Below are positions 1 to 64,000 of a DNA stretch of 64,000 bases, piece after piece (within the stretch, counting starts at the first letter, position 1; each line of letters starts with the position of its first letter). The notes beneath the pieces are model-generated. The model saw nothing but the letters and a program-made list of their open reading frames with translations, was not told the origin of the DNA and did not search any database. The stretch spans positions 30,338 through 94,337 of the forward strand of contig CAZFGK010000003.1 in assembly GCA_964518635.1 (NCBI GenBank), given 5' to 3'. A program made the position numbers and the translations under genes. The stretch comes from an uncultured Ignavibacteriales bacterium (GTDB lineage: Bacteria; Zixibacteria; MSB-5A5; GN15; FEB-12).

Positions 1-994
1 CGCCGGCGGAAGCGATTTTCCCCTGGTTTCTGTCTGAAAGCGGAAGGGGTAGCGATGTCCAGACAAGAAAGGCATTGTCGTCATCATCAAACAATCTTCG
101 GTAGCCTGCTCCGAGGGTCAGGTCCGGTCGAAACGAGACTCTATTACTTTGCAATTCGGCCTCACGTGCATCGCGCTCGAATTCGAGAGCAAGCAAGTCA
201 GGATGAGTGGCCAGCAGGCCTTCGAGTGGTACGGTAACCTTTCGATCCAGCCACCATCGGAGTGAGCCGTCGATGGTATCGGGTAGTGAACTTCCTCCCC
301 AGAGAGAAGCCAGCATCTGACGATTTCGGCTAAAATGAGCAGTCTGAGTTTCAAGCTCGATCTCAGCTTCAAACTCCACTTCACGTGCTCTCAAAAGATC
401 GACTTCAGGAACTGCCCCTTCGGCGAATTTATTTGCCGCGACTTCTCGAATGTTTTTCGCGATTGTAACCCCTTCGCGAGTATTATCGAGATAAAGCTCA
501 CTCGCGACTACTCGGTAGTATGCCACGCTGGCTTGAATGAAAAGGTCGAGCAGCGAAGAATGGTAGCTCTGCTCGTACATTTGTATCTCATGCGCTATTG
601 ACTGCTTGTGTATTGAGCGTTTCCCCCACAGCCCAATCTCCTTTTCGATCCCAATCGTAAGCTCACCAATACCGCTAGTTGAGCTGCGACCGAAATTCGC
701 TACTTCAAGACTTACAGTCGGATTTTGACCCTTGCCTGCCTGTATGAGTTTTCCCTGCGCTGCAATCGACGACGCACGAGCGACAAGCAATTCAGGGTGA
801 TTCATCAACACTCGGTTGACAGCCTCTCGCAAACTGAGACCAGTTGCGTTCATTTCAGATGAATCTACTTCTGAAAGAAGTTCACGAAGGAGAACAGGCC
901 GATCATCAATTTCTGAACCGGAAGACTGTCCGAAAGACATCGATCCGAATATCAGTGGACAAAATGTTACACAGAAGAAAAGAATCATTCGCAT
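1..994 (-). CDS. TolC/CzcC-family outer-membrane efflux protein, N-terminal ~331 aa (gene continues past window start)
   Basis: Not on the ORF track because no stop lies inside the window. Manual minus-strand translation from ATG (complement of 992-994) gives MRMILFFCVTFCPLIFGSMSFGQ (signal) ... LSLREAVNRVLMNHPELLVARASSIAAQGKLIQAGKGQNPT ... TSLPLPLSDRNQGKIASAG. This pattern is typical of heavy-metal RND outer membrane factors. Confidence 0.75.
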   Translation of the reverse strand, partial: MRMILFFCVTFCPLIFGSMSFGQSSGSEIDDRPVLLRELLSEVDSSEMNATGLSLREAVNRVLMNHPELLVARASSIAAQGKLIQAGKGQNPTVSLEVANFGRSSTSGIGELTIGIEKEIGLWGKRSIHKQSIAHEIQMYEQSYHSSLLDLFIQASVAYYRVVASELYLDNTREGVTIAKNIREVAANKFAEGAVPEVDLLRAREVEFEAEIELETQTAHFSRNRQMLASLWGGSSLPDTIDGSLRWWLDRKVTVPLEGLLATHPDLLALEFERDAREAELQSNRVSFRPDLTLGAGYRRLFDDDDNAFLVWTSLPLPLSDRNQGKIASAG

Positions 995-1099
995 GCAGAA
1001 ACTCCACTACAGGTTTTGATCGCCTGCTGCCATGCAGACAACGACAAGCACCCACCTGACCTTGATTGTCAGGCGGACTTATAAAGTGTGTGGAGTGAA

Positions 1100-1519
1100 T
1101 CAGCAGCGAGTTGGGATGGGATTTTCAGCGAACTCAGAAAAGTCTGGAGGAGAAATGAGATGAACTTCGTCCGATTGTCCTATCAAGAATTGATAGTTGG
1201 CAAGAGACGAATGAAATTCTACTTGTGCCAAGAAGGGAAATTCAACCTGTGCGGCCTCTAACCGAGAAGCTGCTCGGCCATACGAATCAAGCAATTGGTC
1301 TTGGCAATCGCCGCAATCTGAATCACGTTCAGCCATCTCGGAAGACTTGACTCCGATCATGCTAATCTCTGCGAGACAACAACCGTCTTGTAGTCGCTCA
1401 ACCGAAACTCGGCCGTCGGATTCCACGCAAACGACCAAACCACCCACTGAAAGAAAGCAGGTAGAAAGGAGTTGAATGAATATAAGGAACCAAGCCATCT
1501 GTTTGCTGTAAGCTTTCAC
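1100..1519 (-). CDS. Small Cys-rich signal-anchored protein of unknown function, directly upstream of the czcC-like gene
   Basis: 139-aa ORF with an N-terminal hydrophobic segment (WFLIFIQLLSTCFLSVGGLVV), then VVCVESDGRVSVE, DGCC and DCGDCQD. Same strand as the OMF gene, 105-nt gap. Confidence 0.5.
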   Translation of the reverse strand: MKAYSKQMAWFLIFIQLLSTCFLSVGGLVVCVESDGRVSVERLQDGCCLAEISMIGVKSSEMAERDSDCGDCQDQLLDSYGRAASRLEAAQVEFPFLAQVEFHSSLANYQFLIGQSDEVHLISPPDFSEFAENPIPTRC

Positions 1520-1687
1520 ATCTCAAGTATCGGATAGTTTCAGCAATAAGTAAAGCGGTGCGCAAAACGACAGTCTATCCAGCGTAATGAAGTCCTTGCC
1601 GTTCAATGACTTCTTCTGTGATATGAACAGCCCCGCTATCATTTGAATTTGATCCCTTTGACCGACTAAGCGGCCTGATTTTTTACC

Positions 1688-1719
1688 ACCCAGTTGCGGA
1701 ACTCGTCTCTCCGACCCCG
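1688..1719 (+). repeat. 32-nt direct repeat, copy A (acccagttgcggaactcgtctctccgaccccg)
   Basis: 30/32 identical to copy B at 3349-3380, in the same orientation. Both copies are intergenic. Confidence 0.85.
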
Positions 1720-1757
1720 TTTTTTTCTCAAATTGGTCAGCTCATACCAACCATTCA

Positions 1758-2222
1758 TTGGCTATATTATCTATGAAGAAAGAGAAGCCCACATTGTGGC
1801 TCAGTTTGCAAAGGACTGCCGACACGCATCTGCTTACGGGCTTTGGTCAAGGTGATGGTTGTCGTTGTATGTCATTAAGAATCGTTTCAACGAAATTGCA
1901 GGATGTTATCCGAAGCTATCTGAAGTTAGTGATTGTCGGATTGTTTCTCTTTCCTTCAGTCAGCGGCATCACAGAAAACATAAATCAACATGGATCGTTA
2001 TCTTCATCACGTGTCGACGCTGATCTGGAAGCAAAACTCCGCTCTTCGTCTCCGTTTGACACGGTCACCGTCGACCTAAGTGTCTTTGGGGGTATCGAAG
2101 CGGCCGAGCTGAACAGGATTCTCGACTCCACTTGCACCACTCTTTCCCAACGGCGTCAAAGCGGTGTCCTGATCTTACAGGAAAGAGCGAATAAGTCGCT
2201 TCACTATGAGCAAGTGTTGTGA
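1758..2222 (+). CDS. Hypothetical protein (one predicted TM segment)
   Basis: 154-aa ORF with a TTG start; an alternative ATG lies at 1773 (MKKEKPTLW). No recognisable motif. It sits 72 nt upstream of the permease on the same strand. Confidence 0.3.
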   Translation: MAILSMKKEKPTLWLSLQRTADTHLLTGFGQGDGCRCMSLRIVSTKLQDVIRSYLKLVIVGLFLFPSVSGITENINQHGSLSSSRVDADLEAKLRSSSPFDTVTVDLSVFGGIEAAELNRILDSTCTTLSQRRQSGVLILQERANKSLHYEQVL

Positions 2223-2294
2223 CTAACGCTCTTGCCGCTTTGGATTTATGACTCTTGATCATGTATTCTATCGAAGAATAGGCTTAGCTAGAGA

Positions 2295-3245
2295 GTGCAC
2301 TACTTTACTTTATTTCTGATCGCTCTTGCTTCATTGTTATCAGAAGTCTGGCTTTGGCTGGTGGTAGGATTTCTAATGGCGGGAGTAGTCATAGAATTTG
2401 TGCCGAAAAAAACTGTTGTTAGACATTTTGGTGACAACACGTTCAAGGGGCTTATCAAAGCATCAATAGCCGGGCTTATTGCCTCGACGTGTTCGTGTGG
2501 AGCGATTCCTATGGCAGTCTCACTCCGTCAAAAAGGAGCGAGTACTGCAGTTGCACTTACGTTTTTGTTGGCAACGCCCTGGTCGGGAATACCTCAATTT
2601 CTAGTCTTGAGCAGGTTCTTGGGTGTCGTGAACACAATCGTGATCACGGGATCGGCTTTGTCGGCTTCTTTGATCACGGGAATGGTTTTATCAAGACTGG
2701 AACGACGCAAGCTGATTGAAGGACCGCACGTATCGGCCGTCTTGTGTTGTGGTTGCTCATGCGTTTCTGGAGACAATTGCAACTGTGATGAAAAACATGG
2801 AAAACCATCAGGCAATCGACTCTGGCGGGTGCTTGTCGGGGCGTGGGATAGTTTTCTTGATATCGGTAAGTTCATGGTCATTGGACTTGTTCTTTCTGCC
2901 GCACTTTTGGCATTTGTGCCACACGACATCGTCGGAAAAGTCCTTGGAAGTGGTAACTCTTCGCTGGCAATTCTTCTGGCCGTACCTGTGAGCGCTGTGA
3001 TCGAACTATGCTCTGAAGGATTTAGCATTCTCGCCGGTCAACTTTACGTGATGGGAGCCAGTTTGGGGGTTGTGTTCGTTATGATTATGGTTGGCGTAAC
3101 TACTGACATGACTGAGATATCTATCGTGTGGGGAAAATTCGGCAAGCGGTCAGCGGTTGCATATCTGCTTTGTGCGACCTCTGTGGCGATTGTTATCGCC
3201 TACTTTCTAAACCTTGTTCAGTCGATAATCCAGAGCCACACGTGA
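2295..3245 (+). CDS. Predicted permease of the COG0701/ArsP-like family with a Cys-rich central loop
   Basis: 316 aa, GTG start, polytopic. It has a TCSCGAIP motif in the first half and a second pseudo-repeat half (ELCSEGF). The loop CCGCSCVSGDNCNCDEKH contains six Cys. Confidence 0.65.
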   Translation: MHYFTLFLIALASLLSEVWLWLVVGFLMAGVVIEFVPKKTVVRHFGDNTFKGLIKASIAGLIASTCSCGAIPMAVSLRQKGASTAVALTFLLATPWSGIPQFLVLSRFLGVVNTIVITGSALSASLITGMVLSRLERRKLIEGPHVSAVLCCGCSCVSGDNCNCDEKHGKPSGNRLWRVLVGAWDSFLDIGKFMVIGLVLSAALLAFVPHDIVGKVLGSGNSSLAILLAVPVSAVIELCSEGFSILAGQLYVMGASLGVVFVMIMVGVTTDMTEISIVWGKFGKRSAVAYLLCATSVAIVIAYFLNLVQSIIQSHT

Positions 3246-3348
3246 TGCTAGCGTACGTTCTCGCATTGAGTTACAAGGATTGGCACACTAACTGAATCGA
3301 GCAGGGGAACTTGCTCGAACCCGCCTTCATGCCGCTGCTCCACTAATA

Positions 3349-3380
3349 ACCCAGTTGCGAAACTCGTCTCTACGACCCCG
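3349..3380 (+). repeat. 32-nt direct repeat, copy B (acccagttgcgaaactcgtctctacgaccccg)
   Basis: 30/32 identical to copy A at 1688-1719. It lies between the permease stop and the integrase stop. Confidence 0.85.
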
Positions 3381-3451
3381 CTCCATGGAAAAAACCGGCG
3401 TGTTGCCCGAGTCTATGCGGCATTCACGAAATGCTCTATCAGGTAACCAAA

Positions 3452-3489
3452 GGTTCTACTCTTGTCCGCTTCGGGGAACCATTTTTTTT
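3452..3489 (+). terminator. Possible intrinsic terminator of the permease transcript
   Basis: Imperfect hairpin ggttc...gaacc (3452-3480) followed by an 8-T run (3482-3489). The stem is weak. Confidence 0.35.
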
Positions 3490-3526
3490 GCAGTATCAAA
3501 TTCCTGAATGATGCATTGGCCTCGAC

Positions 3527-4453
3527 TCAAATGCGAAGCCCAGCCGCTGGACTATATTTTTCGTACGCTACGTTGAGGTCATCTGTCGAAAGATGCACGT
3601 ACCGTTGCGTTACTGTAAGAGACGAGTGTCCGAGTATCTTCTGTAAAACTGCGGGATTCCCACCCATGCGAATGAACTGCGACGCGCTACTGTGTCTGAC
3701 GAGATGCGGGTGTAAGTAAATCCCTACTCGTTTGCCAGCTATCGAGAAGATGCGATGCCCTCGCCGTGGATCAATTTTGCCGCCTGTTCGATTGGCAAAG
3801 AGCAACTCAGCCTTGTTCCCTGCCCGGTACTTGAGAATGTAGGTATGAATTGCTTTTGCGGTACGGTCTGATATCGGCGCAATTCGTTCTTTCCTGCCTT
3901 TGCCGAACACTTTGACCAAACGTGAGCGGAGATCAACATCTTCAATTTTGAGACTCAAAAGTTCGTTCAGGCGCAACATTGCATCATACATTAGGAGAAT
4001 CATGCAATAGGAGCGAGCACCATAGCGCGTGGCGCGATTGAGTCGACTGAGGACGCAGCTCATCTGCTCTTGACTGAGCACTGCTTTAACTTTTTGCTCT
4101 GCTCGTACGAGCGAAATTTTCGCTGTCGGATCGGACTTGATGAGTCCCTCGCTCAATAGATGCTTATAGAACACTTTGAAGACGCGAATGCGTCCATTGA
4201 CAGTCGCGGCGGAGACTGAATCGAGAATACTCATGAGATATGCTTGGAGATCGCGCTGTGTCAGTTCCTGCACTCCCTTGTGAAGATTCGCGCAGTACTT
4301 CACCAAATACGCTAATCGTTCAGCGTAGCATTTGAGCGTTGACGGTGTGAGATTTTTCACACGACAAGCAAATGCAAAACTCTCTAGAAGTTCGCGCCCC
4401 ACTCCAGAAGTGTCGGCGTATTCCGCAACGTTCTTGAATGACCATTGTGTCAT
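3527..4453 (-). CDS. Tyrosine recombinase / phage-type integrase (XerC/XerD-like)
   Basis: C-terminal catalytic motifs LHPHLVRHSSASQFIRMGG and LGHSSLTVTQRYVHL, plus an N-terminal SAM-like core-binding domain. I place the start at ATG 4453 (MTQWSF), which has GGAGG 7 nt upstream; the ORF track extends it to 4471. Confidence 0.9.
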   Translation of the reverse strand: MTQWSFKNVAEYADTSGVGRELLESFAFACRVKNLTPSTLKCYAERLAYLVKYCANLHKGVQELTQRDLQAYLMSILDSVSAATVNGRIRVFKVFYKHLLSEGLIKSDPTAKISLVRAEQKVKAVLSQEQMSCVLSRLNRATRYGARSYCMILLMYDAMLRLNELLSLKIEDVDLRSRLVKVFGKGRKERIAPISDRTAKAIHTYILKYRAGNKAELLFANRTGGKIDPRRGHRIFSIAGKRVGIYLHPHLVRHSSASQFIRMGGNPAVLQKILGHSSLTVTQRYVHLSTDDLNVAYEKYSPAAGLRI

Positions 4454-4567
4454 CAGGTGGCCTCCATGCACTCAATTTGGTCAATTACCTGACCGGTTTT
4501 GGCACTTGTGGCACCTGATAACTTGTTGAACTGGAATTACTTAGCGAAGTTATTGTCCGATTAAATG

Positions 4568-4640
4568 CTCCCCCGGCAGGACTCGAACCTGCGACCCGCT
4601 GATTAACAGTCAGCTGCTCTACCGGCTGAGCTACAGGGGA
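4568..4640 (-). tRNA. tRNA-Asn (anticodon GUU)
   Basis: Hand-folded 73-nt cloverleaf: acceptor UCCCCUG/CGGGGGA, D arm GCUC-AGCCGGUA-GAGC, anticodon arm GCUGA-CUGUUAA-UCAGC, T arm GCAGG-UUCGAGU-CCUGC, discriminator G. CCA is not encoded. Confidence 0.92.
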
Positions 4641-4974
4641 GTGTAGAATTGGCGATTGGCTGCGCCAGACGGCTGTCTGTCACAGAGTCGGTAAAATAGC
4701 CCAAGAGCTTCACCTGTCAACGGGCATTTCTTCCCTCCTCCCGATTCCCTGCTCCACTCTCGCTCTCCTTTCCTAATCCCTTGTCATTCAATCGAAAAGT
4801 TGCCTCCACAAATCCAAATGCGGTGGGTTCGGCTGAGAAGACAACCCACCCCCGACTCGCCAAAGGTGAAAGCTTGCTAACGCCCGCCGCAAATTCGGAA
4901 CAAATCGGAAAAGGGACTCGTAGAACCAGACAGTTACCATTGCCCCATTCAATTGAATGGAAAGGAGCCAAACT

Positions 4975-6060
4975 ATGACTGCCCGATCTGCTTTACGCAC
5001 CCTTACCCTTCCCGTCGCCACTTTCGCCCTGCTCGGCTTCGTCCTGCTCGGGGACAGCCCCTCCGCCAAGCCGAAACGGCATTCCAATTGGGGGGATGTC
5101 TATCTCGGGGTCTATACCCAGTCGGTCGACAAGGAGTTGGCCACTACGTTCAAGCTCTCCGTAGATCGCGGAGCTATTGTCAATGAAGTCGAACCGGATT
5201 CCCCAGCCGACAAGGCCGGAATCAAAGAGGATGATGTCATCACCTCTATCAATGGCCATGAAATCTATGATGAGGATGACCTTGTTGACGAAATCCAGGC
5301 ATTCGATGTCGGTGATCGGGTCAAAGTGACGCTTGTTCGTGACGGGAAGACGATGACGGTCGATGCCGAACTAGATGAACGTGCAGAGAATGAATCGATC
5401 AATCGCTCACTTCGTGGGCTCGCTCGCCTGGATGAACTTCGCGCATTGCAACATCCGAATATCGGTACCCCGGGTGGACATGCTCCGCGCGCCTACGCAT
5501 GGAGCGGAGACCAACTTCGTGAACTGGAAATGCCCGGCTACATTGGAATTTCCTATTCAGACCTCACCGACCAGCTTGCCACTCATTTTGGTATCAACGG
5601 AGACGGGGCGATGGTGACCGAAGTGCATGAAAAGACCCCCGCTGAAAAAGCCGGACTCAAGGCAGGCGACATTATTACCAAGGTTGATGATGCCTCAATC
5701 TCCTCCCGGAATTCCCTCTCTGAACTAATTAGCGATTTCCACGTTGGGGATACGGCAAAATTGACGGTCGTACGGGACAAGAAGACGATGACACTTCCGG
5801 TGATTGTCGATGAACGGGATGACGGACTCTTTGGCTATTCTTCCGGCTCCCTTCGTAACACGTTGCGTGGGTCGGCCCGTCAGATGGATAAGACGAAGCG
5901 GGAACTTGATGCCGCACTCCGAGCGCAGGAGCGGACGCGCGGACTTCGCCACGGTGACGATGCCGGTATCTTCGACTCTGAGGAATACAAAGCAGAGATG
6001 GATGCGCTTAAGCGTGAGCTGGAACTGCTTCGCGAAGAGCTGAAATCGATGCGGAAATAG
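4975..6060 (+). CDS. Exported tandem-PDZ protein without a protease domain, C-terminal coiled coil
   Basis: Start placed at ATG 4975 (AAAGGAG upstream). Signal peptide MTARSALRTLTLPVATFALLGFVLLG. Two DegP-type PDZ domains (SPADKAGIKEDDVITSING and TPAEKAGLKAGDIITKVD). The charged tail is EYKAEMDALKRELELLREELKSMRK. Confidence 0.8.
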   Translation: MTARSALRTLTLPVATFALLGFVLLGDSPSAKPKRHSNWGDVYLGVYTQSVDKELATTFKLSVDRGAIVNEVEPDSPADKAGIKEDDVITSINGHEIYDEDDLVDEIQAFDVGDRVKVTLVRDGKTMTVDAELDERAENESINRSLRGLARLDELRALQHPNIGTPGGHAPRAYAWSGDQLRELEMPGYIGISYSDLTDQLATHFGINGDGAMVTEVHEKTPAEKAGLKAGDIITKVDDASISSRNSLSELISDFHVGDTAKLTVVRDKKTMTLPVIVDERDDGLFGYSSGSLRNTLRGSARQMDKTKRELDAALRAQERTRGLRHGDDAGIFDSEEYKAEMDALKRELELLREELKSMRK

Positions 6061-6096
6061 CACTACAAATTCTTCTTCGTTAGGCATTGAATAAGG

Positions 6097-6133
6097 AAAC
6101 GGGACAGCAGATGCTGCCCCGTTTTCTTCTTTC
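6097..6133 (+). terminator. Rho-independent terminator after the PDZ gene
   Basis: aaacgggacagc-agat-gctgccccgttt forms an 11-bp stem with one mismatch, followed by a T-rich tail (ttcttctttc). Confidence 0.75.
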
Positions 6134-6212
6134 GGGGGGAAGAGATCATCTGTTCTGAGATCGGGGGGTTGAAGATTGCGGGGGTGATGATCTGAGTGTA
6201 TATCAGAGCCGC

Positions 6213-7184
6213 ATGCCGAATATATCAGTTGAACAGCTCTATCTCTCTCGCATCAAGGATCTTGAACTGACGCTGTTGTCCTCCCCGGCCAGCGGGATGC
6301 AAAGGCAGATCACTAATCCGGAACTACATCGCCCCGGGCTTGCCCTTGCCGGTTTCTTCGAACGATTCCCCAAGAAGCGGATTCAGATATTCGGTGAGAC
6401 TGAGATTCATTATCTCAATACCCTTTCGCCAGAGCAGCTCCTGATCATCGCAGAGAAGTATCTGGGGAGCGATATTCCACTGGTCTTCATCTCCAAATCG
6501 ATCACCCCGCCGCTCCCCTTTCTTGCTGCGGCGGAACGTCATGGGGTAGTAGTGATCTCCAGTCGGCTGACTACGACCAACCTCCAGGATCGACTCGGAA
6601 AGTTCCTCGATCATCATTTTGCCCCAGTGACAAATGTGCATGGGACTCTTGTTGATGTCTACGGAGTCGGCTTGCTCTATACCGGGAAATCGGGGATCGG
6701 AAAGTCGGAGGTCGCCCTTGATCTTGTCGAGCGTGGGCATCGCCTGGTTGCGGATGATGTCGTCAAGATCACCCGAACTGCCCCGGACGTGATCATCGGG
6801 ACCGGATCGGAGCTTTTGGGGCATCATATGGAGATCCGGGGGGTGGGGATCATCGATGTCGAGGCCCTCTTTGGTATTCGCGCGGTTCGACTGCAAAAGC
6901 GTATCGAAGTCGAGGTACACCTGACCATCTGGGATGAGGCGACCGACTACGAGCGACTTGGTTTGGAAGAGAGTCTGACTACGGTGCTGGGGGTGCAAAT
7001 TCCGATCTTGCATGTTCCGATCCAACCGGGGAAGAATATCACCGTCATCTCCGAAGTTATCGCCATGAATCATATGTTGAAAGTCTATGGTCAGAATTCG
7101 GCGGTTGAGTTCTCCCGACGCCTGACCGAACGGCTGAGCCGTCAGACTAATGTGGCCGCCTACCTCGAATCTGATACCGAATAG
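6213..7184 (+). CDS. hprK: HPr kinase/phosphorylase
   Basis: 323 aa, full-length form. Walker A GKSGIGKSEVALDLVERGHRLVADDVV and the signature HMEIRGVGIIDV. Confidence 0.9.
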   Translation: MPNISVEQLYLSRIKDLELTLLSSPASGMQRQITNPELHRPGLALAGFFERFPKKRIQIFGETEIHYLNTLSPEQLLIIAEKYLGSDIPLVFISKSITPPLPFLAAAERHGVVVISSRLTTTNLQDRLGKFLDHHFAPVTNVHGTLVDVYGVGLLYTGKSGIGKSEVALDLVERGHRLVADDVVKITRTAPDVIIGTGSELLGHHMEIRGVGIIDVEALFGIRAVRLQKRIEVEVHLTIWDEATDYERLGLEESLTTVLGVQIPILHVPIQPGKNITVISEVIAMNHMLKVYGQNSAVEFSRRLTERLSRQTNVAAYLESDTE

Positions 7185-7442
7185 CCGAAAAATCGGCCTA
7201 TTCCGGCTCGTTCGTCTTCCCACTTGCCGCCACGTTCTGCGGGTGTATCTTTATGGTTTGCATCAAAATAGAAGATGGCCGCGCGGTTTTGCCGCCAGCC
7301 CGGAACCCGCCCCGCTGTGCGGCATACAAGAGATGCTATGATTCTGAGTTCTATCCTGCGCGATACCTTTTTGGGCCGTATCGGAAAACATTCCGCCCGT
7401 TCATTCCAGCGATCGATATCACAGTCGAACCGCAATTTTTGG

Positions 7443-9158
7443 ATGGCGCTGCTTCTCCTGGTTGCAAGCACATCTCTGTTCGTCGGTTGCAGTTCAAAAC
7501 CAGGGGATACGGTGCTGGCGAAAGTTGGTGATCATGAGATCACCGTCGCCGAAATGGATGACTATTCACGCGATATTTCGTTCGACAACGCGACTTTTGA
7601 TCAGGAGCTTGCCGGGAAACGTCAGATTCTGGATACCCTGATCTACAAGCGACTCCTGATTCAGGGGGCATATGAAAAAGGGGTGCAGAATATAGAGGAG
7701 GTCAGCCGTGCCGTACTCAACAGTCGCAATCAGTTTCTGATCGATATTCTCTATCAGGAAAAAGTAAGTTCGAAGCTGAATATCACAGCCCAAGAGTTGC
7801 GTGACTTCTGGGAGAAAATGGCTGAGGTGATTCACACGCAGCAGATTGTGCTCTCGACCAAAGATTCCGCAGAAATGATACTGGGACGTTTACAGGCGGG
7901 TGAGAATTTCGAACAGCTTGCATATGACTTTTCAATCGATCCGAATGTGAAGCGCACCCGTGGAGATATGGGTTTTATTCAGTGGGGGGCACTCTCAAGT
8001 GAACTTCAGAATGCGCTCTTCTCGATGAAAGTCGGGGAAGTCTCCCCTCCTCTCAAGTCAAGTATTGGCTACTATCATATATTGCGAGTGCTGGAAAAAA
8101 GACCAAACAGCAACCGTCGTCAGCCAGAAGAGATGAAAGAGGAGCTGTATGGCAGTGTCTTCAATCGTAAAGCCGGAGAGTTAATGGAAGCGTACTTCAA
8201 AGAGATGCGCACCACTTACAAGCTGACGATCGACACTGCGACCATTCAGTACCTGCTGGTCAAGCGAAGCAATATGTATCCGCCGCAAATTCTTGCCTCA
8301 TTGCCGAAATCGACCTTCGATTTGGCTCAGCTTGATCGAAATGAGAAAGAGTTGAAGATGGCAAGCTGGACCGGCGGACAGGTTTCAGTGAGTGAGTATT
8401 TTACCCTCGCCGATGAGTCCGGTGTACCGGCGCAGTATCGTCCTGATCTTGATCAGTATGATTCTCTGGCTTCATTCATGTTTGATATCAAACGAAATGA
8501 CTTTCTCGTGGCCGAAGCTCTCAAGCTCGGTCTGGATAAGCATCCCGATTTTGTACGTCGAATCAAGTTCATGAAAGAACTGACTATGGCAGAGGTGATG
8601 AGCAATGACTCACTGACTGTCGGACTCGAAGTGACTGATCAAATGGCACGTGAGTTTTATGAAAAGAATTCCCGGATGTTCACACGGCCGGCTCGAATTC
8701 GTGTCTACGAAATCCTGACCTCCGATCAGAGTCTCGCCGCCCGACTTGCTCGTGAGATCAAATCACTCCCAGACTTTTCAGCAAGAGCAATTCAATACAC
8801 CGAGCGTGATACCAGACGTGGCACCAATGGCGATCTGAATTATATCGAATCTCGCACCATGCCGGATCTTTTTGCTGCTGCGCAGCAGGTGGCAATCGGA
8901 GAAATCGGCGGGCCAATTCCGAATGAAGGAAAATTTTCGGTTTTCTATGTCGTCGACAAACTTCCGCAGGAGACCATCGATTATCTCGGTGTGAAACGGG
9001 ATATCGTCGCACAGTTGGTTGACACCGTGCGCAACCAAACCGCTCGTAACTGGATTGCTGATCAACGAGCAAAGAAAAAGATCGAAGTCTTTGAAGAGAA
9101 TGTCCGAAAGGCAGTCCTTGACCGACGCACAAAATATGAGGCCGCGCGTGCAATCTAA
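7443..9158 (+). CDS. Lipoprotein peptidyl-prolyl isomerase, parvulin type (PpiD/PrsA/SurA-like chaperone)
   Basis: The likely true start is MALLLLVASTSLFVGC (lipobox FVGC) at 7443; the ORF track start at 7275 adds a non-signal extension. Parvulin domain: IHTQQIVL...GDMGFIQWG...GYYHILRVLEKR. Confidence 0.8.
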   Translation: MALLLLVASTSLFVGCSSKPGDTVLAKVGDHEITVAEMDDYSRDISFDNATFDQELAGKRQILDTLIYKRLLIQGAYEKGVQNIEEVSRAVLNSRNQFLIDILYQEKVSSKLNITAQELRDFWEKMAEVIHTQQIVLSTKDSAEMILGRLQAGENFEQLAYDFSIDPNVKRTRGDMGFIQWGALSSELQNALFSMKVGEVSPPLKSSIGYYHILRVLEKRPNSNRRQPEEMKEELYGSVFNRKAGELMEAYFKEMRTTYKLTIDTATIQYLLVKRSNMYPPQILASLPKSTFDLAQLDRNEKELKMASWTGGQVSVSEYFTLADESGVPAQYRPDLDQYDSLASFMFDIKRNDFLVAEALKLGLDKHPDFVRRIKFMKELTMAEVMSNDSLTVGLEVTDQMAREFYEKNSRMFTRPARIRVYEILTSDQSLAARLAREIKSLPDFSARAIQYTERDTRRGTNGDLNYIESRTMPDLFAAAQQVAIGEIGGPIPNEGKFSVFYVVDKLPQETIDYLGVKRDIVAQLVDTVRNQTARNWIADQRAKKKIEVFEENVRKAVLDRRTKYEAARAI

Positions 9159-10497
9159 TTGGCTGCTTACAACCATACTTCTCATTGGTTGTTCGCACGT
9201 ACTCATTGCTCACGAGACAGTATTCGCACAGTCCACACCACAGAAACGAGAGCTGCTCGATCGTGTTGTCGCGGTAGTCGGTAATGAAGTGATTACGGCG
9301 ACTGAACTTGCCACGCAATTGCAACTCGTCGCGATTCAGGCGAATATCCGACCAAAATCGGAAGAAGAACTCGCGGCATTACAACGACGAATTCTTGATC
9401 AGATGATCTCGGATCGTCTGCTGGTCGCAGAAGCTCGTAAAGATACCACCCTCAAAGTTCGACCGGAAGATGTGGAGAGCGCGCTTGATGAACAGCTTGC
9501 TCGACTCGCGTCCAATCTTGGTTCTCCCGAAGCACTTGCCCGTCGACTCGAAGATGAAGGGCTGACCCTTCGCGAATTGCGGCGACGATATTCCCGTGAT
9601 ATTGAGAATCAACTTCTTCGTCAGCGATTGGTGCAACGTCAACTCGGTGATGTGACCGTCTCGCGGCCGGAAGTCGAAGTCTTTTACGAGAAATTCAAGG
9701 ACTCTCTTCCTGCGACACCAGAAGGGATTAAACTCGCCCACATCCTGATGCCGGTCACCGCTGATGCAAAGATAGAAGACAGCGTTCGCCAGCTTGCCAC
9801 TTCTCTTCGTGAGCGAATTCTCTCAGGTGCGGATTTTGCCACCCTTGCGTCACAATATTCCGGTCTCGGCACGGCCGAATCGGCGGGTGATCTTGGCTTT
9901 GTCACCAAAGATGACCTCGTTCCTGAATTTTCCCGTGCCGCATTTCAATTGCAGCCGGGAGAAATCTCCGGAATCGTCCGCACCACATTCGGCTGGCATA
10001 TTATTCGGTGCGAAGAAAAGCGGGATGACAAATCCCGCCTTCGTCAGATTCTTCTCCCTGTTTCGCCGACTGCCTCCGATACCCTTCGCGCAAAAACAAA
10101 GGCTGATTCAGTCCTGACTGTTCTTCGCGCCGGAGCACCATTTGATGTGATGGCAAAAGATCTCTCGGTCGATGATGAATCCCGCGCGCAAGGAGGGGAA
10201 CTTGGATGGTTTGCGCTGGCAGAATTGCCGACCGAATACGTGGATGCCCTCAGTGGCTGGACAACTCCGAATGATCTGCGCGGCCCGCTGGTGAGTCGAC
10301 ATGGGGTACATATTTTCAAATTGCTCGAATATCAGGCGCAGGAGCAATTGGATCTCAGCAAGGCATACGACCGTGTCAAAGATATGGCCCGTCAGGAGAA
10401 ATCCTCCCGTGTGGTCGATGAATGGATTAGTGAGATTCGGAAGCGTTCGTACGTGGTCGACCGTCTGGAAGACGGCGTCGCGAATATGGAGCAGTAG
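9136..10497 (+). CDS. surA: SurA-like periplasmic chaperone with two parvulin PPIase domains
   Basis: Start at ATG 9136 (MRPRVQSNWLLTTILLIGCSHVLIA), overlapping the previous gene by 23 nt. SurA-N region: LLDRVVAVVGNEVITATEL. Two parvulin domains: GDLGFVTKDD...FGWHIIRCEEKR and GGELGWFA...HGVHIFKLLE. Confidence 0.75.
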   Translation: MRPRVQSNWLLTTILLIGCSHVLIAHETVFAQSTPQKRELLDRVVAVVGNEVITATELATQLQLVAIQANIRPKSEEELAALQRRILDQMISDRLLVAEARKDTTLKVRPEDVESALDEQLARLASNLGSPEALARRLEDEGLTLRELRRRYSRDIENQLLRQRLVQRQLGDVTVSRPEVEVFYEKFKDSLPATPEGIKLAHILMPVTADAKIEDSVRQLATSLRERILSGADFATLASQYSGLGTAESAGDLGFVTKDDLVPEFSRAAFQLQPGEISGIVRTTFGWHIIRCEEKRDDKSRLRQILLPVSPTASDTLRAKTKADSVLTVLRAGAPFDVMAKDLSVDDESRAQGGELGWFALAELPTEYVDALSGWTTPNDLRGPLVSRHGVHIFKLLEYQAQEQLDLSKAYDRVKDMARQEKSSRVVDEWISEIRKRSYVVDRLEDGVANMEQ

Positions 10498-10508
10498 GAC
10501 GATTAGCT

Positions 10509-10775
10509 ATGCGGGTCGATGACTTTCTCTCCAGCGTCGGGGTCATCAAACGGCGCACCGTTGCGAAAGAGATGGCCGACAACGGGCTGGTGCTGATCAA
10601 CGGCACAAAAGCAAAACCCTCTCGCGAAATTCACGCTCAGGATCGAATCGCAATCAAGGGTAAAAGTCAGTTAGAGATTCTCGTCCTTGAAGTCCCTACC
10701 GGAAACGTAGCCAAAGCGAGGCGGGCGGAGTATTTCACCCTCCTTTCGGGAAGTACTCCGGAAATCGAATTCTGA
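10509..10775 (+). CDS. S4-domain RNA-binding protein (Hsp15/RqcP-like)
   Basis: 88 aa. MRVDDFLSSVGVIKRRTVAKEMADNGLVLINGTKAKPSREI is a typical S4 alpha-L motif. Confidence 0.7.
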   Translation: MRVDDFLSSVGVIKRRTVAKEMADNGLVLINGTKAKPSREIHAQDRIAIKGKSQLEILVLEVPTGNVAKARRAEYFTLLSGSTPEIEF

Positions 10776-10966
10776 ATTCATTTTTGGATTATCTGATTCC
10801 ATTCACAAAAAATGCTCATTAGACTGTGTGAGCAGAACAATTGAAGCGTACTGGTGTTTCCACTTTAACGGGACACATTTCCCTTCACGCGAACTGTTCA
10901 CAACACATTGAACGAGAATTCAGCCGGCGGAGTCGAGATCGCCGACATATTTTTGAAAGGTAGCAC

Positions 10967-12424
10967 GTGGCAACATCTCTCCCGACAACTCGCGGTGAAT
11001 TGATCGCCAGCGGCTGGAAAAGTCGCCGTATCAAAGAAGAACTGCGCGAAAATCTGCTCAAGAAACTCCACAATGGTGATGATATTTTCCCCGGTATTGT
11101 TGGCTTTGACAAGACCGTCATCCCGCAACTGGTGAACGCCATTCTCTCACGCCATCATATAATTCTGCTTGGGCTTCGCGGACAGGCGAAGACCCGTATC
11201 CTGCGTCAGCTCTCTACTCTTCTGGATGAGCAAATGCCCGTTCTCGAAGGAACGCTGCTCAACGAAGACCCACTCCATCCGATCTCTCCAAAGGGGAAAT
11301 CATTGGTTGAAAAGCACGGAGACAAAACCCCCATTCGCTGGATGGCTCGCGCTGAGCGATATCATGAAAAACTCGCCACTCCGGATGTTTCCATCGCCGA
11401 CTTAATAGGTGATATCGATCCTATCAAGGCTGCGCGCGAAAAATTGGACATCTCCAACGAAGAGGTCATCCACTGGGGAATCATTCCCCGCACCAATCGC
11501 GGCATTTTTGCGATCAACGAGCTCCCTGATTTGCAGCCACGAATTCAGGTCGGCCTACTCAATATTCTGGAAGAGGCAGACATTCAGGTTCGTGGCTTCC
11601 CGCTTCGCCTTCCGCTAGATATCTGCATGGTCTTTTCGGCAAATCCGGAGGATTACACCAATCGCGGAAATATTATCACGCCGTTGAAAGATCGCATCGA
11701 TTCGCAGGTCATCACGCACTATCCGAAATCACGTCTGGAAGCGAAAAAGATCACGGTTGCCGAATCACGTGCCACAAAGACTGAGATCCCGGAGCTGGTT
11801 CGGGATATTGTCGAGGAGATTGCAATTCAGGCACGCAAGAGTGAGTTTGTAGATCAGGCATCGGGGGTGAGCGCGCGTATGTCGATTGCGGCGTATGAAA
11901 ATGTCGTCGCCAATATCGAACGTCGCAGTGCTATGCAGCGGACTCCCTCCTATGCGCGTATCTGCGATATCTATGCCGCTCTTCCGGCAATTACCGGTAA
12001 GATCGAATTGGTCTACGAAGGAGAACAGGAAGGGGCATCGATCGTTGCCCATACCCTTATCGGCAAAGCGGTGCAGACAGTTTTTCTTGAGCATTTTCCG
12101 GCACCGATAAAAGAACGACAGCGCAAGGATGTCGCTCCGGTTGAGAATCCGTATGAAGCGGTGACTGACTACTTCAGCGGCGGAACACAGCTCGAAATGG
12201 CGGATGATCTCTCCGATATCGAATATCGAAACAGACTGAATTCACTTCCGGGACTGAAACAGATTGTTGAACGTCACGCTAACCCAAGCGATGAATGCGA
12301 AAAGTTTCTTCGGATGGAACTTGTTCTGGATGGACTCTATCACAATAACGTCATCGCTCGCGCCGTTGCCGAGGCGAATATCCGGTACGGCGATATCCTA
12401 AACGACATGCTGAAGGGGATGTAA
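10967..12424 (+). CDS. AAA+ ATPase, Mg-chelatase ChlI/MoxR-like family
   Basis: 485 aa, GTG start. P-loop-like LLGLRGQAKTRIL, Walker-B-like GIFAINELPDL, then LNILEE...VRGFPLRLPLDICMVFSANPEDY. A vWA partner follows after 4 nt. Confidence 0.75.
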   Translation: MATSLPTTRGELIASGWKSRRIKEELRENLLKKLHNGDDIFPGIVGFDKTVIPQLVNAILSRHHIILLGLRGQAKTRILRQLSTLLDEQMPVLEGTLLNEDPLHPISPKGKSLVEKHGDKTPIRWMARAERYHEKLATPDVSIADLIGDIDPIKAAREKLDISNEEVIHWGIIPRTNRGIFAINELPDLQPRIQVGLLNILEEADIQVRGFPLRLPLDICMVFSANPEDYTNRGNIITPLKDRIDSQVITHYPKSRLEAKKITVAESRATKTEIPELVRDIVEEIAIQARKSEFVDQASGVSARMSIAAYENVVANIERRSAMQRTPSYARICDIYAALPAITGKIELVYEGEQEGASIVAHTLIGKAVQTVFLEHFPAPIKERQRKDVAPVENPYEAVTDYFSGGTQLEMADDLSDIEYRNRLNSLPGLKQIVERHANPSDECEKFLRMELVLDGLYHNNVIARAVAEANIRYGDILNDMLKGM

Positions 12425-12428
12425 GAGC

Positions 12429-13520
12429 ATGCGTTTCATCTACCATGAATGGGATGATGAACTTTTCAGCAAGTTGAAAGACCTGCATGATCTGATGTCG
12501 ATTTTTAATTATCTCCTGATGCGTTTGAACGGCGACGTCGAAGAAACACTCGCCCTCATGCGTCGCTTACAGCAGCAGGGGATACTGGATGAAAAGTATG
12601 ATCTGGATGAGTTTGAACGACAACTCGAGAAATCCGATCTCATCAAGCGTGGTCCCGGCGGCATGACCCTCGCTCCCAAGGGGGAGCAGAAACTCCGTCA
12701 GCAGGCCTTCGATGCGATCTTCTCGAAGTTGCGTGCAACTGGTCGCGGTGATCATCGCGTCCCTCATGCCGGAGGGATGACCGAAGAGCCACTCCCCGAG
12801 CGTCGCTCATTTCAATTTGGCGATAACCCAAGCCATATTGATTACAACGCATCGATTTTCAATTCGATTAGTCGTCAGGCAGACACCGACGGGATGCTTG
12901 AAGAACGTGATCTTGAAGTCTTCGACAGTGAGAAATCGACCTCCTGTGCGACGGTACTCATGATCGATATCTCCCATTCGATGATCTTGTACGGTGAAGA
13001 TCGAATTACTCCTGCCAAACAGGTTGCGATGGCATTCACCGAGATGATACTCACACGTTATCCAAAAGATCATCTATCGATTGTGACATTTGGCGATACC
13101 GCCGAAGAAGTGAGTATTGCGGATCTTCCCTATCTGTCAGTCGGGCCATTTCATACGAATACACAAGCGGGGCTGCGATTGGCTCGTCAGATTCTCATGA
13201 CCAAGAAGCATGTGAACAAGCAGATCTTTATGGTCACTGATGGGAAACCCTCGATGATCACTCGCCCGGATGGGACTCTTTACAAGAATCCGAACGGGCT
13301 TGATCCGAGAATTGTGAATCGAACGCTTGATGAAGCGGTTATCTGCCGAAATAAACGTATACCAATTACTACATTTATGGTCACCGACGACCGCTATCTG
13401 CAAAACTTTGTCGCGCAGCTGACAGAACTGAATCGTGGACGGGCCTATTTTTCCAATGTTGACAATCTCGGTCAGTTTGTGATGTGGGATTTCGTCTCGA
13501 ATCGCAAGAAGAGAAAATAG
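12429..13520 (+). CDS. von Willebrand factor A (vWA) domain protein, partner of the AAA+ ATPase
   Basis: 363 aa. MIDAS residues are in VLMIDISHSM and MVTDGKPS. The N-terminal helical region is typical of chelatase-like vWA partners. Confidence 0.8.
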   Translation: MRFIYHEWDDELFSKLKDLHDLMSIFNYLLMRLNGDVEETLALMRRLQQQGILDEKYDLDEFERQLEKSDLIKRGPGGMTLAPKGEQKLRQQAFDAIFSKLRATGRGDHRVPHAGGMTEEPLPERRSFQFGDNPSHIDYNASIFNSISRQADTDGMLEERDLEVFDSEKSTSCATVLMIDISHSMILYGEDRITPAKQVAMAFTEMILTRYPKDHLSIVTFGDTAEEVSIADLPYLSVGPFHTNTQAGLRLARQILMTKKHVNKQIFMVTDGKPSMITRPDGTLYKNPNGLDPRIVNRTLDEAVICRNKRIPITTFMVTDDRYLQNFVAQLTELNRGRAYFSNVDNLGQFVMWDFVSNRKKRK

Positions 13521-13650
13521 CTCGTCTGGTTCTGCGCTTTCTTTACTTCCGGACAATTTCTCTTTATCCTCACTTTGTAAGCATCAAGGACTTTCCCTGA
13601 CAAGACGAATGAATCAGGATGAAAGCCTCGGGAATTGTGGAGGGTTGGTC

Positions 13651-14256
13651 ATGTACTTTCAGAAGTCTCCCAGTCCAAGAGTGCTGTACGCTGTTTTCAT
13701 TTTGCTCTGCCTTGGTAGCACACCGAAAGCAGTCGCAGATTCCCCTTCAATTCGCGCAAGCATCGGTTCATCAATAGTCTTCATGGAAATCGGCGATCCG
13801 ATGTTTGATCTGAGTGGCCGACTTGAACTGGAAGCATCCAGGTTGACGTCACAAAAGCCCTCAAGAACGGTCTGGATATTCGAGGTCATTGGAATGCAGG
13901 TCCCCTACCCTGCGATGCGTCGATACGCAATCGAACCAGCATTTGACACCACTACTGCCCTCTTCCCCAGGGGAAGTGACTTCTTATGGGGATTCGGAAC
14001 CGGAGTACGGCTTCATCTTGCTGATATCTCAGGAACTACGATTCTAATGCGACTTACCGCCGGATTGTGTCAGACAAGAGATGGAATGGAATTTGGTGGC
14101 GATCATCGTATGCCGCGAAATCCGCTCTATCTCTACCCTGCATTGGTCCTGAATCTTCATCGAAATCTCTTTCTGACCTTCGGAACCTTCATAACGGAGT
14201 TAAGAGAGCCGCAGGCAACGATAATTCCTGTTGAAATTGGATTGAAACTCTTGTGA
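13651..14256 (+). CDS. Putative small outer-membrane beta-barrel protein, paralog 1
   Basis: Start at ATG 13651 (GGAGGG upstream); the ORF track starts at 13609. Signal peptide ...VFILLCLGSTPKAVA. Amphipathic beta pattern with terminal strand IPVEIGLKLL. Confidence 0.45.
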   Translation: MYFQKSPSPRVLYAVFILLCLGSTPKAVADSPSIRASIGSSIVFMEIGDPMFDLSGRLELEASRLTSQKPSRTVWIFEVIGMQVPYPAMRRYAIEPAFDTTTALFPRGSDFLWGFGTGVRLHLADISGTTILMRLTAGLCQTRDGMEFGGDHRMPRNPLYLYPALVLNLHRNLFLTFGTFITELREPQATIIPVEIGLKLL

Positions 14257-14281
14257 AACTAATTCTGCAGAAAATGCTGAT

Positions 14282-14866
14282 ATGAAATTGAAAATGTCAT
14301 TGATCAAGTATTGCAGCAAGACTTCGCTTCTCTTTTTCCTTTTGACCCTGATTGTCTGCTTTGCCAATCCGGTATACGCAAAGCCAAAGGGACATTTCTA
14401 CGGCACTGGCGGAGCATTCTTTCCGCTCGACGTTCAGAAGGGGGCGGCGACTTCCGGCATGTTCTATCGCCTCGGCATGGGGCTTGAACATTATCGTCCG
14501 GGTGACCGGGCAGGAGCTGAGATATTAATCCTCACCTCACACCTCTCCGCTCCAAAATCACGATCTCTTTACAAGTTTAATCCTACACCGGGCAACCCGG
14601 GCTTGATTGAGAGTGAAGAATACAATCTCATCATGTTTGGCGGTGGGTTGAAATTCAACACTCATCGAGATATCAAGCGACAGATACTCTCGTTACATCT
14701 TGCTGGTGGATTTGCTTTTCCCGATGATCTCGCCAAAAACTGGTTTGAGGCCGGAGTAGGAATCGCTTTTCGAAAGACTCTGCAGATGGGTGTCAGTTTT
14801 CTGATTATTGATGGTGGTCCATATCCTGTCTATATGATTCCCGTAACGGTTGGATTGAGATTGTAA
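14282..14866 (+). CDS. Putative small outer-membrane beta-barrel protein, paralog 2
   Basis: Signal peptide LLFFLLTLIVCFANPVYA. Gly/aromatic-rich alternating strands. Terminal strand MIPVTVGLRL. Confidence 0.45.
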   Translation: MKLKMSLIKYCSKTSLLFFLLTLIVCFANPVYAKPKGHFYGTGGAFFPLDVQKGAATSGMFYRLGMGLEHYRPGDRAGAEILILTSHLSAPKSRSLYKFNPTPGNPGLIESEEYNLIMFGGGLKFNTHRDIKRQILSLHLAGGFAFPDDLAKNWFEAGVGIAFRKTLQMGVSFLIIDGGPYPVYMIPVTVGLRL

Positions 14867-15403
14867 ATGGGAGTGAGTTTGAAAACTTCATGCGGTGGAA
14901 TGATGCTGAGGCATGGAGAAAGAACTGGCATGCACACAATCCCTGTTTCCCTTTTCGTTCTGGTTGTTTTGTTGTGCATAGCCACAGAGACACACGCAGC
15001 TCGCAGGTTACATTTCTATGCAGGAGGCGGATACAGCTGGAACTTGAATACAAATATAACCAGAATCGAAAGCCAAAGTGGTACGGTAGGTCGATTTGCA
15101 ATCGGGATAGACGTCAATCGATCAATTGACCCTGACAGAATGGAACTGCTTCTCGAGCTTAATTCTGCCTTTGAAGGCACATACAACCCTGGCGTCGGAT
15201 TTAAGCTCAACTTTGGTCCGCCTGAAGACGTTGTGAATTTTCATCTGGCTGGTACTATTGGACTACGACCTCAGGATAAATTTAGACCTTGGTTTGGTGC
15301 ATTCGCTGGTGTAGAAATGTACGGACTTGCATTTGCCACTCTTGGTATTTACTCGGCGGGATCAGATATTGAAATGCCAGTGATGGTCGGCATCCGATTC
15401 TAG
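14867..15403 (+). CDS. Putative small outer-membrane beta-barrel protein, paralog 3
   Basis: The start abuts the previous stop (TAAATG); an alternative ATG lies at 14930 (MHTIPVSLFVLVVLLCIATETHA). Ends MPVMVGIRF, a C-terminal Phe typical of OMPs. Confidence 0.5.
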   Translation: MGVSLKTSCGGMMLRHGERTGMHTIPVSLFVLVVLLCIATETHAARRLHFYAGGGYSWNLNTNITRIESQSGTVGRFAIGIDVNRSIDPDRMELLLELNSAFEGTYNPGVGFKLNFGPPEDVVNFHLAGTIGLRPQDKFRPWFGAFAGVEMYGLAFATLGIYSAGSDIEMPVMVGIRF

Positions 15404-15458
15404 TTCATCTCCTGTAAGTTGAACTCTCTTTAATTCAAAAGTTCTACCTCGACAGCTT

Positions 15459-17138
15459 ATGAATTCACAAATAGATTCCATCATGTTCTCCTCCTACCTC
15501 CGCCAGTCATTCCCTGCCGATCTCAAGGCCGGATTCATTACCTCAATTGTTGCCCTCCCGCTCGCAATTGCATTTGCCATTGCCTCTGGCGTGCCTCCGA
15601 TCATGGGGCTCTACACTGCAGTCATCGCTGGTATTCTTGGTTCGGCATTCGGCGGGTCATCCTATTCAATCACCGGTCCGACCGGAGCCATGACCGTGAT
15701 CATCCTCTCGACGGTAAACAAGTTCGGCATCGAAGGGCTGCTCTTAGCCGGATTACTTGCAGGACTTCTGCAACTGCTCTTCGGATTTCTGAAAATCGGG
15801 AAGTATGTCAAATTCATCCCCTTGCCAGTCGTCTCAGGTTTCACTGCCGGAATCGGACTGATCATTTTCATTGGGCAGATCGCGAACGGATTGGGTATTA
15901 CTATCCCGGCGGAAGAATTCATTGTGCACACGGTCCGTGACATTATTCAAGAACTAAGTCATGCCAATTCGTCAGCAGTAGTTATTTGCGCAGGGACAGT
16001 CTTGATGCTCTGGTCATTGCCGGGGATTCTCAAACGATTTGGGCCTCTGTCATTTATCCCTGCATCATTGGTGCCGCTGGTTCTTTCTGTCCTTGGAGTC
16101 ACCGCACTTGCTCTCACCGTACCGCAGGTCGGTGAAATTCCGGCCGGCTTTCCAATCCCGCAACTTATTCACTTTGATCTTGATCTTGCTCGCAACGTCT
16201 TCCCTTCGGCATTGACCATTGCAATGCTTGGCGCAATTGAAGCTCTTTTGTGTGCGGTTGTCGCCGACGGCATGACCGGAACAAAACATGACAGTGATAA
16301 AGAATTGAAATCTCAGGGGATCGCGAACAGCGTTCTTCCCTTCTTCGGGGGTATAGCCGCCACAGCGGCAATTGCACGAACTGCTGTCAATGTTCGCGAA
16401 GGGGCAAAGACACGAGTTGCGGGAGTTATACACGCGCTTTTTCTGCTCTCATATATGCTGGTGTTGGGACCGATGGTCGGGCTGATTCCAAAAGCATTTC
16501 TCGCGGGTATCCTCCTCTATGTCTCAGCAAGGATGATCAACATTCGTGAAATCAGAACGATTGTCAGAATCAGCAGACAGGAGACGATTGTTCTCTTTGT
16601 TACTATGGGCTTGACCGTTCTCACTGATCTCGTCCTTGCCGTGCAGATCGGGATGATTCTCGCGGTCTTCCTGTTGTTTGTGAAGATTGTCGATGTCACC
16701 AAGATTAGTCTGATGGAGGAGTATGATCCCAGCGACACGGTCAACGCGCTGGTAAATGAAAGTCCGCAGCTCAAGAAACAACTCGCAGTCTATACCATCA
16801 ACGGGCCGTTTTTCTTTGGGGCGATGTCGGTCTTTGAGCAGAAACTAAATGAACATCGCCATGAAGAGAAACCGATCATTCTGCTTCGGATGAGACATGT
16901 GCCGTTTGTCGATTCAACCGGACAGGCGCGACTCAAGGAGTTTGTCCGGCATCGAAACAAGCATGGCGGAATTGTACTCTTCAGCGGTTGCGAACCGCAG
17001 ATTCAGAAGCAACTGCGTGAGAGTACCGAGTTCTGTTCGTTGGTGCCGGAGGAGCATATGTTCGCCCGTTCAGTGCAGGCGATTCTTTATGCGGATGAGC
17101 AGATACAGTTGAAGTCAGTCTCTCCATCGAGAGTCTGA
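15459..17138 (+). CDS. SulP-family anion transporter with C-terminal STAS domain
   Basis: 559 aa. DLKAGFITSIVALPLAIAFAIASGVPPIMGLYTAVIAGILGSAFGGS is the SulP signature region. STAS region: YTINGPFFFGA...VPFVDSTG. Confidence 0.9.
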   Translation: MNSQIDSIMFSSYLRQSFPADLKAGFITSIVALPLAIAFAIASGVPPIMGLYTAVIAGILGSAFGGSSYSITGPTGAMTVIILSTVNKFGIEGLLLAGLLAGLLQLLFGFLKIGKYVKFIPLPVVSGFTAGIGLIIFIGQIANGLGITIPAEEFIVHTVRDIIQELSHANSSAVVICAGTVLMLWSLPGILKRFGPLSFIPASLVPLVLSVLGVTALALTVPQVGEIPAGFPIPQLIHFDLDLARNVFPSALTIAMLGAIEALLCAVVADGMTGTKHDSDKELKSQGIANSVLPFFGGIAATAAIARTAVNVREGAKTRVAGVIHALFLLSYMLVLGPMVGLIPKAFLAGILLYVSARMINIREIRTIVRISRQETIVLFVTMGLTVLTDLVLAVQIGMILAVFLLFVKIVDVTKISLMEEYDPSDTVNALVNESPQLKKQLAVYTINGPFFFGAMSVFEQKLNEHRHEEKPIILLRMRHVPFVDSTGQARLKEFVRHRNKHGGIVLFSGCEPQIQKQLRESTEFCSLVPEEHMFARSVQAILYADEQIQLKSVSPSRV

Positions 17139-17329
17139 CGAATATCTCTTTCAACCTGCTTTCCTTCTTCATGCATAGTAATCAGTATGAAACGAGCTAT
17201 TCCTGATTCACTTTTCGGTGGAACAACGGTACTTGACATCTTCGGCATTCACTGGATGCTTAATTGCGAGAAGAAGTAGCCACTTTTCCGGAATAGTGAA
17301 CGCTTCATTCGTGGGTGGCAGTAATCCGG

Positions 17330-19231
17330 TCAATGACTTGAGAAGTAAAAGCGGATCGGAATTGAGAGCATTCGCTTTCTGAATTGGTACGCTTGCTTGA
17401 CGGACTGTACCGCAGTCGCTTCCAGTAGAGAAGTATGAACTTCTGACCTCCAGTGTCCTACCACCGTGTCACCTTTTCGCTCCCAATGGATGGAATGTAA
17501 CCCACCGGGAAAACTTACTGAATCGGATGGTGGCAGGAGAATGGAATCAGCTTGACGGATGTATTCACCGCTGAGAATGCAGGAGTCATGTAGTACCTTT
17601 GGGTTCCCCATGTCGACAGAGAGTGAATCGGGAGCAGTAAGCAGGAGATCGTAGTCATTTGCGCGAGAGTAGATGAAAGGATTAAAAAAGGCAGCACCCT
17701 TGACTGCAAGTGGTCTCTGACGCGACAGGTAGACACGTCGCTTGAGTGGAAGGGTAACATCGAGCTCATCCAGGTACTCTAGAGAATCAAGGAGAAACTC
17801 CGAACGTCGCATCGCGAGAAACTCAAGAAAACTGTCGGTCCTCTCCCTCTGAGTTTCGCCCTGAATCGAATAGCGACGAGAGAGTGCTATATTCCCGTCG
17901 TACTGAGCATAGGTGTCAATCCTGCACTGTCCGGTACCGTCAATCACGAGGTGAGAACTCGTGACCGAACGATTTTCATAGGCTTTACTTCTCGGCAGCG
18001 TCATCAGCGTGCCATTTGAATCACCGACAATGAGTGCCAGCATGCCTTCATCGGCTTCCGGCAGTTCTCCCGGCGGACAGAGCGTACAGGTTGGGTCATA
18101 CCATAGAGTATCAGTCTGAACTACTGCCATGGTTATCACATGATTGAAATTATCTGTCACAAAATCCGGATCAACAATCCCTTCTCCACGTGTGAGTACA
18201 AGAGCCGGAAATGCCTGTGCGCCAGCCGATCGGAAGCGTGAAACAAGAAGGGTAGTGGATCCTTTGCAATCTCCGTATCCTACACGTTCTACGGTTGCCG
18301 CAGGTTCTGTCTGCCAGCCGCTCATTTTTCGATTGACGCTCACGTAGCGAATCCTTCTGATCTGTTCAAGATAGATGGAGTCAAGAGTGCTTTTTGTGCA
18401 GACATTTGACGGCTGCGTCACTGGCTCCAGATATCGATCCGCTGACAAGTATCGATACATTGAGACGACATCATTCCATGTTGCCAATGAGTACCGTTTC
18501 TTCCCAAATTGTACTCTGTCAGATTGAAGCTGCAACTGAAGAGGTCTCACGCTTGATGCGGTAAACTCATGCGGCTCCCAACTCGGAATACTATCTATCT
18601 CCCACTTCATCACACCACTGCCTGAGCTCGGCGTTGGCGGCTGAGTTCCGTACCATTTCCACCTCACATGGATGTCAGTCCGGACTTCGAGTGTAATATT
18701 CAGTCGATCAACCGGCCATGCTGGTTGTGTAAAAATTTCGCTCAGCAGGAAATTTCCAGGCAGCTCATGAACAGTTTCAAACTCCATAAGAAGCGGAAAA
18801 CGTGACACCCCAGGATCTGCCATTACTCGACAATCATCAGAGTAAAGCGTTGAGCTTTCGTCATAGCCGCACAGTCTGATCATCTGGCGGCGATCATATT
18901 CGGATAGAATGCCACCGGTTGAATCAACGATTCTGAGAGAGGCGTCCTTGAGTCGATATCGGGGAGTGTCATAGGCAACATGCATTTCATATGCCCTTCC
19001 CGCAGCTGACTCAATCCGGCGACGTTCAATCCTGCGGATTACAGTCTTGTCATCATCAAACTGAATGTGAATATCCAGTGCAGTTACCCGCATATGAACC
19101 GGCTTTACGGTGCTCGCTATGGCTTTCCCATGGCAGAAAAGCATGGCGATGCCTAGAACGAACACGCTGGAGAGAGCGGCTGCTTTTCCTGTTGGTGAAG
19201 TCGTCGCCGAGAGAGTCTTTACAAATACCAT
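17330..19231 (-). CDS. Exported transglutaminase-like protein (DUF3857/TGase-core/DUF3858-like architecture), catalytic triad present
   Basis: 633 aa. The core GYGDCKGSTTLLVSRFRSAGAQAFPALV...FNHVITMAV...LWYDPT supplies Cys, His and Asp. N-terminal hydrophobic signal. Confidence 0.7.
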   Translation of the reverse strand: MVFVKTLSATTSPTGKAAALSSVFVLGIAMLFCHGKAIASTVKPVHMRVTALDIHIQFDDDKTVIRRIERRRIESAAGRAYEMHVAYDTPRYRLKDASLRIVDSTGGILSEYDRRQMIRLCGYDESSTLYSDDCRVMADPGVSRFPLLMEFETVHELPGNFLLSEIFTQPAWPVDRLNITLEVRTDIHVRWKWYGTQPPTPSSGSGVMKWEIDSIPSWEPHEFTASSVRPLQLQLQSDRVQFGKKRYSLATWNDVVSMYRYLSADRYLEPVTQPSNVCTKSTLDSIYLEQIRRIRYVSVNRKMSGWQTEPAATVERVGYGDCKGSTTLLVSRFRSAGAQAFPALVLTRGEGIVDPDFVTDNFNHVITMAVVQTDTLWYDPTCTLCPPGELPEADEGMLALIVGDSNGTLMTLPRSKAYENRSVTSSHLVIDGTGQCRIDTYAQYDGNIALSRRYSIQGETQRERTDSFLEFLAMRRSEFLLDSLEYLDELDVTLPLKRRVYLSRQRPLAVKGAAFFNPFIYSRANDYDLLLTAPDSLSVDMGNPKVLHDSCILSGEYIRQADSILLPPSDSVSFPGGLHSIHWERKGDTVVGHWRSEVHTSLLEATAVQSVKQAYQFRKRMLSIPIRFYFSSH

Positions 19232-19235
19232 GGGT

Positions 19236-21158
19236 TCATTTTGCAGTGATCACAAGTTCAAGATTGGCTGCTTCAGCTACGCCGGAAAAGACTTCCTGAA
19301 TATCGGCATACCGATCAGGATGGAAAATACTCTTCTCTATATCAAGGCGAGATGTGACCGTTAGAACCGAATCAGATCTTTGCCACCCGGAGATGAATCT
19401 GAGTCCTTCTTTCTCCACACGAACCGGCTCGGATGCTTCGAGATTCAGGTAACCTCCAGGTAATGCCATGGTTACGACAGTCACATACTTGCGTGGGAAT
19501 ACAAACTCGATCGGAAAGACTCTTTTGGTTGCAGTGAACGGATTGATTGCGAATGCAAACATCGGGGTACGAACCAGAAGATTCGGAGAGTAGTGATGCA
19601 TGCGATCGCTGAATTGAGTGCGAAATGAGACCACCATTGCGCCGCTCGTATCGATTTTGACGGATGCTGAATCGATGACTGCCCCCTCGCTAAGCAGGTC
19701 ACTACACAATTCAAGCACAACTGCTTCATCTGTTGACTTGTCTATCATATCTGCATAAAGCGGGACAAAGTAACCTGTAAACCTGGACTCCACTGTGCAA
19801 TCCATCACACCCTGCGTGTCAAGAGTGACATCTATCTTATCAAGTCGTATGGAGAAGACTGGTGGCGGCGGGATTTGAATCGGTTCAGTTTTTTCTCCGT
19901 CGATGATCAGGCCGTAGGCAACGAGAGAATTCGGGGGCAATGCGGCGAAAGGTGTATGAGCAACGGAGGCATCAAGAAAGAAATATGATGAATCAAGCTC
20001 TACCATGGTAAGAGCATGATTCAGCGCACGAGTTCGGACATACCGAGGATCAAAGACATCATTATCGCGAGTTGATATGTACACCGGGTATGAATTGATA
20101 TTTCTTGCTCTCAGCATCCCCCAGAGATAGAGATTTTTCTCACCGCTGTGTGCGGATTTTGATTTTAAGATATCGCTGAACTTTCTATTGTCGTTCATCA
20201 GGGATGAAAAGCCGTCGGTTGCGATACTGTCTCTCACCCAGACATAAAGAGACTCCGCGATAATCATCGGGTCGGTTATCCCACGCGCAATACTCGTCGA
20301 GTGACTTTTGACACTTCTGTCTTCTCGGTATTTCCTCAGGGCATTCTCGCTTGACCTGCCGATTTCTTTCCAGTCGGTCTGTTTGTTAAACCCGAAAAAG
20401 CCATTTGAGAACCCTGCAAGCTCACAACGAACTGCACTTCGAAACAGGATTTCCAGCCCCATATACGGTTCTACGGAAAATGGTTCGAGATCGTGAAGTG
20501 TCCAGGTGAACTCCTGAACACGGCTATTGAACGAGTTAGCGGCCAGCATCCGATCTTCTTTGGGGGGCTGGAGCTCCACCGGGACGTTGTAAAATGAGGT
20601 GGTGTAAGAATATCCACCGGGTACCTGGATAGAGAGTTTTGATTCAATCGTGTAGAGTTCCGATTGGAAGTACCACGGATCCAGCCAGTAGACATAAGGA
20701 TCGTTCAGCTGGTACTTGTATTCGAGAATGCATCCGGGCTCGACAGCTGGAAAGGCAAATGAATATTCATGAAAACCAGAAGACTTCTTCTTGAAGATGG
20801 CATTCCTGGGGACCTTTTCAACGCGTCCGTCCGGATGCAGTGTGTGGGCCTCCAGCCCTACCACTTCTTCATGGGAAGAGACCGGAATCTCGATGTTTCC
20901 CGCTTCTTGCGCTCCGGCGCGAGTGAACACTTTCGTGCGGACATGAACAAAGGTCTCTACCTCGTTAGATGTCAACTGATCGACCACTGAAATGACTCCG
21001 CGATTGAACAAGATCACTGCACCGGCATCCTGATAATTACCACTCGGCTGCAACGCCCATTCTTCCGGTGTAACTTTTCCAAAATCGTCAGCAGATAGAG
21101 TTGATGAGAGCGTGAATGCAATAAGCAAGGAAGTGAAAAGCAAATTGTTCCGAGACAT
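19236..21158 (-). CDS. Exported transglutaminase-like paralog lacking the nucleophile Cys
   Basis: Start placed at ATG 21158 (MSRNNLLFTSLLIAFTLSSTLSADD; GGAGGGAG upstream); the ORF track starts at 21191. The equivalent core SAHSGEKNLYLWGMLRARNINSYPVYI...LNHALTMVE...FFLDAS keeps His and Asp but has no Cys. Confidence 0.65.
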   Translation of the reverse strand: MSRNNLLFTSLLIAFTLSSTLSADDFGKVTPEEWALQPSGNYQDAGAVILFNRGVISVVDQLTSNEVETFVHVRTKVFTRAGAQEAGNIEIPVSSHEEVVGLEAHTLHPDGRVEKVPRNAIFKKKSSGFHEYSFAFPAVEPGCILEYKYQLNDPYVYWLDPWYFQSELYTIESKLSIQVPGGYSYTTSFYNVPVELQPPKEDRMLAANSFNSRVQEFTWTLHDLEPFSVEPYMGLEILFRSAVRCELAGFSNGFFGFNKQTDWKEIGRSSENALRKYREDRSVKSHSTSIARGITDPMIIAESLYVWVRDSIATDGFSSLMNDNRKFSDILKSKSAHSGEKNLYLWGMLRARNINSYPVYISTRDNDVFDPRYVRTRALNHALTMVELDSSYFFLDASVAHTPFAALPPNSLVAYGLIIDGEKTEPIQIPPPPVFSIRLDKIDVTLDTQGVMDCTVESRFTGYFVPLYADMIDKSTDEAVVLELCSDLLSEGAVIDSASVKIDTSGAMVVSFRTQFSDRMHHYSPNLLVRTPMFAFAINPFTATKRVFPIEFVFPRKYVTVVTMALPGGYLNLEASEPVRVEKEGLRFISGWQRSDSVLTVTSRLDIEKSIFHPDRYADIQEVFSGVAEAANLELVITAK

Positions 21159-21471
21159 GGGTATCTCCCTCCGACACATGATAGCGATCAAGTTATCACT
21201 TCATGCGCGCTGGGACAAGTTTGACTCGGTTAAAGAACTGGGTGGTGATTAAAGTTGCTAATTGAGTACACGAATATTCAGGCGGAATGAAACATCCTCA
21301 GAGTCTGAATCGTTATGTAGATTGGGCGACTTGCGATTCAAGCTGAAATGGGCGATAATTGTACTTTGTCGTCGGTCTTGCTTCAATACAGCCTTTGTTT
21401 AGCTCTTTGACAACTGGATGCGTCTGGCACGCATCCCGGAAACTGCTCAGAATCAACGACTTCTCAATAAT

Positions 21472-21831
21472 GGGGGTGTCAGGGTTCGACGGGTATGGTT
21501 CGGGGTTGCGGGCGTGTCGGGGATGTTCGGTAGCCCCGTTACCAAGTTCCGAACAAACAGTAATCGGCAACGATTACGCCATGGCTGCCTAGTTAATACC
21601 TAGCGCAACCCGTCCCGCCTGAACTCTGCCCTCGAGGTCAGGGTCGGGGCGACGCAATTGAGGGATCGGTCCTGCGACGTCCGTGAGCAGGACTTAAACA
21701 TACGGGCTGGCTACTGCGGACGCCTGTCGATCGGCAGTCGTGGTAGCGAGAACTCAATAGAACGACTACACACGTAGAACGCTGCCTGCAAATCTATTCG
21801 GACGGGGGTTCGATTCCCCCCACCTCCACCA
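21472..21831 (+). ncRNA. ssrA: tmRNA (one-piece)
   Basis: 5' GGGGGUGUCAGGGUUCGACGGG pairs with 3' CACCUCC-A-CCA, including the G3:U70 pair. T arm: GGACGGGGGUUCGAUUCCCCC. The internal tag frame ends ...GNDYAMAA followed by UAG at 21590-21592. Confidence 0.93.
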
Positions 21832-21914
21832 ATTATGCTCGCCAGTTCCGGCGAGATTGGGCGACGCGCCAGAGGCGCATTGACCAGGTCCATTCGTGTT
21901 GATGGCGTTGTTGC

Positions 21915-22889
21915 CTATTTCCCAGCAAGATCTTTGTAGGCCGCCGGAACGTTCAGGCCAGGATGTACCCAGCCAAAAAGTGCGTAGCCAGAAAATTCGG
22001 ACATCGATACAGTCTTCACCGTTTCTTCAAGCGACATTCCCTTATCGATGGCCGCTTTGACTTCGGTTTTGACCGTTTCCAGATAGTCGATATGCCATTT
22101 GATGTCTTCTCGTGTTATGAGCGACCCGTGTCCAGGCACAACTTTGGCATCGGGTGGCAAGAACTCATAAACTTTTTTGAGTGTAGCCAGGGTCTCGAGT
22201 AGATGTCCATCGAGTAACCATGGCAATGCAGGCTTGACTGCTATCACGGGATTTCCCGTCCACATTGTTTTCGATTGTGGCTCCCAAATAAATAGATCTC
22301 CACCGGTCTGGGCAAATCCAAAGTCGATGATCTCAACAGACTTACCGCCCAAATCAAGTGTGAGCTTGCCATCGCCTGGAACAAGGACATTCGCTATTCG
22401 TGCCTGAATGGGTTCGATGCCACGACCTGCACCGAAATTCTTAATCATGAACGCCTTGTCGTCTTCAAGATGCTCGTGGATGTAACGGCTCGTGTTCTGA
22501 TGCTGAATAACGACGGTCGCCTTCGGTAAATACATATTTCCGAACGAGTGATCACCATGTGCGCTGGTGTTGACTGCAAATGAAATCGGGTGCTCAGTCT
22601 CCTTTCTAACGAGACTTTCAACTTGTTTGAATAAGCGCTGGTTCAGCATCGTCTCTATAACCAACACTTTGTCCTTACCTACTATAAACCCGCCGCTTGT
22701 CGCCACAGGCTTTCCAAGCCGTTCTAGCTCCATGGCATCCTTCGCGTAAAATGCGAAAACACCCTCCGCAATCTTCTCGGAAATTAATTCAACCTTGTTT
22801 CCGTCCCAGACCGGCTCCTGCGCGCTTACGTAAGGTGCAGATAGACAAATAATGAGCGTCGTAAATGTTGCAGGTAGTAATCGCATCAT
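21915..22889 (-). CDS. Exported MBL-fold metallo-hydrolase
   Basis: Start at ATG 22889 (AAGGAG upstream; MMRLLPATFTTLIICLSAPYVSAQE signal). Motifs NTSAHGDHSFGN (HxHxDH position reads SxHxDH), GGDLFIW and VVPGHGSL. Confidence 0.8.
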   Translation of the reverse strand: MMRLLPATFTTLIICLSAPYVSAQEPVWDGNKVELISEKIAEGVFAFYAKDAMELERLGKPVATSGGFIVGKDKVLVIETMLNQRLFKQVESLVRKETEHPISFAVNTSAHGDHSFGNMYLPKATVVIQHQNTSRYIHEHLEDDKAFMIKNFGAGRGIEPIQARIANVLVPGDGKLTLDLGGKSVEIIDFGFAQTGGDLFIWEPQSKTMWTGNPVIAVKPALPWLLDGHLLETLATLKKVYEFLPPDAKVVPGHGSLITREDIKWHIDYLETVKTEVKAAIDKGMSLEETVKTVSMSEFSGYALFGWVHPGLNVPAAYKDLAGK

Positions 22890-23200
22890 GAATCTCCTTT
22901 TTGGGCTGGGTGACCCACATTTCAGGTGGGTACCCGCCAACTGATTTCAACATTCCCACCTTTTATTTTCGCCACCAACTCTCTGCAAAATACGAAACAG
23001 CCTCATTAAACAAAAGGACGATTCATCCCCATTAGTAAGAAACAATTGAAATCCAATCCCGCCTAGAGGCGGAGCACCGAAATTCGGCACTACTAATTCG
23101 TATTCACCACAAATTTTTTCGAGCCATCTGACCGACAGGATTCAACAATTGTCACAAACTGGTCGCAAAGATGTGTCAGTCTTTGTGCCAGATAGCAAGT

Positions 23201-23226
23201 CGGGGGTTCGATCCCTCCACTTCTAC
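23201..23226 (+). repeat. Degenerate copy of the tmRNA 3' end (T-arm plus acceptor strand)
   Basis: cgggggttcgatccctccacttctac aligned to tmRNA 21803-21829 gives 23/26 identities with one 1-nt gap. All three mismatches are C to T. There is no matching 5' half, so this is not a gene. Confidence 0.6.
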
Positions 23227-23372
23227 GATATTGCCTTTAGTCACCACTTTTCGCTGAAGTTGATGGATGAGTTTAATGTAACTAGCTTGATATGATGAAA
23301 ATTACCCGTGGGTTTCGAAAAACGCACAGTGACCAAGCATCCCCGCCCAGTACTACTCAAACGGATAGCTGA

Positions 23373-24002
23373 ATGCCAATAAACTTCTCCATCTTTTCAG
23401 ATCAGGAACATCAGGTCATTCGTCGTTTGAATTCACCACCGAAAGTACAGCAGTTCGTCAACGAGCTTGTCTACAATCAAAATGACCGGGTATCGATTCT
23501 GGATGTGATTCAAAAACGTACGGGGGACTGCCTCGAGGCCGCGGTCTTTGCTTCGGTGGTACTCACCTATCACAAGATTCCAAATTCCCTCGTTGGCTTG
23601 AAATCAGTCAGAGACGAAGACCATGCACTTTGTGTGTTCAGGCAGAAGCATGGCTACGGGGCAATTGCACAGAGTAAATATCTGGGATTACGATACAGGA
23701 ATCCGGTCTATGCAAGTTATCGGGAACTGGTGATGAGCTATTTTGAGAGCTACTACAACTATTTTGGTGAGTACTCGCTTCGCGCCTATTCGAAGCCGCT
23801 CATGTTACGAAGCATTACAAAGCCGCAGATTGCAGATGCAGCATTTATGTGCGCTCTGGATGATCGACTCGGCGAACTTCCCGTTATGAAGCTGGTTCCA
23901 ACATCAATCACCCTTCCGAGAGTCTCTCCGCTCAAGTTCAAGCAGGAGGTATTGGTCATACCACGTGGTACACGGGTAGGAAGAAAGTACCGAAGAGATT
24001 AG
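23373..24002 (+). CDS. Hypothetical protein with a papain/transglutaminase-like Cys-His signature
   Basis: 209 aa. RTGDCLEAAVFASVVL followed by EDHALCVF about 37 residues later. No signal peptide. The family was not identified. Confidence 0.4.
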   Translation: MPINFSIFSDQEHQVIRRLNSPPKVQQFVNELVYNQNDRVSILDVIQKRTGDCLEAAVFASVVLTYHKIPNSLVGLKSVRDEDHALCVFRQKHGYGAIAQSKYLGLRYRNPVYASYRELVMSYFESYYNYFGEYSLRAYSKPLMLRSITKPQIADAAFMCALDDRLGELPVMKLVPTSITLPRVSPLKFKQEVLVIPRGTRVGRKYRRD

Positions 24003-24143
24003 GTTCTGATCCTTGTTGTCGCGACATCCCGCTGGCTACACATTCTCTGCGTGCAATGCACCTTCATTTCTCCCGGAGTTCACGGCGGTTTATTACTTGC
24101 ACATTCACTAGCCACAATTCATACTTTTTAGTAACAGAGGTAA

Positions 24144-24161
24144 TTGCGACATGCGTCGCAA
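24144..24161. promoter_or_regulatory. 18-bp palindrome TTGCGAC-ATGC-GTCGCAA, 40 nt upstream of the 24201 gene (possible operator)
   Basis: Perfect 7-bp arms with a 4-bp spacer, read directly from the sequence. Confidence 0.25.
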
Positions 24162-24200
24162 AGCCAAGAACAGGTTGAATGAAATTCAGGAGGTCGTTCG

Positions 24201-24761
24201 ATGGAATTTCTCACAGCTCTTTGGTCCCCGATTCTGCTCTCCGCAGTTTTCGTTTTCGTACTCAGTTCTCTCATTCACATGGTCTTCAATTATCACGCGA
24301 ATGATTTTGGTAAGCTGGAAAATCAGGACGCGATCCAGTCGGCACTTCGTCCATTCAATCTGAAACCCGGCGACTATTTTCTCCCTCGTGGAGCATCTAC
24401 CAAAGAAATGAAAACGCCGGAGTTCGACGAAAAGCTCGCCAAAGGGCCGGTCATCGTCATGACGGTGCTTAAGAATGGTCCGCTCAATATGGGAAAGAGC
24501 CTGATTCTCTGGTTCGTGTATTGTGTGGTCATCGGAGCTTTTGCTGCCTACATCGGGTGGCACGCTGTTCCAGCAGAAGGTAATTATCTGAGCGTGTTCC
24601 GCTTTGTCGGCTGCTCTGCATTGATGGGATACTCCCTGGCCCTGATGCAGGGAGCAATCTGGTATGGGCGCAACTGGTGTACGGTCTTGATTTCGATGTT
24701 TGACGGTTTGCTGTACGCACTTGTGACCGCCGGTACATTCGGTTGGTTATGGCCGAAATAG
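24201..24761 (+). CDS. Integral membrane protein, unknown function (about 4 TM)
   Basis: 186 aa. Hydrophobic segments ILLSAVFVFVLSSLI, LILWFVYCVVIGAFAAYIGW, FRFVGCSALMGYSLALM and LLYALVTAGTFGWLW. AGGAGG upstream. Confidence 0.55.
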   Translation: MEFLTALWSPILLSAVFVFVLSSLIHMVFNYHANDFGKLENQDAIQSALRPFNLKPGDYFLPRGASTKEMKTPEFDEKLAKGPVIVMTVLKNGPLNMGKSLILWFVYCVVIGAFAAYIGWHAVPAEGNYLSVFRFVGCSALMGYSLALMQGAIWYGRNWCTVLISMFDGLLYALVTAGTFGWLWPK

Positions 24762-24929
24762 CTCCGATTCACTTTCAGGTATAGAACTGAGCCGTAAAGT
24801 CGAAAAAGGGGAAAGCGTCTGTTCTGACTCCAAGTGGGAGACGAGCGTGGATTCAATTTCCACGCAAAGCTCAATATTGATCCGTAAGGTTTTTAGTAGA
24901 ATCTGATACGGACTGTTTCGGTCAAGATA

Positions 24930-25385
24930 TCACGCTTTATTCTCATGATGAAAATCGGGTGAAAGCAGTATCTGTTTATGCAACAACCCTGCAACTACGA
25001 GGAGTAATACTCCTGCCAATATTGGCGTAAGCAGAAACGCCCAGCCCGCCTTCGCCATCATGATCACAGTCGGATTTCCACACGCAGGCGGATGTGATGT
25101 CTTAGTCAGTAGCATCAGAACTGCCCCCGCACCAACCGCCAGTGACATCATCAGAACGGAATGAGAGCCGATTGCGAGAAAAATGAGCCCGACAATCGAA
25201 GTCAGTAGATGACCGCCAACAAGATTTCGAGTTTGCACAAGAGGATTTTGAGGATATGCGAAAAGAAGAAAACTACTGGCGCCAAATGGAGCGATCAGCA
25301 GTGAATATCCGCTGTAATCGGAAATAAGTCCGAGAATCAGAACAGTTGCAGCAAGAAAGAATCCGGCGAGCAAATGCAGTTTCAT
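24930..25385 (-). CDS. HPP-family membrane protein
   Basis: 151 aa with four TM segments. The LLTKTSHPPACGNP motif gives the family its name. Confidence 0.75.
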   Translation of the reverse strand: MKLHLLAGFFLAATVLILGLISDYSGYSLLIAPFGASSFLLFAYPQNPLVQTRNLVGGHLLTSIVGLIFLAIGSHSVLMMSLAVGAGAVLMLLTKTSHPPACGNPTVIMMAKAGWAFLLTPILAGVLLLVVAGLLHKQILLSPDFHHENKA

Positions 25386-26230
25386 TCGTTTCCAATCGTT
25401 GATGATTGCTTGCTTTCCTTTCGGAAAATCCCCTGAGTCAACACCACCCGTCCTTCATCGGCGTTCTGCTTCGATGCCTGTGATATGCGTGGAAGGCGAT
25501 CCCCCATAACGACCACCTGGATCCCGCGATCAGAGAATCCATACTTACGGCGATTAATCTCAAGTTCAGCAGATACATCTCTCCATTCGAGAACATCGAA
25601 TCCGGCAGATTGAATAATCAATTCCATCTCTTCAGGAGACTTGAGAAAACTCGTTGTCTCGCCTTCAGCCCACATCACAGGAAACAAAATAGGCCGATTG
25701 ATGCCCAGCATCGGTTCCTGAAATGCGAGCTTGCCACCAGGGTGAAGTACGCGGTTGAATCCTTCATAAAGCCCTCTCTTGTCGCTGATATTCATTCCGC
25801 TGTTTTGTGTCCAGACGAGATCGAAACTGTTTTGTTCAAAGGGGAGATTGAGTGCATCAGTCTGAATGAATCGAACCATTGATTCGAGATGCAGCTTTTC
25901 TGTGATCAGTCGACCGGCCTCAATGTATGACTCCGTCAAATCTGCAACTGTCACATCACAGCCAAACTCGACCGCCAATGTTCGTGCAGGCCCACCGAGC
26001 CCACCGCCGACGTCGAGAATTTTCATACCCGGTCGCAACTCTGCGGCACTGGCAAGGAGGAGAGTCATCCCCATCCCTCCTCCGTGAAAATGATCGTACG
26101 GAGCCAGGTCTGCGACGGTCAGATGATCAATATCCTTCCCTTCGCCGCGTAATTCGTTTAGAATTCTCTCACCCAATCCAGCACGTTCCCAGTACCTTCG
26201 GGCTGAATCGGAAACGTCTCCGTCTATCAA
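25382..26230 (-). CDS. Class I SAM-dependent methyltransferase
   Basis: Motif I ILDVGGGLGGPARTL, post-I VTVADL and HPGGKLAF. 4-nt overlap with the HPP gene. Confidence 0.8.
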   Translation of the reverse strand: MIDGDVSDSARRYWERAGLGERILNELRGEGKDIDHLTVADLAPYDHFHGGGMGMTLLLASAAELRPGMKILDVGGGLGGPARTLAVEFGCDVTVADLTESYIEAGRLITEKLHLESMVRFIQTDALNLPFEQNSFDLVWTQNSGMNISDKRGLYEGFNRVLHPGGKLAFQEPMLGINRPILFPVMWAEGETTSFLKSPEEMELIIQSAGFDVLEWRDVSAELEINRRKYGFSDRGIQVVVMGDRLPRISQASKQNADEGRVVLTQGIFRKESKQSSTIGNE

Positions 26231-26298
26231 TTTCGACTCCTGAAGATTGAGGTCAATTTGTAGCTGAATGATTTCTGTCCCTGGTTGATCGAATCAAT

Positions 26299-28713
26299 TT
26301 ATTGTGACTCCGAGAGAAACTCTGGAGGGAAGTGTGGATCCTGTTCGATCTCCGGTCTGGTTGGACCTGCATGCGACTTCATTCCCTTCACAGCCAACTC
26401 GCGCGCAGCATCTACATCACCAAGAAGTGAGTATGCTCGTGCAAGATTTTGAAGCACTTCCCCATTGTCTCCTGCGATGGCTCGAAGCTGCGCGGCTGCT
26501 TCATTGGCCTCCGGTCGTTTCAAGCTTGCGAGAATCAATACACGATAGGCCTCGACCTGCGGGTCAAATCCGGTGGTCGACAGAAGCTCTTCCACCCGGG
26601 CAAGACTTTTCAGATAGAGCGATTCTGCGGCAGGTTTATCTCCAGCGCGAGATTCAAGAAAGCCGAGGAGATACTCAGCTACAAATGGAAGATGATTCTG
26701 ATCAATCGATTCATGGAACATGCGCCGTGCGGTATCCAGGTCACCTAGTAGCATGTTGACATAACCAGCATCAATAAAACAGTTTGGATCACGCTGATAT
26801 CTGATACTCGATTTAAAATGAACGCGAGCCTGTTCAAGATTCCCCTGCTTCATGTAGGCGATGCCAAGATAGTAGTAAGCGCGACCATTATCCGGACCGA
26901 GTTCAATTGCACGATGCAGCGTTGCGACCGCAGGAGTAAATCGTCGCTGATCGATATTGATCAGACCAAGCAAGAGAAGAATGTCGAGATCATTCGGTGC
27001 GTGACGAAGGGCTCGTTGTGCCCAATCGGTTGCTTCGTCATAGAGCCCTTGCCCGCGCTTGAGCCAACCGATGGTCAGATAGCCGATGGCAAAGGTCGGA
27101 TCGGTCTCGATAGCTGTCAGAAAACTCCGTTCAGCATTTGCCGGATCTCCACTGAACATGTAATAGCGACCAAGAGCCCGATGCGCCTCCGGCAGAGTTG
27201 CATCAAGTTCAATCGCTCTCTCCGCGCTGACTTTTGCCGCCGCAATTCGTTCGGCTGAGCGATCGTAGTAGGTCATATACTGTGAGGTAGAAACATCAGC
27301 TAGTCCTGCATGTGCAGCAGCATAGTCGGGCTGTGCGTCAAGTGCTTGTTGAAACAACCGTCCGGCAAAGACCAGATCTTCGGCAGTATTTCTTTGATAG
27401 TAACTTCTCCCTTTCAGGTAGAAGTCATACGCAATCGCGTCAACGGGTCGACGATCGGTCTCACGTCGGCTCACCGTACCGGTTGCATCTGCCAATGCCT
27501 GAGCAATATCTCGTGAGGCGCGGTTCAAGAGACTAAACAGATCACTGCTCGGTCGTTCATAGGTCTGTCCAAAGACAACCCTTTCTCCAAGCTGCCCCAT
27601 GACGCTGATCTGCAGACGAATCTGATCCTGCCATTTCATCAGACTCCCGGAAACTACAAAATCGCAGCGGTACTGCTCAAATGCCTCGGTAATGTTACGA
27701 ATGATCTCGGTACCCGGCTCGGCACTGACGACCAGATCGGTGAGACGCGCAATCTCGCGAGTGGCATCTTCCGAAAAGCCACTGCAGACATAGTCCCATG
27801 AGCTGTCACCAGATAAATTCCGCAAGTCGAAGACGGTCACACGACGTTTGGGTCTGGTATAGGAACTTTCTTCAGCTGCCTGACGACCGGAACGTGATGC
27901 CGTAATGAAATCAACAATGCTGCTCGCTCGCTCAAAACGATTCTCCGGTTCTTTTGCAAGCAGGGTCATGATGAGCGGATCAATCCATTTGGGAAGATGA
28001 GGGCGAACTTCCACCGGAGGAATCGGGTCTTCGTGCAGAATGGAATAGACGATTCCTGCTGCGTAATCACTCTCAAATGGCAATATCCGGGTGAAGAGCT
28101 GATAGATGACAATGCCCAGACTGAACAAATCCGCAGAATGGCTGAGTGTAGTCCCGATCAGGTGTTCTGGGGATAGATAGTGCAGTGTCCCCTCAACAGT
28201 GGTTGCGTCATGCTCCTGGTCGGATTGAATGCGTCGGGCGAGACCGAAATCAAAAATCTTCACCATACCCGACGATGTAATCTTGATATTGTCCGGCTTG
28301 AGATCACGATGAATGAGTCCAGCGTCATGCGCCGCCTGAACTCCAGAGGCGATCTGGCAACAAAGATCGAGCAGTTGATTCAATGAATAGCCGGAAGTTG
28401 CGACCATGAGGTCATCCCCCCTGACATACTCCATTGAAATGTACGGCTGCCCCTGCCACACTCCCTGCTCCCAGATGCGCACGACATAAGGGGAATCAAT
28501 ACTCGCCGCAAGGCGGGCCTCACCTGCCAACTGTTTGTGAAACTGACTCTCTGACGAGGAACCTGTCTGGATGAGTTTGAGTGCTACCGTACGGTCAAGA
28601 TTGTCGACCGCTTCATAGACAACTCCCATCCCCCCTGCCCCAATCAGCCGAGTGATTCGAAAATGGGCGAATTGACTATCGGGTGGCAAAAGGGTCACGA
28701 TGCCAGGAGCCAA
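26299..28713 (-). CDS. Ser/Thr protein kinase with central alpha/beta domain and C-terminal TPR array
   Basis: GAGGMGVVYEA, VALK, HRDLKPDNIKI, DFGLAR and GTLHYLSPE. The C-terminal half consists of repeated TPR-like units. Confidence 0.9.
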   Translation of the reverse strand: MAPGIVTLLPPDSQFAHFRITRLIGAGGMGVVYEAVDNLDRTVALKLIQTGSSSESQFHKQLAGEARLAASIDSPYVVRIWEQGVWQGQPYISMEYVRGDDLMVATSGYSLNQLLDLCCQIASGVQAAHDAGLIHRDLKPDNIKITSSGMVKIFDFGLARRIQSDQEHDATTVEGTLHYLSPEHLIGTTLSHSADLFSLGIVIYQLFTRILPFESDYAAGIVYSILHEDPIPPVEVRPHLPKWIDPLIMTLLAKEPENRFERASSIVDFITASRSGRQAAEESSYTRPKRRVTVFDLRNLSGDSSWDYVCSGFSEDATREIARLTDLVVSAEPGTEIIRNITEAFEQYRCDFVVSGSLMKWQDQIRLQISVMGQLGERVVFGQTYERPSSDLFSLLNRASRDIAQALADATGTVSRRETDRRPVDAIAYDFYLKGRSYYQRNTAEDLVFAGRLFQQALDAQPDYAAAHAGLADVSTSQYMTYYDRSAERIAAAKVSAERAIELDATLPEAHRALGRYYMFSGDPANAERSFLTAIETDPTFAIGYLTIGWLKRGQGLYDEATDWAQRALRHAPNDLDILLLLGLINIDQRRFTPAVATLHRAIELGPDNGRAYYYLGIAYMKQGNLEQARVHFKSSIRYQRDPNCFIDAGYVNMLLGDLDTARRMFHESIDQNHLPFVAEYLLGFLESRAGDKPAAESLYLKSLARVEELLSTTGFDPQVEAYRVLILASLKRPEANEAAAQLRAIAGDNGEVLQNLARAYSLLGDVDAARELAVKGMKSHAGPTRPEIEQDPHFPPEFLSESQ

Positions 28714-28779
28714 TCAGCTAAGGGGCTGCTCATTGACTGAAGTCGGAATCGTCGGTAGTTTCTCTGAAGGGAAAAACTG

Positions 28780-30075
28780 ATGACAGAAGAACGAACAGGA
28801 ACTGGCGCAGATTCTACTGACCTGACGCGACTGAATCGTGCCTTGCAGGATGTCTCCTCTCTCAAAGACATCGCCGCGGCCATGAATTCGACCATGTCGG
28901 TAGAAGAGATTACGGGCATTGCCATCGACCAAAGTCTCCGCCGGGTTGGTGCGTCACAAGGAGCAGTCTTCCTGTTGTCGGAAGATGCCCGCGGGATCGA
29001 CAACTGCCGGACCTTTATCCGGAGAATCGAGCCCGGTACCAATGAATTGCCGTTCTCCCTTAATATGGAACTCCTGGGGTGGATGCTCAAGCACAAAGCA
29101 AAGCTGGTCAGCAATGACCCAAAGACCGACAAACGATTCCGCAGCGTCCAGTTTGAGAAACTTGGAATTCGATCTTTGATCGCCGTCCCTCTCACTTCGA
29201 TGCATGGATTGCTCGGTGCTCTGGTATTATTCAATAAACCTTCGGCAGACTTTGACGACGATGACGCTGGCTTTCTTGAAATTGTCGTGGTGCAGACGGC
29301 CAAGATTATTGAAAATGTCGGGCTTTTCCGAAAAGAGATGGCGGTACAGCAGGAACTCAAAATGGCACAGGAAATCCAGCAACGTTTCCTCCCGCGGCAG
29401 ATCGCCTCTGGTGGCTGGTATGATGTCTGCGCCGTGAATAAATCTGCCCGCGAAGTCGGCGGTGATTTTTATGATCTCTTTGTCATCAATCCGGACACGC
29501 TCTTTTTTTCAATTGGTGATGTCTCCGGAAAAGGGGTGCCTGCGGCGCTGGTGATGGCAAATGCGCAAGCGGTCGTTCGTTCACACCTCTTTGGGGTTGT
29601 AAGTCCAGACCTCGGTGAGTTGATCGGGAAGCTGAATCGACTCGTGCACGACCTTACGACCCCTGGTCAATATGTGACTGCCTTCTACGGCATTCTGAAC
29701 CGCGCCGATTTGCGCATACAGTTTGTTAATGCCGGACATCTCCCTGCTTTTATTGTGCGTACTGGGGAGATTCAAAGTGTGGGAGATGATTCTGATCCGG
29801 TCATCGGAGTGCTGCCTGACTATGCCTATCGTACGCAGGTAGTAAGTATGAAGCTGGATGAGACACTATTGTTGTATACCGACGGCGTCACCGAATGTAC
29901 CAATCGAGCGGGTGAAATGTACGAGTCTGAACGTCTGCAAGAAGTGCTGATCGCATCGGCCAATCTACCCCTCACTTCCTTGTCCGAAAATTTGCAGAAT
30001 TCTCTCAATGATTTCCGCCAGGATGCCGAGCAGTCCGACGATATCACCTATCTCGGACTGCGACCGCATTCCTGA
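28780..30075 (+). CDS. GAF-domain PP2C/SpoIIE-family protein phosphatase
   Basis: N-terminal GAF region, then GGDFYDLF, GDVSGKGVPAALVMA, TDGVTE and SDDITYLGL. Divergent from the kinase across 66 bp. Confidence 0.85.
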   Translation: MTEERTGTGADSTDLTRLNRALQDVSSLKDIAAAMNSTMSVEEITGIAIDQSLRRVGASQGAVFLLSEDARGIDNCRTFIRRIEPGTNELPFSLNMELLGWMLKHKAKLVSNDPKTDKRFRSVQFEKLGIRSLIAVPLTSMHGLLGALVLFNKPSADFDDDDAGFLEIVVVQTAKIIENVGLFRKEMAVQQELKMAQEIQQRFLPRQIASGGWYDVCAVNKSAREVGGDFYDLFVINPDTLFFSIGDVSGKGVPAALVMANAQAVVRSHLFGVVSPDLGELIGKLNRLVHDLTTPGQYVTAFYGILNRADLRIQFVNAGHLPAFIVRTGEIQSVGDDSDPVIGVLPDYAYRTQVVSMKLDETLLLYTDGVTECTNRAGEMYESERLQEVLIASANLPLTSLSENLQNSLNDFRQDAEQSDDITYLGLRPHS

Positions 30076-30077
30076 TA

Positions 30078-30102
30078 GTCGGGTGCATCTCCTGCACCCG
30101 AC
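30078..30102. terminator. Hairpin terminator between convergent genes
   Basis: gtcgggtgca-tctcc-tgcacccgac forms a perfect 10-bp stem. It starts 3 nt after the phosphatase stop and is followed by ttcttgctc. Confidence 0.65.
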
Positions 30103-30135
30103 TTCTTGCTCATGAGCGCATAACGCTCGAACTTC

Positions 30136-33100
30136 CTACTGACAATTCGCCAACGGCGCAAAGCTGATAAACAAATGATCAACCAAAGCGGTCAGATCAC
30201 CGATATCAATGCCCGGATTGCCGTCGCAGTTGCCTTCAGACGCACAGCACAACGGCGTAAAGCTGATAAACAGGTGATCAACCAGAATAGTCAGATCAGC
30301 AATGTCGACACTCTGAGTTCCGTCACAGTCCGCATTGCCAGTTGTACCCACACAACATCCGAGCGTCGCAATATACAATGCACTCGCGATTGAGAATGGA
30401 TTGTCGCCAAATGCCACTCGCCAGTAATAAACTGAATCAGCCGCCAACGGAATCGGAATCTGAAATGCCGGAGATGCCAGCCCAAACGAATCAATAAACG
30501 TCGTGCGGAAGTCGTGATAGGCACTGAGCTGAATGCGATAGGTGATCGCTAATGCTCGCTGTGGTGCGTGATCAGTATCCCAGCTCAGATTTGGCTGGGC
30601 CGTATTGACTGGCACACCACTGCCGGGAGTGGTCTTGTCCGGATACTGAAATGGGAAGTGGACCGTATCGCCGGGGTTGGTACTCCCCGGATTGTAGTTC
30701 TGAAACACCGTGCGTTCCTGAAACCCGTTGATCCCAATACCGACATCAAGACGAACTGGACCCATTGGCGCGGGACGAAAACCGGCGGTAATATCATACT
30801 CGCCGTCAATGAGATTATAGTTGAAGGCGCGATCATCAAGCTGACCATTGACATTGAAATCAACGCGCCCATAGTCTGAACCGGCAATCGACTGAAGATT
30901 GTCTGAGACAATCAGGCCGTTCGGATCGACAATCGACAGGAAGGCATTGTCAAATGCGGTCACGACCATCTCTTCGGGGAGGATTGCGCCTGCTGCTGCC
31001 TGATTGATGGCGAGGATGATACTATTCCCGCCAGTACCGCCAGCAACAAGGTCGATATTCCCATTTCTATCAAGATCACCACCGGATAAGCCATACAGTG
31101 CTCCAGATCCGGTCCCGAGATCGATCGTCGTTTCGAACGTAAACGTTCCGGTATTGTCACCGCGGTAGATCACCAGATCGCGTGTGTCGGCAGTAATGAT
31201 GGTGATATCCAGATCATTATCGAGGTCGATATCGCTGACGGTAAAGTTCAGTCCACGTCCGGTGATACGAATGGTATCACTTGGTGTCACTGTACCAAGA
31301 CCGTTTCCAAGGGCGGCCGTGACGATGGTCGTGTCATTTGCACCAGTGCTGTTGCCCGCGATGGTGACGATATCTGCCTTCCCATCCTGATTGAGATCGA
31401 CAGAGCTCCGGACGCGAGTGAAATCGGTCACGAATGGTCGGAGCTGAATTTCGCCGGTACGAGTGAAGACTCCTGAACCGTTATTGGTATAGACAACGGC
31501 TGAATCTACGCGTGTCACGACGATATCGTCGATGTAGTCATTGTTGAAATCAGCCACATCGACATCGTCAAAGCTGAACGGAAGAGTAGTCGGAGCAGCA
31601 TAGCCACCGACTCCATCACCGAAGATGAGTCTGTTTTGCGAGAGAATCAGATCGAGATCGGAGCCGCTGTTGAAATAGCCACTCGCGACCGACGGAAACT
31701 GTGTGCTCGCAGCATCGAATACTTCTCGCGCAAGTGGCAACGAACTGACACTGAAATTCCGGCTGCCGAGATTGAGCAGCGTGTAGAGCTGAGTCGAGGT
31801 TCGCGCCATAATATCCAGCAGCGTGTCATTATTCAGATAGTCGATAGTAATATCCGCGCGCTGAATGTCTGCAAGCGCGATCGGTGATTCAAGGGTGCCA
31901 TCCGGTTTGCCGAAGGAAACAAACAGAGAGTCAGCGGTCGTGCCGGTGAAGACAAAATCCTGACGGTTGTCGCGATCCAGATCGGCCTCTTCAATGAAAA
32001 AGACATCGGCAGTGTCGGCGGTAGGTGTGACAGAAAAGGAAGGGATTCTCACTTGCACGCATTGAGAGAACTCGGAAGTATTTCCTTCGCTGTCTGTCGC
32101 CGTTGAAGTGATAAACGCACCTATTGATACTTCAGAAGGAACAATCACTTCAAAGGTAACATCCCCACTGCCGTTTGTTGACTGCAGCGAACTAAGAAGA
32201 GGAGTTTCCCCTTCGCCGTAGCCAGATGAGTCACAAACGGAGTTTGAGTAGAAGAATAGGCGGTAGGTCTGCGATGCCTCGCTGTTCAGTTTGCCGTAGA
32301 GATGAGTCGAACCGCCGATAACAATCGCGCTATCGAGTATCGGATAGTTCTGCTGGTCGTTTTCCCCGCTGTCGATGTCAAGAAGATCGTTGGCAGTTGG
32401 TACACCAAATGTTGCAAGAGAAATCCCAAGCAAACCATTAGAGTGAATCGAGTTATTTTGTATGCGAATGGACTTTCGATCTGGTCCCGCTGCAAATCCA
32501 ATCCCGTTTCTTTGGGCATTCATGATTGTATTACCGGAGTCTGTTGTGAGTCCGCCGATGTGTATTGTATCCGCACTCTGGACAAATTTGAAACCAAAGT
32601 CAGACTCAAATCCAGGATCTAGGGCTCCATTGGATCCAATGATATTTCCGATTATGCGAATGTGTCGAGGTGGTCGTAGTGCCGAGCTGCCAATCTGTAT
32701 AGCTGGAGAGAAGGTATCACCAACTATGAAGTTTCTTTGAGATTCCAGTGGTCCGCCGACGATTAGGTCTCTCGCTCCCTTGATATCAAGGCCTGGCCCT
32801 CCATTTGAAAGCTGTGATTCCATCTCTCGATCCATGCCGATGATGTTGCCGTGAAAGATACAACCTGAACCACTGTCTGCAACATATACCCCTGAACTTG
32901 CATTTGCCGCGAACACATTTCGTCGGTCTGATCCCGGAGTTCCGATTTCGCAACCTCTTGCATCTACATAAATTCCATAGAATGTATTTCCGCGAGCAGT
33001 CGTTCCGGTGGGATCGGTCCCTACGTAGCAACCAGTGACAATCGAACTATCCGCATTTTGGGTGAGATGAATGCCAAAGAATCCGTTGCTCGACACGACG

Positions 33101-34503
33101 CAGTCAGTGATCGTTATGCCATCAAATGATGCTTCTATTCCTGTCGAGCCGTTTCCGGCGGCAGTTCCGTCCGGTTTGAGGCCGATGATACAATTAGTAA
33201 TAGTTGATCGGACTCCGGATGAGTGGAAAACGGCAATACCATTTGCTGTGTTCCCGGATACATAGCAGGTCGCGTCTACGTCACCAATGTTGCTCGATTG
33301 TATTGCGACGCCGATGCCATGATTTCCGTTTGGAATTGTTGCCGTTCCGGTCTTGTTGAGCCCAATGTAGTTGGAAAGGACAGTTGAGGAATTGTAGAGT
33401 TCTAGCCCATCATCGCCATTGCCTGAAATGACATTTCGTTTTGCTAGTTCACTGTCTAGCCCGCCGATGACACTTCCGGTCCCCAGTACCCAGATGCCGA
33501 ATCGACCATTGAAACGTTCTTCAGTGCCAGCGGCATTTGTGCCAATCAAATTCCCGGTTACTATTGATGAATCCCCATTGATAACGATCCCGTCAATTGT
33601 GTTACCTGAGACGACGTTGTCTGTGAGGATCGCAAAGTCACCAGACACTGAAACTCCATTGGCGTCGTTACCCAGGCTAAGCGTACCGCTTGTATCCACG
33701 CCAACGTGATTCCCGACAATTGTGCAAGAGTCTGCACCAACCTGAAGGTCAATGCCGTTGACAGAATTGGAGGAAATCACATTGCGTTCTTCGACTGCTT
33801 CGCCGCCGATGGTGGCATGCTTTGCTGTTACATAGACTCCAGAACCAGTGTTGCTTACGGCTGAAGTGCCCGTAAGATTGGTTCCGATAAAGCTCCCCTG
33901 AACAACACAACTCTCTGCAGCAATGAGCACACCCTGCGTTCCATACGTCTGAACAATCATGCGCGCAGCTGCTGAGCTTCCGCCGACACGACATGCGTTG
34001 GCATTTAACTCAATTGCACCACCACTTGCGTTGCTTACGACGCACCCCTCTATGCTACAATCACGCGAATTGAACGCTACTCCGCGTGGACTTCCTGCTC
34101 CACCGGAAATTATTCTGAGACCCTTGATTAGGGTACCCGCACCGGTGACTTCGAACACCGGGTTAGGCGGTCCGCCTGTCTTACTAACTATAATATTGAA
34201 GACTGCGTTGTTGCCGGTTGGCAGGGTGTTCGCACTCGACCCTGGCTCTGTAAAACCATTGATAGTCACCTGATCGGTTATGAAAAAGGAGGAGTTAGTA
34301 GTAATGGTGTGCGGTCCGGCACCTGCAATTGCAAATTTGATCGTGTCCGGACCACCGACATTCACGGTACTGTTTGCCGTGTCGATCGCCTTGGCAAGAG
34401 AACCGGCTCCGCTGGAAGCTGTGTTTGTAACGGTGAACACCGAAGCGGCTTCAGATGGACTGGAAATTGCAAGCAGCAATCCCAATAAGAGCAAGAAAGC
34501 CAT
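30136..34503 (-). CDS. Giant secreted protein: right-handed beta-helix (PbH1/CASH) repeats, FG-GAP/VCBS-like repeats, C-terminal dockerin-like pair
   Basis: Start placed at ATG 34503 (MAFLLLLGLLLAISSPSEA signal); the ORF track starts at 34608. N-terminal TVTNTASSGAGSLAKAIDTAN. Many NxIxGNxxxGI-type turns. DIDSGENDQQNYPIL. Ca-loop-like DLDRDNRQDFVF, DLNQDGKADIV and DLDRNGNIDLV. The C-terminus has a duplicated DCDG...DIADLTxLVDHLFISF unit. Confidence 0.8.
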   Translation of the reverse strand: MAFLLLLGLLLAISSPSEAASVFTVTNTASSGAGSLAKAIDTANSTVNVGGPDTIKFAIAGAGPHTITTNSSFFITDQVTINGFTEPGSSANTLPTGNNAVFNIIVSKTGGPPNPVFEVTGAGTLIKGLRIISGGAGSPRGVAFNSRDCSIEGCVVSNASGGAIELNANACRVGGSSAAARMIVQTYGTQGVLIAAESCVVQGSFIGTNLTGTSAVSNTGSGVYVTAKHATIGGEAVEERNVISSNSVNGIDLQVGADSCTIVGNHVGVDTSGTLSLGNDANGVSVSGDFAILTDNVVSGNTIDGIVINGDSSIVTGNLIGTNAAGTEERFNGRFGIWVLGTGSVIGGLDSELAKRNVISGNGDDGLELYNSSTVLSNYIGLNKTGTATIPNGNHGIGVAIQSSNIGDVDATCYVSGNTANGIAVFHSSGVRSTITNCIIGLKPDGTAAGNGSTGIEASFDGITITDCVVSSNGFFGIHLTQNADSSIVTGCYVGTDPTGTTARGNTFYGIYVDARGCEIGTPGSDRRNVFAANASSGVYVADSGSGCIFHGNIIGMDREMESQLSNGGPGLDIKGARDLIVGGPLESQRNFIVGDTFSPAIQIGSSALRPPRHIRIIGNIIGSNGALDPGFESDFGFKFVQSADTIHIGGLTTDSGNTIMNAQRNGIGFAAGPDRKSIRIQNNSIHSNGLLGISLATFGVPTANDLLDIDSGENDQQNYPILDSAIVIGGSTHLYGKLNSEASQTYRLFFYSNSVCDSSGYGEGETPLLSSLQSTNGSGDVTFEVIVPSEVSIGAFITSTATDSEGNTSEFSQCVQVRIPSFSVTPTADTADVFFIEEADLDRDNRQDFVFTGTTADSLFVSFGKPDGTLESPIALADIQRADITIDYLNNDTLLDIMARTSTQLYTLLNLGSRNFSVSSLPLAREVFDAASTQFPSVASGYFNSGSDLDLILSQNRLIFGDGVGGYAAPTTLPFSFDDVDVADFNNDYIDDIVVTRVDSAVVYTNNGSGVFTRTGEIQLRPFVTDFTRVRSSVDLNQDGKADIVTIAGNSTGANDTTIVTAALGNGLGTVTPSDTIRITGRGLNFTVSDIDLDNDLDITIITADTRDLVIYRGDNTGTFTFETTIDLGTGSGALYGLSGGDLDRNGNIDLVAGGTGGNSIILAINQAAAGAILPEEMVVTAFDNAFLSIVDPNGLIVSDNLQSIAGSDYGRVDFNVNGQLDDRAFNYNLIDGEYDITAGFRPAPMGPVRLDVGIGINGFQERTVFQNYNPGSTNPGDTVHFPFQYPDKTTPGSGVPVNTAQPNLSWDTDHAPQRALAITYRIQLSAYHDFRTTFIDSFGLASPAFQIPIPLAADSVYYWRVAFGDNPFSIASALYIATLGCCVGTTGNADCDGTQSVDIADLTILVDHLFISFTPLCCASEGNCDGNPGIDIGDLTALVDHLFISFAPLANCQ
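30151..30357 (-). repeat. Tandem coding repeat (99-nt period) encoding two dockerin-like EF-hand modules
   Basis: aacggcgYaaagctgataaaca recurs at 30152 and 30251. The protein units are CCVGTTGNADCDGTQSVDIADLTILVDHLFISFTPL and CCASEGNCDGNPGIDIGDLTALVDHLFISFAPL. Confidence 0.8.
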
Positions 34504-34728
34504 GAATGATTGAGATTGATGGGAAGATTTGAAACCCACTACCTGACTCCGATCTCTTTTCGAGAATGAGCTGCTCATTCGGCTCTCGCTTGCGCGACGC
34601 CGGACCAATTTTTGGAGTATACCTCAGGATGTCAGACTTGTCAAGCTATCCTATTGCAGGACAACAGGCTGCGAGGTAAGAAGTTACGATTTGCCGTTCT
34701 AGGATATCGTGGAATGATGTAGCGACGG

Positions 34729-34926
34729 CTACTTAGATCTACCGTTGAGTATTCGTGACGGAAAAAGAAAAATGGCGCGAATGAATTCGAAGACTCCCTC
34801 AATTACGATGCCGAGCAGCCGAAAAGGCAACAGCAGCAACCAGAGAATCGGACTGAGAATCAAGAGAATCAACGCCAGCGGCCAGCAGATGATCAGAAGA
34901 AGAACCCAGAGGATAATCGTCAACAT
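34729..34926 (-). CDS. Small hydrophobic membrane protein (65 aa), upstream of the giant protein gene
   Basis: Two TM-like stretches: ILWVLLLIICWPLALILLILSPILWLLLLPF and GIVIEGVFEFIRAIFLF. No homolog recognised. Confidence 0.35.
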   Translation of the reverse strand: MLTIILWVLLLIICWPLALILLILSPILWLLLLPFRLLGIVIEGVFEFIRAIFLFPSRILNGRSK

Positions 34927-35079
34927 GCCTACATAACGAAAATCTCAGACCAATGTTTCATGAAAGCGAAATACTCTACTACCCAGTACTGCATTGTCTG
35001 CATTTCATTTGGAACTGTTTGTTTTTCACACGCCGCGAGCTATATTCTCATTTGCGAATGAGAGATTCGCACTGTTGTC

Positions 35080-36138
35080 ATGACACTCGTCAAAAACATC
35101 CCCGCGATTGCAAAACCGAATCGAAAACTACATGGTGTTCAGTCGCTGCGATTCTATGCCCAGCTATTTTCGCTGATGCTGAATATTCTCATCGGCATTC
35201 AGTTTTATATCTGGGTACTACATCTTGAATCTCCATATTCAACCCTCGCAGTGAGCAGACCACCCGGAGTTGAGGGATGGCTCCCGATCGGTGCGCTCGT
35301 TTCGGTCCGACATTTTTTTGAAACCGGGATCATCAATGAAATTCACCCCTCCGGTTTTATCATCTTTGCGACAATCCTCGTGACCTCGTTTATTTTCAGG
35401 CGTGCATTTTGTTCCTGGATTTGCCCCATTGGATTTATCTCTGAAATGCTTGGAGATATTTCTGATCGAGTCTTTGGCAGGAGACTCAAACTTCCGTCCT
35501 GGCTCGACTGGCCGCTACGATCACTGAAATATCTGCTCCTCCTCTTCTTTGCCTGGGCGATTTTCTTTCAGATGACTCCGGCTGCGATCAAGTCATTTGT
35601 CTATTCTGATTACAACGTTGTATCCGATCTGCTCATGCTGAGATTCTTTACCGACATCTCTATGCTATCTCTTGGAGTGATCAGTTTTCTCTTTCTCATG
35701 TCGCTGATCATTCGCGGATTCTGGTGCCGGTATTTGTGTCCCTATGGTGCACTGGTCGGCATCGCCGGTTTTTTCTCCCCGACCCGTATCACCCGCAACA
35801 GCAGCAGTTGTATCGACTGCGCAGTCTGCACCCGTGTCTGTCCGTCATTTATCAAGATCAAGAACGTGAAGCAGGTCTGGTCGGATGAATGTACCGGCTG
35901 CATGGCGTGTGTTGATTCCTGCCCTGTCTCGAATACCATTCAAATTGCCGGACACCGGAAATTTCGACTCAGTTCAAAACAGTGGGCGGTCGCGATGCTG
36001 GTTTTCTTCTGGGGAACACTGTTCACCGTGAAGCTCTTTGGGCCGTGGGAGAATGGTGTCAGTGACGAACGGTACCGTCAAATGCTTCCCGGCGTCGAAC
36101 AGGGGGCGTTCGCTCACCCCGGCGCGGATGGGAAGTAG
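35080..36138 (+). CDS. NapH/NosH/MauN (YccM)-type membrane-bound 4Fe-4S protein
   Basis: Two membrane-proximal CxxxCP motifs (FCSWICPIGF and WCRYLCPYGA) plus a C-terminal 2x[4Fe-4S] region (CIDCAVCTRVCP and CTGCMACVDSCP). Confidence 0.8.
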   Translation: MTLVKNIPAIAKPNRKLHGVQSLRFYAQLFSLMLNILIGIQFYIWVLHLESPYSTLAVSRPPGVEGWLPIGALVSVRHFFETGIINEIHPSGFIIFATILVTSFIFRRAFCSWICPIGFISEMLGDISDRVFGRRLKLPSWLDWPLRSLKYLLLLFFAWAIFFQMTPAAIKSFVYSDYNVVSDLLMLRFFTDISMLSLGVISFLFLMSLIIRGFWCRYLCPYGALVGIAGFFSPTRITRNSSSCIDCAVCTRVCPSFIKIKNVKQVWSDECTGCMACVDSCPVSNTIQIAGHRKFRLSSKQWAVAMLVFFWGTLFTVKLFGPWENGVSDERYRQMLPGVEQGAFAHPGADGK

Positions 36139-36227
36139 GAAATTCTCCCTTTCGTCAGTTTTTTTTCAATACGTGAAGTTTTGTGACGATCTCCGAGGAC
36201 TGATGCGGTATAACTACGGCACGAAAG

Positions 36228-36977
36228 TTGGAAACATCGGCAGGTACTGTGAAAGCTCAATGGGGAATCCTCTTTTCTGTCGCTCTGGCGGCATTGATCT
36301 TTAGAATCACTGATTCGGGAGGATCAGAGAACCGTTCGCAATCGGTTGGCTATTGGCTCTGGGCTGGAATCACGCCGGATCTCGCACCACCCAACTCAGA
36401 ATTATATGTGCTTCAGGGTCATTTTCTCGCAAACGATCAGCACTTTATTTTTGAGCATCTGGGAGTATATCCCCATCCAATAAATTGTAGCCGATTAATC
36501 TTGGTCTACCGATTCGAAGGAGCATTGGTCGATCCTCAGGTAGTGGATTCGACTTACCGACGAGATTACCTTCGATGGGCAAAGCATGGAATAAAAGTGT
36601 CAGGATTACAAATAGACTTCGATTGCCCGACGAACCGAATAAGGGAGTATACCGAATACCTCCGTACTCTTTCTGCGATACTACCTGATCAATGTTTTCT
36701 CAGCTCGACGGCTCTCGGCGACTGGGCTTTATCCGGGAATCCCGAAGCACTTACAGAACTGGCGAAAAGCGTTGATGAGCTTGTCTTTCAACTCTATCAT
36801 GGTAACAGTTATGTTGAGCAACTCAAGGAGATATCAGTTCGACTCCCTGGAATCGGCTCGCCATTTCGAATCGGACTTCTCAGCAACGTCAACGCACCTC
36901 CAGAAGTTCAACAGCTAAAGCAATCCTCCAACTGTGTTGGAATTCTCTACTTTGTTTCAAAAGGGGTACACGAATGA
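36228..36977 (+). CDS. Signal-anchored hypothetical protein (possibly DUF3142-like, unverified)
   Basis: 249 aa, TTG start (alternative GTG at 36249). Hydrophobic N-terminus WGILFSVALAALIF. YWLWAG...LYVLQG...GLQIDFDCP resembles DUF3142 from memory only. Confidence 0.45.
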   Translation: METSAGTVKAQWGILFSVALAALIFRITDSGGSENRSQSVGYWLWAGITPDLAPPNSELYVLQGHFLANDQHFIFEHLGVYPHPINCSRLILVYRFEGALVDPQVVDSTYRRDYLRWAKHGIKVSGLQIDFDCPTNRIREYTEYLRTLSAILPDQCFLSSTALGDWALSGNPEALTELAKSVDELVFQLYHGNSYVEQLKEISVRLPGIGSPFRIGLLSNVNAPPEVQQLKQSSNCVGILYFVSKGVHE

Positions 36978-38974
36978 AGTTCATGATATCTTCTGCACTA
37001 CTTCTTGTTGTTTCTATGGCTTGTGAGACCAGAGCGTGCTATCCGATTTTTCGTCCGCTTTTTCCACAACCGAGATACATCGACATTGAGTTTACTGACG
37101 AGAGCGAGCATCAGTACGGCCATCGAGAAATGGCTGAAATCCTATGGAATAGTTACCTAGCTTTACTGCCGATGGATCTTCCGCCAAGCGATTCGGCTGC
37201 AAGACGAATAAGCGATAGCACAGAGCATGACGCATATCAGTCGTATCTCCGCGCGTCACAAATGTTTCACAGTGCGAACACTGACTCGGCGTTGATTATT
37301 TATGAGCATCTTCGAGATAGCCTGGGCAAGAAGCAGAAAAAGTACAAGAAGTCACCCAGGAACGATCACTATTCATGGGTTCATGAAGCATCAACTTACA
37401 TGATCGCCCGCTGCAACCTCATCGCTGCTCAGAAAGACCTTCATGGATATGAATTTCAATATCCAAAAGGGTTTCCAGTCAGTAAGGTGGATCATGCACG
37501 CTTATCTGAAGCTGACTCAGCATTTCAGCGATACTTGAGTGAGTACCCTCAAGGTTACTACTCCCGTTCAGCGAGTGATCTCAACCGTCGCATACTCCTA
37601 CTTTCAGATCGTACCGTTGAACTGAATCAGGCATTGAAACAACGTATGCACTCGCCAAATGTCCATGCCACTCGACGTACACTTCACTCGAACTATCGTT
37701 GGGAGTCTACTCGCAATTCTATCAGGCATATGGTACAAACCGGTCCGAACTCGATGTCATCAGAGCCAATGCTCGAACCAGATTTGAGAGCGGATTTCTT
37801 GTATGAATTCAGGAAACACTTCACTGGTCATATCGACGTCAGCGTGGACCCACCATTGCTCGTTGGATACCGAGCTATTGACACTCAATTGTTAACCGTA
37901 GAAGAGCTTCATGCCATTTCTAAACGTGAAAAAGATTTTCTTTCTTATCCAGGGTTGCTGAAATTTGTCCTTGCAGTCGGGTACTATCGACTTAAGAGCT
38001 ACGACTCTGTACTTGCCGTGTCAGATTCCGTTCCTGACGTTTCGACGATCATGTGGTTAAGCACGCAGCTCCTTCGATCACGGGCTTTTGGTCATACAGG
38101 CAGGTCAGAAAGTCAGATTCAAGTCCTGTACGAAATGTACGAGAGATGTCCCAATGCAACTCTTGCAGTTGAACTTGCAGTCGCTTCATTGAATGCTGGA
38201 CAAGGCTTACGGCTATTCTCAGAAGCTTCACCATTCCTAGCTAAGGCCAGGATAGGAGATCAGTTAGATACCCCACCCTATACGCCAGGTTGCCCATTGA
38301 TGACAGGTGCCGATAATACGCAGATCAGATCATTTGTCACTTTCGGATTCGAGACTGCTGAACTGAAGCAGGCACTTGCAGGTAGTAGGCTTTCGGGAAC
38401 ATTCCGTTCTATGTTCGTTCAAGAGCTGAGTCGTCGCTTAATCCTGCTTGGTCGATATAAAGAATTCCTGATTCTCGGTGAAAAGGAGTCGTTAGGGCCA
38501 CTGGAAGGTGCAAAGAAGTTTGTTCAGGCAGTGGTAAATTCTCCCGGAGAGCCGGCTCCATGGGCAGATCTGGGCGAATATCAATTTCAGATTTCTCTCG
38601 AAGGACGTAACCCAGAAATCGGAGAATTCTTGTCGCCATGGGGTGCAAGCGGGGAAGAAGCTCTACTTCCTCGCTGCACCGTTTGCAGCTTTCCCAAGCA
38701 CCGTTCGGACTCGCTCATACGACCACTGACACTATTTAATAAGGCGATTTCTCTTTCCAGAAAGAAGGGTATCCGATCCGAAGCTGAAGCGAAATCGCTT
38801 CATTACATTGTGATGGGTGGAAGATCCGAGTCGTTCGCACACGAGAGACTTGACTGGAGTTATGTCGACCGATCTGATTCAGCATTTGCGCGAAGCAAAG
38901 CCGCCTTCCAACGACTCCATCGACTCTACAAAGACTCCAAATGGGCGAAGGCGACACCATACTACTACCAGTGA
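36974..38974 (+). CDS. Large exported hypothetical protein, helical/TPR-like
   Basis: 666 aa. 4-nt ATGA overlap with the previous gene. Signal peptide MKFMISSALLLVVSMACE. The C-terminus AFQRLHRLYKDSKWAKATPYYY is reminiscent of YbgF/BamD-type TPR ends. Confidence 0.5.
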   Translation: MKFMISSALLLVVSMACETRACYPIFRPLFPQPRYIDIEFTDESEHQYGHREMAEILWNSYLALLPMDLPPSDSAARRISDSTEHDAYQSYLRASQMFHSANTDSALIIYEHLRDSLGKKQKKYKKSPRNDHYSWVHEASTYMIARCNLIAAQKDLHGYEFQYPKGFPVSKVDHARLSEADSAFQRYLSEYPQGYYSRSASDLNRRILLLSDRTVELNQALKQRMHSPNVHATRRTLHSNYRWESTRNSIRHMVQTGPNSMSSEPMLEPDLRADFLYEFRKHFTGHIDVSVDPPLLVGYRAIDTQLLTVEELHAISKREKDFLSYPGLLKFVLAVGYYRLKSYDSVLAVSDSVPDVSTIMWLSTQLLRSRAFGHTGRSESQIQVLYEMYERCPNATLAVELAVASLNAGQGLRLFSEASPFLAKARIGDQLDTPPYTPGCPLMTGADNTQIRSFVTFGFETAELKQALAGSRLSGTFRSMFVQELSRRLILLGRYKEFLILGEKESLGPLEGAKKFVQAVVNSPGEPAPWADLGEYQFQISLEGRNPEIGEFLSPWGASGEEALLPRCTVCSFPKHRSDSLIRPLTLFNKAISLSRKKGIRSEAEAKSLHYIVMGGRSESFAHERLDWSYVDRSDSAFARSKAAFQRLHRLYKDSKWAKATPYYYQ

Positions 38975-39000
38975 GAGTACCTGATACACATCACTGGTAG
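38965..39000. terminator. Hairpin between convergent genes
   Basis: ctaccagtga and tcactggtag form perfect 10-bp arms around a 16-nt loop. The first arm overlaps the TGA stop of the 666-aa gene. Confidence 0.45.
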
Positions 39001-39026
39001 TTCGATTTCTTGAGAACTGTTCGCCT

Positions 39027-39398
39027 CTATTTCTTCGGCTTCATTTCATAGAGAAGTTTGAAACCGGCGTAGATCATTCGTTTCATGTCAGCAGGGGACT
39101 TCTTCTTTGACATTGCAAGTAGTCGCGGATCGGTCATCATCTTTTTCATGATGCTGTTGCGGGTTGCCTTTGATGAATAGTGGATGTAAGAAAAAATCAC
39201 TACTTCCGATTTCTTCAATCCAACTGACTTCCCCAATGAAGCGAGAGTCTTCGGGTCGACCGCATCCTGCACAAACTCGCGATAGGCAAGCGCACCATAG
39301 TCCTTCGCCACTTTGCCAAACTCGCTGGCGAGTTTGCGATATGCACTCAATTTCCCTTTCGGGACTGCGAGCAGAAAAAAGTCTGTGTAGATTGCCAT
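39027..39398 (-). CDS. DUF1428 (YbaA-like) family protein
   Basis: 123 aa. FFLLAVPKGKLSAYRKLA...VVIFSYIHYSSKATRNSIMKKMMTDPR...KRMIYAGF matches the DUF1428 pattern. Confidence 0.7.
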   Translation of the reverse strand: MAIYTDFFLLAVPKGKLSAYRKLASEFGKVAKDYGALAYREFVQDAVDPKTLASLGKSVGLKKSEVVIFSYIHYSSKATRNSIMKKMMTDPRLLAMSKKKSPADMKRMIYAGFKLLYEMKPKK

Positions 39399-39517
39399 CT
39401 GTAAGTTCTCCTTTTAAGAGAGATAACGATCTGGCTGGAAAAATGTCAATCATATCAACGCCCCCGTATATTCCTATCCGAGGGCATTTCCGAATCAAAG
39501 CGTAAATGAAAAGGATG

Positions 39518-41137
39518 CTAGTGAGTTGTCGCGGCTGCTCCGTTTCTTAGTCCCGCCAACTCCTGAAGCAGATGCCAGTAGCGCAGACGGTCATCCTGTG
39601 AGAGCAGGAGCGCATCTGAGGGATTTCCATCCGCATTAAACTGCTTCGAGAACCGTCCTTCACCACGCGCGAACCAGACAAAGTCCTGCTTCTCTCCGGT
39701 TTTGGAATCGACATGCCAGTCCTTGTCGCTGGACGGATTCCCAGCAAGACTGAGTCGTTCCCGGAATGTTGCGCCACCACGCGGATCATGCACGAAAAGC
39801 GGAAAGGCGCGGCTGTTGACCGCTGCAAATCCGCGCTCGTAACTCATGTTGTCGGCAATCTGATGTTCCGGTGTGCAGGCAGAATAGGCGATGATCACCG
39901 ATGGTCCCGGAAATTCAAGGGCGCCAATCACTGCCTTGAAAAAGTGCGTGTAATACGAAGGCGAAACCTGTGCGACGAAGACATTCGGATGGTTCATGGC
40001 AAGCAGTCCCAGCTCTTTGCGCCGGTCAATTTTTCCAGGCAATTCAGAGCCATGCACACTCATCTTTGCATTCTGTCCGAGGAATGTCGCGGTCGAGGCC
40101 TGCCCGCCGGTGTTAGAATAGGATTGCGTGTCGAGGACCAGCACATTGATATCCATGCTGGTGGTGAGCATGCGAGAGAGTGACTGGAAGCCGATGTCAT
40201 ACATCGCGCCATCACCACCGATCACCCAGATCTTGGTCGAATCTTTTTTGTTCTGATCAAGACGCATCCGCACCCCCATCGCCATCGCGGGGGCATTTTC
40301 AAAGAGGGAATTTGTCCACGGGACATCAAAGATGTTGTACGGGTAGGTCGCACTGTAGACCGAGTTGCAGCCAGTCGAGGCAACGATGGCGATATCTTTA
40401 CCGTATTTTACTGAGGTCGCAGTCAACGCCATGTTGATCGCCGAGACCTCTCCGCATCCGGCACAGGAGCCGGAGCCCCCCTGACAAACCCAGCACTGCT
40501 CTTTCAAATAGAGGTCGGTGATTCGCTTTTCATTGATATGTTCATCACGCGTCGGCGGCAATGATTCCCGCATGAAGGTCATCTGATCGGAATAGCGTTT
40601 CATCTGTTCCGGCTCTTTGTGGATCATCTTGAGTGCGCTACGTGAGCCGCAGACTTCAACACAGACTCCGCATCCCTTACACCGATCCGGATCGATCCAG
40701 AGTGAGAAGTAGGCTGGAGTCTCCCCTTTGCTTTCGAAGGCATTCCAGAGTTTGCGGGTCTTGAGGAAATTGGCCTGCAACTGCCGACGTGTTTCTTCAT
40801 CCTCGATCTTGCTCAGACTCTCATCCAACTTGTCGGGTGTAACCGCACGTGTTCGAATCGCGACATCAGGACAGAGTATCACACACTCCATGCAGGCAAC
40901 GCAGGAGGCCGCAAAGAATTCCGGAATCTCCGGCGAGATCGCAGCGAAACTCCGCTCTTTGGCGGTGGACGGGGGCATCAGTGAACGGGCTGATCGTTCA
41001 TCAGCAACAATGCCGTGATCTTCATTACCGGTAAGGTATTGTTCCAAAATGGTGTTCTTGAAATCATGCAGATCGCGCGAACGCAGATCGGTCATCTGGC
41101 TGCTGTTCCGCTCGGGTATATTTTTATCTCCAGGCAT
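39518..41137 (-). CDS. 2-oxoacid (pyruvate-type):ferredoxin oxidoreductase, delta(ferredoxin)-beta(TPP) fusion subunit
   Basis: CVACMECVILCPDVAI and CKGCGVCVEVCGS (2x[4Fe-4S]), then TPP-binding GGDGAMYDIGFQSLSRM and cluster Cys GSGSCAGCGE. Confidence 0.85.
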   Translation of the reverse strand: MPGDKNIPERNSSQMTDLRSRDLHDFKNTILEQYLTGNEDHGIVADERSARSLMPPSTAKERSFAAISPEIPEFFAASCVACMECVILCPDVAIRTRAVTPDKLDESLSKIEDEETRRQLQANFLKTRKLWNAFESKGETPAYFSLWIDPDRCKGCGVCVEVCGSRSALKMIHKEPEQMKRYSDQMTFMRESLPPTRDEHINEKRITDLYLKEQCWVCQGGSGSCAGCGEVSAINMALTATSVKYGKDIAIVASTGCNSVYSATYPYNIFDVPWTNSLFENAPAMAMGVRMRLDQNKKDSTKIWVIGGDGAMYDIGFQSLSRMLTTSMDINVLVLDTQSYSNTGGQASTATFLGQNAKMSVHGSELPGKIDRRKELGLLAMNHPNVFVAQVSPSYYTHFFKAVIGALEFPGPSVIIAYSACTPEHQIADNMSYERGFAAVNSRAFPLFVHDPRGGATFRERLSLAGNPSSDKDWHVDSKTGEKQDFVWFARGEGRFSKQFNADGNPSDALLLSQDDRLRYWHLLQELAGLRNGAAATTH

Positions 41138-43091
41138 CTTGCATACTCTCCTGATACATTGGTGTAACCGAAATCACATCGTGGAATCCGCGACGAATAC
41201 AGGTCATGTTATCTTCTATCGCCTTTGATCCACGTTTTCCAAAGGTCTTTGTCAGAATTCTCTCCATACCCCCGAGCAGATCATCTTCGTTCAGGCCACG
41301 GATTCGTGCCAGTGGAGTAACCCGCAAAAAGACTCCAAGTAGTACAATCCCCTGCATGCGATTGATCAGTTCTCCCGATCGTGCTACAGTCCGGGCGATT
41401 GACATGGCATCGAGCCCATAGAGGCGATAACCGTTGGTGCGAATGATCTCTTTATATTTTTCCGGCAACTCTGCCCAGATATCCTCGGCAAGGGCGTGCT
41501 GAGTTTGCAGGAAGATTCCGCCAGCCGGACTGAGTCCATTAAGAGGATTCCCGCGGAGAAAGACATTCACATCATTGATCGCGACAAAATCGACATCTTT
41601 GAGTTCCTGATGCGTCTCGATATGTGACGGTCCTGCCGCCATGAAGTACATCGTCGGCATCCCTTTTTTCTCCGCACCATACTTCGGATAGGCCTGCACA
41701 CTCATGTTGAAAAGCTCGGAGCAGACTGATGCAATCACCCGATTGGTGGCAATCGAACCAAACCCACCGATTGAGTAGCCGCGCATGGCGAAGGAGTCCT
41801 TTGATCGCGTATCGATTTCAGGATCACTGCACTGAAGGGTGTCGGGGTGGTCGATCCCCAGACAAAAACGAAGTTTCCCGCTTTTTCCTTTTGCCAGATT
41901 CTCTACGATTGCCTGCATGTCATGGACGCGAACATCATAGCTGCCAAGTCCTCCTGCCCCATGCTGAATCACCGGCATGTGCGAGGTCTTTGTGAAATCG
42001 GGATGCCCCCAGAGGGCATCAGCAAAGGCCGCTTTGATTTCCCGTGCCAGCGGATTTTCAGGGGCGTTGGAGTCATCCATCCGCTCAAGAACTGAAATCG
42101 CTTTGACATTTTTCAATGCCTCAACCAGTTCCGGTCCGGGGAAGGGACGATAGGAGGTGATATTCACAACTCCGACTTTGATCCCCTTCTTCTCACGCAG
42201 GGCGCGTACAGCAGCGCGAGCGGTCTCCATATAGGAGCCCATCCCGACGATGGCATACTCGGCATCTTCCATCTGGAAAGTATCGATAAAATCGTAGTGC
42301 CTTCCGGTCAGCTTCGTGAACTCGGCGAAGACCTTTTTGAGATTTGCTTTGATTGGTGCGTAGAAAGCTCGTCCGGCGATCTTCCCCCGCATGTAGGCAT
42401 CCTGATTTTGCACTACTCCGCTCATAACCGGATGACTTGGATCAATCAGATTGACCAGAGCTTCAGCAGGAGGTCTCAGAAATGATTTGATCAACTCAGC
42501 TTCGGGTCGGCGAACATCTTCGACCGTATGAGTGGTAAGAAAGCCATCCTGGATATTGAAGAACGGGGTATAGGAATCTTCTGCCACACGACGAGATATC
42601 AAACAGAGATCCCCGGCTTCCTGTGCGTTACGCGCGAAGAGCATCCCCCAGCCGCAATCGGCGACCCCCATGATGTCATCATGTCCGGCATGCACATTCA
42701 GCGCGTGAACCGTCATCGCGCGAGCACCAATATTGAAAACTACGGGGAGGCGTTTCCCTCCGATGGTATAGAGCACCTCTTTCATCAGGATTAGCCCCTG
42801 CCCTGAAGTAAAGTTGGTCACCCGTCCGCCGGAGGCGGCATACCCTTCGCAGACTGTTGCGGCGGAATGCTCACTCTCTGGTTCGAGAAAGACAAGCTTC
42901 TCCCCCCATAAGTTTGACTTACCGTCTGCGACTGCTTGTTGAAATCCTGCTCCCATGTTACTGGATGGGGTGATGGGATAGCTCGATGCACCTGAGCAGG
43001 CGTTGATTTCGATCCAGACGACAGCCTCGCTGCCGTCCATCGTGGTGAGTTCACCGGGGAAAGGAATTGATCTTGACTGCATATCATTCAT
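41124..43091 (-). CDS. 2-oxoacid (pyruvate-type):ferredoxin oxidoreductase, alpha-gamma fusion subunit
   Basis: N-terminal alpha domain: YPITPSS...ESEHSAATVCEGYAASGGRVTNFTSGQGL. C-terminal gamma domain: GGFGSIATNRVIA...YGAEKKG. Confidence 0.85.
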   Translation of the reverse strand: MNDMQSRSIPFPGELTTMDGSEAVVWIEINACSGASSYPITPSSNMGAGFQQAVADGKSNLWGEKLVFLEPESEHSAATVCEGYAASGGRVTNFTSGQGLILMKEVLYTIGGKRLPVVFNIGARAMTVHALNVHAGHDDIMGVADCGWGMLFARNAQEAGDLCLISRRVAEDSYTPFFNIQDGFLTTHTVEDVRRPEAELIKSFLRPPAEALVNLIDPSHPVMSGVVQNQDAYMRGKIAGRAFYAPIKANLKKVFAEFTKLTGRHYDFIDTFQMEDAEYAIVGMGSYMETARAAVRALREKKGIKVGVVNITSYRPFPGPELVEALKNVKAISVLERMDDSNAPENPLAREIKAAFADALWGHPDFTKTSHMPVIQHGAGGLGSYDVRVHDMQAIVENLAKGKSGKLRFCLGIDHPDTLQCSDPEIDTRSKDSFAMRGYSIGGFGSIATNRVIASVCSELFNMSVQAYPKYGAEKKGMPTMYFMAAGPSHIETHQELKDVDFVAINDVNVFLRGNPLNGLSPAGGIFLQTQHALAEDIWAELPEKYKEIIRTNGYRLYGLDAMSIARTVARSGELINRMQGIVLLGVFLRVTPLARIRGLNEDDLLGGMERILTKTFGKRGSKAIEDNMTCIRRGFHDVISVTPMYQESMQDAWR

Positions 43092-43116
43092 TCTTTCTGT
43101 ATCGACGAGTAGCGTG

Positions 43117-43137
43117 TGGAATAATAATGCAACTTTT
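43117..43137 (+). promoter_or_regulatory. Motif pair 1 in the divergent control region: TGGAATAATAAT-g-CAACTTTT
   Basis: The 12-mer recurs exactly, inverted, at 43295-43306. The 8-mer recurs inverted at 43311-43318. Confidence 0.4.
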
Positions 43138-43199
43138 GCGAATGCGAAGAGTTTCGATCAGGAAATGAATATAATTCTGGAGTTTTTTTAATCACACAG

Positions 43200-43229
43200 T
43201 TGAAGTATGCATTTTCTGCTATCTATACT
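43200..43229 (+). promoter_or_regulatory. Candidate sigma70-like promoter TTGAAG-N18-TATACT for the ferredoxin-kor-nuo block
   Basis: Hexamers read by eye in the AT-rich spacer. The promoter consensus of this lineage is unknown. Confidence 0.2.
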
Positions 43230-43294
43230 CTGTGGTAATGATTGGGCAATTAGTGGTAAACAGAGTGAAAGAAATACATACCAATAGATATTCG

Positions 43295-43318
43295 ATTATT
43301 ATTCCATGCGAAAAGTTG
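43295..43318 (+). promoter_or_regulatory. Motif pair 2: ATTATTATTCCA-tgcg-AAAAGTTG (inverted copies of pair 1)
   Basis: Exact reverse complements of the 12-mer and the 8-mer at 43117-43137. Confidence 0.4.
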
Positions 43319-43458
43319 TTTTCATGTGAGTGAAATCAATGGCGTGTCGATGAAAATGTATTATACATAAGGTGTGTGTCAGAACTGACCACGCAGTGAT
43401 CTGATTCGATCTCACTCGCAAGGTGTGAGTGACGAATCGTCAGAAAAGGAGAGAGATC

Positions 43459-43746
43459 ATGGCTTATATCATCACCAGCGACTGTAACCTCTGTGACAAA
43501 TGTGTGGAACCCTGTCCGAATGAAGCGATTTCTGCCGGAGCTGATATTTATGTCATTGATCCGGCGAAATGCACGGAATGTGTTGGTTTCTATGACACGC
43601 CGCAGTGTGCGGATGTTTGTCCGGTAGATAGTTGTATCACCGATCCGGACCGGAAAGAGGCAGAGCCGATTCTCCTGGCACGGGCTAAGATGCTACATCC
43701 GAATAAGAACATCCCGGATAACTATCCTTCACATTTCAGACGCTAA
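43459..43746 (+). CDS. yfhL: YfhL-type 2x[4Fe-4S] ferredoxin
   Basis: Start at ATG 43459 (AAGGAGAG upstream). MAYIITSDCNLCDKCVEPCPNEAIS...IDPAKCTECVGFYDTPQCADVCPV aligns residue for residue with the E. coli YfhL pattern. Confidence 0.85.
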   Translation: MAYIITSDCNLCDKCVEPCPNEAISAGADIYVIDPAKCTECVGFYDTPQCADVCPVDSCITDPDRKEAEPILLARAKMLHPNKNIPDNYPSHFRR

Positions 43747-43758
43747 GGGTGGGAGTGT

Positions 43759-45660
43759 ATGCAATCCTCAAAGGAGACGAACACAACACTTGCCTCGTCG
43801 ATAAAATCTCTGAAGGAACGTCGTCCTCAACCCAGTGAACGTGATATCACGACCATTCGTTTTGCCGGCGACTCCGGAGACGGAATTCAACTGCTCGGTA
43901 CCCGCTTTGCCAATGCTTCGGCAATGTTCGGCGATGATGTGATGACACTCGCTGAGTATCCGGCGGAGATCCGCGCCCCTGCCGGAACTGTCGCCGGTGT
44001 TTCCGGATTTCAGGTCAACATCGGTCCGCAAAACGTTTATACCGCCGGTGATCTTGTTGATGTGCTGGTGGTGATGAACCCCGCCGCACTGCAGGCAAAT
44101 CTGAATACGCTGCGCCCCGGCGGGATGATTATCGCCAACGAAGATGCTTTTACCGAAAAGAATCTGGAAAAGGCCGGATACAGCGAGAATCCACTGAAGA
44201 ACGGCGTTGTATCCGATTTTAAAGTCTATTCGATTCGCATTTCGCATCTCACTGGTGCTGCACTGGAACCGCTCAATCCCCCTCGTACACAGGTCGAACG
44301 ATCAAAGAATTTCTTCGCCCTTGGGCTGGTTTGCTGGTTATTCAGTTTACCACTTGAGAATCCACTCGGTTGGATCAATCGTCATTTCGGAAAAGATGAA
44401 AGTGTGCTGAAAGCGAATTCAACCGCTCTCGTCGCGGGCTACAATTTTGGTGACTCTACTGAGCTCTTTACGACCAGCTACATTGTTCAACCAAAACGAA
44501 GTCGCAAGCCAGGGAGCTATCGCTACTTGAACGGCAATTCAGCTCTTTCGTTAGGACTAATCGCGGCGGCACATCAGTCCGGTCTGCGGCTTTTCCTCGG
44601 CAGCTATCCAATCACACCTGCCTCGGATATTCTGCACGAACTGAGCAAACATAAAGAGTTCCCGATTACTACGTTTCAGGCAGAGGATGAGATTGCGGCA
44701 GTGGGAGCAGCAATTGGGGCATCGTTTGCCGGAGCACTCGGTGTGACTACCACTTCCGGTCCGGGGATGTCTCTTAAGACCGAGTTCATTAATCTCGCTG
44801 TAGCCGCTGAGCTACCCCTTGTGATTATTAATGTACAACGTGGTGGCCCATCGACCGGACTTCCAACCAAAATGGAACAGGCCGATCTCTATCAGGCACT
44901 CTGGTCTCGTCATGGGGAATCTCCGGCGGTGGTACTTGCAGCAAGTTCACCGAAAGATTGCTTTGACACTGCCATTGAGGCAGCGCAAATCGCAATCAAG
45001 TACATGACACCCGTCATCATTCTTAGTGACGGCTACATTGCGAACGGTTCAGAGCCGTGGCGTATTCCGGATATAAGTGAACTACCCCACTTCCCTGCCG
45101 AGTTTCTGGAGACTACCGATCGGCTACAGCCGTATAGCCGAAATCCGATTACTCTGGCACGCCCCTGGATCAAACCCGGTACCCCGGGGATGGAACACCG
45201 TATCGGAGGTCTGGAACGACGTGATCTGACTGGTGAAATTGATCTGACGGCTGAGAACCATGAGAAGATGGTTGCCTTCCGCGAAGCGAAAATCCATCGA
45301 GTCAGCAATAACATCCCACGACTCAAAATTGAAGGGGATCCGAACGCGGAACTGCTCATTATCGGTTGGGGAAGTTCGTACGGCGCAATTACACGTGCGG
45401 TACTGAATCAGAATGCCATCGGTCATCCGGTAGCCTCGATTCATCTGAGACACCTGAATCCATTCCCGAAAGATCTGGAAGCGATTCTGGAGCGATTCCC
45501 GAAGCGAGTCATTGCTGAAAACAATCTCGGACAACTCTGGACGAAGATGCGTGCGGAGTATCTCGTTGAACTCAAGAAGTTCAACAAAGTGAAGGGGACC
45601 CCCTTCAGAATCAGCGAAATCGAAGAAATGATCGAGAAAGAGCTTGGGGTGATATCATGA
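43759..45660 (+). CDS. korA: 2-oxoglutarate:ferredoxin (acceptor) oxidoreductase, alpha subunit (gamma-alpha fusion)
   Basis: 633 aa. N-terminal gamma domain: IRFAGDSGDGIQLLG...EYPAEIRAP. Alpha domain: GNSALSLGLIAAA...YPITPASDILHEL...FQAEDEIAAVGAAIGASFAG. Confidence 0.85.
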   Translation: MQSSKETNTTLASSIKSLKERRPQPSERDITTIRFAGDSGDGIQLLGTRFANASAMFGDDVMTLAEYPAEIRAPAGTVAGVSGFQVNIGPQNVYTAGDLVDVLVVMNPAALQANLNTLRPGGMIIANEDAFTEKNLEKAGYSENPLKNGVVSDFKVYSIRISHLTGAALEPLNPPRTQVERSKNFFALGLVCWLFSLPLENPLGWINRHFGKDESVLKANSTALVAGYNFGDSTELFTTSYIVQPKRSRKPGSYRYLNGNSALSLGLIAAAHQSGLRLFLGSYPITPASDILHELSKHKEFPITTFQAEDEIAAVGAAIGASFAGALGVTTTSGPGMSLKTEFINLAVAAELPLVIINVQRGGPSTGLPTKMEQADLYQALWSRHGESPAVVLAASSPKDCFDTAIEAAQIAIKYMTPVIILSDGYIANGSEPWRIPDISELPHFPAEFLETTDRLQPYSRNPITLARPWIKPGTPGMEHRIGGLERRDLTGEIDLTAENHEKMVAFREAKIHRVSNNIPRLKIEGDPNAELLIIGWGSSYGAITRAVLNQNAIGHPVASIHLRHLNPFPKDLEAILERFPKRVIAENNLGQLWTKMRAEYLVELKKFNKVKGTPFRISEIEEMIEKELGVIS

Positions 45661-46694
45661 ATGTCGTCCTTGAAAGAAAAGACTATCTGAGTGGCACCGA
45701 CCCCCGTTGGTGCCCCGGATGTGGTGATCATGGCGTTTTGAAGAGCTTCACGGCGGCGATGGCACAGATCGGACTACCGACTGAAAAACTTGCAATCATT
45801 TCCGGGATCGGCTGCTCATCACGATTTCCGCACTATGTGCGTGCCTACGGATTCCATGGCATTCATGGACGAGCCCCGGCATTGGCAATGGGCGTGCGCA
45901 TGACTCGTCCAGATCTATCGGTCTGGGTAGTAACCGGCGACGGAGACGGACTCTCAATCGGCGGGAATCATTTCATGCATCTCATGCGGCGCAATCCGAA
46001 TATCAAGATGCTTCTCCTGAACAATCGGATCTACGGACTCACTAAGGGTCAGGTATCGCCGACATCACCGAAGGGACATGTCACGAAATCGACCCCGTAT
46101 GGAGCAGTGGAATCACCCGTGAATCCGGTCAGTCTCGCACTCGCTTGTGGAGCAACCTTTGTCGCCCGTGTCCCTGGAACTGACAATGCGATGACTACTG
46201 ATATGATGGTCGCTGCCTACAAACACAAAGGGGTCGCACTGATCGAAGTTTTGCAGGATTGTGACATCTTCAACGAAGGCATCTGGGCCGAAGTTACGAA
46301 GAAGAGTAACCGCGCAACAAATACCGTCACACTCGTCCACGGCGAGCCACTTCTCTTCGGTGAAAACCGTGAGAAGGGTTTTCGTGTAAAGGATTTCGAT
46401 CTTGAAATAGTCAATGTCAATGATCCCGGAGTCGACAAATCGCAGTTGCTGGTCCATGACATGCATCGCAGCGATGCAACAGTTGCCCAGAAGCTCGCTC
46501 AACTGGAATATCCGAAATTCCCCTACGCTCTTGGCATCTTTCGTCAGGTTGACGCACCTGTCTACGATGAAGAGGTCCATTGGCAAGAGGATCAAGTGGC
46601 GGCCAAAGCGGGACGGACAGATCTGTATGATCTGCTCCATGCCGGTGAAGTCTGGTCGGTCCCGGATGACAATTGGTACGAGTTGCCTGTTTAG
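45657..46694 (+). CDS. korB: 2-oxoglutarate:ferredoxin (acceptor) oxidoreductase, beta (TPP) subunit
   Basis: WCPGCGDHGVL and TGDGDGLSIGGNHFMH. ATGA overlap with korA. Confidence 0.85.
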   Translation: MNVVLERKDYLSGTDPRWCPGCGDHGVLKSFTAAMAQIGLPTEKLAIISGIGCSSRFPHYVRAYGFHGIHGRAPALAMGVRMTRPDLSVWVVTGDGDGLSIGGNHFMHLMRRNPNIKMLLLNNRIYGLTKGQVSPTSPKGHVTKSTPYGAVESPVNPVSLALACGATFVARVPGTDNAMTTDMMVAAYKHKGVALIEVLQDCDIFNEGIWAEVTKKSNRATNTVTLVHGEPLLFGENREKGFRVKDFDLEIVNVNDPGVDKSQLLVHDMHRSDATVAQKLAQLEYPKFPYALGIFRQVDAPVYDEEVHWQEDQVAAKAGRTDLYDLLHAGEVWSVPDDNWYELPV

Positions 46695-46752
46695 CATAAT
46701 CGCGCTGCCCGTACGGACTGACTCAGGAGGGATGAGAAAGTAGACCTACGCT

Positions 46753-47103
46753 ATGGAATTTTTATTCATCATCCTGTTTGCACTGACATCGGTCGCACTG
46801 GTCGGTGGTGGGATTCTTGCCTCCCGACTTCTTTCACCACGTCGACCAAACAGAGTCAAAGGAAACCCGTACGAGTGCGGTGAAGAGACCATTGGTCCTT
46901 CATGGGTGCATTTCAATGTCGGCTATTATCTCTTCGCTCTTCTTTTTCTGATTTTTGAAGTCGAAGCGGCCTTTCTCTTTCCCTGGGCAGTGATCTTCAG
47001 AGAGATCGGACTGGCCGGATTGATCTCCGTCTTCCTCTTCATCTTCATACTATTGCTCGCTTTAATTTATTCCTGGAAGAAGGGGATTCTCGAATGGGTA
47101 TGA
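46753..47103 (+). CDS. nuoA: NADH-quinone oxidoreductase-type Complex I subunit A
   Basis: 116 aa, 3 TM. NPYECGE and [15 protein letters not shown]. Confidence 0.9.
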
Positions 47104-47804
47104 ATGACGACTCCGAACCTGCGGTCGAACGATTTCCGGGAGGATCGTTTGTCATCAGCCGACTTGATCAGGTCATCAATCTGGCCCGATCAAATTCTCT
47201 CTGGCCTCTGACATTCGGCACCAGTTGCTGTGCCATCGAAATGATGATGGCCACTGGCGCATCACGTCACGATATCGCCCGGTTCGGCGCGGAAGTCGCT
47301 CGCCCTTCGCCACGACAGGCAGATCTGCTTATTGTCGCAGGAACCATCGTGAAGAAGATGGCTCCGCGTCTGCGCACATTGTACGAGCAGATGGCCGAAC
47401 CCCGCTATGTGATCGCCACCGGTGCCTGTACCATTTCAGGTGGCCCATTTGTCTATCAGTCATATACGACGGTTCGTGGTGTTGATACGATTATTCCGGT
47501 CGATGTCTACGTACCGGGCTGTCCCCCACGGCCGGAGGCACTCTTCTATGGCATCCTCACGTTGCAAAAGATGATTCGTCAGGGGGAGACCGTGCGACAC
47601 CCCGATATCAGACAGAAACCGGTACTTGCTGCTCTCCCTCCTGATATCTCAATGGAAGATCTAAGTAAGGAGATGGAAGAGCTTCTTCTGGTCGATGCGA
47701 CTTTTGATATCGAAAAGAAACGAAGCTCCCTGCCGTGGCCAAATCCTTCGAATGTCAGCAGCAAGATCGTTGACAAAGATGACACCGAAGAGCAGAGCAG
47801 ATGA
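47094..47804 (+). CDS. nuoB: Complex I subunit B (N2 cluster subunit) with a ~74-aa C-terminal tail
   Basis: [15 protein letters not shown] and [11 protein letters not shown] ligand motifs. The conserved core ends near aa 162; a charged tail runs to aa 236. Confidence 0.9.
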
Positions 47805-48328
47805 GTGATTCGAATGCCACTGCGAGTGATGCGGTCCCCTCAGGCGACGTCGTCTCCCCATTGGTAAGTGCTCTCTGTTCTCGCTTTGCAGGTATCTCCC
47901 CCTACTCTGGAAAATCTGACTATCCTGCAATCTCGATTGATGCATCTTCGCTCCTGACGGTCATGAGCGATTTGAAGTCTAATCCTGAGTTCGACTTCTC
48001 AGTTCTTTTTTCTCACACTGCCGTTGATCGAATAGATAATCAGCAATTTGAATTGCTCTATTTTCTTCATTCGATGAACTACCCGCATCGCTTGCTCGTG
48101 ACAGTGACAATTCCCCGCCTTCTTCCCGTTATACCAACGGTTAGCGGTATCTGGAAAATCGCCGAATGGCAGGAACGGGAAGTCTTCGATCTGTTTGGTA
48201 TAGAGTATGACGGACATCCGGATCTGCGGCGCATCTTCCTCGAAGATGACTGGCAGGGATTTCCGCTCCGCAAAGACTATGTCGACGATCACATGCTCAC
48301 TCGCGAAGCTGAAGGAGAACACTCGTGA
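47801..48328 (+). CDS. nuoC: Complex I subunit C (30 kDa)
   Basis: [29 protein letters not shown] overlap with nuoB. Confidence 0.88.
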
Positions 48329-49488
48329 GCGTGCAGGTTACCACCCTTGCTCAGCGAGTCGCAATCGGCTCGCCGGATCAGGGAGCGCAGGGGACTCAGG
48401 AATACTTCATCAATATGGGGCCGCAGCATCCGGCGACACACGGCGTACTTCGGCTCATGCTTCGGCTTGATGGGGAGACGATCAGGGAGGTCGTTCCGGT
48501 TCTTGGCTATATTCATCGCGGTATTGAAAAGGTAGGGGAGAGTCTGAGCTATCGTCAGTTTGTCTATCTCACTGACCGGATGGATTATTTGTCGGCAATG
48601 ATGAACAACTGGGGAGTCGCGATGGCTGTCGAGCAAGCGACGCAGACTGAACTGAATGATCGCATTCATGCTATTCGCACCCTCATGGCCGAACTTGAGC
48701 GATTGCAAAGTCATCTCCTCTGGTGGGGAGTACTCGGCATGGATCTGGGAGCCTTCACCCCTTTCCTGTATGGCTTTCGTGATCGGGAATTATTGACAGA
48801 TGTCTTTGAAGAGACTGTCGGATGTCGCCTGACGATGAACTATATCCAGCCGGGTGGGGTGATGACCGATCTTCATCCCAACTTTGTTCACCGAGTGAAA
48901 GCAGCTGTCGCGGAGATAAAATCAAAATTATCGGAGTATGACACTCTCCTCTCTGATAATCTCATCTTGCGCGAGCGTACTCGCAACATCGGTATCCTGA
49001 ATGAGTCTGATGCGATTTCACTTGGTGTGACGGGTCCGCCGCTGCGCGCCAGTGGCGTCCCCTATGATCTTCGAAAGTCACATCCGTACGGCGCGTATGA
49101 CAAGGTCTCCTTTCAGGTTCCTATTGGATCGGTCGGAGATTGCTGGGATCGCTATTGGGTGAGAGTAGCTGAGATGCGTCAATCGATCTCCATTGTTGAG
49201 CAGTTGATCGATGATATTCCAGAGGGAAAAACGATGCTGATGAAACCGGCGAAGAAGATTGTCCTTCCGGAGGGAATCTGGAGTAGTCAGCTCGAAACCG
49301 CCCGCGGTATCCTTGGTGTCGTCATCGTTTCAGATGGAAGGTCTGATCATCCCTATCGGATACATCTGCGCAGCCCCAATTTCAATAATCTCTGGGCCAT
49401 CGATTGCATGAGTCGCGGTGGACGAATCGGCGATCTTGTCGCTAATGTGTCATCGCTTGATCTCGTCATACCGGATATCGACAGGTAG
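48325..49488 (+). CDS. nuoD: Complex I subunit D (49 kDa)
   Basis: INMGPQHPATHGVLRL, GYIHRGIEK, and the C-terminus SLDLVIPDIDR. Confidence 0.92.
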   Translation: MSVQVTTLAQRVAIGSPDQGAQGTQEYFINMGPQHPATHGVLRLMLRLDGETIREVVPVLGYIHRGIEKVGESLSYRQFVYLTDRMDYLSAMMNNWGVAMAVEQATQTELNDRIHAIRTLMAELERLQSHLLWWGVLGMDLGAFTPFLYGFRDRELLTDVFEETVGCRLTMNYIQPGGVMTDLHPNFVHRVKAAVAEIKSKLSEYDTLLSDNLILRERTRNIGILNESDAISLGVTGPPLRASGVPYDLRKSHPYGAYDKVSFQVPIGSVGDCWDRYWVRVAEMRQSISIVEQLIDDIPEGKTMLMKPAKKIVLPEGIWSSQLETARGILGVVIVSDGRSDHPYRIHLRSPNFNNLWAIDCMSRGGRIGDLVANVSSLDLVIPDIDR

Positions 49489-49492
49489 CATC

Positions 49493-50599
49493 ATGACCTA
49501 TCCACTATTGCCACATCTCGCCACCACGCTAAGTATCGCCGAAAAGACCGAGCAGACTCTCGCCGCCGAGCCCTGGCTAGCGGCGACCTACATCGCTGCA
49601 TCACTCATCGGCATCATCGCATTCATGAGTCTCATGGGGCTTGGGTTGGTCTATGCCGAACGAAAAGTCGCCGCTCATTTTCAATGTCGGCTCGGTCCGA
49701 TGCGAGTTGGCTGGCATGGAACACTTCAGACCATCGCTGATGCCATCAAGCTCGTCATGAAAGAGGATACGGTTCCCACTGGTGCTGATCGGGCACTCTT
49801 TTTCATCGCGCCGGTCATGAGTATCCTTGCGACGGTTCTTGCCCTCATCGTGATCCCCTTTGCACCGGGAGTGCAGATCATCGATCTGGAAGTGGGCGTA
49901 CTCTACCTCGCTGCGGTCAGCGGATTCGGAGTGCTCGGCATTCTGCTCGGTGGCTGGAGCTCGAATAATAAATGGTCGTTGCTTGGTGCCATGCGTTCCG
50001 GTGCACAGTTTGTCTCGTATGAAATCTCAGTGACGATTTCACTTCTGATCGTGAGTCTTTTTGCTGGCTCGATGCAGCTTTCGGAAATTGTCGCAAGTCA
50101 GGAGTCGGGCTGGTGGATCTGGCGCGGACATCTGCCGGCGATGATCGGCTTTCTTATTCTGCTCATCGCTTCAACGGCAGAAATCAATCGCGCGCCTTTC
50201 GATTTGCCGGAAGCAGAAAGTGAACTGACCGGCGGCTTTCATACCGAGTTTTCCGGAATTCGCTTCGCATTTTTCTTTCTTGCTGAATACATCAACATGT
50301 TCATCACCGCGGCAATCGCTGCGACACTTTTTCTAGGTGGCTGGATGCCCTTGCATATCGGAACATTCGAGACCTTTAATATGGTCATGGATTTCATCCC
50401 GCCGATCATCTGGTTTCTGGGAAAGACTGCTTTTCTGATTTTCGTCATGATGTGGGTACGCTGGACATTCCCGCGGCTCCGAGTCGACCAGCTTATGCGA
50501 CTTGAGTGGAAAGTGCTGGTACCAGTGAGCTTCGCCAATCTCCTGCTCTGCTCGCTCATTATCTTCGCTGGACTCTACTTCTTTCCGGGAGTGAAATAA
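49493..50599 (+). CDS. nuoH: Complex I subunit H
   Basis: Start at ATG 49493, 4 nt after the nuoD stop; the ORF track extension to 49418 overlaps nuoD. AERKVAAHFQCRLGPMRVGWHGTLQTIADAIKL. Confidence 0.92.
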   Translation: MTYPLLPHLATTLSIAEKTEQTLAAEPWLAATYIAASLIGIIAFMSLMGLGLVYAERKVAAHFQCRLGPMRVGWHGTLQTIADAIKLVMKEDTVPTGADRALFFIAPVMSILATVLALIVIPFAPGVQIIDLEVGVLYLAAVSGFGVLGILLGGWSSNNKWSLLGAMRSGAQFVSYEISVTISLLIVSLFAGSMQLSEIVASQESGWWIWRGHLPAMIGFLILLIASTAEINRAPFDLPEAESELTGGFHTEFSGIRFAFFFLAEYINMFITAAIAATLFLGGWMPLHIGTFETFNMVMDFIPPIIWFLGKTAFLIFVMMWVRWTFPRLRVDQLMRLEWKVLVPVSFANLLLCSLIIFAGLYFFPGVK

Positions 50600-51297
50600 T
50601 GCAGAAGAAACTGCCAGAAGGCGTTAGCGAACAAAGAACAGTTGGGGGGAAGTCCGTTGATGTCCTCATCGCCCCTCGTGACTTCGATACCAATAATGAA
50701 GGTTTTGTGGAACGTATGGCGAACGCCTTTTCATCGCTGGCAAGCGGCATGAAACTTACTCTCGGCTATCTGCTTCGTCCATCGACCGTCGTCACGCAGC
50801 AATATCCGGAGAACAAATCAACGCTGAAGATGCAGGATCGATTTCGCGGCCAGCTTCGCCTCACAAAGGATGAGAACGACATTATCCGCTGCAACGGCTG
50901 TAACTTCTGCGGTCTGGCTTGCCCGAACAAGAGCATTGTAATCAAGGACAAGAAGAATTCGATCTCTGGTACTTCCGAGATTGATCAGTTTGTCTGGCGA
51001 CTCGACACCTGCACTTTCTGCAACGCCTGTATCCAGGCCTGCCCACATGATGCCCTCGAATGGTCATCCGATTTCGAAGCTGCCGTGCTCGACCGTCGAC
51101 TGCTCGTCTATGGGCTGAATACCTACTCCGGTCCACCTTCTGCTGTGATCAAACGTGCTGAGAAAAAACAGGAGAATGTCGAGGAGTTGAAAGCGACGGC
51201 TGAAACTCGTGATCGCTACGAAGGACAAGTACCGATGGCCGGGGCTGATCTTCCCGGAATGCCCGGCCTACCCACTCGCAAGACGGAAGAATCATAG
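50599..51297 (+). CDS. nuoI: Complex I subunit I (2x[4Fe-4S]) with N- and C-terminal extensions
   Basis: Start at ATG 50599 (TAATG overlap with nuoH). YPENK...RFRGQLRL, CNGCNFCGLACP and CTFCNACIQACP. About 35 extra residues at the N-terminus and about 60 at the C-terminus. Confidence 0.9.
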   Translation: MQKKLPEGVSEQRTVGGKSVDVLIAPRDFDTNNEGFVERMANAFSSLASGMKLTLGYLLRPSTVVTQQYPENKSTLKMQDRFRGQLRLTKDENDIIRCNGCNFCGLACPNKSIVIKDKKNSISGTSEIDQFVWRLDTCTFCNACIQACPHDALEWSSDFEAAVLDRRLLVYGLNTYSGPPSAVIKRAEKKQENVEELKATAETRDRYEGQVPMAGADLPGMPGLPTRKTEES

Positions 51298-51854
51298 TGC
51301 AAGATTTTGCTGGTGATCTCGGATTCTATCTCTTCGCGATTGTTTCTATCATTGGCGCGCTGATCGCAGTCCGGTCCACGCGCATTCTTCGCGCTGCGAT
51401 TGGGCTGGCGACCACTCTTGTCGCGGCTGCTGCATTGTATGCGATTCTTGGAAGTGGCTTTCTGGCGGCGATTCAGATTCTGATCTATGTCGGCGGGATC
51501 GTAGTCCTGATAGTCTTTGCGGTCATGCTGACCAGTTCGAATGAGATTCTTGAGCCACAACCAACTCTTCAAAGGCAATTTCTCGCAGTTGCTTCTGGCT
51601 TGCTCTTCATGTTCGCCTCAATCACCGTACTTTCATCATCTCAATTTTCCTTCGCCACGAAGCAGCAAGCAGAAAGTTCTGATGCAGCAGCATTGGGACG
51701 ATTGATGCTCGACGGAGGGGGATCTGGCTATCTCATCGCTTTTGAAGCGATTTCACTCCTGCTGCTTGCTGCAGTCATCGGGGCGATTGTCGTCGCTAGA
51801 TCCGAGAAGCCAGCAGACGGCCAAGTTACTGAGAATGGTGAGGTCTCGTTATGA
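51297..51854 (+). CDS. nuoJ: Complex I subunit J
   Basis: 185 aa, GTG start. The TM pattern and operon position fit NuoJ (AIQILIYVGGIVVLIVFAVML). Confidence 0.85.
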   Translation: MQDFAGDLGFYLFAIVSIIGALIAVRSTRILRAAIGLATTLVAAAALYAILGSGFLAAIQILIYVGGIVVLIVFAVMLTSSNEILEPQPTLQRQFLAVASGLLFMFASITVLSSSQFSFATKQQAESSDAAALGRLMLDGGGSGYLIAFEAISLLLLAAVIGAIVVARSEKPADGQVTENGEVSL

Positions 51855-52159
51855 TCACTCCCATTCATTGGCTGACATTGTCAGCAATTCTGTTTGGCAT
51901 CGGAGTCTATGGCGTGCTTTCCCGTCGAAGTGCGCTTGGTGTTCTCATTGCTGTCGAACTTATGCTCAATGCAGTCGCGCTGAATTTTGCAATTTTCAAT
52001 AAGTCTCTGATGACTCAGGTGCCGGAGGGGAACCTGATGGTCATCTTTATCATCGCCGTAGCAGCGGCCGAAGCAGTCGTTGCCATGGCGATTTTTGTCT
52101 CCATCTATCGAACGAGAAAGAGTATCGATGTCACCCTCTATGAGAGTATGAAGGGATAA
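51851..52159 (+). CDS. nuoK: Complex I subunit K
   Basis: 102 aa. GVYGVLSRRSALGVLIAVELMLNAV. Confidence 0.9.
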   Translation: MITPIHWLTLSAILFGIGVYGVLSRRSALGVLIAVELMLNAVALNFAIFNKSLMTQVPEGNLMVIFIIAVAAAEAVVAMAIFVSIYRTRKSIDVTLYESMKG

Positions 52160-52169
52160 TCGCGAGATA

Positions 52170-54095
52170 ATGTTCTCCCTCTCCTGGTTGATTCCTCTGC
52201 TCCCTTTTCTCTCGTTTCTTCTGCTCGCACTTTTCGTGGCTCCGCGATCTCGACAGGCGGCCGCGATCATAGGTACGATCTCGGTCGCAACTGCTGCTCT
52301 TTTTTCTGCTCTCCTCTGTTGGGAATACTACCAACTCTATCCCATGGGCGCAGAACATCCGAGTATTGTCGCCTGGTCATTTGAATGGCTGCGTTACGGA
52401 CCGTTCCTCTCGGTAACTGCAGGAGTACTTGTCGATCCGGCTTCACTTCTGCTCATGCTCGTCGTTACAACCGTCAGTACAGCAGTCCATGTGTACTCGA
52501 TCGGCTACATGGCAGATGATCAGGGATCAGGAAGATACTTTACGTACATGAGTCTATTCACTTTCAGCATGCTTGGATTAGTCATCGCGCCGAATATTCT
52601 GCAGACCTATTTCTTCTGGGAATTGGTTGGAGTAAGTTCATTCCTGCTCATTGGTTTCTACTATCAAAAAGAGAGTGCAGTCGCAGCGGCGAAGAAGGCA
52701 TTCATTGTCACACGCTTTGCCGATCTTTTCTTTCTGATCGGCGTTCTTCTGCTCGGCTATTTCGGATACCAACAACTTGCACAAGGAGTGTCGCCGGACT
52801 CTTCTGTACAGGCCTTTGACTTTGCATTTCTCAATTCGAGTGCCTCTACCGCCTCACTCGAACAAATCGGAATACTCACCACTGCCGCAATTTTGATTTT
52901 TATTGGAGCCGCCGGAAAGTCCGCAATGTTTCCGTTGCATGTCTGGCTTCCTGATGCGATGGAAGGACCAACTCCGGTCTCGGCACTCATTCATGCCGCA
53001 ACGATGGTAGTCGCCGGTGTCTATCTTGTCGCACGATTGTTTCCGCTCTTTGCTGCATCCGGTACAGCATTGACCGTCGTCGCAATCGTTGGCGCATTCA
53101 CCTGTCTCTTCGCCGCCGTTATTGCCTGCACGCAGGATGATATCAAGCGAGTCCTCGCCTTTTCGACGCTGAGCCAGCTTGGCTACATGATGCTCGCCCT
53201 TGGTGTCGCGACATACGAAAGTGCGGCTGGATACACTGCTTCTCTATTTCATCTCTTTACCCACGCGATGTTCAAAGCCCTCCTCTTTCTCGGAGCTGGG
53301 GCGGTAATTCATGCGGTGCATTCAAACAATCCCTGGGGAATGGGGGGACTAGCGAAGAAAATGCCGTACACCCATCTGACCTTTTTGATCGCCACCCTCG
53401 CCATTGCCGGTGTGCCACCACTTTCAGGATTTTTCTCGAAGGACATGATACTTGCATCGGCACTGGAAAATGGGCACCCCGTTCTCTTTGGCGTCGGTCT
53501 ACTGGTCGCTGGGCTGACTGCATTTTACATGATGCGACTCTATCTGCTGACATTTGCCGGCGAAAGCAGATCGGAAGCTGCGTCATATGCCCGCGAAGCT
53601 CCGCTGGTTATGCTCATCCCTCTTCTGATTCTTGCTCTTCTCTCTGCGATCACCGGACTTCTTCCCATTGATCAGTTTGTCTGGATTGGGAAAGAGCACG
53701 CCTCACATCACGGCTGGCTGGTCCCGATACTCGCGGTATCAGCGGGGGCATTCGGAATCGCCGTCGCATGGTTTGTCTATGGCGGTAATCTGAATCGCTC
53801 TGAGCAGGTAGTCAAATCACTTGGCCCACTCTATCCAGTGATCGAGAACAAATTCTACATCGATGAAATCTACCTCTATATCACCCGACGGGTCATTTTC
53901 CCCTTCGTTAGTGCACCAATTGCGTGGTTTGACCGGCACATCGTAGATGGTGCAGTGAATCTCACCGGGCGCATCACGCAGATGGCTGGAACCGTTCTCT
54001 CGCATCTTCAGACCGGTCAAATTCAGACCTACGGACTCTGGCTGGTCAATGGCGCGGTCATTGTTGCAATGCTCCTGTGGGGATTGAGCAGGTAA
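52170..54095 (+). CDS. nuoL: Complex I subunit L (antiporter-like)
   Basis: 641 aa. FFWELVGVSSFLLIGFYY, GKSAMFPLHVWLPDAMEGPTPVSALIHAATMV, and a C-terminal lateral helix region. Confidence 0.92.
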   Translation: MFSLSWLIPLLPFLSFLLLALFVAPRSRQAAAIIGTISVATAALFSALLCWEYYQLYPMGAEHPSIVAWSFEWLRYGPFLSVTAGVLVDPASLLLMLVVTTVSTAVHVYSIGYMADDQGSGRYFTYMSLFTFSMLGLVIAPNILQTYFFWELVGVSSFLLIGFYYQKESAVAAAKKAFIVTRFADLFFLIGVLLLGYFGYQQLAQGVSPDSSVQAFDFAFLNSSASTASLEQIGILTTAAILIFIGAAGKSAMFPLHVWLPDAMEGPTPVSALIHAATMVVAGVYLVARLFPLFAASGTALTVVAIVGAFTCLFAAVIACTQDDIKRVLAFSTLSQLGYMMLALGVATYESAAGYTASLFHLFTHAMFKALLFLGAGAVIHAVHSNNPWGMGGLAKKMPYTHLTFLIATLAIAGVPPLSGFFSKDMILASALENGHPVLFGVGLLVAGLTAFYMMRLYLLTFAGESRSEAASYAREAPLVMLIPLLILALLSAITGLLPIDQFVWIGKEHASHHGWLVPILAVSAGAFGIAVAWFVYGGNLNRSEQVVKSLGPLYPVIENKFYIDEIYLYITRRVIFPFVSAPIAWFDRHIVDGAVNLTGRITQMAGTVLSHLQTGQIQTYGLWLVNGAVIVAMLLWGLSR

Positions 54096-54098
54096 CTA

Positions 54099-55631
54099 AT
54101 GGGACTTGTCAGCTGGCTGATTCTCATTCCCTTTTTAACGGCTCTTGCAATTCTGCTGACACCGAATGAGCGTCGTACCTCATTTCGTTGGATTACACTC
54201 GGAGGAACAGCTCTTCACCTGATTCTCACCGGACTCCTTTGCTATCGCTACTGGTCTACGGCAGTAGACGGACTTGCAGAATCAACCACGGGAGTACTTT
54301 CCGATCTTCGCTTTGTCGAGCGCATTCCCTGGTTTGACTCTCTCGGAATTACCTATCTCGTCGGAGTGGACGGAATGTCGGTCTTCATGGTACTATTGAC
54401 TTCTATAGTAATTTTCGCAGGAGTGTTGGCAAGCTGGGAAGTCATGCATCGTGGGAAAGAGTTCTTTGCTTGGCTCATGATTCTGGTCACCGGTGTGTTT
54501 GGTGTGTTCATGAGTTTCGATCTCTTTCTCTTCTTCATTTTCTACGAGCTTGCAGTCCTCCCGATGTATCTGTTGATCGGCATCTGGGGGACCGGACCAA
54601 AAGAATACGCTGCGATGAAGCTGACCATGATGCTCATGGCGAGCTCGGCTCTTATTCTCGTCGGCATTCTCGCTCTTTATTACGGCTCAGGATTGCAAAC
54701 ATTTGATCTGACTCAACTCGCCACCGCGACATTTCCGACTGCATTTCAGCATTGGGTCTTCCCTGTGATTTTCATCGGCTTTGGTGTGATAGGCGCACTT
54801 TATCCCTTTCATACCTGGTCACCGGATGGGCATGCCTCTGCGCCGACCGCGGTCTCGATGCTCCATGCCGGAGTGCTTATGAAACTGGGAGGGTACGGTG
54901 CATTGCGTATTGGTGTCTACCTTCTTCCCGAGGGAGCACAACACTGGGCACTTTTTTTCATGGTTCTCACCACCGTCAATATCCTGTATGGCTCATTCGC
55001 CGCGATCAAGCAGACCGATCTGAAATATTTCACGGCCTATTCATCGGTCAGTCATTGCGGCTTTGTGCTATTCGGTGTCCTCTCACTGAACGGGATGGGT
55101 TTTCATGGCGCGGTGCTGCAGATGTTCAGTCACGGAATCATGACTGCCTTGTTCTTCGGACTCATAGGAATGGTTTATGGTCGCACGCATACGCGAGTCA
55201 TTCCTGAAATGGGTGGGCTTGGCAGTAAAATGCCCTGGCTCGCAACCTGTTTCTTCATCGGAGGGCTTGCCTCACTCGGTCTCCCCGGTCTGTTTGGATT
55301 TGTTGCCGAGTCACATGTGTTTCTTGGAGGGATTTTTGGACAGCCGGGTGCCGATGCGACATTCTCGCAGGTACTCACTCTCCTCGCTACTGCTTCGATA
55401 GTCGTGACAGCAGTGTATGTGCTCCGTGGCCTTACCCGCGTTTTCTATGGTCCGATTGATGAAAAACATTTTGGTTCACTGACAGATGCAACACTGACCG
55501 AAAAACTCAGTTCAGGGATATTGGTTACCGTGCTGGTCATTGGCGGACTCTTTCCCTCGTACTTTGTGAATCTGATCCATTCCTCTCTCGTACCGCTGGT
55601 CAATCGTGTCGCACAGACAGGGGGGCAGTAA
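54099..55631 (+). CDS. nuoM: Complex I subunit M (antiporter-like)
   Basis: 510 aa. FFIFYELAVLPMYLLIGIWG and HTWSPDGHASAPTAVSMLHAGVLMKLGGYG. Confidence 0.92.
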   Translation: MGLVSWLILIPFLTALAILLTPNERRTSFRWITLGGTALHLILTGLLCYRYWSTAVDGLAESTTGVLSDLRFVERIPWFDSLGITYLVGVDGMSVFMVLLTSIVIFAGVLASWEVMHRGKEFFAWLMILVTGVFGVFMSFDLFLFFIFYELAVLPMYLLIGIWGTGPKEYAAMKLTMMLMASSALILVGILALYYGSGLQTFDLTQLATATFPTAFQHWVFPVIFIGFGVIGALYPFHTWSPDGHASAPTAVSMLHAGVLMKLGGYGALRIGVYLLPEGAQHWALFFMVLTTVNILYGSFAAIKQTDLKYFTAYSSVSHCGFVLFGVLSLNGMGFHGAVLQMFSHGIMTALFFGLIGMVYGRTHTRVIPEMGGLGSKMPWLATCFFIGGLASLGLPGLFGFVAESHVFLGGIFGQPGADATFSQVLTLLATASIVVTAVYVLRGLTRVFYGPIDEKHFGSLTDATLTEKLSSGILVTVLVIGGLFPSYFVNLIHSSLVPLVNRVAQTGGQ

Positions 55632-55647
55632 GATCGACCTCCACTTG

Positions 55648-57051
55648 ATGCTTCCCGAGATCATCGTTGTAATTACAGCGATAGCAACCCTCCTGGTCGA
55701 TCTCTTCCTCTCGAAAGATCGGAAGCAGATGTTGTATCCGATGGTCGTGCTCTTCTTAACAGCAGCGATTGTCGCTTTGATCACGATGCTTCCGGAACAA
55801 TCAACCGCATTTGGTGGGAGATTTCTGGTCAGCCCACTCACGACGTGGTTCAAGATTCTTTTTCTCTCAGGAGGTTCGTTTACGGTGCTGCTGGCATGGG
55901 GATGTAAGAATCATGAACGAATCGCATCCCCCGGCGAGTTTCTGACGATCCTCTTGTTCACTCAAGTTGGCATGATGCTTCTCATCTCAGCAACCGAACT
56001 GATCACACTCTATCTTGGACTTGAACTCTCTACGCTTCCCTTGTTTGCGCTTGTCGCATGGAAAAAGCGAAATCTGCAATCAGGAGAGGCGGGGCTGAAG
56101 TACATCGTCTATGGTGCAATGGCATCCGGGATCATTCTCTACGGTTTAAGTCTTCTCTATGGAACGACCGGTCAGATGTCGCTAAGCATGATTCGCGAAA
56201 CCGTAGTCAATTCTCCCATCGTCATGTTTGCTCTTGGGCTACTCGTCGCAGGGATTGGATTCAAGCTGACGCTGGCCCCTTTTCATTTCTGGGCAGCTGA
56301 TGTCTATCAAGGGGCACCGACAGTAGTGACAACCTATCTGTCAGTTTCATCGAAAGCTGCCGGGCTGGCTTTCATGTTTCAGATATTTGCATCAATCTTC
56401 GCGTTCCAACTCCAGGACATGCAGTGGCTGATTGCGATTATCGCAACGGCGACCATGACGCTTGGGAATCTGGTCGCAATTGTCCAACGTGACATCAAAC
56501 GATTCATGGCCTTCAGTTCGATTTCTCAGGCAGGAAATCTTATTCTGGGATTCCTCGGCCCATTTCCTGAAGGGGGGGGCGGAATGATCTTTTATCTCTT
56601 TGTCTTCATATTCACCAATATTGCAGTCTTCGGAGTAATCGTTCTGTATTCAGATGTCACCGGAAGAGCACAGATCGAGGACTATCGCGGGCTTTCACAA
56701 TCCAACCCGATCATTGCATTAGTCATCACCCTTGGGCTTTTCGGGTTGGCGGGAATTCCTCCTCTCGCCGGTTTTGTCGGTAAGTTCTTTCTGTTCAGCG
56801 TCGCGGCACAAGCCGGGATGTACTGGCTGGTTGCGGTCGCTGCTTTAAATGCAACAGTTTCTCTGTACTATTATCTTCGAGTTGTTCGCGCTATGTACAT
56901 CGAACCACCCGAATCTGACTGGACACCGATTTCGGCTCCACTACAAATCAAAGCCGCGCTTCTGCTGGCGAGTATCGGAACCGTATTACTTGGGGTGATA
57001 CCCTTTTTCTATGAATCGATACGCGCGGCATCGATTTCCTGGCTCAAGTAG
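55648..57051 (+). CDS. nuoN: Complex I subunit N (antiporter-like)
   Basis: The likely start is MLPEIIVVITAIATLLVDLF (ATG 55648); the ORF track GTG at 55606 overlaps nuoM. FKLTLAPFHFWAADVYQGAPTVVTTYLS. Confidence 0.9.
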   Translation: MLPEIIVVITAIATLLVDLFLSKDRKQMLYPMVVLFLTAAIVALITMLPEQSTAFGGRFLVSPLTTWFKILFLSGGSFTVLLAWGCKNHERIASPGEFLTILLFTQVGMMLLISATELITLYLGLELSTLPLFALVAWKKRNLQSGEAGLKYIVYGAMASGIILYGLSLLYGTTGQMSLSMIRETVVNSPIVMFALGLLVAGIGFKLTLAPFHFWAADVYQGAPTVVTTYLSVSSKAAGLAFMFQIFASIFAFQLQDMQWLIAIIATATMTLGNLVAIVQRDIKRFMAFSSISQAGNLILGFLGPFPEGGGGMIFYLFVFIFTNIAVFGVIVLYSDVTGRAQIEDYRGLSQSNPIIALVITLGLFGLAGIPPLAGFVGKFFLFSVAAQAGMYWLVAVAALNATVSLYYYLRVVRAMYIEPPESDWTPISAPLQIKAALLLASIGTVLLGVIPFFYESIRAASISWLK

Positions 57052-57145
57052 CTCACACGACTGAGATTCACTTCTTTTTCCGAAGCTAGAAACTTCTTCT
57101 ATTGATGCAATTGCCTTATCTCAATGGACACAATATCTTCCCAAC

Positions 57146-58435
57146 ATGACGACTATCGCCCAAATCGCAGCAAAAGTATCTCTTGGCCTTCATGACGAGT
57201 TTTCCCCGCTACGTGCGGTCATGCTTCATCGTCCCGGCGCAGAATGGGATATGATTCGTGTCTCGGAGGGATTACCAAAAGAGTATCTGGTCGAGGATGT
57301 CGTCTATCGCCCTCAAGCCGCTCATGATCATGGGGAATTCGCCGCCTGTCTGGCGCACGTCGCAGGTTCGGCCCATGTCCATGAATTCGAAACACTGCTG
57401 GCGGAGATTCTTGCCACCCGCGATGTCCGCAGTGATCTGATCGGGGCGGTCTGCGCCACTGAACGACTCGGCTTTGCAACTCATGATTTCCTGATGTCGC
57501 CGTCGATCTCTACACAGAATCTGGCGAATCTGCTGATCACCGGGGCGATTCATCCCGAGGACCCCGGTCATAGCGACCACCGAGTATTTTTCCGACCACT
57601 TCCCAACCTGATGTTCACCCGTGATATCGGTATTGTTTTCGGTACTCGGTTGATTCTTTCACAGCAATCGAAACCGGCTCGCATGCGTGAGGGGCTTCTT
57701 GCCACGTACGTCTTTCGCTTTCATCCACTCTTCAGTTCCCTCTCGTTGATTGATCTTCGTGATGATCGAATCTCGGATGCTACAGAAAGCGCGACCCTTG
57801 AAGGAGGGGATGTGCTCGTCTTTGACGCACGGACACTGGTCATCGGACAAAGTGAACGGTCAAGTATGACTGCCATTCGTCATCTTGCCCTTCGGTTACT
57901 TCGAGAGAAGGCCATCGACAGAGTGATTGCGGTAAAACTGCCGAAAGAGCGTTCGACGATGCATCTTGATACGGTCTTTACGATCATCGGCCCCGGGCAT
58001 TGCGTCTATTTCCCCCCACTGTTCGATCCAAGGAGCAACGGATGCGCTGAATGTGACCTGATCGAATTGTCCGGCGATACACTCGTAACCTCAACGACAC
58101 GTGATGGGCTCTTCGTCCTGCTTGAGCGTTGCGGGATCACCTTTGATGTCCGTATCCCCTGTGGCGGCGAAATTCCTCTCTTTCAAATGCGCGAGCAGTG
58201 GACCGACGGCGCAAATCTTTTTGCGGCTCGCCCCCATTGTGCATTTGTATATGAGCGGAATGTCGAGACATTACGTGCCGCAAAAAAGGCCGGATATCGA
58301 ATACTCACCCCAAAAGAATTTCTCGATTCTGACCCATCGAAAAATGAATGGACATGGATAACTCTGAACGGCTCAGAACTTTCCCGCGGTCGCGGCGGTG
58401 CACGCTGCATGACGATGCCCCTGTCACGCGGGTAA
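57146..58435 (+). CDS. arcA: Arginine deiminase
   Basis: LRAVMLHRPG, NLMFTRD, LEGGDVLVF, TMHLDTVFT and the catalytic-Cys motif GGARCMTMPLSR at the C-terminus. Confidence 0.8.
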   Translation: MTTIAQIAAKVSLGLHDEFSPLRAVMLHRPGAEWDMIRVSEGLPKEYLVEDVVYRPQAAHDHGEFAACLAHVAGSAHVHEFETLLAEILATRDVRSDLIGAVCATERLGFATHDFLMSPSISTQNLANLLITGAIHPEDPGHSDHRVFFRPLPNLMFTRDIGIVFGTRLILSQQSKPARMREGLLATYVFRFHPLFSSLSLIDLRDDRISDATESATLEGGDVLVFDARTLVIGQSERSSMTAIRHLALRLLREKAIDRVIAVKLPKERSTMHLDTVFTIIGPGHCVYFPPLFDPRSNGCAECDLIELSGDTLVTSTTRDGLFVLLERCGITFDVRIPCGGEIPLFQMREQWTDGANLFAARPHCAFVYERNVETLRAAKKAGYRILTPKEFLDSDPSKNEWTWITLNGSELSRGRGGARCMTMPLSRG

Positions 58436-58440
58436 TCTAT

Positions 58441-58469
58441 TCGTCGACTCATAAGTAGACGATTTTTTT
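58441..58469 (+). terminator. Possible intrinsic terminator after arcA
   Basis: tcgtc...gacga forms a short stem with a 12-nt loop, followed by a T7 run. Confidence 0.4.
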
Positions 58470-58582
58470 GTCCAGATTATTCACGTATTCTCATCAGAAA
58501 TTTTCCGCAATCATTCTTGCAACATGACCAGATTCATTGTTGATTTGATTCAAACTCATGTTCTGAAACGGATGTATGTGCT

Positions 58583-59875
58583 ATGACCTGGCAATCTGAA
58601 TATCAAGCAAAGCTGACCACCGCCGACAAAGCTGTCGGTGTCGTACAAACCGGACATCGCGTCTATTACAGCGGCAATGCCGCAACCCCCTATCCGCTGA
58701 TTGAAGCACTCACTCATCGCACAGACGTACGTGATGTCGAACTCAATCATGTCCTCTTGTTTGGCAAAGACCCGATTGCAGGAGCTGAATTCGAAGGAAG
58801 ATTCCGTCACAATTCATTGTTCGTCGGCCCTGCCGATCGCGCCGCGGTGAATTCCGGACGGGCTGATTATGTTCCGGTCTTTCTCTTTCAGATGCCGCGT
58901 CTGTTTCGTGAACGGCTCATCCCCCTTGATGTCGCCATCGTCCAGGTCTCACCGCCGGATAATCACGGCTTCTGCAGTTTCGGTGTCGAGTGTCTCGCCA
59001 CACGCGCCGCTGTCGAATGCGCACCGATTGTTATTGCACAGGTGAATGAAAAAATGCCGCGAGTTCTAGGCGACGCCTTTGTGCATGTCTCGCAGTTGTC
59101 ACATATCGTGGAGCACAATGCACCACTACCGGAGTTGCCGCGACGATCGGTCAGTGATGTCGAACAGCGGATCGCTTCATTCATAGCCCCGATGATCGAA
59201 GATGGCTCGACACTGCAGCTTGGAATTGGCGGAATACCGGATGCCGTGTTGAGTCTGTTAAATGATCGTCGCGACCTCGGCATTCATACCGAAATGGTCT
59301 CCGATGGCGTCATGGCGGCAATCGAGCGCGGTATCATTACCGGCGCAAAGAAGACGCTGCACAAAGACAAAGTGGTAATCACTTTCGCTCTCGGAAGTGC
59401 TGCATTGTACGAATACATTCACAATAACCCACGATTCGAAGCCCACCCTGCAGAGTATGTCAATGATCCTCGCGTGATCGCCGCCAATGACAATCTCGTC
59501 GCGATTAATTCTGCGATGGAAGTCGATCTGACGGGTCAAGTGTGCTCAGATTCGATTGGCCCTGCAATCTACTCCGGATTTGGTGGTCAGGTCGATTTCA
59601 TACGTGGTGCTGCACGTTCCAAAAATGGAAAGCCGATCATCGCCTTGTCAGCAACCGCAAAAGATGGTGCCCTCTCGCGCATTGTCCCGATGCTGACACC
59701 GGGAGCAGGAGTGGTGACTACTCGCGCGGATGTGCATTACATCGCTACCGAATTTGGTATCGCGCATCTGTTCGGACGTAATCTGCGACAGCGCGCTGAA
59801 GCGTTGATCAATATCGCACATCCGAATTTCCGCGCAGAGCTGACCCAAGCCGCCAAGGAGCGAAAACTGCTGTAG
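58583..59875 (+). CDS. Acetyl-CoA hydrolase/transferase family protein (4-hydroxybutyrate/succinyl-CoA:acetate CoA-transferase-like)
   Basis: 430 aa. LQLGIGGIPDAVL, EVDLTGQVCSDS and SGFGGQVDFIRGA. Confidence 0.85.
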   Translation: MTWQSEYQAKLTTADKAVGVVQTGHRVYYSGNAATPYPLIEALTHRTDVRDVELNHVLLFGKDPIAGAEFEGRFRHNSLFVGPADRAAVNSGRADYVPVFLFQMPRLFRERLIPLDVAIVQVSPPDNHGFCSFGVECLATRAAVECAPIVIAQVNEKMPRVLGDAFVHVSQLSHIVEHNAPLPELPRRSVSDVEQRIASFIAPMIEDGSTLQLGIGGIPDAVLSLLNDRRDLGIHTEMVSDGVMAAIERGIITGAKKTLHKDKVVITFALGSAALYEYIHNNPRFEAHPAEYVNDPRVIAANDNLVAINSAMEVDLTGQVCSDSIGPAIYSGFGGQVDFIRGAARSKNGKPIIALSATAKDGALSRIVPMLTPGAGVVTTRADVHYIATEFGIAHLFGRNLRQRAEALINIAHPNFRAELTQAAKERKLL

Positions 59876-60067
59876 AGAAAATGATCCGAATTCGCAAATC
59901 TTCATGCTGAGCCTGTCGAAGCATCTTCTTCTCTTGATGCCCCACATCACTAATGCGAGTTCCCGTCTCTTTCTTCGGTGCCCCACAGTAGTGGGCGGCA
60001 GGCGCCCTCGCCTGCCCCTCTACCTCTTTGTTGACTCACTTCACCTCCCACTTCTAGCTTCACCCCC

Positions 60068-60616
60068 ATGAAAACTACCCTCCTTCTCATCGTTCTCATC
60101 CTCTGTGTCGGTTGCGGCGCACGTGTTACCGAAACTCCAAAGAGCGACAACACATCTGAAAGTAGCATGACCGAACCGAAATTTGATTCCGTCCTTGCAG
60201 CACGTCTTGGCGCGGATGACTACGGCATGAAGGCCTACATCATGGTCTATCTCTTGCCGGGAAATCCTGCTGCATCTGACTCACTTACCCCTGAGCGGAA
60301 TCAGGAATTGCAGATGCTGCATTTGAAACATCTCTTTGCACAGGCAGAAGAAGGGAAGATGGTACTGGTCGGTCCGATGATGCAGATGGCGAAACCGGAT
60401 ACAACGCAGAATCCAAACAGCGCGCTGCGCTCAGTCAGCGGAATCTGTGTCTATGATTGTTCGTATGAAGAGGCGAAGATGCGAGCAAATGCCGACCCGC
60501 GGGTGATTGCCGGACAACTGGTGGTGGAAAGCTACCCCTGGTACGGCAGCGCAGCGCTGGGAATGGTCCCGGAAGTGTCAGAGAAGATTACGAAGAAGTC
60601 GGTGATGGGGGAGTAG
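60068..60616 (+). CDS. Lipoprotein with a YciI-like domain
   Basis: Lipobox LILCVGCGA. The YciI-like core is MKAYIMVYLL...HLKHLFAQAEEGKMVLVGP...EEAKMRANADP...ESYPWYG. Confidence 0.6.
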   Translation: MKTTLLLIVLILCVGCGARVTETPKSDNTSESSMTEPKFDSVLAARLGADDYGMKAYIMVYLLPGNPAASDSLTPERNQELQMLHLKHLFAQAEEGKMVLVGPMMQMAKPDTTQNPNSALRSVSGICVYDCSYEEAKMRANADPRVIAGQLVVESYPWYGSAALGMVPEVSEKITKKSVMGE

Positions 60617-60624
60617 GCGGGGGG

Positions 60625-61473
60625 TTACAGGGAGAAGCCCGATTCGGAGTCCATAACAGGTTCAATTCCGAGGTACTCCTTATAAATACGATGCTTGTAT
60701 TCTTTGCCTATTTCATTTACCGCTTCAATAAATGCCTGATACGTACCAGAACCTCCTATTTTGTCCCAAAACTCCATGCCTATCAATACTACAGCATCAT
60801 TCTTCATATCAAACCATCTTCCCGGAAAAGGCCAATCATACATGTCCCTGGTTCCGAACGGATTGTATGGAAGTGCGTAATAGGCAAGATCAATTTGAGG
60901 TGGCTCCATTGCAAAGAGCTTCAAGAGTTTCTCTTTGCTTACTTTCGTCTGATCACTATTTGGCAGTGGTGCTTTGAGCTCAAAAGCAAGTTTGCTACCA
61001 CTTTTTACATCCTCGGCATATACGTCACAGATGACAGTAACAGGAATTTTCTTCTCTGACTTTCCTTCAAGTACAAAAGCAAGTTCCTGATTCCAATTTG
61101 GCTTTACTCGATCCTGTCCCTTCTTTGGATGCTCGAGTCTGTCAAGAACTTCTTGGATTCTACGCAATCGCTCTTCATTCACCACCCCGCGTATGTTCCT
61201 ACCCAATTCACCGAAACCTACTCCAAGTCTTGCGGACTCAACTGCGAGCTTTTCCCAAACACCGCCGAATGGTGTGACAAATCTTCTCTCAAAATGCGAA
61301 CCCTTAAATATTTCGTCTGGTACCAACGCAGCATACAGTGGTTTGTTCGCACGGTGAGTCTCCTTGATAAAGGGGTCTCTTGACAGAACATTTTCCATCA
61401 CCCTATCCATTAGCGACTTAATAATGGCCTGGATGGCATGCTTCTTCCCTTCGTCAGTCATGACTTTTCCCAT
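60625..61473 (-). CDS. Putative type II restriction endonuclease (PD-(D/E)xK; TdeIII-like by recollection)
   Basis: 282 aa, overlapping the upstream methyltransferase by 16 nt. Candidate catalytic motif ICDVYAEDVKSGSKLAFELKAP (D...ExK). By eye the region is more AT-rich than its flanks. Confidence 0.55.
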   Translation of the reverse strand: MGKVMTDEGKKHAIQAIIKSLMDRVMENVLSRDPFIKETHRANKPLYAALVPDEIFKGSHFERRFVTPFGGVWEKLAVESARLGVGFGELGRNIRGVVNEERLRRIQEVLDRLEHPKKGQDRVKPNWNQELAFVLEGKSEKKIPVTVICDVYAEDVKSGSKLAFELKAPLPNSDQTKVSKEKLLKLFAMEPPQIDLAYYALPYNPFGTRDMYDWPFPGRWFDMKNDAVVLIGMEFWDKIGGSGTYQAFIEAVNEIGKEYKHRIYKEYLGIEPVMDSESGFSL

Positions 61474-62651
61474 ATCAAAATGCTCTCATAGAATGCACCT
61501 TCTCGCATACCTGTTCTACGATTTACATGCCTATCGACTCTTCCGATTTCTTTGAAACCACAATCAGTTGCATTGTAGAGCTTATACTTGTCATTTACCA
61601 CAATCAGTGCCAACCCTTTGCGCTTCATAAAAGTTCTCGTATGTAGAAATACTCTGTTCATAGATTCAATATACTGCCTCTTGGCTTCGACACTCTGTCC
61701 ATTCTTTGCAGGACCAATTTCTTGCTTTTCCAAGTTCGGTAATTCTAGCAATTCGTACGCATACCTGTGTTGCTCATGGTAGTCAATTAGTCCGATATAT
61801 GGGGGAGATGTAAAGACAAGATCTATACCTGTTGGAAGCTCGACAGTTCTTGAATCCGCATGCTGTATAGTTACCCCGACATTTTTCCTAAGTTTTGTGA
61901 ACTCTTTTACCCTCTCCAGCGTATCTAGCGTATATCTATATATAAACTTGTATGCTTCATCGACAGGCTTACAAGTACGACGATGCTTGAAACATTCGTA
62001 AGGTAGGCGTTGAGGGGACTTTGGGAAATCCAACTCATAATGAGTGACCAATCGTGCAGAACGAGCTGATCTTGATAATACTATTTTAAACAATTCTTGA
62101 TAAAAATAGTCCTTGATGAGTTTACGAAAACAAAGGAGATCTTTGCGACTCTGTTCAGCAAACCAATCATTGAGATACGTGTTTTCGGTTGTTAACTTTC
62201 CCGCCAGTATCTTATCTGAGTAGAATTCCTGTCTGTAAGTCCTCAGCCTGATCAGAATATCATTCACTTCACGTTCAAGAAGTGAGATGTCGTACTGAGC
62301 GGTTTTTGCTTTGCCTAACATGACATTAAAGGCCGAAATATCAGTGCCAATGGATTCAATTCCAAGCGTCGCGGATTCTACTAGAGTAGTCCCACTTCCC
62401 GAGAAAGGGTCGTAAACGAATCTAGGCTTATATTTGCGTAGGAAAATCTCAACGAGTTGAGGTATGAACTTGCCGAGATATGGATGAAGTCTATGCACGT
62501 GCTTCGTTCGTTTGAATTCTGGAAGATCTCGTTCTCGCCAATTTAGGTTGAGGGTAGAGAGGTCAGTCAAGGGAGTGATACTCTCAAAGTCAACTAGCGG
62601 CTGTTCGCGATACTGATTCGCTATCTTCTGCGCAATAATGTTGTCGTACAC
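61458..62651 (-). CDS. DNA methyltransferase, amino-MTase with SPPY motif (N4-cytosine or N6-adenine), alpha-type motif order
   Basis: 397 aa, GTG start. Motif I VYDPFSGSGTTLVES near aa 82 and motif IV FTSPPYIGLIDY near aa 292, with about 200 aa (the presumed TRD) between them. Confidence 0.8.
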   Translation of the reverse strand: MYDNIIAQKIANQYREQPLVDFESITPLTDLSTLNLNWRERDLPEFKRTKHVHRLHPYLGKFIPQLVEIFLRKYKPRFVYDPFSGSGTTLVESATLGIESIGTDISAFNVMLGKAKTAQYDISLLEREVNDILIRLRTYRQEFYSDKILAGKLTTENTYLNDWFAEQSRKDLLCFRKLIKDYFYQELFKIVLSRSARSARLVTHYELDFPKSPQRLPYECFKHRRTCKPVDEAYKFIYRYTLDTLERVKEFTKLRKNVGVTIQHADSRTVELPTGIDLVFTSPPYIGLIDYHEQHRYAYELLELPNLEKQEIGPAKNGQSVEAKRQYIESMNRVFLHTRTFMKRKGLALIVVNDKYKLYNATDCGFKEIGRVDRHVNRRTGMREGAFYESILIWEKS

Positions 62652-62776
62652 TTACAGATCGTCCCTTCTTGCAATCCGACCTCTTGCCACTCCAGCGGAT
62701 ATGGCAAACACAAAAACAAAATTACTATGTGTAAAAGCAGCTAAGTCAATCACATTTAAGCCCCCTCTACCCCCCC

Positions 62777-63958
62777 CTACCCCCTCACCCTCTCTCCCAC
62801 TCTTTCAAACGCTCCCTGCAGATCGGCAATCAAATCAGCTTGGTCCTCGAGGCCGACGGACAAGCGCACGAGGCCGTCGGTGATTCCGTTCGCGAGGCGG
62901 ACATCCCGGGGTATTGAAGCGTGTGTCATCGCTGCCGGATGATTGATCAGCGATTCCACCCCACCCAGTGATTCGGCTAGCACGAAAACTTCCGTCGCCG
63001 TACAAAACGCCTTCACCCGCTCGAAATCGGCATCAATGTAAAATGAGATCATCCCGCCGCCATATTTCATCCCATTCGGCAGCGGTTTGCCATCGAGACC
63101 CGGATACATGACGGAAGTCACCATTGGCACGGTTTTGAGAAACTCCGCGACTGCTCTAGCATTGTGACAATGACGTTCCATACGCACGGCGAGTGTTTTC
63201 AATCCGCGCTGCACCAGCCATGATTCAAACGGTCCAAGCATCCCACCGACGGCATATTGATTGAAGCGAAGTTTTTCAGCGAGGGATTCGTCGTTGCACA
63301 TCAGTGCTCCGGCGATGACATCACAATGCCCGCCTAAATACTTCGAGGCTGAGTGATGGACTACATCGGCACCCAGATCAAGCGGGCGCTGCAGCCAGGG
63401 GGATGCAAAGGTATTATCAACGCCAACGAGTATCGCGCCGTGCTCGCTGCGGTGCGCAATTTTCACAACGGCTGCAATATCGATCAGTTGCAGCAGCGGG
63501 TTGGTCGGCGTTTCAAACCAGATCAACCGCGTGTTCGGCTTGATCGCCGCCGCGAATGATTCCGGTGAACCCTGCACATACGAAAAATCGAGATTGAAAT
63601 TCCGCATCACTCGTTCAAACAATCTGCGCGTACCGCCATAGAGATCCTGCGCAGCGATCACATGATCGCCGGATTTCAAGGTATGCAGCACGGCAGTCAG
63701 TGCCGCCAGACCAGAGGCGTAGGCGTAGGCAAAGCGGGCATTCTCGATAAGAGCGAGTCCTTCTTCGAGCGCCTGACGAGTCGGATTCCCCCAGCGGGAA
63801 TAGACATACCCCGATTCATCACCGGGAAATTCTACGCGATAGGTAGAAGAGGGATAGATCGGCGTAGTAACCGAGCGAGTGCCATCCTCCGGAACTTGTC
63901 CGGCATGAATTGCACGAGTAGCGAAACCTTTGGAACGGAGTTTGTCGGCGCGTGACAT
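62777..63958 (-). CDS. PLP-dependent transsulfuration enzyme (cystathionine gamma-synthase/gamma-lyase/beta-lyase family)
   Basis: 393 aa. TRAIHAGQ, YSRWGNPT and the PLP-lysine motif HSASKYLGGHCDVIAG. Confidence 0.85.
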   Translation of the reverse strand: MSRADKLRSKGFATRAIHAGQVPEDGTRSVTTPIYPSSTYRVEFPGDESGYVYSRWGNPTRQALEEGLALIENARFAYAYASGLAALTAVLHTLKSGDHVIAAQDLYGGTRRLFERVMRNFNLDFSYVQGSPESFAAAIKPNTRLIWFETPTNPLLQLIDIAAVVKIAHRSEHGAILVGVDNTFASPWLQRPLDLGADVVHHSASKYLGGHCDVIAGALMCNDESLAEKLRFNQYAVGGMLGPFESWLVQRGLKTLAVRMERHCHNARAVAEFLKTVPMVTSVMYPGLDGKPLPNGMKYGGGMISFYIDADFERVKAFCTATEVFVLAESLGGVESLINHPAAMTHASIPRDVRLANGITDGLVRLSVGLEDQADLIADLQGAFERVGERVRG

Positions 63959-64000
63959 TACAGGAGCCCTTTCTCGCGAAGCCAGTCGTCGTTGTAGACT
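63958..64000 (-). CDS. 3' end (13 codons plus stop) of an upstream gene truncated by the window edge
   Basis: Minus-strand reading gives ...VYNDDWLREKGLL then TAA. The stop shares one nucleotide with the ATG of the next gene (TAATG), which suggests an operon. Identity not determinable. Confidence 0.45.
   Translation of the reverse strand, partial: VYNDDWLREKGLL

Follow-up and report, generated by a model that had tools for sequence, protein, structure and literature searches.

Introduction

Genomic islands and integrative mobilizable elements (IMEs) that are anchored at tRNA genes carry a tyrosine integrase gene directly downstream of the tRNA 3′ end, together with a variable, adaptive cargo. 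The locus described here, at one end of a 64-kb stretch of DNA from an uncultured Zixibacteria bacterium (the window), follows this plan: its integrase gene lies directly past a tRNA 3′ end, relatives lack the element at the corresponding site, and metal-efflux genes form a variable, adaptive cargo. The closest elements, like IMEs, carry relaxase-like Replic_Relax and coupling-protein genes, but the window itself, unlike IMEs, shows neither a distal att repeat nor mobilisation genes. The element family further differs from described IMEs in being specific to Zixibacteria, and our literature search found no paper describing such a family. A review of IMEs is available (PMC5704250).

A cis-mobilizable element (CIME) is flanked by repeats that copy the att core of the neighbouring element. 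A pair of 32-nt direct repeats gives the present locus a similar layout, an integrase-less segment between them adjoining an integrase-bearing element, but these repeats match the tRNA 3′ end at just 53-59% and the segment holds a gene remnant. CIMEs and the tandem accretion of integrative elements are both listed in ICEberg 2.0 (PMC6323972). A tyrosine recombinase beside promoterless-looking cargo delimited by short repeats also recalls integron cassettes; unlike in integrons (IntI, attI, attC), however, the integrase scores only 74 bits with the integron-integrase model, whose cut-off is 265, and matches it only in its N-terminal part, and the repeats have no attC-like palindrome. The recombinase is XerC/D-like, as in Xer/dif systems and pdif modules, but it scores under the XerC and XerD equivalog cut-offs, its gene adjoins a tRNA gene and is missing at the same site in 80 relatives, and the repeats lack the 11-6-11 dyad of dif. 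Lastly, the 32-mers are short, intergenic and repeated like REP-type elements, from which they differ in not being palindromic and in having been seen in two copies, 1.66 kb apart.

Results and discussion

Integrase and tRNA target

The tRNA-Asn gene, recombinase, permease, CzcC-type outer-membrane factor and both repeats reported in the initial annotation were all confirmed, coordinates included (Table 1).

Table 1. Features of the islet and its modules, with positions in the 64-kb window
Feature	Positions	Strand	Remarks
czc module	1-1562	-	93.5-94.3% nucleotide identity with L098 and L099
CzcC-type outer-membrane efflux factor	2-994	-	Pfam OEP 2.5e-23; runs off window
Small Cys-rich protein	1100-1498	-	ORF, 132 aa from ATG at 1498; first gene of leftward czc operon
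Window-specific segment	1563-3486	.	L098 homology ends near 1562, L002 homology at 3487
Direct repeat copy 1 (ACCCAGTTGCGGAACTCGTCTCTCCGACCCCG)	1688-1719	+	
Truncated 5′ fragment of secreted S8 subtilase (signal peptide and N-terminal region)	1773-2222	+	
Cys-rich ArsP_1 / SO_0444-like putative Cu/Zn efflux permease	2295-3245	+	Pfam, NCBIfam
Direct repeat copy 2 (ACCCAGTTGCGAAACTCGTCTCTACGACCCCG)	3349-3380	+	147 nt past integrase stop codon
Integrase module (tRNA-int spacer, int, 40 nt past stop codon)	3487-4566	-	common to L002
XerC/D-like tyrosine integrase, intact	3527-4453	-	308 aa from ATG at 4453
tRNA-Asn(GTT) gene	4567-4640	-	ARAGORN; Rfam RF00005 70.4 bits at 4568-4640

The tRNA-Asn(GTT) gene, which is the integration target and marks the attL side, has its 3′ end turned towards the integrase gene, 114 nt from the ATG (the ORF as listed, 3527-4471 on the minus strand, starts with GTG at 4471). 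The integrase possesses a Pfam Phage_integrase domain (2.9e-37) and a SAM-like N-terminal domain, all six catalytic residues of XerD (R, K, H, R, H, Y) align in it, and its closest solved relative is E. coli XerD (2e-28). It falls under every cut-off of the NCBIfam XerC, XerD and IntI models, with scores of 188 (cut-off 335) and 169 (cut-off 330) for the XerC and XerD equivalogs. Comparison with L002, a contig from a close relative, revealed an identical tRNA-Asn (100%) followed by the same integrase module, with identities of 92% over the spacer, 94.4% over int and 90% over 3487-3526, vs about 33% beyond; the cargo carried by the module in L002 is unlike that of the window. The chromosomal non-coding flank (4641-4970) is 75.6% identical between the two. 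The integrase proteins are about 98% identical and 44 of the 52 nucleotide differences fall at third codon positions, a pattern that points to purifying selection.

The integrase is a member of a Zixibacteria family that targets tRNA 3′ ends. Among the related loci where the tRNA-to-integrase sequence was readable, the integrase gene starts about 80-110 nt downstream of the tRNA 3′ end at all but L003, where a 40%-identical paralogue adjoins tRNA-Met. The targets are tRNA-Asn in the window and L002 and tRNA-Lys-CTT in L004 and L095, while the target is probably Asn in L093, as read from a partial tRNA 3′ end, and probably Lys in L096. A GGTTCGA T-loop core is common to the four fully read targets, and the partial end in L093 reads GGTTCAA. 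L003 additionally holds a tRNA-Asn 3′ fragment 146 nt past another integrase of the family, and a second copy 1.77 kb further on. In L002, L093 and L003, a conserved hyp169 / Replic_Relax / coupling-protein module follows after zero, one and four cargo genes past int, respectively; this mobilisation module is absent within the 64-kb window.

Boundaries and cargo

The right flank (tRNA-Asn/PDZ/HprK/PpiC) is kept in 80 Zixibacteria that have neither an intact integrase nor metal cargo there, and their left flanks are mutually unrelated, the left side of tRNA-Asn being hypervariable across the phylum. The region thus varies among relatives and is not invariant core synteny, and the initial description of a tRNA-anchored integrase islet with metal-efflux cargo is upheld by the tRNA-proximal integrase family, by these 80 relatives without the element and by the integrase module being closer to that of L002 (92-94%) than the chromosomal flank is, a sign of recent sharing. 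Positions 1-4566 very probably belong to a mobile element integrated in a Zixibacteria chromosome and make up its tRNA-proximal part. No empty site and no deletion or circular junction was observed, and as no distal tRNA-fragment repeat (attR) was found anywhere in the 64-kb window, the far end of the island is unseen. The G+C content of the islet (0.475-0.489) is within the normal spread of the window (0.501 ± 0.020). Judged by sequence comparison, the islet appears to be a mosaic, its integrase and czc modules each being common to different relatives. It is an ordinary integrase-borne mobile island with patchwork metal-efflux cargo, although the czc genes could be resident chromosome and not cargo.

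The first 331 of the 440 residues of the outer-membrane factor lie inside the window; P0121, a 440-aa protein on a 140.7-kb NCBI contig, is 100% identical to it. The same 132-aa Cys-rich gene, which has no match in Pfam or NCBIfam, is found upstream of the outer-membrane factor in L098. The initial annotation had asked whether czcBA follow, and in the close relatives L098 and L099 CzcB and then CzcA do. The neighbour genes of the czc module in these two contigs are unlike those of the window.

The permease in the window-specific segment matched Pfam ArsP_1 (8.2e-34) and the NCBIfam SO_0444 Cu/Zn efflux model (1.4e-45; 156 bits, under the cut-off of 300). Its closest metagenome relatives are just 57-62% identical, and one of these, in L086, is the last gene of a czcCBA-type operon. 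Homologues in L087 and L089 are flanked by dispersed REP-like hairpin repeats, unlike the 32-mer. The neighbouring ORF at 1773-2222, previously taken for an orphan, is instead an N-terminal fragment of a secreted S8 subtilase. Among 1.84 billion representatives it matched only itself, P0125 and P0126; its residues 80-147 correspond to residues 51-128 of both proteins, and the homology stops near nt 2198. P0125 (991 aa) is a Peptidase_S8 protein with a type IX secretion tail. The fragment is of a Zixibacteria type, and homologues of full length are encoded near HprK in L074 and L077. A truncated subtilase fragment plus a permease makes a patchwork and no tidy unit, so the proposal of a two-gene cassette was not borne out.

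Direct repeats

The two repeat copies are identical at 30 of 32 positions and lie 1661 nt apart, a match that 0 of 100 shuffles gave. Their edges are sharp, similarity ending abruptly at 32 nt, and they are placed 125 and 106 nt inside the ends of the window-specific segment. Copy 1 lies in a divergent promoter region, copy 2 in a convergent 3′ region without a downstream gene. No third copy (at least 22 of 32 matches) was found within the window, and no copy in about 1.2 Mb of related loci, in the close relatives' contigs L002, L098 and L099, or in genome, metagenome and viral collections. The 32-mer is thus not dispersed in the data searched. Dispersal and invariant core synteny were the two outcomes that the initial annotation had named as fatal to its proposal, and neither was seen. 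In L098 the sequence upstream of the czc operon is present but the 32-mer is missing, and the surroundings of seven other family integrases showed nothing similar. The repeats showed no dyad symmetry, the best pairing of 6/11 being the random mode, and no significant predicted fold. With neither of these features, and no dispersed copies in the data searched, a REP-like element was rejected.

Read in the sense of the tRNA, the repeat aligns ungapped to exactly the last 32 nt of a tRNA, which run from the variable loop up to the discriminator base. The previously noted 16/24 match of the repeat core to tRNA-Asn is real; 1.9% of the shuffled repeats did at least as well, and so did 1.7% of the 32-mers drawn at random from the window. 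Over the full length the repeat matches tRNA-Asn at 18/32 and the tRNA-Lys-CTT used by the integrase family at 19/32, and 39 of 127,938 window 32-mers reached at least 18 matches in that fixed register. A score of 18/24 in any register was obtained by 3 of 600 shuffles, and copy 2 reached just 16/24 against the tRNA set, as did 6-12% of controls. A tRNA profile detected nothing in the repeats with nhmmer up to E = 1000 or with Rfam up to E = 1. From these alignments, the resemblance to the last 32 nt of the tRNA (18-19/32) appears marginal.

Origin of the repeats

Taken as a whole, our best explanation, which we put forward tentatively, is an integrated element with a patchwork slot in which the repeats are a duplicated junction. 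An intact XerC/D-like tyrosine integrase of the family targeting tRNA 3′ ends inserted the element at tRNA-Asn, and a variable cargo slot opens about 40 nt past the integrase stop codon. In this genome the slot would be a patchwork assembled through at least three joining events and holding the window-specific 1.9-kb piece (subtilase remnant and SO_0444-type permease) and the czc operon (small Cys-rich protein, CzcC, CzcB and CzcA), which occurs in other contexts too. Recombination would have brought the 1.66-kb permease piece into the spacer that separates the integrase module from the czc module, at a 32-nt site present there in single copy, thereby duplicating the junction, and this site may derive from an att-type copy of a tRNA 3′ end. 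The arrival of the permease probably left the repeats behind as scars of a junction or att type; that they are specifically the junction of the permease piece's insertion is a plausible but still tentative reading. Homologous recombination between them could today remove the permease piece, as could, with lower probability, the integrase.

The initial annotation had mainly read the repeats as two independently decayed attR relics of serial integrations into tRNA-Asn. Their match to the tRNA-Asn 3′ end (16/24 to 18/32), correctly oriented and in register, and the tandem att relics known in the element family (L003), are in line with this, but independent relics should be about as far from each other as each is from the tRNA, whereas the copies are 94% identical to each other and just 53-56% identical to the tRNA-Asn 3′ end. 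Since the repeats are far closer to each other than to the tRNA, we consider such an origin very unlikely; the genuine relics of L003, moreover, keep 40-70 nt of clearly recognisable tRNA-Asn and a flanking arm of about 650 nt still alignable at about 72%, and profile searches do not score the repeats as tRNA-like. It is also improbable that the repeats are functional pseudo-tRNA att sites of the adjacent integrase and the permease segment an excisable, capturable cassette, akin to a CIME or an integron-like slot on an IME. The repeats are sharply bounded, direct and in the same sense as the tRNA gene, each covers exactly the positions of its last 32 nt, copy 2 lies 147 nt past the int stop codon vs 146 nt for the L003 tRNA-Asn fragment, and the adjacent integrase, itself intact, is subject to purifying selection. 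The repeats nevertheless lack both the dyad of a tyrosine-recombinase core site and the GGTTCGA core of the four fully read targets; the segment contains a gene remnant, unlike a clean cassette, and the seven other family integrases have no similar repeat alongside.

An origin unrelated to recombination, with the 32-mer a low-copy dispersed repeat or a protein- or RNA-binding motif (operator, UTR element) that flanks the permease through coincidence or regulation, seems rather improbable. The 64 kb searched represent about 2% of the source genome, which leaves room for up to about 100 copies, dispersed hairpin repeats surround the permease homologues in L087 and L089, and copy 1 sits in a divergent promoter region. 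Against this, no further copy with at least 22/32 matches occurs in the window and none in L002, L098, L099 or public collections, the 32-mer is neither palindromic nor predicted to fold, copy 2 has no gene downstream in its convergent 3′ region, and the czc upstream region of L098 exists without the repeat. A last reading, which we regard as unlikely, limits the foreign DNA to the integrase (about 1.1 kb), left as a decayed integrase-only remnant; all other genes (permease, subtilase fragment and czc operon) would belong to a variable part of the resident chromosome, and local rearrangement would have produced the repeats. Consistent with this are the end of L002 homology 40 nt past int, the unremarkable G+C content, the Zixibacteria-type subtilase found full-length near HprK in L074 and L077, the lack of visible mobilisation genes in the window and the hypervariable left flank of tRNA-Asn across the phylum. 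The czc module, however, behaves as mobile cargo: contigs in which it adjoins other genes carry it at 93.5-96% identity, and in the closest elements this very position holds a variable cargo slot.

Integrase module and tRNA-Asn site

The features described in the initial annotation (tRNA, recombinase, permease, ORF, Cys-rich protein, CzcC-type factor and repeats) were all recovered where it had placed them, and their positions are collected in the table. The ATG of the integrase gene (int) at 4453 lies 114 nt from the tRNA 3' end at 4567 (GCTGACTGTTAATCAGCGGGTCGCAGGTTCGAGTCCTGCCGGGGGAG), and the geometry of a tRNA-adjacent integrase is thus present. The protein contains a Phage_integrase catalytic domain (Pfam 2.9e-37) and an N-terminal SAM-like domain, and all six XerD catalytic residues (R-K-H-R-H-Y) align; in E. 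coli XerD these are R148, K172, H244, R247, H270 and Y279. The enzyme is XerC/D-like, yet its scores fell far under the cut-offs of the XerC (188 against 335 bits), XerD (169 against 330) and integron-integrase (TIGR02249, 74 against 265) models.

Features of the islet (1-4566) and its tRNA, with the hairpin repeats of two metagenome contigs
Feature	Position	Strand	Remarks
czc module	1-1562		Shared with L098 and L099
CzcC-type outer-membrane factor			First 331 aa; continues past the window edge
Small Cys-rich protein	1100-1498	-	
Window-specific segment	1563-3486		
32-nt direct repeat, copy 1	1688-1719		
ORF	1773-2222	+	'Orphan ORF' of the initial annotation
ArsP_1/SO_0444-like Cys-rich permease	2295-3245	+	
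32-nt direct repeat, copy 2	3349-3380		
Integrase module	3487-4566		Shared with L002
Tyrosine recombinase, 308 aa	3527-4453	-	Downstream of the tRNA-Asn 3' end, same strand
tRNA-Asn(GTT)	4567-4640	-	ARAGORN; Rfam tRNA, 70.4 bits
Hairpin repeats in L087	3690-3716, 5286-5312, 6507-6533		
Hairpin repeats in L089	5799-5839, 9145-9185, 9229-9269		

The same tRNA and an integrase 98% identical to that of the window are found on L002, a JGI metagenome contig. Between the two int genes, 44 of the 52 nucleotide differences fall at third codon positions, and the integrase is therefore under purifying selection. Identity to L002 was 100% over the tRNA, 92% over the tRNA-int spacer, 94.4% over int and 90% over the 40 nt past its stop codon, and dropped to random level left of 3487. 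Since the chromosomal non-coding flank (4641-4970) is only 75.6% identical, the integrase module is younger than the chromosome around it.

Comparison with empty tRNA-Asn sites, proposed in the initial annotation, was carried out on 80 Zixibacteria loci around HprK (the PDZ-HprK-PpiC flank), with tRNA-Asn visible in 45 of them. The order tRNA-Asn (minus strand), PDZ protein, HprK and PpiC was found to be widely conserved, and in none of the 80 loci did an intact integrase, permease or outer-membrane factor stand beside this flank. Where 3 kb or more could be read left of the tRNA (22 loci), the genes there were essentially unrelated from locus to locus, some encoding giant surface proteins. 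Large serine recombinases occurred within 5 kb of the tRNA in three loci (abutting it in L042, 2-3 kb off in L025 and L036), and a 53-aa integrase N-terminal remnant lies left of tRNA-Asn in a further locus (L018, 8303-8461). On this evidence the left side of tRNA-Asn is a hot spot for integration across the phylum, one that unrelated recombinases have used, and the region is not the invariant core synteny that had been considered as an alternative.

The tRNA 3' segment did not recur anywhere in the window as an attR, even with up to three mismatches allowed; the element runs past the left edge, and its distal boundary is not in view. The G+C content was 0.475-0.489 in the islet against 0.501 +/- 0.020, with about 10% of 1.9-kb windows equally low; no deviant base composition marks the region.

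Mosaic structure of the islet

Homology to the related contig L098 ends at about 1562 and homology to L002 ends at 3487, and the islet therefore falls into three parts. Nucleotide identity to the czc module was 93.5-94.3% (L098 to 1-1562 and L099 to 1-1096), and both contigs run on into CzcB and then CzcA. The homology to L098 stops about 64 nt upstream of the Cys-rich gene, after which that contig continues with a different divergent operon and contains no 32-mer. A protein search with the partial outer-membrane factor retrieved a full-length 440-aa version (P0121) on a 140.7-kb NCBI contig; L098 and L099 carry two members of its cluster. L099, a 94%-identical czcCBA contig, comes from the same metagenome (JGI 3300038829) as L002, whose tRNA-Asn, int and Replic_Relax genes make it the integrase contig nearest to the window; the czc genes of that population may thus be part of the same element, farther from int.

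The window-specific segment (1563-3486) had no match in the plasmid collection, and an exact look-up of its permease returned no protein on record. The permease contains the CSC motif (STCSCGAIP) that is the signature of the SO_0444 family (bioRxiv 10.1101/2022.07.06.499078). Its score against the SO_0444 NCBIfam equivalog model was 156 bits for a cut-off of 300, and it would accordingly be placed as a relative of this Cu/Zn efflux family that falls under the equivalog cut-off.

The neighbouring ORF had been described as an orphan. Among 1.84 billion representative proteins it matched only itself and two larger proteins, P0125 and P0126. Both are S8 subtilases, and one, of 991 aa, bears a sorting tail for type IX secretion. 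Residues 51-128, in the N-terminal regions of these proteins, match ORF residues 80-147 with 45-52% identity, and in the alignment the ORF stops where its homologues go on into the protease domain. The window contains no other piece of a subtilase. The ORF is therefore the 5' part of a truncated gene, broken near nt 2198. The orphan label should thus give way to that of a subtilase gene remnant and, as the interval between the repeats holds this fragment, the proposed 'two-gene cassette' is rather a patchwork. Full-length homologues of P0125 and P0126 (35-39% identical) were seen in two Zixibacteria (L074, 4210-6793; L077, 4217-6793), about 2 kb left of the PDZ-HprK genes; ARAGORN detected no tRNA-Asn in either locus.

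A family of related integrative elements

Relatives of the integrase (45-98% identity) were found in Candidatus Zixiibacteriota. Seven related loci had a readable tRNA-proximal side, and in six of them about 80-110 nt separate a tRNA 3' end from the start of the integrase; in the seventh, an L003 integrase 75% identical to that of the window has no tRNA upstream. The tRNA is Asn in the window and L002, Lys-CTT in L004 and L095, and, judging from partial 3' ends, probably Asn in L093 and probably Lys in L096; a second integrase of L003, 40% identical to that of the window, adjoins tRNA-Met. The three closest elements (L002, L003 and L093) share a conserved module comprising a 169-176-aa protein, a Replic_Relax protein and a TraG/TrwB-like coupling protein, the last counted only where their contigs reach it, with 59-72% identity among the three. 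Between int and this module lie no genes in L002, one in L093 and four in L003. Owing to the conserved mobilisation module and the changing number of genes in front of it, the family looks like one of integrative mobilizable elements (IMEs) with a variable cargo slot right after int. No homologues of the three module proteins were found in the window, where just 4.5 kb of the element shows; such genes may be located past its edge. A literature search found no paper on this Zixibacteria element family.

Two members may carry traces of earlier events. Right after the intact integrase of L093, positions ~1130-1230 translate to a second integrase C-terminal motif (HWFDHAATTHFILHGGSPALLQRIMGHTSPVV); this is apparently what is left of a decayed integrase, a hint of serial integration within the family. 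In L003 (GCA_049290195, JBATNE010000294.1; 2083-6870), a tRNA-Asn 3' fragment lies 146 nt past the stop codon of the second integrase, with another, decayed further, 1767 nt beyond it. Each heads an alignable arm of about 650 nt, with a mean column identity of ~72% across the whole aligned units. The arrangement resembles att relics lined up in tandem, and no intact tRNA-Asn is seen there.

The Logan contigs with integrases of the family (L092, L093, L094, L096 and L097) all start in the tRNA 3' half, 137-152 nt upstream of int. On the window scale, L092 breaks inside the tRNA at 4604 and the flanking contig L001 ends at 4594; both are 100% identical contigs from SRR12822863. We set these breaks aside as evidence of a duplicated att segment; they are probably assembly breaks, as tRNA-Asn cores conserved across co-occurring Zixibacteria could interrupt assemblies likewise.

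The islet works like a tRNA-anchored genomic island or IME, with accretion and decay: it shares with these the integrase-tRNA geometry, the catalytic residues and its absence at the same site in relatives. It differs from a genomic island in having no deviant base composition, and from an IME in that relaxase and mobilisation genes of its own are not seen in the window, whereas the three closest elements have them.

Nature and origin of the 32-nt repeats

The two direct repeats are identical at 30 of 32 positions, a match found in 0 of 100 shuffles, and sit 125 and 106 nt within the ends of the window-specific segment. No other copy reaching 22/32 was found in the 64-kb window, and none of the 32-mer in ~1.2 Mb of related loci, close relatives included. 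Its 21-base core pattern had zero matches in the genome, metagenome and viral collections; these gave back no copies from the source genome either, which is thus not among them. A dispersed REP-like repeat, one of two outcomes that the initial annotation had named as fatal to its reading, fits poorly with a non-palindromic sequence present twice in 64 kb and nowhere else in what was searched, the source genome being covered by the window alone. Dispersed hairpin repeats of REP type (GGCAGAYGAGGRCRTCTGCCGCCCAC) do flank permease homologues in two metagenome contigs, L087 and L089. The direct repeats near permease homologues (L085-L090) were considered as kin of the 32-mer and rejected as unrelated, REP-like hairpins.

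An RNA structure at the repeats was also discarded, with fold z-scores of -0.5 to +0.6 and no Rfam family; over 1-8000 the tRNA was the single Rfam match. For a Xer/dif site (28 nt, two ~11-nt inverted arms, 6-8 nt spacer), a lox site or an attC-like site, the best arm complementarity was 6/11, which is the random mode. An integron is rejected on the low TIGR02249 score of the integrase and on repeats devoid of dyad symmetry or significant fold. The flanks of the repeats resembled each other no more than shuffled sequence does, in direct or inverted orientation, and the repeats are thus not part of a longer duplication; a sigma-70 type consensus was absent, and no convincing sigma-54 or ECF-type motif was seen by eye that would point to a promoter or terminator. 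The islet is neither an integron nor a Xer/dif module nor, in the sequences searched, a REP family.

It had been suggested that the repeats may be att copies decayed after serial integrations, from a 16/24 match to the tRNA. The match is real but weak: 1.9% of shuffles and 1.7% of random 32-mers do as well. In tRNA-gene sense, an ungapped alignment places the repeat precisely on the final 32 nt of a tRNA, from variable loop to discriminator, with 18/32 matches to the tRNA-Asn of the window and 19/32 to the tRNA that the integrase family targets in L095 (Lys-CTT); at least 18 matches in this fixed register were obtained for 39 of 127,938 window 32-mers. In any register against 31 tRNA sequences, copy 1 reached 18/24 (equalled by 3/600 shuffles and 1/600 random 32-mers) and copy 2 reached 16/24 (equalled by 6-12% of controls). 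Lacking the GGTTCGA core of the T-loop, neither repeat was reported by a tRNA profile search, even with E as high as 1000. A remote att-type ancestry of the 32-mer is plausible, if on balance somewhat doubtful. Serial integration with independent decay, on the other hand, is incompatible with copies that are 94% alike yet only 53-56% like tRNA-Asn; the genuine relics of L003 keep 40-70 nt of obvious tRNA-Asn and ~650 nt of alignable arm. Like a cis-mobilizable element (CIME), the segment between the repeats has no integrase. CIME flanks are att sites matching those of a co-resident element; here the repeats match the tRNA att segment at 17-18/32, significant in fixed register and unseen by profile searches. 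We read the pair as the product of a single recent duplication of one 32-nt site.

Proposed history and significance

A tRNA-targeting integrase element sits at tRNA-Asn, its variable cargo slot begins ~40 nt after int, its czc and int modules are common to other contexts, and a gene remnant lies within its middle segment. We propose that a 1.66-kb piece (subtilase remnant and permease) entered a ~264-nt spacer holding one copy of the 32-mer, and that recombination at this copy would have left the sequence duplicated. By way of the repeats, the permease piece could now be lost; 32 bases of identical sense are about the minimum length for RecA-dependent recombination. A reaction between them mediated by the integrase would be possible but is disfavoured, because the repeats lack both a dyad and the T-loop core. 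It is highly improbable that they are pseudo-tRNA att sites still recognised by the integrase, with the slot past int acting as a cassette-capture site that swaps cargo like the permease; if true, an uncultured phylum would have evolved an integron-like function on an IME.

Overall, the comparison brings out a family of integrative elements that target tRNA genes in Zixibacteria, a phylum for which nearly all genomes are metagenome-assembled; the elements have a recognisable layout of tRNA, integrase, variable cargo slot and Replic_Relax/coupling-protein mobilisation module. Metal-efflux genes are seen to move as modules between such contexts, and the repeat pair is a concrete candidate for cargo exchange in the slot. 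For the present, the locus is to be seen as a mosaic island of an ordinary sort whose main practical value lies in annotation, the 'orphan' ORF being a gene remnant.

Two further features were observed elsewhere in the window. A tmRNA gene, another classic island target, lies at 21472-21831 on the plus strand and encodes the tag peptide GNDYAMAA. A pair of 80-nt direct repeat units with 78% identity, spaced 99 nt apart, occupies 30151-30329 and is probably internal to a coding sequence.

Follow-up and report, generated by a model that had tools for sequence, protein, structure and literature searches.

Electron donors of Complex I variants without an NADH module

The closest described counterpart of the present locus is that of Zixibacteria RBG-1, a member of the same phylum that likewise encodes an 11-subunit complex devoid of an NADH module. 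A single large cluster of RBG-1 holds the genes of this complex together with those of PFOR and OGOR, and the complex was proposed to oxidize the ferredoxin produced by PFOR and OGOR, building a proton motive force, a proposal labelled as speculative by its authors (Castelle et al. 2013; PMC3903129). The idea of ferredoxin fuelling is therefore not new, having been published for Zixibacteria in 2013, and the initial annotation of the present locus overstated its novelty. The RBG-1 cluster differs in that it also holds NfnAB and Mvh/Hdr, both absent from the window (the entire 64-kb stretch of DNA analyzed here), and the RBG-1 paper (PMC3903129) makes no mention of the fdx-korAB-nuoA junction or of its being conserved in other phyla. 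No description of a tight cross-phylum korB-nuoA junction was found in the literature searched.

The same gene set (nuoABCDHIJKLMN) is present in Bacteroides, Chlorobi, Ignavibacteria, and Desulfitobacterium, where ferredoxin is at most a presumed electron donor of the 11-subunit NUO (PMC7002350, PMC3362086, PMC11238625); the NUO of B. fragilis does not oxidize NADH (PMC7002350). In I. album, KFOR (IALB_1501-1502) is encoded apart from nuo (IALB_1622-1632), and the donor candidates of D. hafniense stem from proteomic co-expression, whereas the window encodes its candidate donor in the same block, linked to nuo.

In Campylobacter jejuni, a 2-oxoglutarate:acceptor oxidoreductase (OOR) reduces a small soluble carrier, which in turn supplies a Complex I that is unable to use NADH. 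Campylobacter has kept nuoG, and two unrelated genes replace nuoE and nuoF between nuoD and nuoH. By contrast, nuoD and nuoH are 4 nt apart in the window, the proposed carrier is an Alvin-type ferredoxin instead of a flavodoxin, and the OOR of Campylobacter has four subunits and is encoded outside the nuo operon. The route from OOR via flavodoxin to Complex I is attributed to Weerakoon & Olson 2008, as cited in PMC7002350 and PMC4453560. A cassette of a two-subunit KorAB and an Alvin-type ferredoxin is found in Thauera aromatica, where benzoyl-CoA reductase is fed by a ferredoxin that depends on KorAB for its supply (Dorner & Boll 2002, as cited in PMC9973337). The structure of the Thauera ferredoxin (1RGV) ranks with the top matches of the ferredoxin in the window; the acceptor, however, is a soluble benzoyl-CoA reductase in Thauera and a candidate membrane-bound, Complex I-like pump here.

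A Complex I core without NuoEFG is also typical of cyanobacterial and chloroplast NDH-1, whose accepted donor is ferredoxin, and of archaeal Fpo; in all of them, electrons are expected to enter via the subunit homologous to NuoI. Reduced ferredoxin is also cited as donor for the archaeal complexes (PMC4453560). Unlike these systems, the cluster in the window has no NdhS/V/O-like or FpoF/O-like genes, and no homologs of the cyanobacterial ferredoxin-docking subunits were seen in it. Scores against the equivalog models of NdhH (310 vs. a cut-off of 583) and FpoD (303 vs. 600) fall far short, and the core of the complex is of the bacterial Nuo type.

Organization of the fdx-kor-nuo cluster

The cluster and its divergent neighbor comprise the following features:

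39518..41137, − strand, split PFOR, second half, 539 aa (Fer4, TPP_enzyme_C, TIGR02176)
41124..43091, − strand, split PFOR, first half, alpha (domains I, II) and gamma (domain III), 655 aa (Pfam, TIGR02176)
43092..43458, no strand, divergent intergenic region between split PFOR and fdx, 367 bp (sequence)
43459..43746, + strand, fdx, YfhL/Alvin-type 2[4Fe-4S] ferredoxin, 95 aa (NF033683, motifs, PDB matches)
43759..45660, + strand, korA, alpha subunit with N-terminally fused gamma domain, 633 aa (TIGR03710, 6N2N_A)
45657..46694, + strand, korB, beta subunit, 345 aa (Pfam TPP_enzyme_C, 6N2N_B)
46695..46752, + strand, korB-nuoA spacer, 58 nt (sequence, hairpin search, fold test)
46753..47103, + strand, nuoA (Pfam Oxidored_q4, E 1.6e-36)
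47094..47804, + strand, nuoB, 236 aa (NF005012, 234 bits, cut-off 116)
47801..48328, + strand, nuoC (Pfam Complex1_30kDa; TIGR01961, 123.5 bits, cut-off 122.45)
48325..49488, + strand, nuoD, 387 aa, GTG start (NF004739, 425.9 bits, cut-off 360)
49493..50599, + strand, nuoH (Pfam NADHdh, E 1.3e-116)
50599..51297, + strand, nuoI, 232 aa (Pfam Fer4_7, NCBIfam NuoI models)
51297..51854, + strand, nuoJ (Pfam Oxidored_q3)
51851..52159, + strand, nuoK (Pfam Oxidored_q2)
52170..54095, + strand, nuoL (Pfam Proton_antipo_N, Proton_antipo_M)
54099..55631, + strand, nuoM (Pfam Proton_antipo_M)
55648..57051, + strand, nuoN (Pfam Proton_antipo_M)

The ORF listing, Pfam, and NCBIfam bear out the gene identities, coordinates, and common + strand given in the initial annotation for fdx, korAB, and nuoABCDHIJKLMN (43459-57051), including the YfhL-type ferredoxin. 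Its description of short gaps or overlapping stop and start codons also agrees with the junctions read from the sequence, the largest of which spans 58 nt anywhere in the block: fdx-korA (+12 nt), korA-korB (−4), korB-nuoA (+58), A-B (−10), B-C (−4), C-D (−4), D-H (+4), H-I (−1), I-J (−1), J-K (−4), K-L (+10), L-M (+3), and M-N (+16 or −26). The most likely starts of nuoI and nuoN are ATG 50599 and ATG 55648, not the GTG codons of the mechanical ORFs (50506 and 55606). Because nuoH starts 4 nt past the stop of nuoD, there is no room for nuoEFG, and their reported absence extends to the entire window: no Pfam domains of NuoE, NuoF, or NuoG were detected in any of the ORFs searched (at least 80 aa at 38000-60000, at least 150 aa below, and at least 100 aa above this range).

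The N2-cluster cysteines of NuoB (SCCAIE, GACT, GCPP) are present, and NuoD, whose top match is a Zixibacteriota MAG (76% identity), carries the QHPATHG and DRMDYL motifs and lacks the CxxC motifs of NiFe enzymes. NuoI has two CxxCxxCxxxCP motifs and, compared across loci, extensions of about 50 aa (N-terminal) and 60 aa (C-terminal). A C-terminal extension of NuoB (about 65 aa) is common to a sub-clade of Zixibacteria, Bdellovibrionota, and Planctomycetota but absent in Bacteroidota.

KorA combines the Pfam domains POR, POR_N, and PFOR_II, exceeds the cut-off of TIGR03710 (628.6 vs. 482.75 bits), and carries a YPITP motif at residue 283; the closest solved structure is the OGOR of Magnetococcus (6N2N_A, E 1.6e-69). 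KorB, which matches 6N2N_B (E 4.4e-58), shows a TPP/Mg motif (GDG...NN) and the cysteines for a single [4Fe-4S] cluster (Cys 19, 22, 53, 202) but has no delta (ferredoxin) domain. KorB falls just below the cut-off of TIGR02177 (252.9 vs. 261.9), and NCBIfam supports only a generic 2-oxoacid:acceptor oxidoreductase for KorAB; JGI annotates close homologs of KorB as 2-oxoglutarate ferredoxin oxidoreductase subunit beta. KorAB is most likely specific for 2-oxoglutarate, a substrate that the initial annotation stated too firmly.

The ferredoxin scores above the cut-off of the YfhL family (NF033683; 99.7 vs. 86 bits) and has the motifs CxxCxxCxxxCP and CxxCx8CxxxCP, followed by a C-terminal tail; its closest solved relatives are from A. 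vinosum, T. aromatica, P. aeruginosa, and E. coli (YfhL), with E values of 1e-19 to 4e-22 (3EUN/1BLU, 1RGV, 2FGO, 2ZVS). The YfhL family occurs widely and in many contexts. The ATG of fdx is preceded by AAAAGGAGAGAG. The intergenic region of 367 bp presumably holds the promoters of both fdx and the split PFOR; promoter-like matches occur at chance level, a leader stem-loop at about 43403-43438 is not significant (fold z = −1.29), and no Rfam element was found in the region.

The split PFOR, which had been correctly recognized as divergent, is transcribed away from fdx. Its first half (Pfam POR_N, PFOR_II, POR) covers positions 1-612 of the single-chain PFOR model TIGR02176, and its second half, which combines a delta-like 2x[4Fe-4S] domain (two Fer4) with the TPP-binding beta domain, matches the C-terminal part of the same model.

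The korB-nuoA spacer contains a GGAGG upstream of the nuoA ATG. The reported lack of a terminator holds: no terminator-like hairpin was found in the 58 nt, which fold less strongly than shuffled sequence (z = +1.44). In Zixibacteria, no junction is longer than korB-nuoA (58 nt in the window and 20-229 nt in L001-L004), which leaves room for internal or separate promoters; in most relatives among Bacteroidota and Bdellovibrionota, it measures 2-14 nt. Taken as one transcript, the single unit of the initial annotation is overstated; kor and nuo may be co-transcribed, but separate promoters are possible in Zixibacteria.

Linkage of kor, ferredoxin, and PFOR genes to nuo in related loci

Among 80 related 11-subunit nuo loci, all of which have nuoD and nuoH adjacent without an intervening nuoEFG, 67 were evaluable for the position of kor. 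A synteny unique to this genome had been named beforehand as a possible refutation; instead, 30 of the 67 loci have korAB immediately before nuoA in the same orientation, and these are distributed over four differently labelled lineages (Zixibacteriota, 4/4; Bdellovibrionota, 8/9; Myxococcales, 7/7; Bacteroidota, 11/15), with junctions of at most 20 nt in 20 of the 30. Four loci of Ignavibacteria have a convergent korAB just past nuoN. The remaining 37 operons (Planctomycetota, PVC, Hydrogenedentes, and most Ignavibacteria) have no kor upstream; KorAB is therefore no universal partner of the 11-subunit complex.

Ferredoxin and PFOR genes also remain linked to nuo in rearranged positions. The ferredoxin gene precedes korA in Zixibacteria and in L042, L083, and L089, and follows nuoN after 28-83 nt in six loci (L009, L010, L012, L014, L023, L030); in L027, it lies directly before nuoA, and kor is absent. 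It shifts its position yet remains attached to the nuo cluster. In seven of nine evaluable loci of Bacteroidota, a small ferredoxin is encoded divergently from korA. The second half of the split PFOR is kept beside fdx-korAB in L001-L004, L081, and L082. PFOR genes are flanking neighbors of the nuo operon in several lineages: a split PFOR follows nuoN in L015, L025, and L038 (gap of 3-114 nt), where homologs of the first half encoded in the window (60-62% identity) are on the same strand, and in L044, 98 nt separate the end of a single-chain PFOR from the nuoA that follows it.

The link between kor and nuo is specific according to a reciprocal test: KorB homologs of at least 55% identity are nuo-linked (L081-L084), whereas those of Acidobacteriota and Actinomycetota (52-54%) are not. 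In two other loci (L088, L091), fdx-korAB adjoins genes of BcrAD/HGD-D-type reductases, which matches the KorAB-ferredoxin-benzoyl-CoA reductase system of T. aromatica; judging from these neighborhoods, fdx-korAB behaves as a portable donor cassette. The recurrence of the fdx-kor-nuo arrangement in relatives from several phyla indicates that it exceeds chance.

A proposed ferredoxin-dependent entry route and its alternatives

With moderate confidence, the block can be read as a ferredoxin-dependent, proton-pumping respiratory entry route from 2-oxoacids via ferredoxin to quinone, all parts of which are encoded with intact cofactor motifs. KorAB, which contains one [4Fe-4S] cluster and lacks a ferredoxin domain of its own, would oxidize the 2-oxoacid to acyl-CoA and CO2 and pass the electrons to the co-encoded low-potential Alvin/YfhL-type 2[4Fe-4S] ferredoxin, which would probably be reduced also by the divergent split PFOR. 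The ferredoxin would then donate to NuoI, the expected point of electron entry, and the 11-subunit complex would reduce membrane quinone and pump protons. Transfer from KorAB to ferredoxin is suggested by analogy with the T. aromatica pair, and that from ferredoxin to NuoI by cyanobacterial NDH-1, ferredoxin-dependent Fpo, and the OOR-flavodoxin-Nuo route of Campylobacter. Electron flow in this forward direction is favored by the situation in RBG-1, which lacks Rnf, H2-evolving hydrogenases, and ATP-citrate lyase and whose TCA cycle is oxidative and includes OGOR (PMC3903129).

Operon linkage can also mirror co-regulation without direct electron transfer. The kor, fdx, and nuo genes would then be adjacent merely as members of a respiratory and TCA regulon, with another donor (NuoEFG encoded elsewhere, flavodoxin, or a hydrogenase module) feeding the complex and ferredoxin serving other acceptors, a situation that we consider unlikely. 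In E. coli, a respiratory complex and 2-oxoglutarate dehydrogenase share one operon (sdhCDAB-sucABCD). RBG-1 encodes two NADH dehydrogenases of type 1 as well as further sinks for ferredoxin, for example NfnAB (PMC3903129), and a second, NuoEFG-containing complex may be encoded elsewhere also in the present genome. Co-regulation would accord with the broad distribution of the YfhL family, the lack of kor in over half of the related operons, and the situation in Pirellulales, whose nuo operons are instead preceded by a gene for a GltD/NfnB-like NAD(P)H-binding iron-sulfur flavoprotein, which suggests lineage-specific donors. This type of enzyme, however, is itself able to interact with ferredoxin, and simple regulon membership does not predict that korAB, fdx, and PFOR are independently kept with nuo in different orders across phyla.

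Gene linkage is equally compatible with both directions of electron flow, of which the initial annotation had assumed the forward one. In reverse, proton motive force and quinol would drive the reduction of ferredoxin by the 11-subunit complex, and KorAB and PFOR would operate reductively (carboxylating), providing 2-oxoglutarate and pyruvate for anaplerosis or a reductive TCA cycle. Enzymes of the KorAB type can work in both directions, and several organisms use them as 2-oxoglutarate synthases; 6N2N, the solved structure nearest to KorAB, comes from a reverse-TCA organism (PMC11304471), and several papers suggest carboxylation of succinyl-CoA to 2-oxoglutarate in relatives (PMC6338057). Many carriers of kor-nuo bear the labels of aerobic lineages (Bacteroidota, Bdellovibrionota) and may lack other low-potential electron sources. 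Carbon-fixation genes, however, are absent from the window. Alvin-type ferredoxins have very low potentials, and their menaquinol-driven reduction would therefore cost more energy than is available from about 4 H+. RBG-1 has neither ATP-citrate lyase nor another autotrophic pathway (PMC3903129), and reverse operation appears quite improbable.

Least probable of all is a direct docking of KorAB, and perhaps the split PFOR, to the peripheral arm as a substitute N-module. The resulting supercomplex would act as a 2-oxoacid:quinone oxidoreductase, in which the small ferredoxin would be either a bound wire or dispensable. The short distance between the korB stop and the nuoA start in most loci of Bacteroidota and Bdellovibrionota (2-14 nt) is compatible with translational coupling, KorAB has one surface-near [4Fe-4S] cluster and no ferredoxin domain, the extensions of NuoB and NuoI are conserved in the sub-clade and have no assigned role, and some kor-nuo loci have no ferredoxin gene in the stretch examined. 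Yet most kor-nuo clusters retain such a gene in or beside the cluster, L027 has ferredoxin with nuo in the absence of kor, and Planctomycetota operons without kor carry the same extensions. Moreover, this fdx-korAB cassette is a donor for soluble reductases in other settings, and nuo-linked KorB are no closer to that of the window than unlinked KorB of other phyla.

The association of fdx, kor, and nuo is real and functionally coherent. Its recurrence across phyla supports, short of proof, the view that 11-subunit complexes of this kind may be fuelled by reduced ferredoxin.

Gene content and cofactor motifs of the block

A gene for a YfhL/Alvin-type ferredoxin (fdx), the genes of a two-subunit 2-oxoacid:ferredoxin oxidoreductase (korAB) and the eleven genes nuoABCDHIJKLMN (nuo11) follow one another on the + strand, with the genes of a split PFOR diverging from fdx. 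The gene calls come from a mechanical ORF listing checked with Pfam and NCBIfam:

39518-41137, - strand, split PFOR, second half; two-cluster ferredoxin domain and TPP domain
41124-43091, - strand, split PFOR, first half; covers positions 1-612 of TIGR02176, the model for single-chain PFOR
43459-43746, + strand, fdx, 95-aa ferredoxin; NF033683 match
43759-45660, + strand, korA; Pfam POR, POR_N and PFOR_II in this order; TIGR03710 628.6 bits (cut-off 482.75)
45657-46694, + strand, korB; Pfam TPP_enzyme_C
46753-57051, + strand, nuoA, B, C, D, H, I, J, K, L, M and N; Pfam matches to all eleven

The nuo11 set is complete and co-linear on the + strand, with all eleven genes matched by Pfam. The junctions, read from the sequence, are fdx-korA +12, korA-korB -4, korB-nuoA +58, nuoA-B -10, B-C -4, C-D -4, D-H +4, H-I -1, I-J -1, J-K -4, K-L +10, L-M +3 and M-N +16 nt; since all of them are 58 nt or shorter, the cluster contains no extra ORFs. 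The mechanical ORFs were corrected at two positions, where the most likely starts are ATG 50599 for nuoI (232 aa, with a 1-base overlap with the nuoH stop) and ATG 55648 for nuoN. Only 4 nt separate the nuoD stop (49488) from the nuoH ATG (49493), so that nuoEFG cannot occupy their usual place, and a Pfam scan of essentially all sizeable ORFs in the 64-kb window found no NuoE, NuoF or NuoG domain.

In translation, NuoB carries the tandem-cysteine N2 site (SCCAIE, GACT, GCPP), and NuoI has two CxxCxxCxxxCP motifs (CNGCNFCGLACP and CTFCNACIQACP). NuoD has QHPATHG, DRMDYL and a C-terminal PDIDR; the presence of the first two motifs and the absence of NiFe CxxC motifs from its translation indicate the quinone reductase type, not the hydrogenase type. 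The choice of Q-module residues that matter follows from knowledge of the Thermus thermophilus complex I. By its gene set, gene order, motifs and lack of nuoEFG in the operon, the complex is assigned to the 11-subunit Nuo class, for which quinone reduction and proton pumping are the functions predicted by analogy.

KorA has a YPITP motif at residue 283 and an N-terminally fused gamma domain; KorB has a GDGD...NN TPP motif and four cysteines (Cys19, 22, 53 and 202) for one [4Fe-4S] cluster, with no delta (ferredoxin-like) domain and no Fer4 match. The pair is accordingly classed with the two-subunit OAFO/KorAB enzymes, with the alpha subunit passing the curated cut-off and the beta subunit, whose motifs are intact, falling marginally below it (TIGR02177, 252.9 against 261.9). 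The closest solved structure for both subunits is Magnetococcus OGOR (6N2N; E 1.6e-69 for KorA and 4.4e-58 for KorB), ahead of the broad-specificity Sulfolobus OFOR, and the source databases assign 2-oxoglutarate names to the homologues; by this indirect evidence, the substrate is most probably 2-oxoglutarate. The ferredoxin passes the YfhL equivalog NF033683 (99.7 bits, cut-off 86) and shows a CxxCxxCxxxCP motif and a CxxCx8CxxxCP motif, the second with an 8-residue insertion (CNLCDKCVEPCP and CTECVGFYDTPQCADVCP). Its best PDB matches are 3EUN, 1RGV, 1BLU, 2FGO and 2ZVS, and its best solved relatives are from Allochromatium vinosum, Thauera aromatica, Pseudomonas aeruginosa and E. coli (YfhL). 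It is a member of the YfhL family.

The initial annotation had described the same co-directional genes, with a ferredoxin of the YfhL type, nuoEFG missing both from the D-H junction and from the window, and a split PFOR encoded divergently. The ORF listing, Pfam and NCBIfam agree with this gene description, as do the NF033683 score and the YfhL structure among the solved relatives, the 4-nt gap and the lack of NuoEFG domains in the 64 kb, and, for a genuine split PFOR, the alignment to positions 1-612 of TIGR02176 together with the Fer4 and TPP domains. The same annotation had seen no hairpin terminator in the korB-nuoA spacer, and this also holds: no terminator-like hairpin was found in the 58 nt, and the spacer folds more weakly than shuffled sequence. 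The counts from the terminator and promoter scans are at the level of shuffles and are informative only for the lack of a hairpin in the spacer; the one sigma-70-like match (9/12, at 46673-46700) occurs at chance frequency, for a consensus that may not be that of the phylum. The genes from fdx to nuoN may form a single transcript. A stem-loop is present in every Zixibacteria fdx leader (43403-43438 in the window, and in L001-L004, the four Zixibacteria loci fetched for comparison), 10-40 nt before the ribosome-binding site. These stem-loops share no sequence conservation, and a role as regulatory element was dropped because their folding is not significant (z -1.29 to +0.90 against shuffles) and no Rfam element was found at the fdx leader.

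The cluster differs from three known systems. A cyanobacterial-type NDH-1 was rejected by the scores for the NdhH equivalog (310, cut-off 583) and ndhI (43, cut-off 302); NDH-1 has NdhS, NdhV and NdhO as accessory subunits for ferredoxin docking, whereas the cluster is without extra ORFs. The flavodoxin-dependent Complex I of Campylobacter retains nuoG and has nuoE and nuoF replaced by two non-homologous genes between nuoD and nuoH, an arrangement ruled out by the 4-nt nuoD-nuoH gap. An archaeal Fpo (F420H2/Fd dehydrogenase), which would have FpoF/FpoO besides the Fpo-type subunits, was likewise rejected, with scores of 302.9 for FpoD (cut-off 600), 55.6 for FpoI (cut-off 180) and 79.9 for FpoC (cut-off 220). 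Accessory genes of the NDH-1, Campylobacter and Fpo types are missing from the cluster, but the complex, though outside these classes, may act like them.

Elsewhere in the window, the gene for a membrane polyferredoxin of the NapH/MauN family (35080-36138, +; Fer4_5 and two Fer4 domains, below NCBIfam cut-offs) is separated from the 3' end of the split PFOR, the end far from fdx, by about 3.4 kb. There is also a tmRNA gene (21472-21831, +; Rfam RF00023, 194.7 bits), and a tyrosine recombinase/integrase gene (3527-4471) adjoins a tRNA gene (4568-4640); this region (3527-4640, -) may mark the boundary of an integrated element. Genes at 60625-62651 (-) encode a type II restriction-modification pair, with the TdeIII-family endonuclease at 60625-61473 and the N6/N4 DNA methylase at 61458-62651.

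Conservation of the korAB-nuo linkage

Among one-genome-per-species GTDB contigs, the closest NuoD homologs belong to Candidatus Zixiibacteriota MAGs (70-76% identity), followed by MAGs labelled Bdellovibrionota, Myxococcales and Planctomycetota (60-68%) and then by Bacteroidota and Ignavibacteria (57-62%). The proteins of the window were mapped by tblastn onto 80 loci retrieved with NuoD (L001 onward), each with a 10-kb flank; the synteny counts are based on tblastn, and simple ORF calls err in high-GC loci through antisense ORFs. In all 80 loci nuoD adjoins nuoH, which indicates a coherent 11-subunit clade. Of the 67 evaluable loci, 30 carry korAB just ahead of nuoA (<400 nt) in the same orientation, and the synteny, which the initial annotation had proposed as a test of its reading, is therefore not unique to this genome.

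Loci with korAB directly upstream of nuoA, by taxonomic label
Zixibacteriota: 4/4
Bdellovibrionota/Oligoflexia: 8/9
Myxococcales: 7/7
Bacteroidota: 11/15
Planctomycetota: 0/14
PVC: 0/4
Hydrogenedentes: 0/2
Ignavibacteria: 0/8 (four with korAB convergent just after nuoN)
Delta-proteobacterium: 0/1
Unclassified: 0/3

Among the 30 positive loci, 20 have no more than 20 nt between the korB stop and the nuoA start, typically 2-14 nt, and the longest spacers are those of Zixibacteria (20-229 nt; 58 nt in the window). A reciprocal test used KorB homologs and the contigs encoding them. Those with at least 55% identity (L081, L082, L083 and L084) are linked to nuo; equally good members of the family from Acidobacteriota and Actinomycetota (52-54% identity; L085-L087) are not, so that the nuo linkage is specific and not a general property of korAB. 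In one Zixibacteria MAG (GCA_964464605.1, L082:11070-12466), the PFOR/fdx-korAB-nuoA order ends inside nuoB (116 aa) and is followed by an acetate kinase gene on the opposite strand, so that either the assembly is faulty here or the operon has decayed.

Ferredoxin, PFOR and other genes around the pump

Ferredoxin homologs near nuo or kor (52-81% identity) occupy several positions. They precede korA in Zixibacteria and in L042, L083 and L089, follow nuoN by 28-83 nt in L009, L010, L012, L014, L023 and L030, and in L027 stand directly before nuoA without kor; a small ferredoxin, of two sequence types, is divergent from korA in seven of nine evaluable Bacteroidota loci with korAB beside the nuo operon. 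In L015, L025 and L038, nuoN is followed on its own strand by split PFOR genes (60-62% identity), at a distance as short as 3 nt; in a Planctomycetaceae MAG, 98 nt separate the end of a single-chain PFOR gene from the nuoA that follows. The retention of three ferredoxin-related gene sets with the same pump in differing orders is a signature of functional coupling.

The nearest relatives of the ferredoxin outside Zixibacteria (64-67% identity) reside in fdx-korAB cassettes, one of which stands alone (L090), whereas two adjoin BcrAD/HGD-D-type and molybdo-hydroxylase genes (L088 and L091). The gene order in the latter (L088:1-8167, L091:1-6236) is Ald_Xan_dh, FAD_binding_5, HGD-D, BcrAD_BadFG, fdx, korA, korB, a setting that resembles the one in Thauera and points to aromatic or 2-hydroxyacyl-CoA reductases. 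In Thauera aromatica, KorAB supplies ferredoxin for benzoyl-CoA reductase (PMC9973337); since the two clusters mirror this arrangement, fdx-korAB is best understood as a portable module that generates low-potential electrons. By analogy, its sink is likely the enzyme encoded beside the cassette, which in the window would be the 11-subunit complex.

In the sub-clade of Zixibacteria, Bdellovibrionota, Planctomycetota, PVC and related groups (L001-L054), NuoB is extended at its C-terminus by about 40-65 aa; in the window (47094-47804) the extension measures about 65 aa. NuoI of the window (50599-51297) has extensions of about 50 aa at the N-terminus and 60 aa at the C-terminus, which are conserved in the Zixibacteria/Bdellovibrionota/Planctomycetota/PVC sub-clade. 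The extension sequences are considered conserved because the tblastn alignments continue through them. In Bacteroidota and Ignavibacteria, NuoB is short, as is NuoI (159-164 aa), and both are without the extensions. In these two groups, a conserved ORF of about 106-126 aa lies on the same strand 3-41 nt after nuoN (L062-L078; for example L066:18442-18789, L065:18409-18744 and L070:18386-18739), with the approximate consensus GKH..KEI.G.RC.VVE...ER..FLK.LLE.NG.EVK...GVTDI.FNPV.AVY.R.L.T..G..V. This ORF, which the window does not contain, shows neither a Pfam match nor a cysteine cluster; it could encode an accessory subunit.

A common alternative donor was sought upstream of nuoA in the lineages without kor; most of the neighbors are unrelated genes (FtsZ, T9SS cargo, kinases), and the exception, found in Pirellulales, is a GltD/NfnB-like gene. 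Its product, a 476-aa protein with Fer4_20 and Pyr_redox_2 domains, is encoded on the same strand directly upstream of nuoA in Rhodopirellula and Stieleria (L029:6556-7986, also L028, L033 and L035) and may serve the 11-subunit clade as an NAD(P)H-linked input specific to this lineage. Downstream of the block in the window (57146-59875, +) are arginine-deiminase-family and acyl-CoA:acetate CoA-transferase-family genes, both below NCBIfam cut-offs. The pair was rejected as part of the core unit because of these low scores and its absence after nuoN from the stretches fetched for L001, L003 and L004; the sequence of L002 stops inside the operon. A CoA-transferase homolog is located directly upstream of korA in L015, and such an enzyme could process the succinyl-CoA produced by KorAB.

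The candidate electron route and its alternatives

Gene content, motifs and linkage are direct observations; each step of the electron route from KorAB via ferredoxin to nuo11 is proposed by analogy. KorAB would oxidize a 2-oxoacid, most probably 2-oxoglutarate in view of its closest structure (OGOR 6N2N), and reduce the Alvin-type ferredoxin, as the split PFOR would with pyruvate. From the ferredoxin, electrons would pass through the NuoI clusters and N2 to quinone, coupled to proton pumping. This forward direction is favored because Alvin-type ferredoxins have a very low potential and many carriers of the korAB-nuo arrangement are labelled as heterotrophic lineages. A less probable alternative is that nuo11 and KorAB run in reverse for reductive carboxylation. 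The metabolism of the published Zixibacteria genome RBG-1 favors the same direction over the reverse one, with an oxidative TCA cycle and neither ATP-citrate lyase nor an Rnf complex or H2-evolving hydrogenase to re-oxidize ferredoxin (PMC3903129).

Mere co-regulation of kor, fdx and nuo may also underlie the linkage, but it is harder to fit to three ferredoxin-related gene sets kept in different orders. According to a further explanation, which we consider improbable, KorAB (and in some lineages also the split PFOR) docks on the NuoB and NuoI extensions at the site of NuoEFG as a physical input module, forming a 13-14-subunit 2-oxoacid:quinone oxidoreductase proton pump; TCA-cycle decarboxylation would then be wired directly into the respiratory pump. 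The extensions and the ORF after nuoN sit where an N-module or donor would bind, but they are present with or without kor and do not discriminate between the models.

The idea of electron transfer from KorAB through ferredoxin to nuo11 has precedents in the literature. Castelle et al. proposed that the alternative complex I of RBG-1 re-oxidizes ferredoxin from PFOR and OGOR, a proposal they termed speculative; alternative complex I, NfnAB, Mvh/Hdr, PFOR and OGOR are encoded there in one large cluster, and the genome has two type-1 NADH dehydrogenases, the second besides the alternative complex I (PMC3903129). A ferredoxin donor is routinely assumed for Chlorobi and Ignavibacteria (PMC3362086, PMC6338057), and proteomics made PFOR and ferredoxin the leading donor candidates in Desulfitobacterium (PMC11238625); an earlier hunt for a common donor protein of the 11-subunit complex had failed (PMC11238625); the NUO of Bacteroides fragilis is listed with an "unknown electron donor" (PMC7002350). 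In the literature searched, the coverage of which is incomplete, no description of a korAB-nuo operon, the korB-nuoA junction or its conservation across phyla was found. The interpretation in the initial annotation is partly supported: its reading of the block as a functional unit survives, strengthened by synteny across lineages, whereas its claim of unusual novelty was overstated in view of the ferredoxin-donor proposal for Zixibacteria (Castelle et al. 2013, PMC3903129).

The electron donor of the widespread 11-subunit Complex I lacking NuoEFG is still described as an open question, to which the conserved link between pump, ferredoxin and oxidoreductase brings a concrete three-component system of KorAB, ferredoxin and Nuo11. 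Its value is tempered by the age of the ferredoxin-donor hypothesis, which is more than 10 years old for this phylum, and by a basis in sequence and gene linkage; Bacteroidota and Bdellovibrionota, with korB-nuoA junctions of 2-14 nt, are lineages suited to test it. If the route operates as proposed, markedly more energy would be conserved at the 2-oxoglutarate step of the TCA cycle than via the NADH route, because electrons would enter the pump at the potential of ferredoxin.
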